Made by a program: the position numbers and the translations under genes
The notes under the pieces: generated by a model
What the model was told of the DNA's origin: nothing
Database searches by the model: none
Seen by the model: only the letters and a program-made list of their open reading frames with translations
From: Cycas panzhihuaensis
Taxonomy: Eukaryota > Plantae > Cycadophyta
Assembly (NCBI GenBank): GCA_023213395.1
Contig: CM041465.1
Span: 189,727,741 to 189,791,740 of the forward strand
Direction: 5' to 3'
Length of the DNA: 64,000 nucleotides
Shown: positions 1-64,000 of the stretch, piece after piece
How positions within the stretch are numbered: the stretch's first letter is position 1
Layout: each line of letters opens with the position of its first letter

Positions 1-1499
1 TTTTTGCTCACACACCTACACACTAACATTGCATACTAAGATCACATATATATGCATACATTTCACTTATGGGGAGGTCTTGCTCTTTTGTATTATAGGT
101 TGGAGACCATTTCGCAAACAAAGCAACAAATCACAAAATAGTAATATTTTATTTATGTTATTCTTGTTTCTACTTTCTTTCCAATTCCATTGTTCTTGTC
201 TTATGTATTGTTTGGGGACGGTAAGTAAGCCCCATTTGGATGACAAGGGGAAGTTTAGGGAGCCCCCTCCTCTACCTTCAACAACTTTTGTGGTAAGGAA
301 TGACAACAAAAATGAAAATAACTTATGGAAATGATTTGTAAAGAGAGGCAACGAAGGAGCGCATGATTGTGGCACCAACCACCACATCCAGGTGCACACC
401 TTCATACACACCCCTCTCTTATCCTTTCATGCTCCTCCCTTATCCCCTTTACTTAGTTTACAAAGAAAAAAAAAAGGAAGAGAAAGTTCAAAGTGTTTGT
501 TTCCTTGGAATTATTTTCCTTTTTGCCGCATTGTTTAAGGGAAAGGAAATGGAATTGCATCATCATATTGCATGCATATAGGAAATGCTCATCACTTTTC
601 GTTTCCCTTAGTAAGCCCAATCCTCCACCTATTAAAGGGCAATCAACCCACACAAGGCATCACCTTGCATCCCATTATTTTCTCTTCCTCCCTCATTATT
701 CTTAGCTTGCATTACATTCATTTAAAAGAAAAAAAGAAGGCCAGGAACATTGATAGGAAAGGTTGTATATTTACTTTGCATGTCTGTTGTTGATATTGGT
801 TGTCACTTGTTTGTTTCTTTTGATAAAACTTGCATTGTGTCAAGGAGGAATGTCATCTTATTTATGATGAAATGCTCCTTTTGAAACCATAAGAGTTTTA
901 AAACTTGGAAATCTCTTAGGTCTTCTTGGTAACTTGAGAAGACTTCATAAATGGAATATTGAAGAATATCTGCAATTACCTTCCACTTCCCTTTGGGTTA
1001 TAACCTCACCCTAACTTCTCTCTTCCTTATCATTAAATAATAGTTTGCAACTTCATTACCCCTTGGTTGGTGGCAATATTCTCTCACCTTTGAGGTTTTA
1101 ACATCCTAAACCTCACCTCTCTCTAAACAAACTCCTAGACTTTGAGGAGGTCAATCAGAATTACCTTTCATTTTTGTCACCTCTCTTGTTCCTCTCTTGC
1201 TTACTTCCTTTCCTAAAAGGAGGTTAGCCCATCTTCTCTCTCCTTGAGAATAGGAGAGATCCCCCCTTATGCTATTTAGCTACCCGAGGATGCCTCTTTA
1301 CCGAAATCAAACCTAGGGAGGTACTTAGAAAGAAGGGAAAGTTATAACACTATTTGCAGGTCTGTGAACCTGTGTTATGACATGTAGATGCCCTTTTAAG
1401 GTAATCTATTCCTCCTTTTGAGGCCCTTAGACCCCTGTTGTAGTTATAGTATCAGCCTAAAAACTCTTATCCATAGTGACCCCCAGAGGTATGCTTTCA
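1..1499 (+). repeat. 3' part of a Tat-family LTR (solo or 3' LTR), same family as the element C LTR
   Basis: Reverse-complement similarity to 38258-39514 and 56110-56330 (e.g. gctatttgcaggtc...atagtgacccc). Ends ...ggtatgctttCA at 1499, like the other Tat LTR ends here. No PBS follows. Confidence 0.75.
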
Positions 1500-3159
1500 A
1501 CACCAAAGGCTAAACCATAGCCAAACACAAGCCAAAAGGGATGACAATCCACTTGGAATTTAGACTATTGTGAAAGAATAGGAAGAGAGAACTACTCTGA
1601 TAATGAGGAGATGCCCATGATTCACCTTAGCCTATCTCTTTGAAACCCCATAAAAGGGCTAATCTTTTAACCAAGATTCCAAGCTAAAAACAAGTACATG
1701 ATCACCACAAAAACCAATAGAAAGAGAGAGCAAATTCTGAGTAAAAGCCTTATTAATCGATAAAAGTATCAATCATTAGTAGATGATAGCATATATATAC
1801 ATCACACCATCATTCATCATACATCATTAACAAAATTAATACATTTATTCATCAAATCATGGCCTAACACATCATAAAATAAGTCCATCATCTATTTTTC
1901 TTTATGAAACCTTGCAAGAAATATATCAAAAGTATAAAAATAAATGAGGAGCTAGGTTTTGATGAAACAAATCCTAAGTGATCTAGGTTGTAATAGAAGG
2001 CTCTAAATTCCCACAGATATCCCCATCGGTATGAATGATCAATGCCATGGGGGTATGCAGTGATGACTCACGATAGGATCATTAAATGAAAGGAGATGGT
2101 AGAAATCAACCATCAACAAAAGAGGCTCAAGTAGGCATGTAAGTTTGATTAGAGTGATAAAAATGCATAGCCCTCAAGAATGACACTATACCAAAATCAC
2201 AAACTCCTCTAAAATCTAGCTAAAGTGGTAGCCATGGTAAGTAGGTTTCGATCATGGTTGAGATTGTAGAGGATCTAAATAACTAAATATGAAGACCTCA
2301 AATAGCCTACTCATCTAGATCCTAACTATAAACTATAAGTAGAGATGAATTCATCACATGACCTACCTCAAAGGTGATGTTAGATATCCCCCCTTAAAAC
2401 ATACTCTATTTTGTGTGTGTGTGTGTGTGTGTGCATGTGTATGTATATTCTCTCCTTTTTTCTTTGGTACCTTTTTGGGTTTTTTTTCTTTTTTTCTTTT
2501 TTGTAGTTTTAAGAGGGTATATATGTATATAATCACTTAGGTGGTGTGTGGTAGATGTGGAGGTGAGTAAGACCATGAGGGAGCTAAGAGAGGTGCCACA
2601 ATAGTAATATTTTAGCAGAACCAATGCCAAATAAAGAGCACTTAGTGAAGAGGTCAAATTATGGGATATAAAAGGTAAGTCACGTGATAATCCTGAGTAC
2701 TAATTGTAGGAAATATGTGGAGATGGGTCCTTTAGTGAGTGACCATGGAGAACTGAGACATTCACTATGATTGGGTACATGTGAGAGTCATCGTAAGTTC
2801 CCTTATCTAAGTTGTAGGTAGGACCAACCCAAGCCTAGGTGAAACTAGGGTGGTGAAATGATACAACTAATGAAATTCCATTTGATATAAATGATACGTG
2901 TGCTAATGGAAAGGGAGCCAAAGGCATCTAAGAACTTAGTGGAGTAGTAAGTAGGGTAGCACAAGGAACCTAGGAGCTAATGACATAGTTAAAAGAGGCC
3001 AAAGACTACAAAACATTGAGCTAAGGGAATGAATAGGGTATAGGAGATAACTAGTAAAGGTAATAATGATAATAAAAAAGGGAGGTCAAATGGTATCTAA
3101 CAAGTGGAAGGCCATCATAGGTGTTAAATCAATAATGAGTGTAAAAAAATAATCTTGTA

Positions 3160-3471
3160 TATTGGGTGTAATACCCAATTACATAAATTAACCCTATGTA
3201 ATCTCTCTCTCTCTATATTATTTGTATTTTTATTAGAGGTTATGGGCCACATAGAGATGTGTGTCACCTCTAAGTTGACCAATGGGGTTCTCTTGATAAT
3301 GGTGAGATTGTACTATAAGTATGTACTTTCTCATTCTCTCTAATTTGAATTTTGGCTAATTCTCCATATATAGTGTTCATTTATATACATACTTCATCTT
3401 ACTTATATTCTATTACTTTATCTTTTACTCACTATTAGATATTGTATATATTGCATTTTCATTTCTTAACA
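3160..3471 (+). repeat. 5' LTR of the small Met-primed element
   Basis: Direct repeat of 6243-6554, followed by the Met PBS. Confidence 0.9.
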
Positions 3472-6242
3472 TGGTATTAGAGCCCAAGGTTCAATTCTTC
3501 AGGGCATCATTGTAATCCTTTAGCACATATTATCCTTTATTCTTGTTATTCTTTTGAGGAACCTATATTATGCCTATATTGTGACCTACTTTTAAAGGTT
3601 TATTTCAACTTATGAAAAACCAACATGGTGTATACTTTTTAAAGGGTTTTTGTTAAATATTTGGGGCTACTTTTGTTATTTTAAAGGGCTATTTTTTTAG
3701 GCTATTAAGAGCTGTTAAAAGTTCTATTTTTGATGTTTTTTTAGGCTATTGAAGGTGTTTTGAAGATGTTGTAGATTAGTTATTCATGTAAGACTAGTCA
3801 CCCTATATAAACAACTTATTTGCCATCATCAAAGAGGAGTTTTGTATGAATATATAGTTGGTGTAAAATAGTCTCTTCATATGCTAGTAGGCAAATTTCA
3901 ATGGAGTTATTAGCATCAATTAAGTGAGTCCTTTTTGGATATCTAGAAGTCAAAAAATAACTCCATATTTTGAATAAAAAAAATATTGTGCAGTTTTTTT
4001 ATGAGGATATATTTTTGTATTATTTTTATATATTTAGAAAAAAATAAAAATAAAAAAATAAAAAATATTGCTAATTTTCTTGCTATAGTCTGGTGTTTGA
4101 TGAACTTTTAGATTGTGCCTATATAGTTACTTGCCCTCTACTTAAAGTTGCTAAGTTAGTAACACAACTGGATCTCATGGAATACTCTGCAATCAACTTC
4201 AAGAATGAAAAACATTTGGTGCATAGCAACTTCATTGGACTGTCATACACTATTAGATCTGATGGTGCTAAATGATAGGCATTATAGGCTTACCTATTTT
4301 TTTATAGTCTAGATTAATGTTTTTCTTTCCAGAATCACCACAATGGGTCTTTGTAAAGAATAATCAAGTTGAATCCATTACAACTCTAGAAAAAATATAT
4401 GAACTAGCTCGACTAAATAGTGAAATTAGAGAGCTTTAGGAGAGGGACTCTCAGGAAAACATAGGATACTTTGATTTGCTTTCCATCTCAGCTTGGGTTT
4501 TCTTATAGTATTTCTTCCAATGCTCCAGGTAAATTGGCTTCTTAAGGTAATGTTGACAAATAGGTAGCCTTTACTTCAATAATCTAGTTTAAAGCCTCCT
4601 TCACTTTGTCATAGGTTGTGCATGAGGAAGTAAGTGCACACTAGAATAGGGTTGCATTTAAGATCTGGTGGATAGGGTTTAGATGTAATACCTAATAAGA
4701 ATCCAAGAGATTTGACATGGAATTTAAAATTTTTTCAGAGTTAATGTTCCTACAAAAGTACATCAATTGTGACACTAACAAATCTACAACATAAATTTAT
4801 GCAACCAAAATAGAATAATGGCAAGTTGATTTAGCGAGAATGGTCACCCTCACTTGTAAACCTGCAATCTCAGAAATCAATAGTGTAAAGATAAAACTTT
4901 AGTAGCTCTGCAACCTTGATGAAGAATCCATGATGACCTCTCATCACCATCGATATCCCTACAATCTCAAATTCATGGAAAATTGACCTACATCAGCTCA
5001 TTCTTGGCAGTCATCTATGAAGAAACCCTCTGTGCTGCCACAGATTCCTTGCCTCCTTACATAATAATAGTGACCCTATATATCAATGGTGGCTATTCAC
5101 AAATGATATTTAGAACCCTAAATCTTTAGGGTTATCATAATCGATGTTTTGATAATATTTTTTTTTTGGTGTTTTTTTTAAAATTGAGGTAGATGTAAAA
5201 TCCTGTTGAAATGAGATTTATACATTTTTTACAAATTTAAAATTATATTTAACTATATTGGACATTTATTTCAGGTCCATTCAACCCCTTATCAGCTTAA
5301 CCTTTAGTCATATGAATGTGTTATTTGACTGTATATTTGTTAGTTAAAGGGGCTACCCCCCTATTTTTAACTTTTATAGAGTACTGATAATTTTGATGAT
5401 ATCTTAAGATAGGAGACTTTGTTTTTGCTCCCATCTATTGCGTTGGATTTGTACAGAGAGATCTTTCATTTGGCAGGCCATTTGACACTTTTTAGAGATA
5501 TTTTGATGTAGATCATTTAGCTTAGAGTTCAAAGTTTTTGTTAAATCTTCATCTTCATACTTTTAGCTTCTTTAGGTACTTTCATATAATTCTTAAGGTT
5601 TCATACTATTTATTAATGTAATATACCCCAAATGGGGCGGATAACATGTACCAAAGTTTAATTTTTTACCTCTTGAGAACCCATCGAGTTTTGAACTTTA
5701 TTATATGAGAGAGATTCATTCATGTAACAATTTAAGTCACATTTATTATTTTTTAGTCATGTGAAAATATTTATTGCTGATTATTTTGCCCATGGTGGCA
5801 TGTTGTAAAGCCCAAAGAGGTATTTTTTTAGCCCATGTGGTGATTTAAGGCCATATATCCTATTGTGTTTTTGGCCATCAGATGCCAAAGAAGTGATAGT
5901 CCTATTTAGTAAGAGGTAGGACATTTTTGGGAGCTACTCTTTCCACTTGCATATTTTTCACTTAAAGACTACTTGTATTCCCATATAACCAAGGGGTGGA
6001 ATCACTTTACAGCTACTCTTACTAGTACTAATGGTACCATATACATAAAAGGAGTTCCTACTCAACTAGCAGTTGTAGTGGCTAGTGACCTAAACATTTC
6101 GATAGATGGACTTCACTTCATATGAACATGAGTAGCTCACATGTTCTAACGCAGTAGGTTTTCATCCAACATACTTTTAAAGACTCAAGCTTTATTATTT
6201 GATATAACAATCATTTATGTAATTGACTATTATAGAGAGGAA

Positions 6243-6554
6243 TATTAAGTGTAATGCCTAATTACATAAATTACCCCTATGTAATCTCTCTCTCTCTATA
6301 TTATTTATATTTTTATTAGAGGTTGTGGGCCACATGGAGATGTGTGCTATCTCTAAGTTGACCAATAGGGTTCTCTTATTAATGGTGATCATGTACTATA
6401 AGTATGTACTTTTTCATTCTCTCTAATATGAGTTTTAGCCAATTCTCCATATATGGTATTCATTTGTGTACATATTTGATCTTACTTATATTTTATTGCT
6501 TTATTTTTTACTCACCATTAGATGTTATGTATATTTCATCTTTAATTCTTAACA
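6243..6554 (+). repeat. 3' LTR of the small Met-primed element
   Basis: Direct repeat of 3160-3471, preceded by a PPT. Confidence 0.9.
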
Positions 6555-6968
6555 CATGGACTATAAACATGAATAAGAGATGAGGCGGGCAATTTAGGTG
6601 TAAAAAAATCTCACTCAAGAAGAAAAAGGGTTATCAATGATGTGTGTCAAATGGCAACAAAATGGGAGTTAGGCACGAGAAGGGCCATTAGCTCTAATAG
6701 ATATGATAATAATGTTTAGGATGGCCATGATAGTAATGTAGTCCTAAGGAAAAGAATGGGGAGCAAAATGACACCTAAACGAGAGGGGAGGGGCCCTCTT
6801 TATATTCAAATTTCTTAAGAATTTCAATTTCATTTTCATTGTCACTCATAGGATTTCCATGAAATCCTACTCTACCCCTATAATTTCCTTTGACTTTGTG
6901 AGCTCATAGTAAGAGATCTGGTAGCTAGATTACTGAGCAGATGGAGCCATTAAGATCATGCTAATGCC

Positions 6969-9480
6969 ATTGCTATAGTTCACCTAGATCCAGTGAGTGG
7001 ATTTGATTTATTTATCATAAGGTAGAATGAGGATAAATAAGGCCCAATTGGGGCCCCATTTTAGGCTAGACCAGGGCATCTTAGTGCCCTGGTCCTGATG
7101 GGCCAACTACTACCCCTAAAAGGTAATTTTTTTATTTAGTTTTTATAGTGTAGGGGTGGTTTGTTATATACCATAACAAAGTTTATATTACCATAAAATT
7201 TACAGTGGTACTACAAATTACCTTGAGAAATTATAATAGTACCACAGAGTTATTTATGGTATTACAAATAACTTTGTAGTACATATAGATTATTAATAAA
7301 AAAAAAGTATTTTTGTTCTTAAAATATTGATTAGATTTAGACTTTTAGGTTTCTAGTCTATGATAGGTATATATTAGGCTCTAATGACTGATTTACAAGT
7401 CTTGTGTATCTTTTAAGTTATTATTATGATTGATAATCATAAGAACATAGGTACACCCATATTGGGCTTAGCCAATCTGATGATGGCTTAGGATCAGGAG
7501 GTGCTAAGAAGGTGTAGGCTTTTGAGGGTTATTATGATACATTAGTATGTGTTAGATCTAGCCCTCCTTATAAACATTGTATTATGTATCATATTACACT
7601 GGGATAGGAGGAGGTAGGTTTTTCACCTACCAACAATATGAGATTTAGTGATTATTGCCAGTGACATCAAGAGGGGGCTACCTATGACAGGGGCACTTCC
7701 TGAGCTAGGAATCCTACCCAATAATGTGGATTCCCACTAGGTAGTTACAAGGTATTTCTATAGTAGGGGGCACTGGGACTAGCAAGGAGAGTCAATGAGG
7801 AAGATCATGACGATAATTGTAAGTTTATCATTTTGGATATTCTATTCTAGATATCTTGGCAATAGATCATTTTTGCTATTCTATTCTAGATATCTTGGCA
7901 ACAAAATTATTGTGAGGTCCCTAGAGGATGGATGGGTACTATTTTCCAATGTGAGGATGGGAAGAGGCTAGACTGGGTGGACCCTCTAGTGGCTGACATA
8001 CGAACCTAGCTAGATTAGATTTGGGTAACTAAGCATAGAGGATTTTCCTATTGCTCCACCATGTAGTGTTGGTTTTTTTATCACTTTCATGAAGAGGGAC
8101 CTATTATTAGGGTGTAGTTAGTAGTATCAAGCAGACCATTGATTCATAGGTGGCCATCATATTTCCAGAGCTTAAGAGAGCCCGAGTAGGTCAGGCAATT
8201 AGTGGATGTAACTTCCTTGGAGTTGATAACCCTAGATGACTATGTGAGGCATTCCTATCGAGGGGCCCACTAAGACAGTGATGAAAAAGGGGATGGAGGC
8301 ATGATAGGCCTAACAATAGAGAGCAAAGAGGAGGTAGAAGAAGGAGAAGGGACCACCAAAGAGGATGAGGAGGAGTCAAAGGCTTCTAAGGCTGAGGAGG
8401 CACATGATGCCAGTATAGAGGTTAGTCAATGAGGAGCCTAAGGGGTAGCACTAGCTCTAGGGGTTGCCCCTTAAAGAGGTATTACCCTTTGACTCTTGAT
8501 TTTAGCCCATTGTAGTTATTTTTATTATTTGATTATATGTTGGTTTCATATGGACTTGTTACTAATATATGGACTTGTTAATTAGCATAAGAGGGTATTA
8601 TGATAGAGTTTATCAACATGCTTAACATTGAGTTATTTCTTATAGTGCATACAGAGGGCCAACCTCCCATAATAGATAATGGGGAGCTAGCATCAATACA
8701 TCCTTATATAGTAGCATTTTCCCCCTTATTAAGGGTAAGGGAGATGTGGATAACTGAAGTCCACAAGCTTCGATCATAGATAGACCAGTTCTAGACTAAG
8801 AGGAACTTTTTCTAAGTGGAGAGGGACCAACTACAGGTAGAGTAGGTCTAGATATAATCTTAGATTAGGGAGTTGGATCCACGCAGAGTATGAGTGATGC
8901 CTCTGGTTTCCATAACTCCCATATAAGTGACTCCTAGTGTAAAGATATAGACCATTATACTAGAAATGTGACTATAATAGGTCTAGGGGGAGAGGGATTA
9001 ACTCTAATCTAGGTACGACTAACTAGTAGAGCAAATGGTATCCCATTCATCAAGGACCCCTATCATAATGACCACATAGTGATAGTAGAGAGAGGAGTGC
9101 TATCCACAAGATGAGGGGAGTGAAGGATCATCACCGAATCCAATATGGTTGCTTAACCCATAAATATTAGCATCCTTTTATTTTGATCACTCCTCCCAGT
9201 TAGGGAGTCAATTTGGGAGAGCCATATATAAATTAGGGATATTTTGTTGGTTCCAAAGATGACACTATCCTTTAAAAGTACCCTCTTATTAATGCCCCCT
9301 CCCACCCCCACTCAAGTCAAAGGTGAAGTGCTAGTTCTATCTTTTCATTTAGGGGGGAATTTTTTGACAAAGGCCAAAATGCCATTGTATATCGAAAAGG
9401 TCTGCTTCCATCTCTCAGGAGCTTAGAGGGTACTTGGACCCCCCATACTAGAGGATACTATAACTAGGGGATGACACCAA
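6969..9480 (+). pseudogene. Decayed PMD/coiled-coil accessory gene copy (left arm)
   Basis: Exon 1 6969-6992 (start decayed to ATT) followed by GTGAGT. Exon 2 from 7417 reads VIIMIDNHKNIG...LHWDRRR*VFHLP. Donor at 8479. 3' end approximate. Confidence 0.75.
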
Positions 9481-9620
9481 TTAAGAGCATGGGGGGTGGT
9501 TGCATTTTGTACTTTGTAGAGAAAAGTTAGGCCTATAGGGGTATAGAGTTTATGTAGATGATTATATACCCCTCTAAGGACCCCAACTTCCTTATAGAAT
9601 AGAACATCCCTATCCAAATG

Positions 9621-9626
<6 letters not shown>

Positions 9627-9719
<93 letters not shown>

Positions 9720-9750
9720 GTGTGTATGTATGTATGTATGTATATACACA
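9627..9750. repeat. Compound (GT)n(AT)n(ATGT)n microsatellite
   Basis: Read directly from the sequence. Confidence 0.97.
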
Positions 9751-10444
9751 CGTGTATATAGGGACCAATTGGTACCCTATCATTTTTATATCTTTAATGT
9801 ATTTGTTGTGTGGATATATCTTTACACGTTTCATCATTCCTACATGTCTATATGCTTATTTATATATGTTTAGCATGACATATCTTGTGTATGGCATCAT
9901 AGCTCACATACTAAGTACACCCATACAATCCACATGAAATGACATCACATGATTGATTACTAATTTATACTCATGGAGGAGTTCTACACCCCCCATTATA
10001 GGGTTGATCTCATCACCAAACAACAATAGTAGGAGCCGAGTCTTGATAGTCATAAGACACACTATCAAGACTCAACTCCTACTATAGTCCCTCCAATATG
10101 ACGCTTGGACACCTTCAGCTTGGATACAAATGTATCCTCATAAGGCACCCTGCCAAGACCCATCTCCTACCATTCCTAGCTGGTGATAAGATCAACCTCA
10201 TAATGGGGGCCATGGGACCTGTCCATGAGTATAAACTAGTAACTAATCATATGATATTTTTTCATGTGGACTGTGTGTGTATGCTTAGTGTGTGAGTTAT
10301 GATGCCGTATACAAGAGTATATGTCAATCTAAAAATATATAAATAAGCATGTATACATACGAGAATGATGATATATACAAAGATATATCTACATAATAAG
10401 TACATTGAAGATATAAATATGATGGGGTATTAATTAGTCTGCAT

Positions 10445-11172
<728 letters not shown>

Positions 11173-11329
11173 TAAGAATGGAATATAATATAGATAGCTA
11201 TGCTATATCCTATAAGGAAGCTAGGGTCCTTATAGGGATGTACAATCATATACACAATCTCTGGACCCTTGGAGGCTTGATTTTCCTCTATAAAATATAA
11301 ATTGCAAATACCCCTCCATGCCCTCAAGG

Positions 11330-13587
11330 GATGTCATCCTCTACTTATGGTCTCCTTCACATCAGGGGAGCCCAAGTACCCCCTATGATCCTCCTTAGCC
11401 ACTATGAAGGCCTGACCACACACCCCTCATCCTATGGACAACCCTCCTCCCTCTAGCATCACTATGTAATCATCATGGTATGGGTCCTTAATGAATGGGT
11501 TGCCATTTTCTCTACTAGTTGGTCATACCTAGACTAGAGTTGATCCCTCTTCCCTTAGACCTCCTGTAGCTATGTCTTTAGTATAACAATTTATACCTAT
11601 ATGTTAAGAGCCATCTATATAAGAATTATGGAAATCAAAGGCATTACCCCTACTTTGCATGCCTCTAACTCCTTAATCTGAGCCTAGTGCTAGACTTGTT
11701 CTACCTATAACTAGTCCCTATCTACCTAGAAAATTTTCTTCTCAGTTTAGAGTTGATCCCTCTGTGACTGAAGCTTGTGGACTTTAGCTGCCTACATCTA
11801 CCTCACCCTCAACAAGGGGGCAAATACTATTGTATAAGGACTTGTTGATGCTATCTCCCCACTATCTATTATGGGAGGTTGGCCCTATGCATGCACCATA
11901 GGAAATAGCTTGATAATAATCCTACTAATAAGCTACATTGTAATATCCTCTCTTACTAATTAACAAGTTCATGTATCAGTAATAAGTCCATATAAAACTA
12001 GCATATAATCAAACTACAAAATTAGCTATAATAGGTTGAAATCAAAAGGCAAAGGATAATACCTCTCTAAGGGGTCTCCCTTGGAGCTGGTGTTGCCTCC
12101 TAGCCTCCTCCCTAACTAACCTCTATACTGGCATCATATGCCTCCTCATCTCGAGCAACCTTTGCCTCATCTTCATGCCCTTTAGTATCTCCTTCTCCCT
12201 GTTGTACCTCCTCTTTGGCCTTTGTTATTGGCCTTGTCATGCCTCCATCCCCTTCCTCATTATTGTCCTAGTAGACACCCTAATTAAGATGCCTCATATA
12301 GTCATCTAGGGTTAGCAACTCTAATGAATCCACATCTACTGATTGCCTAACCTACTCATACATTCCTAAGCTTTAGAAATATAACAACCACTTATGAATC
12401 AATGGGCCACTTAGTGCTATGGGCTACGGCCTAGTAATAGGTCACACTCCACAAAAGTGGTAAGAAAACCAACATTGTAGGATGGAGCAATAGGAAAATC
12501 CTCCATGCCCAATCACTTGAATATGATCTAGTTAAGCTTACACGTTGGCCACTATAAGGGCCACCTAGTCCAACCTCTCCCCATCCTTGTATTGGCATAT
12601 AGTGCCCATCCATCCTCTAAGGACCTCTTGATAATTCTATTACCAAGATATCTAGAATAGAATAATAAAAATGATCAACTTCCTCGTGCAAGGAATAGTT
12701 TTTATCATGATCTTCCTCACTAACCCTCTTTACTGGTCCTAGTGTCCCATGTTATAAAAATACCTTGTAGTTTCCTAGTGGGTATCCTTAGTATAGGGTA
12801 GGATTCCTAACTCATGAGGTACTCCTCTCCTAGGTAGCCTTAGAATCCTCTTGATGTTATTGGTAGTGATTTTCAAATCCCCTACTATTGGCAAGAGAAA
12901 AACTCACTTCCTCCCATCCTAGTGTGATATGATGCCTATAACAAGGGCATGATCTAACATATACTGACACATCATGATAATCCTCAATAGCCCACACCTT
13001 CTTAGCACCTCTCAATCCTAGGCCATCATTAGATTAGCCAAGCCCAACATAGGCATACCTATGTTCCTTATAATTATTAATTATAATAACAACCTAAAAG
13101 ACACACAAAACTCACATAAATCAATCATTATAGCTTAAAACCTTCCTATCATAGACTAGCAACCTAAACTATATCTAACAAATATTTTAATGAGATTTTT
13201 TTTTAAATTAATAATCTATCTGTACTACAAAGTTATTTATTGTACCATAAATAGCTCTATACTATCGTAGGAATTTCTTAAGATAGTTTTTGGCATTGTT
13301 GTAAACTTTATGATACCATAAATTTTACTATAGTATGCAACAAACCACCCCTACAATATAAAAAATAAATCAAAAAATTACTTTTTGGTCCTAGTAGTTG
13401 GCCCATAAGGACTAGGGCACTAAGATTCCCTTGTCTAGCCCAAAATGGGGCCCCAAATTGGCCCTATTTGGCCTCATTCTACTTAAATAAGCACAACCCA
13501 TCTACAAAAAAATGCATATTAACAAAAACCTAAAAATATAAGCAATAGATTAGATCCACTCATTAGATTCAGATGCACTATAGCCAT
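11330..13587 (-). pseudogene. Decayed PMD/coiled-coil accessory gene copy (right arm)
   Basis: ATG GCT ATA GTG CAT CTG AAT CTA at 13587, then a decayed donor (atgagt). Acceptor ttttag near 13095. Reverse-complement homolog of 6969-9480. Confidence 0.75.
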
Positions 13588-14694
13588 GGCATCAACACGG
13601 TCCCAATAACTATGTTTACTTAATAATATGATGGTTGGATTTCTCCTTACAAGCTTGCAAAGCTAAAGGAAAATGTGGGGCAAAGTCAGTTTTTACAAAA
13701 ATCCTACAAGGAATGGTAAAAATGAAATTAAAATTTTTAAAAAACCTAAATATATGGAGGGCCTCTCCTCTCTCATTCATGTGTCATTTTTCCCCCCATT
13801 CTTTTCCTTAGGACTACATTACTAACATGGCCATCTTAGACACCATTATCATATCTATTTGGGCCAATGGTCCTTCTCATACCTGGCTCCCATTTTATTG
13901 CTAGTTGACACACATCATTGATGATCTTTTTTCTCCCTAGGTGAGCCTTATTTGCTCCTAGATCCCCAACCTCACCTCCTATCAATATTTACAGTTTACA
14001 AGATCTTTTTTTCACCCTCATTACTAATTTAATATCCATGATAGCCTTCCACTTGTCAAATACCATTTAACCCCCTATTTTTCATTATCTTTATTACCTT
14101 TATTGGTAAGCCCTTACACCTTGTTTATGCCCTTAGCCTAGCTTTTCATAGCCTCTGGCCTCCTTCAACTATGTCATCAGCTCCTAGGTTCCTCATGCTA
14201 CCCTACTCACTACCCCATTAAGTTCTTAGATGCCTTTGGCTCCCCTTCCATTAGCACATGTACCATTTATGCCAAATAGTATTTTGCTAGTTATTGTATC
14301 ATTTCTCCACATCGGTTCTATATGGGATTGGGTTAGTTCTACCTATATCTTAGACAAGAGAACCTATGATAACTCTTACATACCCCCAGTCATAGTAGAT
14401 GTCTTAGTTTTTTATGATCACTCACCAGAGGACCCTACTTTATATATCTCCTATAATCGACACTTAGGATTATCATGTGACTTACACTTTATATCCTGCA
14501 GTTTGATCTCTTTACCAGGTTCTCTTTGTTTAGAATTGGTTCTATTAAAATACTATTATTGCAATAACTCTCTCAGCTCCCTCATGGTTTGACTTACCTC
14601 TACATCTACCTCACATAACCCAAGTGATTATATATGTATATGCCCTCTTAAAACTATAAAAAAGAAAAAAGAAAAAAGAGTCAAAAAGGGTTCC

Positions 14695-14698
<4 letters not shown>

Positions 14699-14733
<35 letters not shown>

Positions 14734-14765
14734 TATCTATCTATCTATCTATCTATATATATAGA
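14699..14765. repeat. (GA)n plus (TATC)n microsatellite
   Basis: Read directly. Confidence 0.95.
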
Positions 14766-15139
14766 TAAAGTAGAGTACATTTTAAGGGGACATATCTACC
14801 ACCACCTTCTTAGCATCCAGGGTAAGTTACATGACAGCCTTATTTCCGCTTATGGTTTATAGTTGGGATGTAAATAAGTGGGCTATTTGGGATCTTTGAA
14901 TCTGGTTATTTGGACCTACCATAGTCTCAACCATGATCAAAACCCACTTAGTATGGCTACCACTTTGGGTAGATTTTAGAGGTGCTTACAATCCTAGTAT
15001 AGGATCATTCCCAAGGGCTAAGCATTCCTACCACTCTAGTTAGACTTACATGCCTACTTAAGCCTCTTTTGTTGATTGTTGATTTTTACCATCTCCCTCC
15101 ATTTAGTAATCCCATCCTAAGTGATCACTGCATACCCCT

Positions 15140-15530
15140 ATGGCATCAATTATTTATATTGATAGGGGTAAACATGGTAATCTAGGGCCTTTTGTTATAG
15201 CTTAGATCATTTAAGATCACTTACTAAAAGCCTCTACTAATGAAGTTGAGTACACTACCATCATAAAGGCTTTGATTAATGCACTCTACTTCCATCATAA
15301 CTCTATCATCTCATATTGGGTTTCCCAAATTGTCATATCCTAGCTCATCCAAGTTTACTGGATTCATTACCTATGATTGAGATCTTTCACCATGTTTGTT
15401 AGATCCCTTTTGGCCCACTTCACTTCTATTGACATTTGTTATATCCCCCATGGACTTAACACTAATGATGATAGGTTGGTGAACTATATCCTTGAGCATT
15501 ATTTACCATTTATAGATGACTCTCCTTTAG
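15140..15530 (+). pseudogene. Decayed stand-alone archaeal-type RNase H
   Basis: MASIIYIDRGKHGNLGP...STNEVEYTTIIKAL...SQIVIS...YIPHGLNTNDDRLVN; homolog of 52777-53199. Confidence 0.8.
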
Positions 15531-15930
15531 CCCAATAGGCCACCTATTAAAACATTTACTAAGGGGAAAATCCCCCCTGGTCTCACCTCTAAGGGGCATT
15601 CATTGATGAGGTAAAACTATGGTGATAACCCTAGGCTTACATACCCCCTTTAGAAGCTAAGCCTTATCACTAAAGCTTCCCATATGTTCCAATGAGAGCC
15701 TAAATTTCCACCATGCTCTGAAATAAGGATAAACTATAATGTACATTTGTACATATTGGACTAAGATATGGATTACATAGGTAGCACTTCTTCTTTATAT
15801 TCTATATCTTTGATCTTCTTATTTTATTATTGTTTCTTTTATTTGAATATTTCTTTTTATGTAATTATTATTTCTAAAAAACCCCAAAATAATAAAAAAA
15901 TGTTTCAAAATCCCAAAAGAGAAAAATATA

Positions 15931-16285
<355 letters not shown>

Positions 16286-16846
16286 ATAATAATAATAAAT
16301 CTAAAAATAATTAAAACTATAAACTATTTTAAAAATTATAAAACATTAAAAACTAAAAGAAACTAACCTCTAAAAGATGGACGCTAACGAGGTAAAACTA
16401 TGGCAACCAATCCTAACTCATTGAGTCTTTCTCCTCCTTGGGTATTTGAAGCATTGCTTCATGTATTCAAGGGGCTTTAAGATTCCAAGCCCCTATCTTG
16501 GGCCATGCTACCTATCTTATCTTACCATGGAGGAAATTCTTCTATTGTTCAATGTCCCTATCATATACATACTTAAGATCCATAGCCACTGGTCTTTGGA
16601 TCGATCCAGTCACCAACTTGTCATCCTTCCTAGCTTGTGCACCTTTGTCATAGGTTCTTTAGGAGGCTAAACTAAGGGAAACCCCTCTCTGATTTGTTGC
16701 TAGTGGGACATCACTCTGGTAGCCACTACCCCATGTGACATATATACATTTGATTTTCATTATTATTATATTTTACATAATTTATATTGACAGTATTCAC
16801 CGTCATTTAGCTTTAGATTAAATAGGTTCTACTACCAAAGAGGTAG

Positions 16847-19269
16847 CATTTTCTAACTTTTAGGAATGGGTTTGGATATAAGGACGAACAGGTAAGTGTA
16901 GATATTATTTTTTGAATATTTTTACTCATTGATATATATTTAACATTATATGGTTGATACATGCTTGATTGCTTGCTTGATGGTTGATCCATACCCGTTT
17001 GACATGCCAATGATGACCAAGACCATGGTCCATGGCTCTAATGTCCACCTGATGGACTTTTTAAGTTGGAAAAGGTGCCTCCTTAACCACCTATAGCTTG
17101 TTTCTTTATTGATTATTACTTTGTTTTTTCTTGTTTAGCCTTGTTTTCACCTTATTGTTATTTGATATTGATTGATTGCTCTTTTTAGGACCTATCACTT
17201 GTGAGTTTACTTAATTATATGATGAAAATTTGGTGAAAAATAAACTCTATTCCCTTATTAATTTATTTTTTTACTGTATTAGCGGTATTACAAATATATT
17301 CAAGTACTTCAAATAAATTCATTGTATGACTGTCACCAACCCAAATTCAAGTTTAATAGAAATAATTAGCTTATAAATGATAGATTATCAATCCTAGGAG
17401 GCTATGTTGGCCCTAGATCATCTCACATCAATATTGAGAGGCTAAATATGGCTCAATATTCTTATTTTCTTTACTTTCTTCAAAGAAAATCCCTCAAACC
17501 ATGAGCATCACTCATGGTTTTTGGTTGATGGTTTTCTCTGTACTATAGGCAAAAATCCACCAACCCTCTCCCTCACTTCATCTATAAATCCCCTCCTTTA
17601 TTTTTAAAGGGAGGAGGAGATTTTTTGGCAAGGAATACCCTATCATTATGATACTAATTTTTTGCTAGATTATAATAATTTGGTACAAACAACTAGCTTT
17701 TATTTCGAAGATTAGGAGTAAATATCCAAGATCTACTAGAGAGTTCTTCGAGGAAAGATTTAGAATCCATTGACTATCATTTCATCATAAAGTTATAGGT
17801 AATCCACTCATCCTTGCTTAAGGTAATCTCCATTCTCTTTATTTCATCTTAGCCATGCCATGTTGTGTGATTTCTCGATGGTGATTTACTAGTGGGTTCC
17901 TTTTGTTTGTTATTATCTCATTTGCTTAGTAAATAGAGTCTCTTTTGGCCTCTTTTTCTTATTTCTTAATTGATCCTTTTGAACAAGTTGCAAGATTGGG
18001 GGAGGTTTCCTAAGTATAACTTAGGAAACCATATATATTAGGGGATGATTGCCATGTTGGGGAACCCTAACTCTATTCATCTTTATCTCTTGTGCTCATA
18101 GATTTGGGATTATTTTCTTTATGCTTTGAGCTTATACCATTTCATGCACTGTATATGAACATCTCAATTGGATATATTGGAGGTTTGTTATCTTTGTAGG
18201 AATCTAACATGTTTATAGAGAAGAAGTAGACGTTTATAAGAGACTTAATAAATTTTTATCAATCAAACATTCTAATAAATCCCAAACCAACTACCATAAA
18301 AAAGATAAGCTCTATACTCCCTTTCTTTTGTTGTTCCATAAAGGTTTTCACACTTTACACTTCTTTTTTTATCATGAAGGTTTTCAACAAGTAGAAATGT
18401 TGTTGAAATCCTTTTAGGAGTAGGTAAGTATTAGCTTCATTTCCTTTCCATCATGCTAAGGAAACTACATTTTGTTAGAAGGGAGCTATTAACACTCCAA
18501 TCTACTCCTTTCTAGGTATATATCATTCCTTTTATTTTTTTGTTTTTTCATTTGTTATATTACAAGAAAAAGAAAGAAAATAAAAGAGAAAAGCATAAAG
18601 ATTTATTTATTTTCTTATTGTCTCCTTTCCCTTTGTTTTCATAAAATGCAAAAAAAAAAAAATGAAGATAAAGGAAAGAAAATGATTCACTTTAGTTTGC
18701 CTATCCCCCTTTCTCCTTTTTTCATACTTTTCCTTCATTAAAAGAAAAAGGAAAAAGAAAAAAAAGGAAAAAAAAAAAAAAGATTAGTTGTACTACACTT
18801 CCTTTATTTGCATACGCATTATATTGCATTTCTAAAGTAGAAAGTTAGACCAACAGGTTGTTTTATAGATTTTGAGCCCAAGACATGGGGAGGGGCCATG
18901 CTATCGCAAGTCTTGAATTTGCAAGGGTAGATCATGAACCCAACTAGAAATAGGCTAGGTGCATTCATTTAAAGTGAAAGAGCATGTATTATATTTGAGA
19001 AATAAGTTATGCCTTCCCCTTTTTGGCATAGGCTCATTTGACACCTAAGGCCACATCTTTCTTTTAATGCACTCATACACATGCTCAAACACCCTTAGTT
19101 TAGTCTCTTAGGTAGAGTAATTCCCCTTGCAAATGTGCTCAACTAGCACGTGAGCACCCTATCTTGGCATCATAGGACTTGTTCATATTCATAGAGGTTA
19201 TGCACCTTAGGCTTCATGATTTCTTCTAAGTGTTAACATCTTAGGATTACAACTATCAGGAGCATTTCA
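16847..19269 (+). repeat. 3' LTR of the right-arm Tat element (~2.4 kb)
   Basis: Follows a PPT. Start cattttctaacttttaggaatgg resembles the D LTR start tgtttcccagctactaggaatgg, and the end gcatttca matches the D LTR end. Confidence 0.7.
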
Positions 19270-20844
19270 ACATATCTAGGAAGTGGGCTTAAGAGTAGTA
19301 ATGTCTGAGTCTTAAAGCATTTTGGTAGGCATGGCATTAATAAATAACCCATTATTGACTATCATCCTTTGGAGAATATAGTCAGGGGCTTTTATACTAA
19401 TAAAAAGTGGAGAGAGTAACTAACACTCTCTCTCTTTTAGGGAAGGGCAACCTCTAGATTAAAGGTTATGAGGAGCATTATTGGTGCTTTTTAGCAAATG
19501 TAATTAACTCCTCGGAGCTCTAAGGTTTCTAAGAGTAGTTATTGTTGGTTTAGGTAGTTTCATAGGACATTTATCAGGGACATGCCTATAGAGACAAACT
19601 CTAGTCCTTTAATGATTAAGAAGGACTTCACTTTAGGAGTATATTGGGGGAGGATCTTTCTTATGTCATATTAGGCTGACTGAATAGGGATGTTCTTTAG
19701 AAGCATTAGGATTTTTATTGGTTGAGGGTTTGAGGATGATGGGCCCTCAACTTGCTTGGCTACTTGAGCTTAAGTCATAATAAACACATAAGAAATATTG
19801 AGCATCTGAATAATCTATTCACCCTTTCTAATGTATCACTAGGTGACCTCCTTTAATTTTATATCATTGGCTTTTAGAGGTGATTGGTGTTACTCTTGTT
19901 ATAGGCCTATGGACTACTTAGGAGTCATGGATTGGGCTTATTGGACCTTTCCCTTTCCTTTTGGGGCTTGAGATTGGCTATCATTATCATCATGTTTAGG
20001 AGCGAGATCTTTATGTATTAGTTGATCCAAGTTGGACCTTAAAGTAGGTTTCATTATAGGCCCTTATTAAGGGGAAAGTTTGAGGTATTGAGACTTGCAG
20101 TGCTTGTTATCATGGGAATAGTTTTGGTGGATAGAACACCATCTCTTCTTAGTAGGAGGAGAATCTCCTTTGTTGTCTTTTAGCTTATAAGGGCATTATA
20201 TAGCTTAATGGATTGGCCAATAATCTTATTGCCCCTATAAAGGTTAGTTTTGCCTTTTGGTAGGCCTAAGTTAAATTTTATTATCTCATATTACCGACTT
20301 GAATGAGTAGATGGTAGAGGTGAAAGAGTTTATAGTTTTCTCATGGGATTCGACCTTGGGTTTTGGATACTTAAGTAGAGATGGTGCTTCATGCCATAAG
20401 GTGGGATTAGTCAACTTTTCCACACCCAAATAGATCTTGATGGGTTTTAAGTTAAGGCACTTAGTTATTATTCTATCATAGGTGGTAGCATCCATTTTCA
20501 TCATTTCCATATAGACTTTAGGGTGAAGGGCATTTATGAAAATATCCCTCTTTATCTCCTCAAGTCGCATGGCTTTGGGAGAGTGAAGAAGGTCATGGAA
20601 CTATTTAACAAAGTCTCTATTAAGCTCTTTAGAGCCTTATTTAAGGGAGAGGAGGGGTTTGGTCCCATTCTCAAAGGGTCTTAAGACATCAAAGTAGTTG
20701 ATGATTATGGCAACTAACTATTAGAAGGTATGAATAAAGTGGGGGGCTAGTGATAGAACCATTTAAGGGAAAAGGTAAAAGCCTTGATATGATTAGTAGG
20801 ATCTTTGGTAGAGGTCCCTTTGAACTTTAAAATCTAATGGGGAC
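19270..20844 (-). pseudogene. gag: Old Tat gag-protease fragment (host of the nest)
   Basis: ORF 20286-20570 (EEIKRDIFINALHPKV...) is homologous to D gag (EELKRDLFVNVLYPEV). A protease-like IVNNG..INAMP motif lies near 19350 and is cut at 19270. Confidence 0.8.
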
Positions 20845-21452
20845 ATTAGTGAGAAAATAAAGTTTTAAATAACCAAACCAACCACCAAGATCTATTCTAT
20901 TTTGCAACAAGAATAAGATTCAAAATTGTAATCAAACATAAATATATAAACCAGATATCATTCAAAACATTCATAAAAAAACATAAACATTACCAAGTAC
21001 ACCAAGTTTAACGTGGTAAAACCCTAACAGGGTGCTAGGGAAACATCCATACAGGAAAGGTATCAAGCTTTATTAATAAAAAATAGAAATATGTACATCA
21101 ACCACTATAGAGCTCTCTTAGTAATAATAATACAACTAATCTACCTAATTTGGGTTTCATGAAGAATATAATAAGAAGGTATAAAATCTCAACTATCAGA
21201 TCTAGGGCCTTTTTGATGAACAACCCTAATTTTCTTTACTATTTTATATGTTTTGAATTCTAAAATTTTGCTTTGACAACTACCACCCCTGAACCCCTAT
21301 TTGTGAGGGGGGTTCTACCACCCTCTACACCCCCTAGATAATGGGGGTTATTGCCCCCCTTAGATCCCCCCGAGGAAAGTTGGTAGGGAAAACTGCACCA
21401 AAAACAAGTCAAAATTTTATTCTCCTTATACATTATTATCACGTAGCCAACA
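20845..21452 (-). repeat. 3' LTR of a Ty1/Copia element
   Basis: Minus strand reads PPT caaggtagagat then TGTTGG at 21452, just downstream of the Copia RNase H. Left boundary approximate. Confidence 0.7.
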
Positions 21453-21514
21453 ATCTCTACCTTGATAACAATTTTACTTGATACCTTCCCTGAACCGTTC
21501 ATTACATTTTTAGT

Positions 21515-22030
21515 AAGCTAAATAAAGCCAAACACCATTTGAACTTCTCTAGTAGTACTAGTTTAGTAAATATATCTATACAATTCTTCTCAGTATGACC
21601 CTTCTAAATTTATACTCCACATACTCCAATAACTTGTCTCACAAAGTGATATTTGAGTGTAATGTGTTTTATCCTACTATGATAAGCCAAATTCTTGGCT
21701 AAGTAAATGACACTTTGACTATAACAAAATAGCTTTACCTTATCCTATTTCCTTCCAATCTCACCTAATAGACCCTACACCTGAATTGCCTCCTTACAAG
21801 CATGTGTTGCAATAATATACTCTACTTTTGTAGTAGATAGAGCAATTATACTTTGGAGTTTAGACATCTAACTAACTAGACTATTTGCAAGAGTAAATAT
21901 ATAACCTAAAGTTGATCTTTTTTCATCCAAGTCTTTTCAAAATTTGAATCTAGATATCTAGAAACTAAATTACCTATACCATTAAAAGTGATGCAATAGT
22001 TACCTATGCCTCTTAAATAGCGAAGCACCC
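21515..22030 (-). pseudogene. pol: Copia (Tork/Tnt1-like) RT C-terminus and RNase H
   Basis: VLRYLRG...SQSVIYLAKNLAYHSRIKHITLKYHFVRQ...DIFTK on the minus strand. Confidence 0.9.
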
Positions 22031-25000
22031 TAGAATCATGCCTGTGGGGGTATGAGGAACTATCACACTTTGACTAGTTGCGAAGGTCTAGATGTGTAAG
22101 ATAGGTCAAGGTCACCCTTGAAGGGCATCCATGCATTAGTATATAGGATTCAAGGAAATGAAGTAATGCATAAACTTTATCTACCCTTAGGGTTTTTAGA
22201 TGGTTGGAATGTCATAGAGAAAAGAAATAGAATAGGTGGTGTCCTCAGGTTATCAAATAGACTAAATTAATCTCTCTTATCCTCAAAGGGAGGGGAAGAG
22301 ATAAGGATTCCCCTTTAGAAAAGGAAATGGGAGAGTGTCAAGCTCCTTTTAGAAAAGGAGATGAGATAAAGAATAAAGTAGGGATGATGAGTTACAATTG
22401 TTTAGTTATTCACCCAAAGGGGTACCTTTAGGTGTAGGTCTATTATGAATGTTTTGTTTTGAGGTTCTTATTTGGTTATAAGAGGGATGGGTGATGATCT
22501 TAAGTTTATTTGGGTTGTTTCCAATGTGATTTTGTCTTATGATGCAATGGTCATATGGTTTCTAAAACACAATAGTCGTTACAATAAATGTGCTAATCAC
22601 TATTGCTCACCCTCACTATATTTTTCTTTTTTCTCAAGGGTTAGGTTTGGGATGGAAGAAGAAAATAAAGAGAGAATGTTGTAACCAGTATATTTCAATT
22701 AAGTTCTTTTACAATACAAGAAGGAAACATATAATATGCAATTTCGATTATGTTATGATTCCTACCTATGCAAGGAGGATGCTTTCAATATGTTTCTTTT
22801 TTTATTCATTTCAATGCATAAACGAATGCAAAGCTAAGGGAAATAAAATGGTGTGTGAATAAAAAATCCTCCTTCTCATGCAAAAGAGAGGTGACATGTT
22901 TCAACCTATGCTATACCCTTTCTTTTACATGTAATATATGTGTATATAGAGGGAAGAAACAACTTTCTCTTTTATGTATTTTCTCTTTTCAAAAAAGAAG
23001 GGGGGGAACAGGACAAAAGAAAAATAGGTTTAACAAGGTGCACCTAGTTTTATGATGTTTGGTGGTTTGGCGCAACTCCTTTCTACATTTCTCCTATATT
23101 AGCAGCTTGATTTCCTTTATCGTTGTGAGAGTTATTGAAGAGGAAGAGGGGTTCCTTACCTTCCCCAAATTCAAATTCAAAAAATACAAGAAAGGAAAGT
23201 AACAAAATAGAAACAAAAAACCAATTATTATACTAAAGCATGAAATGGTGTTACCCCTTATAAAATGTTTCCTTGTTTGTAAATTAGTCCTCCACCTATT
23301 AAATAAGGGCAATGAAACCTTTCTACAAACAAAAGATATGTATATGTGTATTCTCACAAATGAAAATGTCATTAGTATGTTTTTTTTCCAATGTGCAATA
23401 ATGAAACAAAATCAAATATTATTTTTTGCTCTAAATCTCATCATATAAACAACGAAAGAGAAGTGGGAGAAAAGGAGGAGGGAGTTTCCTTAGGATGGTA
23501 GAGCTCCTCTATAGGGGTAAATATATCCCAAATGGCAAAAAGGATCACATGTTTAGGTGAATGTTTGATCCAATATATTAGGGGAGGAATGAGATATGGG
23601 GTCTCAATGGTAGGTTATAGGTTGTCCAACTAAAATGTTACGCTAGTGATAGTAGTGTATGGTAAAACATTTTGTAGCTTGGGGGAGGGGATTACCCAAG
23701 TGGAAGGAGGGTCCTAAAATTGAAACTTGGGCCTAGTATCCTCACTAAAATCTCCCTTAGCTAGCCAAATCTCTCTGCCTATCTTTCAATAATGATTTAG
23801 GTGGTAAAATGAAGGTATCATAGTAGGAAGGAGGTGTTTCCTCCAAAGTTTTTTCAAGCAAGTCTATCAAATATGTATGTATTTACCTTTAAACTAAAGA
23901 AATAAGCAAAACATGTGTCAAATTATAGAAAGAAAATGAAGTAAGATAATAGTATTTCCTAATGGAAACAAGCCAAGCATGGGATTACCCATTTAGGAGA
24001 AAAGAATGATGGTGAGAACCAAGAATATTTATTGTTGAAGGAAGCTTTTAGGAAGAATCTTTAATTGATGGATGAAGAGAAGTGTCTCCTTGGTTGTAGT
24101 GATAGTTTAGGGAGGTCCTTCTGCCTTCAAAGTACTGATTTCCCTCTTGCTTCTTTGCCAAAATCCTTTTTTTTTTTTTTTTTCATATAATATCTTAGAA
24201 TTCTAGAGAAGAGAAGAAAGTTGCTTCAATCTTGAGTGGAAAGTGAAGAATGAAGATGAATAATCTATCTAAATTAAGTTTTGAGAGTTCTAAGGGCCTC
24301 TAGGGACCATTAGGCCACAATCTAGGTTGGTCCCAAGTCTAGATCTTCTGTTAGAAGAGTATTAAATAAGAATTTATTCATTTCGAGCCACATTTAAAAT
24401 TTAAATAGTTGCACTATAAATTTATTATGGTGAAGCGAATACATTCATGGGGTGAAACAATCAAAGTGATGCAAAAATAGTTTGGTACATTTGATAAAAA
24501 AATAATAAATATCGATGGAAAATTTATAAAAAGGAGAGGGAATCCCTTACTAGAGCACCTAAAACATCTCTCTAAGGTCTATGGATGAGATTTAGATTAT
24601 TTTATGAATCAAAACTAGTAAGAGACCCATAAGAAACATATTGAAATGAGTCAGGACTTAACCAACAATGGTACTTAAGGACATCAGGATATAAACAAAG
24701 CTTAGACAAGGAATATTAATGAAGCATACAAGAAAATCTCATAAGGTATGAGTGATGAAGGGCATCTTTCCACAAGATCCTTGATAAACTATCCTAGGTG
24801 GATCAAAGTATATATAAGACTCAACAAAAAAAAGGGGGAAAAGTGCTACCAGAAAGCATAAATAAATGGGGATTCACCCAAATCGAGCTACAGAAGCATA
24901 TGAGGGGTATATTACCAATTGGAGATTTATTGTGGGAGCTCAATAATGCCATTAGACTAGAGTCCTAGTCATCATAGGCGGGAACACACACATAGGCAAG

Positions 25001-25144
25001 GGGATCAAGTAAGCAACCTAAGCATTTAGGCAATCATACAAATATTACACAATACAATGAATGTAAAGAATATAATAGAGAGTAAGGGATAGAATATATA
25101 CCTAAACTTATATGTATGAAAAGTTTCTTAAATAGTGAGAAACA
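22031..25144 (-). repeat. 3' LTR of element B (~3.1 kb)
   Basis: Direct repeat of 33920-37023. Confidence 0.9.
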
Positions 25145-25669
25145 TTGCCTACTTGGTAGTAGAGCCTCATTACTTTGGAGCACTAGACAATGGTGAAAAC
25201 TACCAACACACACATCATCAATGGTAGTGATAACTAGCAAGCAAGAGTGTATGTAACTAAGGAGGGCTACGCATGTTATAATGAATGCATGGATAGGAGG
25301 GCATGTATTGGGGGCAGAGATAGGATCATGGCTCAATCAAACCTCCATGTGTGGGACCCTAAACCTAAGGCACATGCCACAAAGGATAAAGAAAAGGGTG
25401 ACCTAAGGGGGACACCCTTAGTGGCACACCTAAATAGGTAGCATGACCTCAAAAAATAAGGTGGGTTTGGAACCCAAAGAGAAAACTAAGGAGGATGAGG
25501 GGATGCCTTATCTCTCTAAGATAAAGTATTAATCACACAAAGGAGGGTTTGGGTTACCATAGTTTAGTCTCATTAGCAACCATTTTTTAGAGGTAAGAAA
25601 GGTAAATGTTAAGGGGTGAGGTTGCTGTCAGAAGGTTTCTAAAGGGAAACCCATCAAGCCTATAAGGAG

Positions 25670-26082
25670 TCATCTAGAAGCTATAGATAGTGCTCAAGAA
25701 CAAGGAAAACTAGGCTATTAGCCTCAGTGTTTCAATCACAAGGGATGTATCAAATATCAACCAATGAGAAGTGAGAAAGAAGAGACCTAACAGTCAAAGC
25801 AAGGGATCTCAACTAAGGGAAGAGGACCTGATAAGTTTGGGTCAATTGGGACATTATGATTTAAGAATCACAATGTAGGATAATGAGACCATGATGCAAA
25901 TGATGCACATCAATTAAGGCTTCGATAACAACTATATACTTTTCTTAATTATTCGTGACCTTAGGCAAAAAGATCCTAAAACATATGCAATAATACCTAA
26001 AAGGTTCACAGATGATCTAAGCATTTATTGAAGGTCCAGGGTTGTTGTGGCTACCTCCATCAATATAGATGAGGAGAGCCAT
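25670..26082 (-). pseudogene. Decayed stand-alone archaeal-type RNase H (element B)
   Basis: MALLIYIDGGSHNNPGPS...VTNN*EKYIVVIEAL...CDS*IIMSQ...NTEANSL. Confidence 0.85.
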
Positions 26083-26795
26083 GACAAAGAGGGTGATAAA
26101 AGTCTCAAGAAAAAAGAATAAGAGAACAAAAGGTATATAGTGGATAATGATTCCTCATTATTACAATCACTCAAAAGGCCAAACACAAGAGGATAGGAGA
26201 GTTCTATGTCTAGGTTTCTAGGCTTGTAGAGGGCTCACCCTATGGAAGGGGAAGAGCAATCGCCAAAATAGGCTTAATGTCAGGGTTCTGAGGATGGTAC
26301 AGGGTCAATCGAGGGGATCAACCAAGGGATCAAATCCTCTTGGGAGTAAATAGGTTGGAATAGAGGCAAAAAATAAAATCAACTCTTCAAAGTAAGTCCA
26401 TGGGGTATAAACATAGATATCATTTCAAGTAGGTGAAAAAAGGGAGATAAAAGGCCTCTTGTGGTGGTCAAAGGGGGTACTATAAATACTTGAAATGGGG
26501 AGAAAAAATAACATATAGGAGCTAAAATAGATTGGGACCCTAAAGGAAACATGGACGAGCTCACGATAATGGTCCAGAAGACTCCATCAAAATGGAAAAA
26601 GGCTATGGAGCCTCGAGTAGCCCTGTGAATGAAAGGGGGGTGGATACGAAAAACCAATTAATTTTTGTAATTACCTATACGATTTTCAAAGAAGGAGTTT
26701 GTTATGCCAGTTCTCTCCCTGAATACAAGCTCATTAGAGGAGATCTAGTTGTTAGATTATCATATAGATAGAACTATCTGGATCATGACTAAGTG

Positions 26796-29180
26796 ATGGT
26801 GGCAGTTAGGCTAGACTTGGTACATAGATCCTAACGCAACTTTATAAATTTATTTCTTTCTGCTAGTCACCTTTTGGATGTAAGTTGGGACCAATAAGAT
26901 GATTAGGAGGCTAAATAAGACTAGAATTGGGATCTATGAGAGGCTGGACTAGGGCCTTAGGATGCCCTAAACCCATTAGACTAGGCTTTAGTCTAGTTTC
27001 AATTAATTTTATTTATTTTTGGGTAGCTTTTAGGATAGTTAGAGGAAATATCTGTGGCATTGCTAATTTGTTTGTGGTGCGACAAATATTCTAGTAGGGC
27101 TAGAGATATATCTGTGGGGCTCACAAATATATTTATGAAACCACAAATATATCAATAGGACCTACTAATATATCTATAGTGTTGCATATATATTAGTAGG
27201 GCCAGGGTAGAAAAGAAGTTTCTAATAAAGTTCTTGGTTTTTAGTTACTCTCTTAGCTGATTATCATTACCAGAGATGATTTCCATAACTTTGTCATACA
27301 ATAGTTGTGTTTGACGTCATTTTCATGATTTTTTAGGTAGTGATGGTGGTGGACAACCACAAGAACATAGGGATAGCAATGCTAGGTTTCTTCAAGCTAA
27401 TGGATAAGAAAGAGTGAGACATACTAAGATGTTATAGGCTACTCAGGTTAGTTTAGTCATACTAGTATGTACCTGACTAGGCATTATTGGTCGACATCAT
27501 CTCCTATTAGGACTGACAGAAGCACATATTCCATCTCCCATTAATAGGAGATGTTACCATCACCCCTATGAACATTAGGAAGATTATAAGAGTTCCTGCA
27601 GGCAAAGCACCAACTGTGTTTGGGACCTTACATAACACAAATATAGCACATAGGGAAGTAACTATATTTTTATGGTAGGGGTCATTGGGACTAGAGAGGG
27701 CTACTACTAAGGTCTATAATGATGTCTAGGATTACTCACATGAGAAAGATGATCATCTTTACCATTCTATTCTAGATTTTCAAGAAATAGAATTATAGGG
27801 ATATGCCTAGAGGATGGATGACTATCATCAGGAGATGCGAGGCAGGGGAGTGATTTAGTTAGGCCGCCTTGATCATGGCCAACCTTACTACCCATCTAGA
27901 TCAGGTATGAGCTATAGACTAAGGAGGACTATCATATTGATCCTTACTTTAGAGCTAGTTCTTCTATCACTTTTGAGGAATAGAGCAAGTGGTAGGACCG
28001 TAGACCATAGTAGTTAGTGCCCCTCTCCTCTATCGATGGCCATCATTCTTTAGGAGCATAGGAGACCTTACTTAGGTTAGAAGATCGATGGTAGCTACAT
28101 CTCTAGATTTGCTTACTTTAGATGATTATATAAGCCAACCATACTATACTATCCGTTAGGATAGAAATATAAAGGATGGAGAGGCCACGAAGGCTATAGG
28201 GGGCCCGACAGTAGAGCCAAGGGACAAGGAGGAGGACAAGGGAGATGCGTCTACTGATGTGGAGATAGAGGCCACATTAGTAGTTGTAAGAGAGGAAGTT
28301 ATGGCTATAATAGAGGAGGAGGCCCTAGGAGATGATGAGGCAGAGGTCATAGAGGGTCCAAGAGTAGAGGAGATAATAGTCAAGGAAGTACCAATTGCCC
28401 TAGGAGATGAGTTTTTCCTTTTTGCAGCTATAACTTTAATTTGTATAAATAGTTAAGTGATTTATGATTTTATGGTTTATTGATATAGATTTATTTATAT
28501 TCTCCAAACTGACATGTGGATCTACATGTATTGCAATGGAGAGAGCATAGGGGAGTTAATCAGGAGGGCGATAATGGAGTTGTTCCCATAGGTATATAAG
28601 AAGAGGTAACCTCCTATCATAGATAATGAGGAGCCGGGCTCCATGGGGCTCCACATAGTAGCATTTGCCTCCATCATCTGAGTCACTAATATTTAGGTTA
28701 TAGAGACCTAGGAGAGATAGACAAGGAAGAACTAATTACAGGCTCAGGTACAAGAGCTAGAGGCCTAGGCATAAGAGAGAGGAGTAATAATCATAATTGT
28801 ACCAATAGAGGTGATTCTAGGAGCCAAGGTGAGGATGTCAGTCTTAAACACCCACATAGTATAGGCTTAGAGGTACTTGTCTAGGGTACATGAGGATCAT
28901 GATTAACTTTGGGAGACCTAGGGTTGGCTGGCACAGGTGCTAAGAGAGAGATACCACATGGTGGGAGAGAGACCTATAGGAGCTCTATAACTAGTTAGTG
29001 GAGTAAATGGCAACTAGGTCCTCATGCAGTTAGATACACACAAAAATGTCATCCCAGAGGAGTGCTCAAGATGAGGAAAGCAAGGCCAAGACCTTGTAGA
29101 GATGTAGGAAGAGACTCAAAGGAACTTGGTCCCCAAGTGAGAGAGCAAGGAAGCCTAAGGGAGATATACCATAAGTACAA
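26796..29180 (+). pseudogene. Decayed PMD/coiled-coil gene (element B, antisense to the element)
   Basis: Exon 1 26796-26819 then GT. Acceptor tttttag, exon 2 from 27337: VVMVVDNHKNIG...LLVDIISY*D*QKHIFHLPLIGDVTITP. Acidic tail in ORF 28259-28456. 3' end approximate. Confidence 0.8.
27048..27205. repeat. ~8-unit degenerate 20-21 bp tandem array in PMD intron 1
   Basis: Units such as atatctgtggggctcacaaat and atttatgaaaccacaaatat. Confidence 0.7.
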
Positions 29181-29999
29181 CATATCACTTGGGTGATTTT
29201 GTATCATAGTTCTAACAAGAGGAAAGCTTCAAACCTTTAGGGGATTCTATACCGTATATGTATGATTATACATCCCCTATAAGGATTCTGACTTCCTAGG
29301 GCACATTATACTAACACATTTTATACTATCATAGATGATTATGTATATATAGAGATGGGGACCACATTGGTACCTCTATTTTAACATAAATGGTTGATTT
29401 ATTTTGATTATGGATGTATGGATCGATACATAGATGCATGATAGATATATAGATGCGTATAGATTTTATTATATTATGTATATTTTCTTGCATATATTTT
29501 CTTTATATAGTATGGAACTAATACTAGGCACACACGATCACCTTGTATGCTAGGTAGTCTCATGTGATCTTAGGGTGAGAGGAGCATGTTTCCCTTAAAA
29601 GGAAAGTAGTGATCTAAACAGAAAAGAGCAAAAAGAATAGGTACAGATACCTTAAGAACACTAAAAGGAGATAAGATCTATCTCGGGAGGCCTTCTCTAG
29701 GTGTCAACTTATACTCAGAAGTAGATACAGTTGCTTCCTAGATGAGGAACTAAACATAAGCATGGAGATGTACCCTTATGGTGCCACATTCTCCACCACT
29801 CACAGGCAAAAAGAAGGGCTCTATTTATTAAGGGAATAGATGACACTTTTGGAAAGAAGCATAGCCATCTTGATAGTAAATGAATTTGCTAAAAGCTTAA
29901 ATACATGTTATACCCCTAGTGAAGGTATTCGATGTTGCATTCAAAAGTTAGTTTAGGCTCATTTCAGAGCAACCATGAAAGGTAGGCCTAACATAAATG

Positions 30000-32900
30000 G
30001 GCTTACAAATGGAAAGAGTTTAGTCAAAACTAAATTGATACAAGGGGGTCAACACATAATGCATCATGTGGCAAGGTTGTATATGGGTAGGATAGGCTCT
30101 AGTCCTTAGTGAGGGTCTAGGGAATGAGGGTAAAGCACTCTTACAAGTGGTTCATTGGCATGTACACCTATGAGAGGACATCTGCATAGAGTAAGAAGTT
30201 GAGGGTAGTGGTTGGTTTGAAGCCAGTAACTCAAGAGACATAGAAGAGTCAATGTGAGAGGGAAGATCCATGTGGGGTACCTTCTTAGGTGTGTAAGAAA
30301 TTAGAGTGACATGTCAGAGAGGAGGCTCATAATCCTTAACATCTAACTTAGGGTCATCCATGATGGCTAGGTAGCCATAACTACCTAAACCAATAAGTGT
30401 AAACCTAACTAGAGTAGGTTTATGATGAGGTAGGGTTTCATCCTGGTGAGACTTGGCCCCTTGAAAAAGATTCCCCAAGGAGGGGACAACCACATCGAGA
30501 TCACTAACTTCAGCATAGAAGACAACCTGGTAAGTAGGATGAGGAGTACAAGAAGGCAGACTCTCACAAGTGACAACCTTAACTTGTCCTTTATGGACAA
30601 ACTTAATTTTCCCCCAGTGTGAGGAACAAATAGCTACCATTTGGCTGAGCCATGGTTAACCTAATAGGAGGTTGTACTTGACATCAATATCAAGCACAAT
30701 AACATCTATAGAAATGATCTTCCTCTCCCAATACAAGTAAGACAATGACCATCCCCAAAGGAGACTTCTTACTTCTGTCATATCCTTGGTATTTCTAAGA
30801 AACAGACTTGAGAGAATTTATGCCTAGCTCTTTTAGCATGCATCTAGGCATAGCATTAACCAAGAAACCATTATCTATGATGGTCCTCTTTATGGTAAAG
30901 TTGAGGGTATCAATTGTGATGACAAATGAGTAGTGCCAAAACTTTTCCTATTCATTGGAGGATGGAAGATCTTATGGGTCAAACAAGATGATAGGCGGTC
31001 CATGGGAGGTGATACCTATGGTGTGGACAAGAGCATCGTGTTGACCAAGAGCTCCAAAAGAAGAGTGCATTGCTTAGGGAAACTCTGCAAGATGTCCATC
31101 ATGGAAATCCCTGTAGACACGAAGTGTAACTCTTTAAGGATAGATAAGGCCTTCCTTTTCCTTATAGATTAGGGAAGGGCTCTTCAAAAGTCATAGGAAT
31201 GGACTTAGAGACCATAGGGATCTTCATAGGTAGATTAGTTGTGGGAGGGTTTTACTTAGAGGTAGAGGCTTTGGTAGCCTCCTTTGTTGCTTGAGACTTT
31301 GTAAGCAAGTACAAGGGAGTAGTCTCAAATATTTGAATCACTCTATTCCCTTTCTTTTTGGGTTAAGATGATGGTGGTTGTTGAAATCTAGGGCTTGAAG
31401 TAGTGATAGTTCTGTACGTCCCTTCTCCTTTTCTTAGTCAGAAGAGGGTTTGGGAGATTGCCTTTTATTCCTTGCCCTCTTGTTTTAGGAAGATTTATCT
31501 CATTATCTATGGTTAAGGAAGGGATCTCTATGAACAGGTTGGTCTAGATTAGGCTTGGAAGCCTTTTTTGGAGAGTCATCATGATGTGGTACAAGCTCAG
31601 TATGTTGCATCCAGTATTGCAAGTCCTAATGAAGGCCCCCATGCACAAAACAACATTTCTTCTTAGGAGGAGGTCATACCTTCCTTCCTTGAGAAGTTTG
31701 AGTGTTCCCACCTTTAGGTGGTATGGTATGGGAAGCCTAGTGAACAAGCCTATATGACTTGGAAGAAGGTTAGGATGGTTAGAGCTTTAGTTACTTAAAC
31801 ATAAGTTTAAAGGAATGTACAACTGAGATTAGGGGATCGAAGGTCCTATCAGTCATGTTGGTAGGAGGCCTTAGAGGTTGTTGTTAGATCCTTTGTTCAT
31901 CTGAAGGAGGGGCTACCTCATGACATAGTGACTACTCTAGAGGCTTCTTGAGACTGGCTTGGATCTCAATAGCCTCTAATCCTAAGCATTTAGATATGGC
32001 ATAGTCATAGGTAGTCACCCCCATCTTGAGTACTTCAATGTAAACTTTAGGGCAATGGGTGTTGATGAAAAGATCTCACTTCAATTCCTCAGGCAACATA
32101 GCCTTAGAGGAATGGAGAAGATTGTGAAAATGATTAACAAAGTCACGATTAAGCTCATTAGGACCTTATTTAAGAGAAACTAAAGCTTTGACCCCGCTCT
32201 CAAATGGGCAAGCTACATCAAAGCAATTGATAAACTCATCCACAAGCTACTAGAAAGTATGAACATAATGGGCAAGGAGATGATAGAACCACTTAAGGCC
32301 ATCTCCTAGTAAAGATCTAGGGAATAGTTTCATTAGAATGTTATTGTAGGCTCAATAATTGATACACACCATGGAGAAACCCTAAGCATGCTTGGTTGGG
32401 TCCCAAAATGAAGTTCCATCAAATTTAGGCACTTTAAGAGGGTGAGGTGGCAGGTTGGTCATGAGAGCCTTAATGGAAAGAGGAGTTGATCTATAGTCGA
32501 TGAAGGGGTGAGCCCCTAGTTGAACTAAAAACTAAAGGGTCAACTTGAGGTATAGGGGGACGAAGATACAGATACCCAGCTCCACTATAAGGGGGTTGGA
32601 TGTATGAAGGATAAGGAATCCCACTTGTTTTATGAGAGGGGCCTATTCCCATTTGTGGATAGTCTGGAAAAGGGGTAGGTAGGTGAAAGGGTCTCATCCC
32701 ACTATTAGGGTGTGCCAAATGGGTGGCAAAAAATACTAGTACATCCCTTGAGGGGGTGGTACATGGGAATGAGAGATATGAGGGGGAATACATCTCCCTT
32801 GTAAAGGAGTTATGTATGAGGTTATACACACAGGTGATGGTATGGAATAAGGAATATGGTTTTATCCATAGGGTTTACCTACAGGAGGTGCAACCCCATA

Positions 32901-33660
32901 AGGATGGAGCAAATCCATCCTATAAGGTAGGAGAGGATTCAACCCTCCATGCCCCCAAGGTTAGGATGTGTACACTAGGGCTATGTAGAGGGATAGATCC
33001 ACAAATTATGGATGGGGGCATATGGGGACATATCCTCTATGACCTGAGGCATATGAATGTAAAGGTACTCTAGGTCAAGTGGAAGGGGTAAGTGACAAGA
33101 TGGATTGTGGCATGGTAGCTTGGCTAGGAGGGGACATTCTCAATCCTATCTGAGAGATAGGCATGTCCTAAGATGTCCCTTGAGTTAAGGGAATATTTAT
33201 AAATGAAATAATAATAGGAACAGGTCATGTTGAAGAGGGGGTATGTTGAGATGAAGTAGATAGAAGGGAGGCAGAAGAAGGTGGGGAAGTGCTTTAAAGG
33301 AGGCCTTCTAACCACTTTGGGTGTGGTTGGGTACTTGCAGCCTCAAAACATTACAACAACACTTCCACCACATTCGTATGAGAAGTTCTAGTGTTCTCAT
33401 ACGAGGTAGAGGGTTTCTCGTATTGAGCAGAACTCAAGGGTTACTCATCACAGGCCCTCTCACTAGGGTGAGAGTAATCCATGGTCTAAGTTACTCCTAC
33501 GTCATGCATAGGACAAGAATAGAAATCTAGATGTGTTTGATCATCTAGATAATAGATAGGATCCTCACCCTCTTAAGCTAGATCTTGAAGAGGGTATGAG
33601 GTTTATTGGTGAGCATTAGGGGCATAAGAATAATATGCCCAAACCAATGGATATCCCTCC
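30000..33660 (-). pseudogene. gag: Decayed gag-protease of element B
   Basis: Homology to D gag (PEELK, KVPKFDGTS), to the protease region (AICSSHWGKIKFVHKGQ) and to the linker (IGLGSYGYLAIMDD). Confidence 0.85.
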
Positions 33661-33919
33661 ATTGTTGATTCAGAATTAGATGAAGTAATAGAGGAGTAGA
33701 GGGGTTCTTCTTCCATAGGAGGAAGAATATGTAAGCAATGAGAGAATCATCGCATTCATGCCCTACCCAAAAGGACTATGAAAGAAGAAGAAGATAACTT
33801 AAGCCGATATGTTGAGGTTACCCAACACATTACATGAATGATAGGCAGAAGGAGGCTATGATGAAAAACTAAAGCGATGCTTAAGCTTCCTAACTAGTGT
33901 TCCCTAGAATGGTTGCCAA

Positions 33920-36900
33920 TGGAATCATACCTACAAGGGTATGGGGAACTATTATACTTTGACTAGATGCAAAGGTCCGAAGGTGTAAGATAGGGCATGG
34001 TCACCCTTGAAGGGTGATCGCATGCAAAAATGTAGGATTTGAGGAAATATAATAATGCATAGCTTCTATCTACTCTTGGGGTTTTTAGATGGTTGGGATC
34101 TAATAGAGAAAAGAAATACAATGGGAAGCACCCTCAAGTTACTGAATAGCCTAAATGAATCTCTTCTATTTTTAGAGGAAAGGGAAGAGGTAAGGATTCC
34201 CCTTCAGAAAGAGAAATGAAAGAGTGTCGAGCTTCTTTCAAAAAAGGAGACAAGATAAAGAATAAGGTAGGGATGATGAGTTGCAATTGTTTACTTATTC
34301 ACCCAAAGGGGTACCTCTAGGTGTAGGTTTATTATGAAAATTTTATTTCGAGGTTCTTATTTGGTTGCAAGAAGGATGGGTGATGATGTTAAGTCTATTT
34401 AGGTTGTTTGTAATTTGATTTTATCTTATGATGCAATGGTTGCAAGGTTTCTAAAACACAATAGTCATTACAATAAATGTACTAATCACTATTGCTCACC
34501 CTCACTCTCTTTTCCTTTTTGCTCAAGGGTTAGATTTAGGATGTAAGAAGAAAATAAAGAGAGAATGTTGCAACTAATGCTTTTCAATTAAGTTTGTTTA
34601 TAATGTAAGAAGGAAACACACAATATGCAATTTTGATTATGCTATGCTTCCTACCTATGCAAGGAGGATACTTTTAATATGTTTCTTTTGACATTCCTTT
34701 TAATGCACAAATCAATGTAAAGCTAAGGGAAATGAAATGGTGCATGAATGCAAAATCCCCCTTTTTATGCAAAATAGAGGTGACACATTTCAACCTATGT
34801 TATACCCTTTCTTTTACATCTAATATATGTGTGTATAAAGTAAAGAAATAACTTTCTCTTTTATGTATTTTCTCTTTTGGGAAAAGAAGGGGAGAATAGG
34901 ACAAGAGGAGAATAAGTTTAATGAGGTGCATCCAGTTTTATAATGTTTAGTGGCATGGCACAACTCCTTCCTATATTTCTCCTTTACCGGTAACTCAAAT
35001 CCCTTTGTCATTACGAGAGTTGTTGAAGAGGAAGAGGCGCTTCCTTACCTTCCTTAAATTCAAATTTAGTAAATGCAAACATCAAAAGAAAGGAAAGTAA
35101 TGAAATAGAAACAAGAAACCAACTATTATGCTAAAGCATGAAATGGTGTTACTTCTTATAGAATGTCACCTTGTTTGTAAAGTAGTCCTCCACCTATACA
35201 ATAAGGGTAAAAAAACCTTTCCATAAATAAAAGATATGTATATGTGTATTCTGACAAATGAAAATGTGATTAGTATGTTTGTTTCCAATGTACAATAGTG
35301 AAATAAAATTAAATATTATTTTTTGCTCTAAATCTCACCATACAAACATCAAAAGAGAAGTGGGAGAAAAGGAGGAGGGAGCTGCCTTGGGATGGCAGAG
35401 CTCCTCTATAGGGATAAATATCTCCCAAATGGCAAAAAGGGTCACGCATTTAGATGGATATTTAATCCAATGTCTTAAGGGGGGAATGAGATACCTAGTC
35501 TCAATGGTAGGTTATAACTTGTCAAGATAAAATGTCACACTAATGATGGTAGTGTATGGTAGAATACTTTGTAGCTTGGGATAGGGGATTACCTAAGTGG
35601 AAGGAGGGCCCTAAAGTCAAAACTTGGGCCTAGTATCCTCCATAGAATCTCCCTTAGCTAGCCAAAGCTCTCCACCTACCTTCCACTAATGATTTGGGTG
35701 GTAAAATAAAGGTATCATAATAAGAAGGAGGTGTTTCCTCTAAAGTTTGTTCAATCAAATCTGTTAAATGTATATGTCTTTACCCTCATACTAAAGAAAT
35801 AAGATAAACATATGTCAAATGATAGAGAAAAGACTGAGCAAGATAATGGTATTTTCTAATGGAAATAAGCTAAGCATGGGCTTACCCAGTTAGGAGAAAA
35901 GAATGATGGTGAGAACTAAGAATATTTTTGTTGAAGGAAGCTTTTGGGAAAAATCTTTGATTGATGGATGAAGAGAAGTATCTCCTTGGCTATAGTTATA
36001 TCTTGGGGAGGTCCTCCTGCCTTTAAAGTGTTGGTTTCCCTCTTACTTCCTTACTAAAAGCTATTTGTTTTCATACCCTATCTTAGAATGCTAGAAAAGA
36101 GAAGAAAGTTACTTTAATCTTGAGTGGAAAGTGAAGAATGATGATGAACAATCAATCCAAATCACGTTTTGTGAGTTTTAAAGGCCTCCAAGGACCATTA
36201 GGCCATGATCTGGGCTGATCCTAGGGCTGGATCTCATATAAGAAGAGCGTTAAATGTGAATTTATTCATTTTTGGCCATGTTTAAAATTTAAACAGTCAC
36301 ACTGTGAATTTATTCACTATGTCATGAATACATTCATGAGGCATAATAATTAGAGCAGTGCAGTAACAGTTTGATAGATTCGATAAAATACCAACAAATA
36401 TAGATAAAAATTTGATAAAAAGAAGGGGTAATCCCTTGTTGTTAGACCTAAAACATCTCTCTAAGGTCTATGGATATGATTTTGATTAATTTATAAATTA
36501 AAATTGGCAAAGACGCATAAGAAACATATCAAAATGAGCAAGGACTCAACAAAACAATGGTAATTAAGGATAGTAGGATGTAAACAAAGCCTAAATAAGG
36601 AACATTAATTAAACATATAAACAAATCTCACAATGTATGAGTGATGAAGGGCATCTCTCCATCAAGAACCTTGATAAACTATCCTAGGTAAACTGAAGGA
36701 TAGATAAGGCTCAACAAAAAAAAGGGAGAAAGTATTACTAGAAAGCATAAACAAATGGGAATTCACCTAAATCAAGCTATGAAAGCACGTGATGGGGCTA
36801 TTGTCAATTGGGGATTTACCATGGGAGCTTAATAATGCCATTGGATGAGAGTCTTGGTCGTCATAGGTAGAAACATACATAGGTAATGGGATCAAGTAAG

Positions 36901-37023
36901 TAATCCAAGCATTCATACAATCATACAATGAACATAAAGAATGAAATAGAGAGTAAGGGATATAATATATACCTGAACTTACCTATGTAAAACTCATGAT
37001 CCATTCTTGGTAGGCAAGAAATA
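33920..37023 (-). repeat. 5' LTR of element B
   Basis: Direct repeat of 22031-25144, adjacent to the PBS. Confidence 0.9.
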
Positions 37024-38257
37024 CACCGATTTAACTACCACCTAATGCTCTTTAGCTAGATTTACCATATATATACTAACCACACTAACTGCATGTGAAA
37101 TATTAGGCCTTGTACATACTATGGCATACATTAAACTTTCTACTATACTAGCATAAGGTACACGAGACATATTCTTTTCTTTTATACAACTAGGACTCAA
37201 ACTTGAAGAAATCTTAAAATGGAAAGCAAATAGGATAGTAACAGCTTTCACATTCCTCATACCAAATCTAGTTAGTATTTTCTCCACATATTTCTAGTGT
37301 GATAATCAAAGCTTACTATTCTTCCTATCTATGTGTATCTCCATGTCCAAGATTTATTTTGTTGCTCTAATATCCTTCATATCAAATGTCCTAGCTATTT
37401 GATCCTTTAACTTGTTGATTTTGTCCATATTTTTGCTTACCACAAGTATGTCATCAACATATAACACCAAAATGATGAATAAGCCATTGTCCAAGGTTTT
37501 AAAATAAACACAATGATCATACTCACTTTGTTTAAAATTGTGTCTCTCTATGAAGAAATCAAACTTCTTGTATCATTGCCTAGGTAATTACTTTAGGTAA
37601 TATAACGATTTCCTGAGCCTATAAATAAATCTATTCTTACCATCCTTTATAAAACCTTTTAGTTATTCCATATATATTTTCTCCTCTAAGACCCCATATA
37701 GAAATGTTGTTTTAACATTTAATTGCTCCAACTCTAAATTAAGTAAAGCCACTAATACTAACACAACCCAAATAGAAACAAACTTGACAACTTATGAAAA
37801 TATTTCATGGAAATATATACCTACCTTTTGCACAAAACCTTTTGGCACTAATCTTACCTTGTATCTTTCAACTTTCCTATCAACATCTATTTTCCTTTTA
37901 TAGACCCATCTATAACTAATAATTCTCTTGCCTTATAGAAGTTCTACCAAGTCCTATGAGTTATTCTTCTCCAAGGTATCCATTTCTTCCTATATTGCCC
38001 TTTTCTACCTTGCACTATGGACATCATCCATTGCTTCCTGAAAACATATAGGTTCACCATCATTAGAGATCAAAGTAATAGAAATAATTAGACTGCACAT
38101 TTTAAAAGGATACTTGAGCCATGTAGATCTTCTTATAGATGGTTGAGGAGTGTTCTTATATTCCTATATTTTTTCTACAAGTTCATTTTCAGAAAATTCT
38201 TCCTTCTTTTCTACTTCTGAAAATGGTTGGGTTTCAAACTTTACCTATTAATGTTCT
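37024..38257 (-). pseudogene. pol: Copia reverse transcriptase (continuation of 21515-22030)
   Basis: VPYASIVESLMYAIVCTRPNISHAVSVVS, a LVLYVDDIL motif near 37450 and a QLNVKTTFLYG motif near 37710. Confidence 0.9.
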
Positions 38258-39514
38258 TGGAAGTTCACCTTTAGGGGGTCACTATAGGTGAGTTATCCTA
38301 GACAAATGCTTAAGGTAAACTAGAGGTCTATAGATCTCAAGAAGGAAAGATCACCCTCAAAAGGCATCGATGCATTTGAACATAGATTCAGGGACCTGCA
38401 AATAGCACGTTATCCTCCTTTCCTTTTCAGAGTATCTCTTTTGGTTCAGGTTGAAAACAAAGCCTCTTTAGGTAACTAAATAGTTGAGTAAAGCACTCTT
38501 GTCCTTAGAGGGAGAGAAGAGGAGCTATACTTCCTTTTAGAAAAAGAAGTAAGTAGGAAAGAAGAAAGAGTGGTAGCAAAATCGAGAGGTAGTTTTGACC
38601 AGGCTTCTCAGGGTCTAGAAGTGTATTTAGAAGGGGATGAGGTTTTGGATGCTAAAACCTCAAAAATAAGATAATATTGCTAGCATCCAATGGCAACAAA
38701 GATGCAAGCTCTTATTTAGTGAAAAAGGAGAGCGAGGAAGGTGTAGGGTTGCAACCCAAGGATGGTTGGAAGGAAGTTATGAATATACCTTAGTAATTAG
38801 GTTGTGAAGTCTTCTCAGGTTATCAAGAAGAATATAACGATCTTTGAGTTTGAAAACTCTTATGGTTTTGGGGTGTGTTTTATTGCAATTGAGCATCCAA
38901 AATGATGTTTGACTTTATACAAGGTAAGTGTTGTCAAAAGAGCAAAATATGCAATAAACTAACACCATCAAACAAGTATATGAAATAAAGGTGTAACCTT
39001 TTTTTACTTATTTCCCTTACCTTCTTGTGCCTTTGAGTGGATGCAATGAAAACTAAAGGTTATAGAGGACGAAAAGAAAAGGTGGGATGCAAGGTGTTAC
39101 CTTGCATGGGTATGCCTCCTCTTTAATGAGAGGAGGATGAAGAATCCAATTGGCATTCCTAAAGGTACATGGAAGATGATATACACTTTCGTCTCCCTTC
39201 CCTTTATGTCATGCAACAAAAGGAAAAACAACTTCTAAAAAATAACCTTTAAACTTTCCTATTTCTTTTCTTCTTTTCTTTTTGAATTAAAACAAATAAG
39301 ATGATGGGGGTGAAGAGAGAAATATGTGTAAGAAAGTATGAACCTAATCATAGAGTTGATGCCACATTTCATTGTGCACCTTTATTGACACTCTTCATGA
39401 TGTGTCCCTACAAGTCATCGACGCTTTTGGTGCTATTGCCTATCGTGCAAGTCGTTGGAGTTAGAGGGAGGGGATTTTTTACCTTCCCCTAATCTCCAAA
39501 TGAGGCTTACTTAC

Positions 39515-42081
39515 TGTTTCCCAACTACTAGGAATGGACTCGAGATGCATCGACGCAGGTATGTTTAGGTATACATTCTTACTTTTTCCTGCCCATGGTT
39601 GATTAAGATTATTTAGCATAGATTGCTTAGCATACACCTGCTTGCATGCATTGCTTCTCTGCCTGATCATATTGCATGTGCTTACGATATATCATCAGCC
39701 TATGACAACTCACAACAGGGGCATTCCTTAGTGAATGCTACACCCCGTATGGTGCACAACCACCCACTTTGTCTCCACAGCCTCCCGGGATGTTTCAGTC
39801 AGTCCTGTTTGCTCCCGTTATAATATGTTGCTTGTGTTGCAGTCCCTCCTAAGCCTGATTTAATCCTTAGTTGGGACTCATTTCATTATTTTATCTACTT
39901 GCCCATTACCTGGGTATTCCTCCAGCTGCTCCAGCTTATTTTTTAGTCTTAATTTTTACTTCAAAACCTTATATTTCTGCCTTTGTTTCTCTTTTTTTGT
40001 TTCCAATCTGATACCACTATAAACTTAGCGATACCGTGGTCTTTACTGCGATACCACGAAGTTTACTGCGGTATAACTATTTGAAATTAAAAAAAGAAAA
40101 CTACGCAAAAATTTTCATTTTTTTTGTGGAACTACTGCGTGGCATCGATCGATTCACATCGCCCTGACACCCCCAATGTTCACCTGTAGTGAACAAGGGG
40201 ATAAAGGGGATTTTGCTCCCCATTCTTAGGATCTTTTTGCCATTTTTTTGTCTTTTCAACTAGAAACTCACAGAGAAAGACATAATCTACATGCATAAGA
40301 ACCTATTATAGAAGAGAAGGACTGCTACAAGCTAGATTTGCAGGGACCATTGCTTCCCCCCTCGACTCCTTCACGCCCCCCTACAGCCTCAACGGGGTCT
40401 CATACCTCTTTGCAAGTGATTAAGGTTTTAAAGGAAACTTCTACCAAAAAGCTCCTCTAAAGGGCCAACTACCAAGGCTCCAAGTTTACAAGGATATTTC
40501 CACATTTCACCCTTGCAAAAACCTGCTAGTATCAGCCCTCATACATTAGTTATTCATGATGTTTCCTAACAGCAAGCTCATGTTTGATTATCCTCTAACA
40601 AGATATTCTTTATTTCCACTTGTAATTTGTTTTGTTCTTATTTCTTTTATGTGTTGATGAATAAAATTCTAGTTTGTCTAGTTTTTATGTCATTGTACTA
40701 GATTGGTGCTATTCCCCATTTTCTTTTGAGGCCTCACTATTTTCTTTAAACCATCCCTCTCAACCCTTTCTTGGTTGGCTATTGCAAAGGGGCAACATAA
40801 AGAGGATTTGAGGAAGGTAGGTGGGGTTCCGTCCCCCTTTGCTGCCCTTCTCCCCAAGGGTTCCGTCCCTTGTCCTCTTTCCTTTTGTTATTAGCACTTT
40901 CTTAGGAAGTGGGTTAAGGGAGTTTAGGAAATCTAATTGTGGTGTTAAAACCAACGCTGGCAACTTGTTGCCACGCCGATTCCAGAAGTTTCATTTGTCT
41001 GTGTTGGGCCCTACCCAGGTCCCAAATCTTTCTGTTACTCCCTTCTTTGTTACTGCCTGTTGCCCTACGACCTTGTTGTCAACCTGTTTCTCCTTCCTGA
41101 GCCCTGTGGAGGTCCTTCGTGGGTGAGTTAGCCATTTTGAGGCTATACTCTTTTATCTTTTAGGTGTCTTTATGGTGTATGGTGGTGGGAGTCTTTATTG
41201 CATATTGCCATTTTACTTTGTTACATATTGATGCTTAGTGTAGATTTAAGTTCCATTTGATTTTAGTACGTATCTTTGGTATATTTTGTGGCTCCTCTTC
41301 CAAGAGAAAGGTATTCTTCTAACTTGTTTGCAGGATCTAGCGTTAGTGGAGCAGTACGTGGAAGGAACCCATTATAGGTTAGTTCTACGTATAGTGCATC
41401 CTTTATTGTTTCACGCTTTCGCTTCTTTTCCGTTTTTTTGCTTTTGCATGTTTAAAGGGAGGTAAGTTAGTCCCTCTTACATTGCTTCTGAATTATCGCC
41501 AACCCAAGATCGCATGCACAACAAACAAAGTAGGAAGGAATGGGACTCAAAGGGACAAGCAGCACTCCACTTGGGCGCTGAATCTAGGTATTTTTCTTGT
41601 TCCTTACATATCCCTTTTACATTATTGTCTTTTATACATTTGCTTGTATAGTTAGGAATATGTAAAAGATTAAAAAGGGAAAAAGAAGGTGTACTTATTT
41701 TTACATTGTTTCTTACATTAACTAGTGTAGCATAATGTAGTTAGATTGTTTACATTATATTTGAGTTACCCTCGTTGTACCCCCCTTTTCGCTTTTGCCT
41801 ATATGTTAGTTTATTGCCCTTCCGTTTTGTTGCCTTCTCATTACCTTGAGAAGACGCAACACGCCAGGCGCTTTCTCCTCTTCCCGGCCATCCGAGGGAT
41901 AGGAAGGCCTTACTTTGCATGGTTACCTGGAAGTAACCAGGTACCTTGCAGTTTTGAATCCATGCTCTAGCGCACGGATGCCCTGTGAGGTGAAGTCCTT
42001 ACTGCCTAGTTTAATCAGTATTGCATATTTTTATACCCTTTTTGCTAGACGTAGGGACGCCACTTCGTAGCAAGCGTTTCA
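39515..42081 (+). repeat. 5' LTR of element D (2567 bp)
   Basis: Direct repeat of 53560-56109. Differences are mostly transitions (4 in the first 60 bp) plus a ~20 bp indel near 40360. Confidence 0.96.
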
Positions 42082-42082
42082 C

Positions 42083-42100
42083 TGGCGACCATACTGGGGA
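42083..42100 (+). promoter_or_regulatory. Primer binding site, tRNA-Arg-like (TGGCGACCATACTGGGGA)
   Basis: Starts TGG one nucleotide after the LTR end and resembles Tat/Ogre Arg PBSs. Isoacceptor not determined. Confidence 0.8.
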
Positions 42101-42344
42101 CTACTAGTAAGGGAACTAGTTTCGCTTCCCCTTTTTGTTGGTGTTCTTACCTCTAGGTAGTCTCTTATTCTGTATTTCAGTTGGGCAGCCCCTAATGTGC
42201 TTGCTTCATTTCCCTCTTTTTGTTTCCTTCTAACAATGCTCGCGAACGCGTTGCATGCAACGTTTCTCACGCTTAAACTGCAGTCTGCCGTTGTTAGAAG
42301 ACCAATCACCTCGTTTCCTTCCGGCGTCAAACCCCGATTCAATA

Positions 42345-44960
42345 ATGGAAGGTTACCGTCTGATTGGGCTTACCATGCCATGGCTTTGGGAACTCAAGAG
42401 TTTCCTGCATCTGTTTCAGAATCCATCCATGGGGGCGATGATTCCATCTATTATCTAGATGACCAGTTTCACCCCCACTAACTTTTGTCCTTCCCCCCAT
42501 GCAGTAGAAGATCCGTCTCCTCACGAGACTCACCATCCTACTGGTGAGCCTTACGAGGAGCGCCCTAAGGGATCCCTGACATTCAAGATCCCGTCGACCT
42601 CATATGGCTACGAGGATACCCCTCCCACTGACGTGGTTAAAGTGCTCAGTGAGTACTTTCGAACAACTCACCGCCAATCGCATCCTAGGTGGTTTGAAGA
42701 AATGTTGCGCAATGTAGCATCCTCTTCATCCATACCTGTGCCTCCTACAACGAATGATACTTCTGCCCACGCACACTTATCCTATGCCGTGTCTACACTA
42801 GCTCCCAGGGCAAGTGTTGTGCTGCTTATCCCTGGCTGCGATCCTACTTCTTTAGGACCCATTCGCGGCATGTCCTTTCCCTAACTTGGGGTTAGCATGC
42901 CATTTCTAAGTCAAACAAATGTGCCACCCTCAAACGTGGCACATGCGTTTCCTAGTAGGCCTCGAGGTCCTACTAGTGCTACCGTTGTTAACTATGTGGG
43001 ATATGCTCCTGCATACCTTCAAAACTCATCTGGTGGCCCCTCCCTTTACGTGCCCCCAGGTTACACGTCTCAACCTTGGGGACAGGGTAGGGGGAACCAT
43101 CTCCCTGCTTATGGGGTGGACCCGTTGCACCCATATGAGGTTGCACCACCTACAGGCAGCCCATATGGGCAGAACCCAATCCCTCACCCCTCGTTTTTGC
43201 CACCTAGCGCAGCTCCTGTTGCCGCGTCTTCGCAAGAGAACATACCTCCCTTCCAAGGCATTTATCTGCAACCCCCTTTCCAATAAGGGGCGTTTCCCCA
43301 AGGAGGGATGGGTTTACCACCCCCATCCATTCCTGTTCCTTTACCAGTCATCGATCTGTTGGGCCATGTAAGGACACATCCTTTCATGGACTACAGGTCA
43401 ATGCCATTATCCATTGAGGCGCTAAGGACTAACCTGCCACCTCACCCTCCTAAAGTTCCTAAGTTCGACGGAACTTCGTCACAAGACCCAACCGAGCACG
43501 TACGTAGTTTCTCTATGGCGTAGATTATTGGGATTACGACCATATTCTGATGAAGCTATTTCTGCGATCCTTGTAGGGCGACACCCTCAAGTAGTTTTAC
43601 CATCTCTCTGCCCATTCCATTTCTTCATTCCAGCAATTGGTGGACGAGTTCGTCAATTACTTTGATGTAGCCTGCCCATTCGAGAGCAAAATGAAAGTGC
43701 TCATGTCGCTTAAACAAGGTCAAGATGAAATGAATCGTGACTTTGTGCGATGCTTTCACGATCTCCTTCACTCTACCAAGGCCACGTTGCCTGAAGAGTT
43801 GAAGCGAGATCTCTTCGTCAACGTACTTTATCCCGAAGTGCATGTGGAAGTCCTTAAGATGGGGGCAACCATATGTGGCTCTATAATTACGAGGTGCTTG
43901 GCGTTGGAGGCCATTGAGATCCAAGCCAGACTCAAGAAACCTCCTAAGCCCTCACAACGTCGTGAGGCACCTCCCCCGGTGAAGGAAACCAAACCTTCGC
44001 AACCTGCCAGGTCTACCTCTCATCTAACTGAGAGGACCTTAAACCCTCTTACCTTCGTTATTCGCTCATTCGAGCGCACGATGAAGGAGCTTAAACTCCA
44101 GTCCCCTTCATCGCTGACCTCCCATAAACCGATTGAAGCTTTGTGTGGTATCCCCCAAAGGGGGTAACATCCAACCTTCTCAAGCAAGGAGGATTGATCC
44201 TTCCCTTGAGAAGAGATAGTGTTCCATCCATGGGGAGTGCTTCCACGATGATTCACATTATCGGGCGCAACACTCACGTGATGCCCCATCGTGCGATTCG
44301 TCCCCTAGGTAAGCATCGAGGCCTAACCTCGATCAACCCATTCAGAGAGACTCATTCCCCAAACATGGGGAACGTGGTCATGATGTTCAATAAAGGAACA
44401 ATCAAAATTGGGATGGATCCCCTAATTCTCGCCCTTCGCATAGTAGAGGGAAGGGTATGCGAAGACCATCTTCCCCTTCACACTCCCCTGACCGTCGTGC
44501 TCCATCACCTTCGCAGTCCCGTAACAAGGGAAAGAAGGTGATCCAGATGCTTGAGACTACTCCCTTTTATGCTTTGACCCAGTCTCAAATCACAAAGGAG
44601 GTAACAGGCACCTCCTCATCTACCTTGCAACTTGATCCTCCTCTGGAAGCCATTCCTCTAGAGATTCCCACACTTCCTAAGAGTATTCCCATTTGCCCCA
44701 GTAGATTCGACTTTAGGAGAGCCCTTACTCAACCCACAGGGAGGGGTAAGCCTTTCTCTGTAGTTGAAGAGCTTCTCACCGTGGCTACTGGGATGTCTAT
44801 CATGGACATCTTAAGAAGTTTCCATGAGCAGCGAATGGGCCTCTTGGAAGCTCTAGGATTGAATGACATATCCGTTCATGCCTTGGGCATAACCCAAAGT
44901 TACGAACCTATCATCTCCTTCGATCCCAAAGATCTCCCCTCGTCTAGTGGAAGGGAATGC
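42345..44960 (+). pseudogene. gag: gag (proline-rich N-terminus, retrotransposon gag core, CxxH-type zinc knuckle)
   Basis: PKVPKFDGTSSQDPTEHV, LMSLKQGQDEMNRDFVRCF, and knuckle CSIHGECFHDDSH at 44220. Contains stops and small frameshifts; start approximate. Confidence 0.85.
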
Positions 44961-45350
44961 TAATGGAACTTCCCTTTCACCATTACCATATATACTCCTG
45001 ATTGCACATTGCAAAGAACTGTCGTGGACAATAGTTCTTCCGTCAATGCCATGCCCTTGCGCATCATGCAAGAGCTTGGCATTTCTGCCTTGGAACCTGT
45101 TCCATGGCGATGTCAGGGTTATGATGGTAGTGAGAAGACTCCCTTGGGATCTGTCTCCATACCTCTTACTCTCGAGGATAAGACTGCCATTACTGACATC
45201 GTTGTCCTCGATGTTGACATTGATTACAACCTACTTCTGGGTCGACCATGGCTTGACCAAATAGGAGCCGTGTGTTCCACCCATTGGGGGCAACTTAAAT
45301 TTGTCCATAACAGACAGATGAAAGTTGTCTCCCATGAGCAATCACTCGCT
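44961..45350 (+). pseudogene. pol: Aspartic protease
   Basis: VVDNSSSVNAMP...YNLLLGRPWL. Confidence 0.92.
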
Positions 45351-46099
45351 AAACAAACTAGGCCTTCTGCTCAGGCGAGCCATGGCCATACTAAGGGAAA
45401 CAAATGCCCTTCCGATCATGTCTCGACCTGCTCCATCAGAATCCCTGGTTCCTCTTACCACGAAGAACATCTCATATCTTCTTCCCCTGATTTAATGTGT
45501 TTCGCCCCTATTGGCCTCAGAAGCTATGGGTACCTTGCCATGTTTAACGATGACGGGTCCCATAGTGAGGATGAGGATCGTCCTCACCCAATTTTATTTC
45601 CCCACACTAGTGTGGGGCATCCTCCTAGTCCTAGGTTTCTCCCTAGGACCCCTTTTGTTATAGAGCCTGGTCATTTTCATATGTCACATGACATTGCGTA
45701 TGTTGATCATCATGTTCCTAGCTCTTCCATCCCATCACCTTCCACAGGTGATGATGTTGAGAGTTTCCCTCTTTCTTTTTATGAGGGATCTCTCCTTGAC
45801 TCTACCTTAGAGTCCCTTAGGGATGTTCAGCAGCTTACAGGTCATACCAATCCTATCGCTCCCATGCCATCCTGCACCTCGTCCATTCGAAGTTAGGTCA
45901 TCCATGGGGTGGACTACTTCGAAGATGACGAGGTTTTGCTAGAGCACTTAGCTAGCTCCATGCCCAGTTTACCTTCTGGTTACTATAAGCTTGGCCACCA
46001 AAAGATCCTAGCGATTAGGTCCACACTAGCCGACCCAATCCCTTCTTCTATTGCGTCTCTTCCTGTTGATCTTGCCCCCCTCCATTTCAAGGAGGGAAA

Positions 46100-47160
46100 C
46101 GCTATGTGCATGGGGGCAACTCAGGACATAATCCTTGCCCCGGACAAGATCATCAAGGTAGGAGCAGAATGTACTCTTAACAAAGTGAGGGAATATTTCC
46201 TCCTGTTCTGGGAATTTCGTGATGTATTCATATGGGACTACTCAGACATGAAGGGGATTGACCCCTCTATCATCACGCATAACCTTACGACCGTTCCTGA
46301 CACTTGCCATGTGCATCAGAAGTAGCGTCCCCTTCACCTAAAACTTTCAGCTACTATTAAGATGGAGGTTGAGAAGCTTCTGGATGCGGGACTCATTTCT
46401 TCCATCGATTACCCTAAGTGGTTATCGAATATTGTTCCCGTTGCCAAAAAGAATGAGACCATTCGTATTTGTATCGACTTCCGTGACATAAACAACGCCT
46501 GTCCTAAGGACAACTTTCCTCTTCCCTTCATTGATCAAATAATTGATCGTACAGCTGGATTCAAAGTTATGTCCTTAATGAACGGCTTCTCTGGCTATAA
46601 CCAAATTCAGATTTCTCTTAAAGACTACCATAAGACGGCCTTCACTACGCCATGGGGTACTTTTGCCTACAAGGCAATGCCCTTTGGTCTCAAGAATGTA
46701 GGGGCTACTTATCAAAGAGCCATGCACTTCATCTTTCACGACCTCATCAACAATACGTTGGAGGTCTTCATGGATGATATGATGGGCCTTTCGCATACTA
46801 GAGCCCATCATCCCTCCAACTTGCGGGCCATCTTCATACGATGCCACAAGTATCACATTTGTCTAAACCCGATGAAATGTGTGTTTGCCATTACTTCAGG
46901 CAAACTCTTGGGTTTTCTTGTGTCACAACAAGGAATCCAAATCGATCCAGAAAAAGTCAAGGCAATCCTTGACATGCCGCTACCTAAGACCCAATGACAA
47001 ATTAAGTCGTTTCTGGGTAGGCTTGGTTTTCTGAGGCGTTTCTTGGCAAATTTTGCCATAAACACCAAGCCTCTTATGAACCTATTGAAGAAAGGAGCCC
47101 CTTTTCTCTAGTTAGATAAGACCCAAAAGGCCTTTGTAGGACTCAAGGAAGCCTTCGTTT
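46100..47160 (+). pseudogene. pol: Reverse transcriptase
   Basis: WLSNIVPVAKK, RICIDFRDIN, GFSGYNQI, MPFGLKNVGATYQRAM, EVFMDD. Same frame as PR; in-frame stops are of C>T/G>A type. Confidence 0.96.
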
Positions 47161-47570
47161 CCACTCCTATGTTGGCGCCTGCTCGCTTTCATAGGCCCTT
47201 CATTCTGTACACCTCGGCAATCGATGAATCCCTCGGCGCAATGCTTGCACAGGAGGACGATTTGGGAACCGAGAGGACTATTTATTTCATCAGCCACACT
47301 CTCGTTACCATTGAATTAAACTATCCTCCCACTGAGAAGGAATGCCTCTCCTTGGTCCATGCGACCAAGAAGTTTAGGCATTACTTGCTCGGTAATACAA
47401 CCAAGGTGATCGTTCAATCCGATCCCTTGTGTTACTTGCTTACTTATTCAAACTTGATGGGCAGGGTAGGTCGTTGGGCCATCCTGCTTCAAGAGTTCAA
47501 CTTGCAGGTCATTAATAGGAAGTCGAAGAAGGGAATGATAGTACCAGAACAATTAGCTGATGTTGCCATT
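47161..47570 (+). pseudogene. pol: Gypsy-type RNase H
   Basis: FILYTSA...LGAMLAQ...YPPTEKECLSLV...KFRHYL...RWAILLQEF. Confidence 0.93.
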
Positions 47571-47659
47571 CCCAATGCTAGTGGTATTCCTATTGACAAC
47601 TCTTTCCTGGATGAGTCTATTCTGACCATCCAAAACGCTTCTCCTCACCCACTCGCTGA

Positions 47660-48911
47660 TAGCGAGTGGTATGGTGACATTGTGTGGTATCTGACTCAGC
47701 AAGAATATCACCCTGAAGCTAGTAACAAGGTTAGGTCATGCATCCGTGCCACCACTAGGTAACACCTCCTCGTGGACAAAGTGTTGTACAAGAGATCCTT
47801 CGATGGGATCCTGCTTCGCTGTGTCACTCCTGATGAAGCAGACTAAATACTCTATGAATGCCACCATGGCATTTGTGGAGGCCACTTTGGAGGCCGATCC
47901 ATGGCCTAAATGATCCTTTGCATGGGTTATTACTGGCTGTCCTTGTTCAAGGATGCCCACGCCTATGCCCTTAGATGTCGGCGATGCCAAGAGAATGTAA
48001 ATATCTCTCATGTGCCCTCCGAGGCTTTACACCCTATCATGTCTTCGTGGCCCTTTTCTCAATGGGGCTTAGACCTCACTTGGGTTATATTGCCGCCATC
48101 TTCAGCACAACATAAATATATCTTAACCGCTACCGAATACTTCACTAAATGGACAGAGGCAATCCCCCTGTCCACTACACCTGGCAAGACAATAGCCACC
48201 TTCGTCTACCAGCATATTATTTGTCATTTTGGGATTCCAGATGTCCTAATTATGGATAATGGAACTTCCTTCTGTAATAAGGAAATGGATGAGCTATGCG
48301 AGAAATTTAAAATCTCGTATAAGACGTCATCCCCTTATTACCCCCAAGCAAACGGGCAAGTTGAATCTTTTAACAAAATGCTCATCAATATTCTGAAGAA
48401 GACCATTGCCCAATCTTAAAGGGATTGGCACATCCAAGTCCCTTCTGCCCTGTGGGCTTATTGCACTTCCATCTGCATGGCTACCAGAATGACTCCATTC
48501 TCGTTAGTCTACGGAACTGAGGCAGTACTCCCACTGGAAGTGGAGATCCCCTCTCTACGAGTTTCCCTTTGAGGCCTCATTGATGAGGAGTCTATTCGTC
48601 AGGCTCGCCTCCTGGACCTCGAAGCCCTAGACGAGAGGTGCTTAATGGCTTACCAAGTGAATCTTGCTTTGAAAGCCCACTTACAAAGGACATACGACAA
48701 ATGTCTTCGTGCCTGTCCTTTGTGCCCTGGGGACCATGTCCTCAAGTTGGAATACCTTTACGACTGCTTGGCCAAATTTGGGCCCAAATGGGTAGGCCCC
48801 TTCGTCATTCTTGAAAGCCTCGATAATGGTGCATATAGGATCGCTACCCTCGAAGGCTTAGAATTTGAGAAAGTGGTCAACGGGAAGTTCCTTAAGAAGT
48901 TTTATGTATGA
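47660..48911 (+). pseudogene. pol: Integrase (HHCC, DDE core, GPF tail)
   Basis: CHHGICGGH...CRRCQ, WGLD, IMDNGTSF, PQANGQVESFNK, KFGPKWVGPF. Stop at 48911. Confidence 0.96.
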
Positions 48912-49575
48912 TCCTTCTGCTTTTTCTTTGCAATGCTCCGAAATGAGCCTAAACTACCATCTTAAATTGTTCCTATTTCTCCCAACCATGGGTAGAATGG
49001 CAATTTAAGATGGATTCTTGCTTTTTCTTCTAGTTTCTCTCGTGGAACCCGCGTTCCCGTATCCTCTTGGGAACCTTTATCCTCCTATTTAGGCATTCCC
49101 CGACTAGGACGACACCATGGAGTATCGTCACTCCCCTTTCCTACTTGTTGTTTCCTTCGCATATTCCGCTATGCTCCTCCGTGAACATGCATGTCGCTCT
49201 ATTTCTAACCTTACACCTCTCGATCACCTCTGCTTATGGTGGACGCGTGTGCTCCTGTTAGATATATAGCCATACATGGAAGGAAATACATGCATATTAC
49301 AACAAAATACTTACAACAAAACATATTTACATCAAAACATTTACAACATACAAAGTAAAATATACATGTTATCTCTATCATACATGATATACACCATTTC
49401 ATGTCAAAATGGGGTTCCAATTATCCTATATATATATATCCATCAAAAAATGTCATGGTACATCATGCATGTGGGAAGTCGGGATCCTTGCAGGGGGGTA
49501 CAATCATATGAGCCTATATATGACCCCCTGGAGGCCCGTGCTTTCTTGTCAAAAATCAAATGTATATCTCATATG

Positions 49576-52081
49576 CTACTGTTGTCCTGCTCCCGGGGTG
49601 CCATCCCCTCGTCTGTGTGATCCCTCTCTTGGGGACCACATCCCTTTGAGGCTCCTCCTGGGTCTCCGTAAGCTACCTGCCTTGCTCCCCTTGTCCTGAG
49701 GTCGTCTCAGGGTCGTAGCCGATGTGTGGGTATAAGTCCAGCTCCTGCTCGACCTCAAGGCCATCTGGGCTAGCAACTGATCGTATCGAGCCTGGATATG
49801 ATCCCTCTCTCCTCGAAGCCCCTCCTCTGTCACCTTGAGGTGCTCCTCTAGTACCGTTATGCGGACCCTGCTCTCTGCATCTCCACCTGCTCCACTTTGA
49901 GCCTCTAAGGCCTGGACTTGTCTATGCAGCTCATCCCGCTCGCCCCTGGCCGTGTTAAGCTCTCGCTGAAGCTACCCCCTGAATGTCATGTGTTCCTAGG
50001 ACTCTGCAGCCTAGATGTCTCTCACCCTCGCCAGTGGGGTGAACGCCTACATATGGGCTCCTGCCAACCTGGGCGCATCCTTCGCCTAGATGGGCAGTTG
50101 CCCCTCTGCGTAAACCTGAGGAAACATCTCCCTCACCATGGCCTCCACTAGTTTCTGGACCTCTGCTACACGTGCCAATGTAACATGCCATGTGTCAGTG
50201 TATATCCCCACTGCATACCATAATAAAATAAAACCAAGTATCTATCTAGATGTTAAATGACTAAAGAAACGGTTAGGTCTCATCTACCATGGCTGTCGGC
50301 TCCCCTGCTCATGCGACATCCTCATCTCCTGGCTCTCTACCAGCCGTAGGTACCTCGTCCTCAGGTACCTCCTTTGCCTCAGCCTCGCTCCTAACAGGGA
50401 CTGGATTAACTCTTGCCTCTCCAGATCTCCTCACGATCCATAGTCTGCAGGCCCTGGTCACTGGCCCCCTGCTCTTCTCAGCAGCTCCTGATGGGCATGC
50501 CCCTCCTCCGGCAGTCCCGAATGGTCCTGTTGCTCCTCCTGCTGACCATGATGGACCTGCCCTTCCTGCAGGTCGTGATGGAACTGCCTCTCTTGTAGGT
50601 CGTGATGGGCTAGCCCCATCTCCCCCATCATCACTGTCATCGCCACTATCACCATCGCTATCATCGCTGCTATCGCCATCGCTGTCATCGTCGTCGTCAT
50701 CGATGGGCGCCCTTACTCCGCCTGCCTCATGGTCACTCTCCCACCTCACTGCCCTATATGGCTCTACTGTATAGTCTATCAAAGTGAGGAGGTCGAGTGA
50801 CATCACATCTACTGACTGGCGAATATGCGCATGGTTCTCTATCCCTCAGATCCGCGTCTGCCATCTGTGAACCATCGAGGCCCACTCTACTATGGGGTAT
50901 GGCCCCCCTGCTAATGCCACTGCCGTAAAATGGTCAAAAAACTAGCACTGCAACAACATGCTATAAGATAATCCTCTCTTGCCAAAACTCTGGACGGTGT
51001 CTAGCTATGTGATGAGGTTCACCACGACCAGGGTAGCCCAATCCATCCTCTCATGAGCCTCGACCTGCACCTTGCTGCATCCACCCAGCCTCCAAGGATC
51101 TCCCTGTAGTTATGTTTCCAGAAAATCTAGAACATAATGCATAGTACAATCAACTTCCTCACCCGAGGAACCCTAGACATAAGTATAATCTGGAGGGCAA
51201 CTCCCCTCTGCTCCCACCTGTTGGTCCCTGTGAAAAACTAGGTCATCTCTTTATGTGCTGCCTCAGTGCTAGGCAGCAATCCCAGTCTCACTAGTCTCCC
51301 AGTCGCCAGAACTCCCAGAATCTGCCTAATATCCCCTGGGGTAATCGTGACATCATCTATCTGAGGCAAGTGAAATACGTGCCTCCTCCTGTCCTAGTGT
51401 GACACAATGTCAACCAGAAGCCTCTTGTCTGACGTGAACTGAGGTATCTTGAGGGCCTTGTATAGGCCACACCTCTTCAGAGTCGCTCTGTCCTCTCGGG
51501 ACGCCATCTCCATGTAGCTTAATATAGGCATACCTACATTCTTGTGGTTGTCCACCGCGGTAATTGCCTTCAATCATCAAAAATCAGTCAAGGTCAGCCT
51601 CATAGTAGTCATCTATGCTCCTGGCTTTCTTTTTTATTTTCCTACCTGATTTTGGGGGCTGTTTAGCTCCTCTTTTATTTTTTCTGGTTTTCTGCCTGCG
51701 TACCGTGCTAAATTTAGCGGTACCGCTAAATTTAGAGTGGGTCCCGTGGTGATCGAAATCCTATGGTGATTCCACTTCCAAGATCGCGGCACCGCGATCT
51801 TGGCCACAGTATGAATGGCAACCCCCTTAAAAACGAGGGTTTCTGCCTAGAAAATCATAAAATTTTTGTGGTGGACCCCAGGTGAAATCTTGGGACCAGG
51901 GCTCCCTAGTGCCCAGGTCCCCGCCTCTTTTTGGGTCCAATTCAGACTCTGAGAGGCACCCAATTACCCATAAGAGGCATAAAAAATGCATTAAATTCAC
52001 TAAAAAGCAATAAACTTTGAACTTTGAAATGGGATGGGTTTTGTGAGATCCACTCGCTGGGTCTGGCTTAACCATCGCCAT
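49576..52081 (-). pseudogene. Antisense three-exon Plant Mobile Domain (PF10536-like) plus acidic plus coiled-coil gene
   Basis: Exon 1 52081-52058 reads MAMVKPDP. Exon 2 51567-~50288 reads AITAVDNHKNVG...LLVDIVSH*DRRRHVFHLPQIDDVTITPGDIRQILGV (PMD signature W..ETHTFHLP.GE.TITL.DV..ILG). Exon 3 50210-49576 reads LQRELNTARGERDELHRQVQALEAQ. Carries premature stops and at least one frameshift. Confidence 0.85.
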
Positions 52082-52240
52082 CTCGTCTCTTTGGTCGTAA
52101 TGGCTCTCGCTATGCTCAGATCCAATGGTCAGATCGTCTCCTGCGTACCTCTGAAGTCGGGTAACACTCAGCGTCGTAAGGAATTGGCTCTGGTTTTGCA
52201 TGAGAGCTGGTGAAAATGAATCTGATTTTCATTCATTTTC

Positions 52241-52250
52241 CTTATATAGG
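52241..52250 (-). promoter_or_regulatory. Candidate TATA box (CCTATATAAG) of the antisense PMD gene
   Basis: About 160 bp upstream of the exon 1 ATG, with GGGCCC/TGGGC motifs adjacent. Confidence 0.55.
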
Positions 52251-52776
52251 TGGGGGCCCCAATGGGCACTTATTCCATTTCTAACCTCGCGATAGCCGTT
52301 GGGACCGTCTCGTTTTCCTGGTCGCCTTTGCCTTCTGGCCCTACCGCCCATTATACTCTATGGACACCCTTTTTGCCTTCTCTTGCAAAGGCATTTATGG
52401 CACCCCATTATTGCACTTTTCTCTAGTACCCTTCTGCATCATTTTGTGCGCTACTCCTGTGAATGCATGAGTTTATACTCATCTAGCTCATTTTTCCACT
52501 CTAGACCTATTTCCACAGCTCTTTTTTTCCCCTGGGGTCCCCAAAGGAAATGCTCCTTTGTCTGGGGGCATGTTTTGCTTCCCAAAGCAACCTTTGGTGC
52601 TCCAGGGCATCTTTTCTCTGTCTTCTCTCAGTCGATGACTAGATTGCTCGCTCTTATTTTTGGGTAACCTCATTGTTAGGTCCTCCTACCCTTCTCAGCC
52701 ACCTTTTTGCTCACCATTCGAGTCTTCCTTTTACTTTTATTACTATTTGTTTGCTACTAGAGCTTAGCGTCCCGAC

Positions 52777-53199
52777 ATGTCCCTTTTCATTTTTACCAAT
52801 GGTAGAAGTCGTGGCAATCCTGGACCTTCCGCCGCTGCATGGATTCTTCGTAGCCCCTCCAGACATGACTACCTGTGTTCCAGAGTCTTCCTTCTCGAGG
52901 CAACCAATAACGAATCTGAGTATATGGCCATTATTGAGGCCCTTACCGATGCTCTATGTTTCCATCACGAGTCCATTGTGTTGCTTTGCGATTCTTAGGT
53001 TGTGGTGTCCCATCTCACCCAGGTCTACTAGGTGCGATGCCCTTACCTAAGAACCCTTGCATCTACTACCAGGTCTCTTCTGGCTCATTTCTCATCAATA
53101 TATATTTGGCATATCTCCAGGGACCTCAATGCTGAGGCCGATAGCCTCGTCTGCCTCATCCTTGAGCGTCACCTCCTTCTTCTTGACGACCACCTCTAA
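52777..53199 (+). pseudogene. Stand-alone archaeal-type RNase HI (aRH), 140 codons
   Basis: MSLFIFTNGRSRGNPGPSAAAW...EATNNESEYMAIIEAL...CDS*VVV...HISRDLNAEADSL. One frame with two internal TAG stops and a D>N change at the first catalytic residue. Confidence 0.92.
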
Positions 53200-53549
53200 G
53201 GCTCGTCTGGCCATCCCGTGCCTGAGTCTCTGGTTCCTTTTAGTTTGATGTGCTTGCTCTATTTGTTGGATGCCCTCCTACTACACGTTACACTTCAACA
53301 ATGGGGGCATCCCCTTTTACTTGCTTATTTCATTAGGAGGTCGATGCTTAGATGACGCGTAGGCAGCCCCTACGTTGTCCTTGTCTCCGTCGCCCTTGTC
53401 CACGCATTCTGCCACGACACTTGCCTATGCCCTTGGTTCATGTGCTACTCATTATTGCTTTTATATATATATGTGCATGTGCTACTCATATCTTTGATTG
53501 TCAGCATTCGCCATCACGTTACGCTTCCGAGCAGTGAGGCTCTGCTACC

Positions 53550-53559
53550 AAGGGGGTAG
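53550..53559 (+). promoter_or_regulatory. Polypurine tract (AAGGGGGTAG)
   Basis: Immediately 5' of the 3' LTR; equivalent at 16837-16846 and 58106-58115. Confidence 0.9.
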
Positions 53560-56109
53560 TGTTTCCCAGCTACTAGGAATGGACTCGAGATGCATTAACG
53601 TAGGTATGTTTAGGTATACATTCTTACTTTTTCCTGCCCATGCTTGATTAAGATTATTTAGCATAGATTGCTTAACATACGCCTGCCTACATGCATTGCT
53701 TCTCTACCTGATCATATTGCATGTGCTTACGGCACATCATCAGTCTATGACAACTCACAACGGGGGCATTCCTCAGCGAATGCTACACCCCGTATGGCGC
53801 ACAGCCACCTGCTTTGTCTCCACAGCCTCCTGGGATGTTTCAATCAGTCCTATTTGCTCCCGTTACAACATGTTGCCTACGTTGCAGTCCCTCCTAAGCC
53901 TAATTTAATCCTTAGTTGGGACTCATTTCATTATTTTCGCTACTTGCCCATTACCTAGGCATTTTTCCAATTGCTCCAGCTTCTTTTTTAGTCTTAATTT
54001 TTACTTCAAAACCTTATGTTTCTGCCTTCTTTTCTCTTTTTTTATTTCCAGTCTGATACCATTGTAAACTTAGCGGTACCGCAGTCTTTACTGCGGTACC
54101 ACGAAGTTCACCACGATACGACTGTTTGAAATTTAAAAAAGAGAACCACGTGATAGTTTCTATTTTTTTTGTGGAACTGTCATGTGGCGTCGATCGATTC
54201 GCATCGCCCTGACACCCCCAATGTTCACCTGTAGTGAACAAAGGGATAAAGGGGATTTTGCTCCCCATTCTCAAGATATTTTTACCATTTTTCTAACTTT
54301 TCAACTAAAAACTCACAGAGAAAGACATAATCTACATGCACAGGAACCTGTTATAAAAGAGAAGGACTGCTACAAGCTAGATTTGCAGGGACCATTGCTG
54401 CCCCCTACAGCTCTCAACAACGGGTCTCATACCTCTTTGCAAGTGATTAAGGTTTTAAAGGAAACTTCTACCAAAAAGCTCCTCCAAAGGGCCAACTACC
54501 AAGGCTCTAAGTTTGCAAGGATATTTCCACATTTCACCCTTACAAAAACCTGTTATTATCAGCCCTCATACACTAGTTATTCCTGCTATTTCTTAACAGC
54601 AAGCTCATATTTGATTCTCCTCTAACAAGGTATTCTTTATTCCCACTTCCAATTTATTTTGTTCTTATTTCTTTTGTGTGTTGATGAATAAAATTCTAGT
54701 TTGTCTAGTTTTTATGTCATTGTACTAGATTGGTGCTATTCCCCATTTTCTTTTGAGGCCTCACTACTTTCTTTAAACCATCCCTCTCAACCCTTTCTTG
54801 GTTGGTTGTTACAAAGGGGCAACATAAAGAGGATTTAAGGGAGGTAGGCGGAGTTCCGTCCCCCTTTGCTGCCCTTCTCCCTAAGGGTTCCATCCGTTGT
54901 CCTCTTTCCCTTTGTCATTAGCGCTTTCTTAGGAAGTGGGTTAAGGGAGTTTAGGGAATCTAGTTGTGGTGTTAAAACCAGTGCTGGTAACTTGTTGCCA
55001 TGCCGATTCCAGAAGTTCCATTTGTCTGTGTTGGGCCCTACCCAAGTCCCAAATCTTTCTGTTACTCCCTTCTTTATTACTGCCTATTTCCCTACAACCT
55101 TATTGTCAACCTGTTTCTCCTTCCCGAGTCCCGTGGAGGTCCTTCGTGGGTGAGTTAGCCATTCCGAGGCTATACTCTTTTCCCTTTTGGTTGTCTTTAT
55201 AGTGTATGGTGGTGGGAGTCTTTATTGTATGTCGCCATTTTACTTTGTTACATATTGATGCTTAGTGTCGATTTAAGTTCCATTTGATTTTAGTATGTAT
55301 CTTTGGTATATTTTATGGCTCCTCTTCTGAGAGGAAGGTATTCTCCTAACTTGTTTACAGGATCTCGCGTTAGTGGAGTAGTACACGGAACGAACCCATT
55401 GCAGGTTAGTTCTACATATAGTGCATCCTTTATTGTTTCACACTTTCACTTCTTTTCCATTTTTTTGCTTTTGCATGTTTAAGGGGAGGTAAGTTAGCCC
55501 CTCTTCCATTTCTTATGGAAACTATCGTCAATCGGCATCACATGCATAATGAACGGAGTAGGAAGGAATAGGACTCAAAGGGATGAGCAACACTCCACTC
55601 GGGCACCGGATCTAGGTATTCTTCTTGTTCCTTGTATATCCCTTTTACATTGTTGTCTTTTATACATCTGCTTGTATAGTTAGGAATGTGTAAAAGATTA
55701 AAAAGGGGAAAAGAATGTGTACCTATTTTTACATTATTTCTTATATTAGTTAGTGTAGCATAACATAGTTAGATTGTTTACATTATATTTAAGTTACCCT
55801 CATTGTACCCCCCTTTTCACTTTCGCCTATACGTTAGTTTGCTTCCCTTCTATTTCGTTGCCTTCTCATTACCTTGAGAAGATGCAATGCGCCAGGCACT
55901 TTCTCCTCTTCCCGGCCATCTGAGGGGTAGGAAGGCCTTGCTTTACATGGCTACCTGGAAGCAACCAGGCACCTTGCAGTTCTGAATCCATGCTTTGGCA
56001 CACGGATGCCCTGCGAGGTGAAGTCCTTACTGCTTAGTTTAATCAGCATTACATATTTTTATACCCTTTTTGCTAGACGTAGGGATGCCACTCCGTAGCA
56101 AGCATTTCA
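53560..56109 (+). repeat. 3' LTR of element D (2550 bp)
   Basis: Direct repeat of 39515-42081, followed by the TSD. Confidence 0.96.
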
Positions 56110-58744
56110 CTTACCATCCCCAAACAAGAAAAGCAATGTAAGGACAAGAACAAAAATAAAGCAAAAACAACACTAGAAACAAATAGAATGTTATCCTTTT
56201 GTGATTTGTTGCTCAATTTACAAAATGGCCTCTAACCTATAATATAAAATAAAGAAAATCCTCCAACAAGTATGATATATATGTATGTCTATATTCTTGA
56301 CAAATAATGTTAGTATGTCATGATATGAGTAAAAGGAGGAGAACCATAGTCCTATGAGTTTCTTGTCTAATGATCCTTTTTATATGTGAGTATATAACAA
56401 TCAGAACATGTGTTAAAGGGAAGAGGGTGGATATCACTTTGAAATGGATAACTCCTCTAAATGTTGCTAGGTCCCCACAAGCTATGAGTAGCTCACGTTG
56501 CTAATGTTTTTAAGCAAGTGCAAGATTGGTATGTATGTATGTAGGCCTCACAACAAAACCAAGGTCCTAAAACTAGCAGCAAAATATAAGGAAATGCACC
56601 TCAAAGCCCATGAGAGGGGATTACTCTAGTGAGAGATGGATTTAGGAGTTAGAACTCCAACCTATGGACTTCTCCACAGGCTCCTTTAACTTATTTTGGC
56701 ATCTTTATCCCTATAAGCTAGCAGATTTAGAGTGTGTGGGATGAGGAGAATGGTGTGAAGGAGGTATTGCCTCCTTGCACGAGGCAAATGTGGCCCAAAA
56801 TCAATACACAACTACTCTAGGCATAGATCTAGTATCTTAAGGCTAAAAATAGCAATGCATAAACCATAGAAGATGGAATTCTTGCAAAGAAAAATTGGAA
56901 AAAACTAGATTTATCTTACCTAAGTGGTAGCTCTAGGTAGGGAACAATATTGGAAGAGAGGAAGACTCTATTTTTCCAAGGAAAGTGGGAGATCCTTTTT
57001 CCTTTATTTACTTAGATGGGCCTCCTTACTTAGCTTGGCCTACTTTTCACTTTCCTCTTCTTGCTTGTGGAAGAAAACCTGTAGCTTTCTGTATATAGGA
57101 GAAGATGGAGGAGACTTGGAGAAGGGAAGAGAAGAGAAATTCATGTTTTTCCAAAAGAGAGAGTCAAGAATGATAAGATGAATCATGAATTGATTCCCCA
57201 AATGAATTTAAAATTGAATTATGTTCATTTGGGGTAGGCATCAGGGCTATTAGGGGTGGACCTAGGTGAGTCTTGAGGTGAGGTAGTGTGTCGTCTAACC
57301 GCAAAAGCTAAAACTAGCCATCTTTTACCATAATAAACCAAGTGATAGTCACACTATGAACTTATTCGCAACACCACTAATACATTAGTGGTACCACTAA
57401 CATATTATTGATGCATAACAATTAGAGAAGGGAAAATAGAAATGGATATGGGGTGGTAACAAAAACATAAAATCAACAATCAAAATTAATAGAATAGTGA
57501 AAAAAGGGGAAGGGGCCCTAACTGAGGCTTGGGACTCCTCCCTGGGGGGCTACACACCAACCTAAGCTCATCCTACATTACAACAATTCATAAAAACATG
57601 TATCAAAGTCACCTATTGGGGTTAGAACCTCACGATAATGGTAACAATCGAGGTGTTAGAGTGTGAAGGAAGGCCAGGGGTGGGCCTTGATGAGGTATAT
57701 GGGGGAATGTCGTAGTGAGCAAGTAATGGGGAGACACCTACATATTAAAACTCTTAATAAACCATCCTAGATAGATTAAAGGATAAGTGAGGTAAAGATA
57801 AGAAGGGGGAGATGCAATAAAGTAAGTTGAAGTGCACATAAGCTAGGCTACGAAGATCCATGAGTACTTGCAACTAGGAGAGAGATCACCTAGGAGTTAT
57901 GGTGCTATTAGACCAGAGTCCTAGTTGTTATAGGTGAAGTATCATACACAGGAAAGCTAATCATCTAAACCAAACAAGCACTCAAGTAATCATACAAACA
58001 TTACATATCACAAGCTATAAAATGTAATCAAATATAAGGGGCAAAATATATACCTAATTATACCTGTATAGTAATAATCCAATCTATTTTCGATAGTTGA
58101 GAAACACTACCCCCTTAGCAGTAGAACCTTGTCGCTCTGAAGCATCAAATGATGTCGAATGTTGTCATCACAATCTCAATAATATATAAAGCTCCTATGT
58201 CGGTAACCAAGGTGAGTGTCAAGTGTCGTGATGGGTAATGTGGGAGGAAGACATATGTTTAGGTGAGGAAGAGGAGGCATGGCTCAATCAATCCTCAAGG
58301 TCAGATCCCTGGACCCAAGACATATATGAGATGATGGAAAGGTGACCTAGGGGTTATCCATGGTAACACCTAGGTGGGTTGCATAACTCTAGAGAGTAGA
58401 ATAGGATCATAATCACTGCAGAAGCACCAAAGTAGTAACAGAACAGAAGGGGGAAGGAGATAAAGGGATGCCCCATCACCTTCGCACACAAGATAATCAA
58501 AGGGTAAATGTAATCTAAAAAACAAGATAAACAGCATCTAGGAGAGTGTAAATATGATCAATGAGTATGTGAAAGTCGTATCATAGGTGATATGAGAGTA
58601 AGTAAAGAGATAAACCTGTGGTCACCATAGTTTAACCTCATTATTGGCCCATTTCAGAGAGATGAGATTAGTCAAAACAAGGAAATAATGATAATCCAAA
58701 GATTAGTGCAAGGAGCCAACTTGTTAGGTTGCTTGAGAAGGATC

Positions 58745-59155
58745 ATCTAAGAGAGGTAAATGATGCTTGAGGATGAGGCAAACAAGGATATCCACCTTGA
58801 CATTTTGATCACGAGGGATATGTCAAATGTCTTCCAAAGGAAAAGTGGACAAAAGTAACCTAATAGTCAAAGTGAGGGATCTTAATCAAGGGCAAAGGAC
58901 TTGGTAGACTTGAGTCAACTATAATACCATGATTTACGAGTCACAAAAGAGAATGATGGGGCCATGATAGAAGTGAAGTGCATTAGTGAGAGCCTCTATA
59001 ATGGCAGTGTAATCCACTTTATTGTCCATGGCCTCAAGTAAGTACATCTCAGAATGCATGAGATCATGGCCGAAAGGATTACAGATGATCTAGGTAGCTG
59101 TAGAGGGTCCTGAGTTACCATGAATACCACCATCGGTGTAGATTAGAAGAGCCAT
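58745..59155 (-). pseudogene. Decayed stand-alone aRH (element C)
   Basis: MALLIYTDGGIHGNSGPS...ATDNKVDY...CDS*IMV. Confidence 0.85.
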
Positions 59156-59880
59156 GCTGCAGGAGAGGAGATAGAACTCTCAAAAAGAAGGGATATAGGA
59201 GTGTGTAGAATAAATGGAAGGCAAAGGATAAGACCTAATCACTTATGAAAACTTAAAAGGTGACCATAGGTAGATAAGAGAGCCCTATTAGTAGGCTACT
59301 AAGCTAATGGAGGACTCACCTAATGGAAGGAGAAGAGTCATTAGAGAATTAAGCCAAATGCATGATCACAAAGCTGGCGCGAGAATAAGAAAGAGGCTAA
59401 GGCAAAGGTGGAACTCACGTTAGGAGCTTTGAGGAGTCAAAACAATTGCAAAAATGGAATTGGTATGCTAAAACGAGCTTATGGAGTATAAACACTCGTA
59501 GCATTTTAGGCAGCCAGAAAAGGGGAAGAAAAAGGGGGCTCTCATTAGAGTAAAAGGGCATCATAAATGTACAAAATGGCTAGGAAATGTCATATTTAGG
59601 AGTATAACTAAGCTTAGGCCCTAAAGGGAATAGAGATGAGCTAGAGGAGGCAGTCCTGGTGGCTCTCTTGTAGTGGAGAAAGGGTGTGGTGCCTCAAGAG
59701 GTACTGCAAAAATGGAAGGAGGATGAGGGGCAAAAAAGAATTCATTTTCATACCACCTCATATGATCTGAGAGCTCTACACCCTCAACACCTAATTATAC
59801 TACCCCATCATAAGCTTAGTTAAGGAGATCTAATTGTCAGATCATTGTATAGGGAGAGATGTTGAGTCCAGGAGTGAGAG

Positions 59881-62036
59881 ATGGCACCTACTAGGGTAGA
59901 TCTAGTAAGTTGATCTAGACCATAGCCCTTTCAATTTTACCTTTTGTCATTAATATTTTATTTAATATTTTTATGCCTTTAGAAGGCAAATTAGATCTTT
60001 CGAGGCCCGTTTGGGGACCTAGAAAGGGCTGGACCAGGGCTCCCTAGAGCCCTGGACCTAGTGGACTAATTATAGTCCATTAGAATTTCTTTTTTTTTCC
60101 TTTTAATTTTTAGTAGTGGAGGCCGTGGGACCATAAATTTCTTTATGGTACCACAAATTTATTTGCAATACCATGGACTTCCTTGCAAGATGGAGGAGGG
60201 ACCTAAAGCCCACTAAGATATTTGCAATATCATGAATATATTAGTAGTGCCAGGGTTGATAGGTAGAAGAAAGTAAATAATGGGATTAATATTAATTTCT
60301 AAGTGGTTTTCTCTCATTTTGAGTGATCTAAGAGGGGTTCTAAATGGCAAAGAGGAGACTGGCTAATAAGTGATATCTTTTGTTATTTTTGTAGCTCATT
60401 ATCGCGATTGATAATTGTAAAAATATGGGAAGGGTGATAATAGGATTTATAAACTTGTTAGAGAGGTGGAAGTAGACCACCCCATGATGGTGTAGGCTCT
60501 AAAAGATCATCCACACACCCTAGTATGCCTTGGATCAGGCTCTTTTGGTAGACATAGTTTCACATTCAGATCACAATCACCATATATTATATCTCCCTCA
60601 GGTAGGAGATGTCACCATTACTCCTACTAATATGAGGAGGATATTGGATGTACTAGATAGGGGTGCACTAGCAGCATTGGGGACCCTTCCTAGTACAGAT
60701 TCTACCCATTGAGAGGCAACTAGATTTTTCACTGATTGGGCTTATTGGGACAGGAGGGGGATACCCTTAAGGACAATCATCATGTCCAAGATTCCTCACA
60801 TAAGGAAGATGATCATCTTTGTCATTCTATTCTAGATCTCCCAAAAATAGAACTATAGGGATACCCCTAGAGGATGGATGGTGATGGTCTAGAGATGTCA
60901 GCAGGGAGAGACATTTGATTGGGCCGCTTTGATAGTGGCCAATCTCACTACCTAGCTTGATTATATCAAGAGAATCAAATTGTCATTTTGCTCCCTCCTG
61001 TAGTGCTAGTTTTTTTACCACTTCCATAGAGTAGATCAGGTAGTAGGTCCCCAACCTATATTAGCTAGTGCCCTAATAGTGCACAGGTGGCAGAATTGAT
61101 TCAGGAGCGCAAGGAAGCCAACACATGTCAGAAAATCAATGGTGATGACCTCTCTAGATCTCCTTACCATGGGATACTACATTAGTGACCTATACTATAC
61201 TGTCCATTGGGGGAGTGATGACGAGGGAGGAGAGGTAGCTAACCCTCTTGGGGAGGAGCTAGGAGGCAAGCAGGGGGGTGAGGGAGCTACTGGTAATGAC
61301 CTAGAGGTAGTGGAAATGATAGTCATAGAAGCAGAGGTAACTTTAGCTATGGGTAGAGAAGAGGTCCTTGGAGCAAAGGAGGGAGAGGAAGGTGATGCAC
61401 CAGGTGCTCCAAGAGAGGAGGAGGAGTTAGGCAAAGAGGAGATAGAGGTTGTATCTATAGGTGTGGTAGCTAAGAAGGTGCCAGACATCCCAGGAGGTAA
61501 AACTTCCCCTTCTCTTCTAGATTTACATTTTGATTTAAATATTCTATACTTACATAGTTCACTTGATTTATTTCAGTTTTGATTTATAGTCAAATATGCT
61601 CCTATTGATACCCTAGTATGTATGGATGGCAGGTAGAGATGACATGGGAGAGCTGATTAGGTGGGTGGTCACCAAACTCTTCTTACAAATCTACAAAGAG
61701 GGATAACCTCCTATCATAACAAGAGAGGAGCCTAGGGTGGTAGGGAGGCACACAATAACTTTCACTCCACTCGTGAGGGTGCAAGACACATGGGTTGTAG
61801 AAGCCTAAGAGCTATAAGGCAAGGGAGATTAGTTATGCATTGAGAGACACTAGTTGTGGGTATAGTGCAGGCCTTAGAGGCTCAAGGAGGAGGAGATAGA
61901 GATGTAGTAGATGATGTGAGGGTTGTGGTAGTAGAGGAGAGGCTCTGAGGGATGGAGAAGGAGAGGGACAAACTCTAGGAGAGGTATGATTGACTGGTCA
62001 ACTAGATAGTTGCTTGGTCCTTACACAGCAGGACTC
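59881..62036 (+). pseudogene. Decayed PMD/coiled-coil gene (element C), truncated by element E
   Basis: Exon 1 59881-59904 MAPTRVDL then GTAAGT. Acceptor tttgtag, exon 2 from 60395. ORF 60530 reads ALLVDIVSHSDHNHHILYLPQVGDVTITP. Acidic ORF 61139; donor at 61497. Confidence 0.85.
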
Positions 62037-64000
62037 TGTTATGAACCTCCTTAAGCAAAAAGCTTTAATTAATTAATTAAATATTAGGTGCTATTGAACA
62101 GGTACAACCTTCCATGAAAGGGGCTTAATGTGCATATAAAATTGGGCACAAATTGTATGGACATCATCATTTTTTATCTTATCAATCAATCTTTGGTCTA
62201 TTGACTATAACTTGCTCCAGCATTCTGGTGTGCTCTCTTGCTCAATTCAGTTTGTCTTCAAGTTACGAACTGGGTTTGTAACAAGTGGTATCAAAGCACC
62301 GTTCCTACTCTGTGGGTTTCCAATTAGTGAACTAGTGAAATAGTAGCCATTGTGACAAAAGAGAGGGCTATCCAGCCATTATCCATATAAGTCCACTTAC
62401 AGTTTGCTATCTTTTCATTGGAGTGCTCTGTTAAGTTGATTTTCCATTCAAATCTATATAAATTTCTATCTATTTAATCTTAGATTGGTCTTGTCGCTGG
62501 TTATAACCGCTAAAAATCTCATTTTTGTCACTATCTTTCCACCGTTTTGCCACTAATCTAAAATTTCTCGTTGCTGAATTTCTTGTTGCTACATTTATCG
62601 TTGTCATTTTCGTGTCTCCGCTTCATTATCATGCTGATTTGCTTGTGTAACTGCTCCATTTTCGCATCTTTCATTACTGCGTTCCCGCCTTAAGGCGTCT
62701 TATGCCCTATTTTCTGCGTCTTCCGTACCTGTGTTTCCCATTCGCTGCGTCTTCCATACCTGCATCTTCCATACCTGCGCTTCATTTTCGCATCTATGTT
62801 CCCGTGTTCCTGCGTCTACGTCTTTGCCTATCTGCATCCCTGCGTCCTGCATCCTGCATACACTATTTTTGTCTCTGTTTCCCTGTATCTGCCTATGTCC
62901 CTGTCTCTGCGTTGTGTCCTTTGCATCCTTATATCTGCGTTATCTTTTCATATCCACGTTACATTTTTATATCCGCGTTATCTATATATTTTCAGTGCAT
63001 TACATTTTCATATTAATCGTATTACACATTCTTATATAAATCATTAATCGCTTTATAATAGCGTGTACTTCATAGTAATCATAGTTCTTATTCTTTATAT
63101 TAATCATTAATCTCTTTATCATAGTGTTTTATAGTTAATCATAAAAGGTATATTTCATAAATCATATTTCATATTTTTATATTTTATATATATTAATCAT
63201 TAATCATTTTTTATCATAGTGTTTTAGTAGTCTTATTTTAATCATAATATTATTAATATTATATATTTTATATAATATAAATTAGATAATTGTTTAATAC
63301 CATTGTATTATACGTTGATGTCATTTATAATAATTTAAATTATATCTTTTCTCAAGATTTTTGTCATCCCAAATCATTACAATATTCGACAATATTTCAA
63401 TTATACAAATTCGTCTAAGTCATCCCACTTCATTCAATTGGTATCTCTCAAATATTAATTAATTGACTAATTCTATCTTCTATATACGAGTGCGACCAAC
63501 TTGAGATACTTCAAGGGGTGTCAAGCGTAGAACGAAATATTATATTGAGATATTAAAGTGTTAGTTAAGTTTTTACATCAATAAAACAAGAAGGTTAATA
63601 GGAGAAGCATACACTTGCAGTAGCACTCTAAACATGACCGTCAAACAGTGGAATCGTATTTATACGATTGTTAAAATAATAAATACTGAAGATATGGCAG
63701 ACGATACTATTTAAAAAGATATCATTGAACTGATCACTCAAGCAGTCCACGAAGCAGACCAGACATCAAATGCTCTATTAAATCATACATTACACCAGAT
63801 ATTGGATAAATTGACAATCATAGCGGCGAAGGGGAAGGAAGATATGATCGTTCCTGATTCTGAGGATGAAGCAATGAGTTGACAATCTCATATCAGAAAT
63901 CAGACTGTTAAAAAATATTCCAGTCCTCAGATAGCTCCCATTAATACTGAAAATGAAGCTATCAGAAAATACCTTAATGAGTATCACAATTTGACCCCTG
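62037..64000 (+). mobile_element. Element E: 5' end of a Met-primed LTR retrotransposon (probably chromoviral Gypsy)
   Basis: LTR 62037-62283 with TGTTA...TAACA termini, PBS tggtatcaaagc at 62286, a long leader and then a gag-like frame. Superfamily assignment is tentative. Confidence 0.75.
63694..64000 (+). pseudogene. Probable gag N-terminus of element E (runs off the window)
   Basis: MADDTI*KDIIELITQAVHEADQ...EAIRKYLNEYHNLTP, with two stops restorable by T>C. Position downstream of the PBS and leader. Confidence 0.5.

What the first reader, a model, noticed from the sequence alone, without database searches (positions are those of the whole stretch)
49576..53199. Candidate accessory system: head-to-head PMD gene and stand-alone RNase H1 with cognate palindromic arrays in Tat retrotransposons
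Seen: five diverged copies place an antisense spliced PMD-acidic-coiled-coil gene and a sense aRH ORF back to back between pol and the 3' LTR. ATG-to-ATG spacing is ~695 bp in D, ~713 in B, ~725 in C and ~1550 in the right arm. The same palindromic motif is arrayed in the LTRs and in PMD intron 1. Known: PMD ORFs occur in Ty3/Gypsy elements; host PMD proteins MAIN/MAIL1 act in gene expression and transposon silencing; TatIII elements carry aRH 3' of integrase; VANDAL transposons encode VANC anti-silencing proteins that bind arrayed motifs in their own non-coding DNA. Inference: this is a separately transcribed bidirectional module in which PMD may target the arrays to counter silencing and free RNase H1 may clear RNA:DNA hybrids. 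I do not know of a description of this combined architecture but cannot search to confirm novelty.
Basis: partly seen in the sequence, partly recalled or inferred. Interest (0 to 1): 0.9.

Follow-up and report, generated by a model that had tools for sequence, protein, structure and literature searches.

The report
Tat retrotransposon PMD and RNase H cassette
Old, broken copies of a known gymnosperm-type "Tat" jumping gene carry, behind the integrase, a backwards-facing spliced PMD gene and a separate small RNase H gene; the layout is real and was once under selection but is already in the literature, and the only fresh lead is a palindromic DNA motif shared by the element's long terminal repeats (LTRs) and the PMD gene's first intron.

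Summary
Window 49576-53199 is the 3' accessory region of a dead 16.6-kb Ty3/Gypsy element (39514-56111). It holds an antisense three-exon gene (PMD, acidic stretch, long helices) and a sense 140-codon type-1 RNase H ORF that starts at its own Met. The two ATGs are 696 bp apart. Four more copies exist at 64-74% nucleotide identity. All five keep the 8-codon first exon; four keep the aRH.

Both ORFs show excess third-codon-position change between families, so both were once under purifying selection. GYGGTACCRC palindromes occur 8 times against 1.6 expected, always in Tat LTRs or PMD intron 1.

The novelty claim fails. Tat lineage III / TatIII was described with an antisense PMD ORF in 2015. The post-integrase aRH in a separate ORF was described in 2023. 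The scan flagged the same cassette at least 8 times elsewhere in this genome, and one follow-up reached the same verdict.

I could not test a bidirectional promoter, PMD binding to the palindromes, or R-loop clearing. No usable RNA evidence was found. The motif sharing is the one undescribed detail. It fits a 2025 preprint on PMD protein-DNA motif modules, but only as a hypothesis.

The parts
39514..42083 (+). 5' LTR of element D (TG..CA ends; 5-bp target site duplication CTTAC). A decayed palindrome array lies at about 40012-40075.
   Evidence: LTR pair alignment: 2.57 kb, 90.2% identity, 216 of 250 differences are transitions. Motif hits at 40028 and 40048.
42085..42103 (+). Putative primer binding site, TGGCGACCATACTGGGGAC, one base after the 5' LTR.
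   Evidence: Read directly from the sequence. The tRNA identity was not tested.
46362..48911 (+). Pol: RT (46362-46997), native RNase H (47169-47762), integrase (47910-48419 and C-terminal piece 48645-48911, followed by a stop).
   Evidence: Pfam RVT_1 2e-22, RT_RNaseH 1e-28, rve 1e-14. ORF list.
49576..50210 (-). PMD gene exon 3: conserved ..LF.QVY.EGQPPIID..PLLRVR.. block, long helical (coiled-coil-like) region, basic tail and stop codon (49576-49578). It carries 5 in-frame stops in this copy.
   Evidence: Frame and cross-copy conservation. AF2 helices at residues 2-29 and 32-74 with pLDDT above 90.
50211..50325 (-). PMD gene intron 2 (115 nt, phase 1). The donor has decayed from GT to AT; the acceptor reads TATGCAG.
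   Evidence: Same position and phase as copy C, which has GGAG|GTAAAA ... GGCAG|.
50326..51567 (-). PMD gene exon 2: PMD domain followed by an Asp/Ser/Glu-rich acidic stretch. It is broken by several stops and at least one frameshift.
   Evidence: tblastn of P0001 and P0003 (70% and 61% identity). These hit PF10536 and PMD clusters in the ESM Atlas. Third-position excess between C and B is [55,39,93], p = 5e-6.
51568..52057 (-). PMD gene intron 1. It holds two perfect palindromes, 51708-51735 (CTAAATTTAGCGGTACCGCTAAATTTAG) and 51778-51803.
   Evidence: Conserved donor, acceptor and phase. Inverted repeats. Motif hits. All 6 CpGs are intact, P about 0.02 at the LTR decay rate.
52058..52081 (-). 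PMD gene exon 1: ATG plus 7 codons (MAMVKPDP), followed by the donor GCGAGT.
   Evidence: Conserved in all five copies: C MAPTRVDL|GTAAGT, B MVAVRLDL|GTACAT, E MAIVHLNL|ATGAGT, A (ATT)AIVHLDP|GTGAGT.
52082..52776 (.). Divergent intergenic region between the two ATGs. Conserved TATA-like boxes lie on the PMD side (GTATAAAC near 52478, CATAAATG near 52395). A pyrimidine-rich stretch lies upstream of the aRH ATG.
   Evidence: Three-copy alignment. Upstream sequences. No codon periodicity. Promoter function was not tested.
52777..53199 (+). Stand-alone aRH (type-1 RNase H) ORF of about 140 codons. In this copy it has one frameshift between 52995 and 53032, and the first catalytic Asp reads Asn.
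   Evidence: Pfam RNase_H and RVT_3. PDB RNase HI hits. The Met lies 7 codons before the catalytic Asp in D, C, B and E. Third-position excess: D-C [25,16,47] p = 1e-4; D-B p = 3e-4; C-B p = 1e-3.
53559..56111 (+). 3' LTR of element D, preceded by the polypurine tract AAGGGGG. A palindrome array at 54057-54118 has three to four units about 20 bp apart (GCGGTACCGC, GCGGTACCAC).
58742..61945 (.). Copy C of the cassette: aRH on the minus strand (ATG at 59155) and PMD gene on the plus strand (ATG at 59881). Intron-1 palindromes lie at 60125-60164 and an LTR palindrome at 57372-57413.
25687..29171 (.). Copy B of the cassette: aRH on the minus strand (ATG at 26082) and PMD gene on the plus strand (ATG at 26796). 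Its element keeps the gag region but lacks RT, RNase H and integrase.
11400..15520 (.). Copy E: PMD gene on the minus strand (ATG at 13587) and aRH on the plus strand (ATG at 15140), with 1553 bp between the ATGs.
6560..9122 (+). Copy A: PMD gene only (start codon now ATT, near 6968). It is 74% identical to E in inverted orientation, and no aRH is found in the window.
   Evidence: The A-E divergence shows no codon periodicity, [60,60,60].

Best explanation
This is the 3' accessory region of a dead TatIII-type LTR retrotransposon (Tat lineage III; the 'post-integrase aRH' or 'structure #3' kind).

Shown:
- After pol ends with the integrase, the element carries an antisense three-exon gene. It encodes a PMD domain, an acidic stretch, a long helical region and a basic tail.
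- Head-to-head with that gene lies a sense ORF of about 140 codons for a cellular-type RNase H, which starts at its own Met.
- Both ORFs were kept by purifying selection while the families diverged.
- All copies in this window are decayed.

Inferred:
- The aRH supplies RNase H activity for reverse transcription in trans. The native RNase H next to RT has Ser where the first catalytic Asp should be, as reported for Tat elements.
- The aRH mRNA comes either from a promoter in the 700-bp intergenic region or from a spliced subgenomic RNA started in the 5' LTR. I put these at about even odds.
- The antisense PMD gene needs a promoter of its own. Conserved TATA-like boxes 300-400 bp upstream of its ATG are the candidates.
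- The GGTACC-centred palindromes in the LTR and in PMD intron 1 are most likely binding sites for a dimeric protein, which would tie the internal genes to the same control as the LTR promoter. A host factor is the more likely binder (about 60%). The element's own PMD protein is a minority possibility (about 15-20%).
For: Element anatomy: LTRs, target site duplication, primer binding site and polypurine tract. Pol domains in Ty3/Gypsy order.

aRH: Pfam hit above the cut-off. PDB hits to stand-alone RNase HI with the Met at the domain start. Conserved Met in four copies.

PMD: profile hits P0001 and P0003 with PF10536 E 3e-5 and 1e-4, ESM Atlas 28 of 30 nearest clusters, and tblastn at 61-70% identity to D.

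Gene model: conserved ATG, donors, acceptors and phases.

Selection: third-codon-position excess in both ORFs and none in the intergenic region or intron.

Motif enrichment and location.

Literature: PMC4408406 (lineage III antisense PMD eORF; degenerate native RNH), PMC6317226 (TatIII: 5-bp target site duplication, 12.7-17.3 kb, aRH after INT, 3' reverse eORF), PMC10508981 (aRH in a separate ORF in conifers, Cycas and Ginkgo).
Against: No window piece reaches Pfam's PMD threshold by itself; the assignment rests on sub-threshold hits of close relatives. There is no transcript evidence. The only possible RNA run is of uncertain nature, covers introns and intergenic DNA alike, and its joints do not match the conserved splice sites. 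The degenerate catalytic residue in the native RNase H is seen in one decayed copy only. Promoter elements are read by eye from a three-sequence alignment. The binder of the palindromes is unknown. Copy B's LTR shows no clear array.
Confidence: 0.72

Rival explanations
1. The two genes form a self-contained anti-silencing module driven by one bidirectional promoter. The PMD protein binds the GGTACC palindromes in the LTRs and in its own intron to counter silencing, in the manner of VANC. The free RNase H removes RNA:DNA hybrids.
For: The motif is shared by the LTR and PMD intron 1 in several diverged copies. All six CpGs in D's intron palindromes are intact, while LTR CpGs survived at about 52% per copy. 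Both genes were under selection. Host PMD-C proteins associate with specific, partly palindromic motifs and oppose Polycomb silencing, and their fold is said to resemble VANC's DUF1985 domain (bioRxiv 10.1101/2024.09.27.615353). A DUF1985 cluster appears at rank 30 in the ESM Atlas list (a lead only).
Against: Nothing here tests binding, transcription or chromatin. The motif is the same in families about 65% identical (CpG decay aside), so there is no co-variation between protein and site. Direct DNA binding by PMD has not been shown even for MAIL1 (same preprint). The native RNase H is degenerate, so a replicative role explains the aRH without invoking R-loops. The M1M and M2M sequences could not be read from the text for comparison.
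Confidence: 0.13
2. The aRH is not an independent protein. It is joined to Pol by splicing out the roughly 3.9-kb stretch that holds the antisense gene, giving the 'C-terminal aRNH of Pol' drawn for lineage III in 2015.
For: Pyrimidine-rich tracts followed by AG lie 1-25 nt upstream of the aRH ATG in D, C and B. Ogre elements splice an intron to make Gag-Pol (cited in PMC4408406). PMC13468544 calls the pol-versus-separate-ORF question controversial.
Against: The candidate acceptors sit at different phases relative to the ATG in D and C. The Met is conserved exactly at the domain start in four copies and aligns with the N-terminus of stand-alone RNase HI. Pol ends in a stop after a typical integrase C-terminus. 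TATA-like boxes lie 45-62 nt upstream of the ATG in B and C.
Confidence: 0.08
3. The antisense 'gene' and the palindromes have no function: a captured transposase fragment and chance or hitch-hiking repeats.
For: All copies are broken. The function of PMD in retrotransposons is unknown (PMC4408406).
Against: Exon structure, splice sites and phases are conserved across five copies at 64-74% identity. There is a strong third-position excess. Motif counts are far above the shuffles and confined to two compartments.
Confidence: 0.04

Closest known systems
Tat lineage III (Ustyantsev et al. 2015, PMC4408406) = TatIII in REXdb (Neumann et al. 2019, PMC6317226) = 'structure #3 / post-integrase', clusters Tat H/I (Biryukov & Ustyantsev 2023, PMC10508981; Prokopeva et al. 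2026, PMC13468544)
   Same: Ty3/Gypsy order RT-RH-INT; an additional archaeal-type RNase H downstream of integrase, in a separate ORF; an antisense PMD-encoding extra ORF in the 3' part; 5-bp target site duplication; length about 15 kb; a gymnosperm-type genome full of old copies.
   Different: The texts I could read do not say that the PMD gene lies between integrase and the aRH, head-to-head with it. They do not describe its three-exon structure with an 8-codon first exon. The 2015 paper gives lineage III a PMD without a coiled coil, whereas here an acidic stretch and long helices follow the PMD. The GGTACC palindromes shared by LTR and intron 1 are not mentioned. The figures and supplements of those papers were not available to me.
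Ogre / Tat lineages IV-V with PMD-coiled-coil extra ORFs
   Same: PMD followed by a coiled coil. Lineage V has it antisense at the 3' end. Ogre shows that splicing occurs in the Tat clade.
   Different: Those are angiosperm elements with the aRH inside Pol, between the native RNase H and integrase. Lineage IV has the eORF at the 5' end, in sense orientation.
VANC anti-silencing proteins of VANDAL DNA transposons
   Same: In idea only: a TE-encoded non-transposase protein, and short motifs arrayed in the TE's own non-coding DNA.
   Different: VANC belongs to a DNA transposon and carries a DUF1985 domain, and its binding and demethylation have been shown experimentally. Here nothing of the kind is shown, and the domain is PMD.
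[quoted passage not shown]
   Same: A PMD protein, and a short motif (palindromic for MAIL2's M2M) near transcription starts.
   Different: Those are host genes of the PMD-C clade in Arabidopsis. Retrotransposon PMDs are placed in clade A. The motif sequences could not be compared, and direct binding is unproven even there.

Membership tests
TatIII / post-integrase-aRH Tat LTR retrotransposons | Ty3/Gypsy domain order RT - RNase H - integrase between LTRs | tested here: met
   Pfam RVT_1, RT_RNaseH and rve in that order. LTR pair with TG..CA ends and a 5-bp target site duplication.
TatIII / post-integrase-aRH Tat LTR retrotransposons | Additional cellular-type RNase H (aRH) downstream of integrase | tested here: met
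   PF00075 at 32.6 bits against a cut-off of 25.8, at 52768-52995. PDB RNase HI hits. Same position in copies C, B and E.
TatIII / post-integrase-aRH Tat LTR retrotransposons | aRH in a separate ORF outside pol (structure #3) | tested here: met
   The pol stop is at 48912. An antisense gene lies in between. The Met is conserved at the domain start in 4 copies. How it is expressed was not tested.
TatIII / post-integrase-aRH Tat LTR retrotransposons | Antisense extra ORF with PMD in the 3' part | tested here: met
TatIII / post-integrase-aRH Tat LTR retrotransposons | 5-bp target site duplication and length 12.7-17.3 kb (REXdb table) | tested here: met
   Target site duplication CTTAC; the element spans 39514-56111, 16.6 kb (PMC6317226 supplement).
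TatIII / post-integrase-aRH Tat LTR retrotransposons | RT groups with the Tat clade in a phylogeny | not tested
TatIII / post-integrase-aRH Tat LTR retrotransposons | Primer binding site complementary to tRNA-Arg (64% of TatIII) | not testable with these tools
   The site reads TGGCGACCATACTGGGGAC. No plant tRNA set was at hand.
TatIII / post-integrase-aRH Tat LTR retrotransposons | Degenerate catalytic core of the native RNase H | tested here: inconclusive
   ORF 47169-47762 reads ..LYTSAIDES.. where Ty3/Gypsy RNase H has TDAS (the comparison is from memory of the motif). This is a single decayed copy.
PMD (Pfam PF10536) | Match to the family HMM above the gathering score | tested here: inconclusive
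   Window pieces give no hit. Close relatives P0001 and P0003 score 23.8 and 22.1 bits against a cut-off of 34.9, colinear over profile positions 1-179. The ESM Atlas supports PMD. The exons were not joined for a search.
Type-1 RNase H (PF00075) | Catalytic Asp-Glu-Asp-Asp residues | tested here: met
   Copies C, B and E have Asp at the first site, while D has Asn. The Glu in ..NNESEY.., the Asp in ..CDS and the Asp in ..NAEADSL.. are present in D. Residue roles are assigned from knowledge of E. coli RNase HI.
VANC-like sequence-specific anti-silencing system | TE protein binds arrayed motifs in its own TE and removes silencing marks | not testable with these tools
   Only the arrays are seen.
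VANC-like sequence-specific anti-silencing system | DUF1985 domain | tested here: not met
   No Pfam DUF1985 hit. There is only a rank-30 ESM Atlas lead at 0.88.

The most novel reading that the evidence does not exclude
A retrotransposon-borne 'PMD protein-DNA motif module'. The element's own PMD-acidic-helical protein would recognise the GGTACC-centred palindromes placed both in the LTR and in the first intron of its own gene. That would keep the LTR promoter and the internal promoter(s) free of Polycomb or DNA-methylation silencing. It would be a retrotransposon counterpart of VANC, and the possible ancestor of the host MAIL/MAIN motif modules.
Probability: 0.13. Interest if true: 0.75.

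Novelty: new member of a known kind. Interest (0 to 1): 0.33.

Why it matters
The element class is known, so the cassette itself changes nothing. Two open questions in the Tat literature are touched. The first is how an RNase H placed outside pol can serve the element, a question raised in PMC10508981. The second is what retrotransposon PMD proteins do, which PMC4408406 calls enigmatic.

This window adds three things. The stand-alone aRH and the PMD gene were both under purifying selection. They keep a fixed head-to-head arrangement, with conserved splice sites, across very old families. A GGTACC palindrome is shared by the LTRs and PMD intron 1. This last point gives a concrete candidate site for testing whether TE-encoded PMD proteins bind DNA of their own element, an idea now being pursued for host PMD proteins.

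Tried and rejected
- Direct Pfam scans of 30 stop-free pieces of the antisense gene found no PMD.
- An ESM Atlas search with a 62-aa window piece gave no usable hit.
- MAFFT stacked non-overlapping fragments on top of each other, so a multi-segment profile could not be built. Only the 49-position segment profile was searched. Two of its 7 hits, P0004 and P0005, are unrelated repeat proteins.
- The search for homologous proteins with P0003 returned only itself and one fragment.
- A PDB profile search for the PMD region found nothing.
- Sequencing runs: no holder is on record as RNA. The one possible RNA run, X24, covers every bin including introns. Its joints at 50130>50353 and 49691>50070 at first looked like splice sites. 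They do not match the donor and acceptor conserved between copies (50326|50325 and 50211|50210), so I do not count them as evidence.
- An apparent frame change shared by all five copies (..IIFxILF / FYSRYLGN..) was rejected. P0003 shows that the first frame simply continues, and the second is DNA conservation read in the wrong frame.
- I first took GAG|GTACCT for the exon-2 donor. Comparison with C and B moved it to GGAG|(G>A)TGAGG.
- The M1M and M2M motif sequences could not be read from the preprint text.
- The spliced protein was not assembled or searched as one sequence. The exons were searched apart, by reference.
Full report
**What the window is.** The 64-kb window is AT-rich plant-type DNA packed with old LTR retrotransposons. 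The finding lies inside element D.
- D's LTRs are 39514-42083 and 53559-56111. They are 2.57 kb long and 90.2% identical, and 216 of 250 differences are transitions.
- The ends are TG..CA and the 5-bp target site duplication is CTTAC.
- A primer-binding-site-like TGGCGACC... follows the 5' LTR by one base. A polypurine tract, AAGGGGG, precedes the 3' LTR.
- Pfam finds RT (46362-46997), the Ty3/Gypsy RNase H (47169-47762) and integrase (47910-48419), in that order.
- The last pol ORF, 48645-48911, ends ..LKKFYV and then a stop.

**The aRH.** Window 52768-52995 (+) matches Pfam RNase_H above its cut-off (E 1e-7) and RVT_3. The C-terminal half follows in another frame at 53032-53196.
- The best solved relatives are stand-alone archaeal and bacterial RNase HI (4e19, 3u3g, E. 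coli). The ORF's Met aligns with the first residues of those chains.
- Homologous ORFs occur in copies C, B and E.
- In all four copies a Met sits exactly 7 codons before the first catalytic Asp: MSLFIFTN, MALLIYTD, MALLIYID, MASIIYID. No conserved coding sequence lies upstream.
- In D the Asp reads Asn and there is one frameshift, so this copy is dead.

**The antisense gene.** Stop-free pieces on the minus strand between 51573 and 49579 are conserved in five places of the window. None hits PMD in Pfam on its own.
- A 49-position profile of the best segment (A1) was searched against 1.84 billion proteins. It found short Logan-derived fragments P0001, P0002, P0003, P0006 and P0007.
- P0001 aligns to D at 70% identity over all 121 residues. 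P0003 aligns at 61% to D and 50% to C over 141 residues.
- P0001 and P0003 match PF10536 (PMD) at E 3e-5 and 1e-4, colinearly over profile positions 1-67 and 38-179. Both are below the gathering score because they are fragments.
- In the ESM Atlas, 28 of the 30 nearest named clusters to P0003 are PMD, with a top score of 0.93.
- I take the PMD assignment as sound, and it agrees with the literature on this lineage. P0003 also settled the reading frame where DNA conservation made all three frames look conserved.

**Gene model.** The exons were not joined for any search.
- The ATG (52081), 8 codons and a GT(A/G)AGT-type donor are conserved in all five copies: D MAMVKPDP|GCGAGT, C MAPTRVDL|GTAAGT, B MVAVRLDL|GTACAT, E MAIVHLNL|ATGAGT, A with ATT in place of ATG|GTGAGT.
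- A pyrimidine tract plus AG precedes ..VDNHKN.. in phase 0 in D, C and B.
- Exon 2 (51567-50326) holds the PMD and an acidic stretch.
- Intron 2 (50325-50211) is in phase 1 in both D and C. The donors in D and B show GT>AT decay.
- Exon 3 (50210-49579) carries a conserved ..LF.QVY.EGQPPIID..PLLRVR.. block and a region that AlphaFold2 folds as two long helices (residues 2-29 and 32-74, pLDDT above 90). A disordered basic tail follows.

**Arrangement.** In every copy the order along the element is pol, antisense PMD gene, sense aRH, 3' LTR.
- Copy A is truncated before the aRH.
- Copy B's element keeps homologues of D's gag-side ORFs but has no RT, RNase H or integrase.

**Selection.** The copies are 64-74% identical in DNA. 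I counted mismatches by codon position. None of the alignable tail-region (exon 3) comparisons between copies was significant.

| Comparison | Mismatches at codon positions 1, 2, 3 | p |
|---|---|---|
| PMD core, C vs B | 55, 39, 93 | 5e-6 |
| aRH, D vs C | 25, 16, 47 | 1e-4 |
| aRH, D vs B | 21, 9, 36 | 3e-4 |
| aRH, C vs B | 28, 28, 56 | 1e-3 |
| Intergenic region plus intron 1 | no periodicity | 0.9 |
| PMD core, A vs E | 60, 60, 60 | 1 |

So both proteins were kept by selection while the families diverged. A and E drifted apart after death.

**Palindromes.** GCGGTACCGC with up to 1 mismatch occurs 4 times against 0.08 expected: twice in D's intron 1 and twice in D's 3' LTR.
- Allowing CpG decay, GYGGTACCRC with up to 1 mismatch gives 8 hits against 1.58 expected; no shuffle reached 8.
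- All 8 lie in PMD intron 1 (A 7205; D 51717 and 51786; C 60145) or in Tat LTRs (D 40048, 54073 and 54093; C 57388).
- D's intron holds a perfect 28-nt palindrome and a perfect 12+2+12 palindrome.
- The LTR arrays have three to four units about 20 bp apart. C's intron array has period 20. B's intron has about five degenerate units, and B's LTR has none that I could recognise.
- The 13-mer TTAGCGGTACCGC is identical in D's LTR and intron.
- All six CpGs of D's intron palindromes are intact, while CpGs in the LTR pair survived at about 52% per copy (P about 0.02). This is a mild oddity.

**Expression.** No run holding the stretch is on record as RNA. The family is very abundant in DNA runs of three coded organisms. 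One small run guessed to be RNA covers introns and spacer alike, and its joints do not match the conserved splice sites. There is therefore no evidence either way.
- On the PMD side of the spacer, GTATAAAC and CATAAATG/TATAAATA are conserved 300-400 nt upstream of the ATG.
- On the aRH side there are CTATATAC and CTATATCC boxes 45-62 nt upstream in B and C. Pyrimidine tracts ending in AG are also present.
- Those aRH-side signals fit an internal promoter or a 3' splice site equally well.

**Comparison with the literature.**
- Ustyantsev et al. 2015 (PMC4408406) describe gymnosperm Tat lineage III with an antisense PMD eORF at the 3' end and the aRNH beyond integrase. They give lineages IV and V a PMD plus coiled coil.
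- REXdb lists TatIII with a 5-bp target site duplication, 12.7-17.3 kb, aRH and a 3' reverse eORF.
- Biryukov & Ustyantsev 2023 (PMC10508981) place this aRH in a separate ORF ('structure #3', found in conifers, Cycas and Ginkgo) and ask how it can work from there.
- Prokopeva et al. 2026 call the pol-versus-separate-ORF question controversial.
- Pelissier et al. 2025 (bioRxiv 10.1101/2024.09.27.615353) show that host PMD-C proteins sit at specific motifs, one of them palindromic, and oppose Polycomb silencing. They note a VANC-like fold and propose that TE-encoded PMD proteins may be anti-silencing factors.
- None of the full-text searches run here turned up the GGTACC palindromes or the intron structure.

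**Earlier notes of this scan.** Earlier notes list the same cassette at least eight times elsewhere in this genome. One follow-up reached the same verdict. Two first-reader notes report GGTACC palindromes shared by the PMD intron and LTRs in other windows; these are unchecked leads.

**Verdict.** The object is a member of a described class, so the claimed novelty of the architecture does not hold. The functional model (bidirectional module, PMD binding its arrays, R-loop clearing) is untested. I rate it unlikely as a whole, with the PMD-motif part the only piece worth a bench test.

Noticed in passing
window 6560-9122 and 11419-13995, with 9627-11174 between: Copies A and E are 74% identical in inverted orientation and flank a long (TA)n/(TATA)n/(TG)n microsatellite block. 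Their divergence shows no codon periodicity, so they separated after the gene was dead. This could be a large inverted duplication or two head-to-head insertions.
   Followed up: partly
window 22050-36600 (element B): Element B keeps LTRs, gag-side ORFs, the PMD gene and the aRH. It has no RT, native RNase H or integrase: only about 1.1 kb lies between the last gag-side homology (30320) and the PMD gene's end (29171). It may be a non-autonomous derivative or a deletion in this copy.
   Followed up: partly
window 47169-47762: The native RNase H next to RT reads ..LYTSAIDES.. where Ty3/Gypsy elements have the catalytic TDAS. This fits the reported decay of the native RNase H core in Tat elements, but it is seen in a single decayed copy.
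   Followed up: no
window 51708-51803: All six CpGs of the two intron-1 palindromes are intact, although LTR CpGs of the same element survived at only about 52% per copy (P about 0.02). Possible causes are local hypomethylation, arm-to-arm correction, or chance.
   Followed up: partly
window 49400-53500 (reads laid): Tens of thousands of contigs from DNA runs of three coded organisms match this stretch at 80% or more, and few match at 99% or more. Where this copy differs, it mostly has T or A where the relatives have C or G. That fits a very abundant, old, methylation-decayed family.
   Followed up: no
window 52100-52130 (and the C and B equivalents): A conserved GATCT-N7-9-AGATC inverted repeat lies about 70 nt upstream of the PMD ATG in D, C and B. 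It could be a promoter-proximal or 5'-UTR element.
   Followed up: no
window 6033 and 2456-2510: Further GGTACC-centred sequences lie outside the annotated compartments: AATGGTACCATA at 6033, and a 26-bp tandem unit containing GGTACC at 2456-2510. They may belong to other Tat-related fragments.
   Followed up: no
window 19566-20717: Another gag-side fragment on the minus strand is homologous to D's ORFs 43637-44963. It belongs to a further, unmapped element.
   Followed up: no
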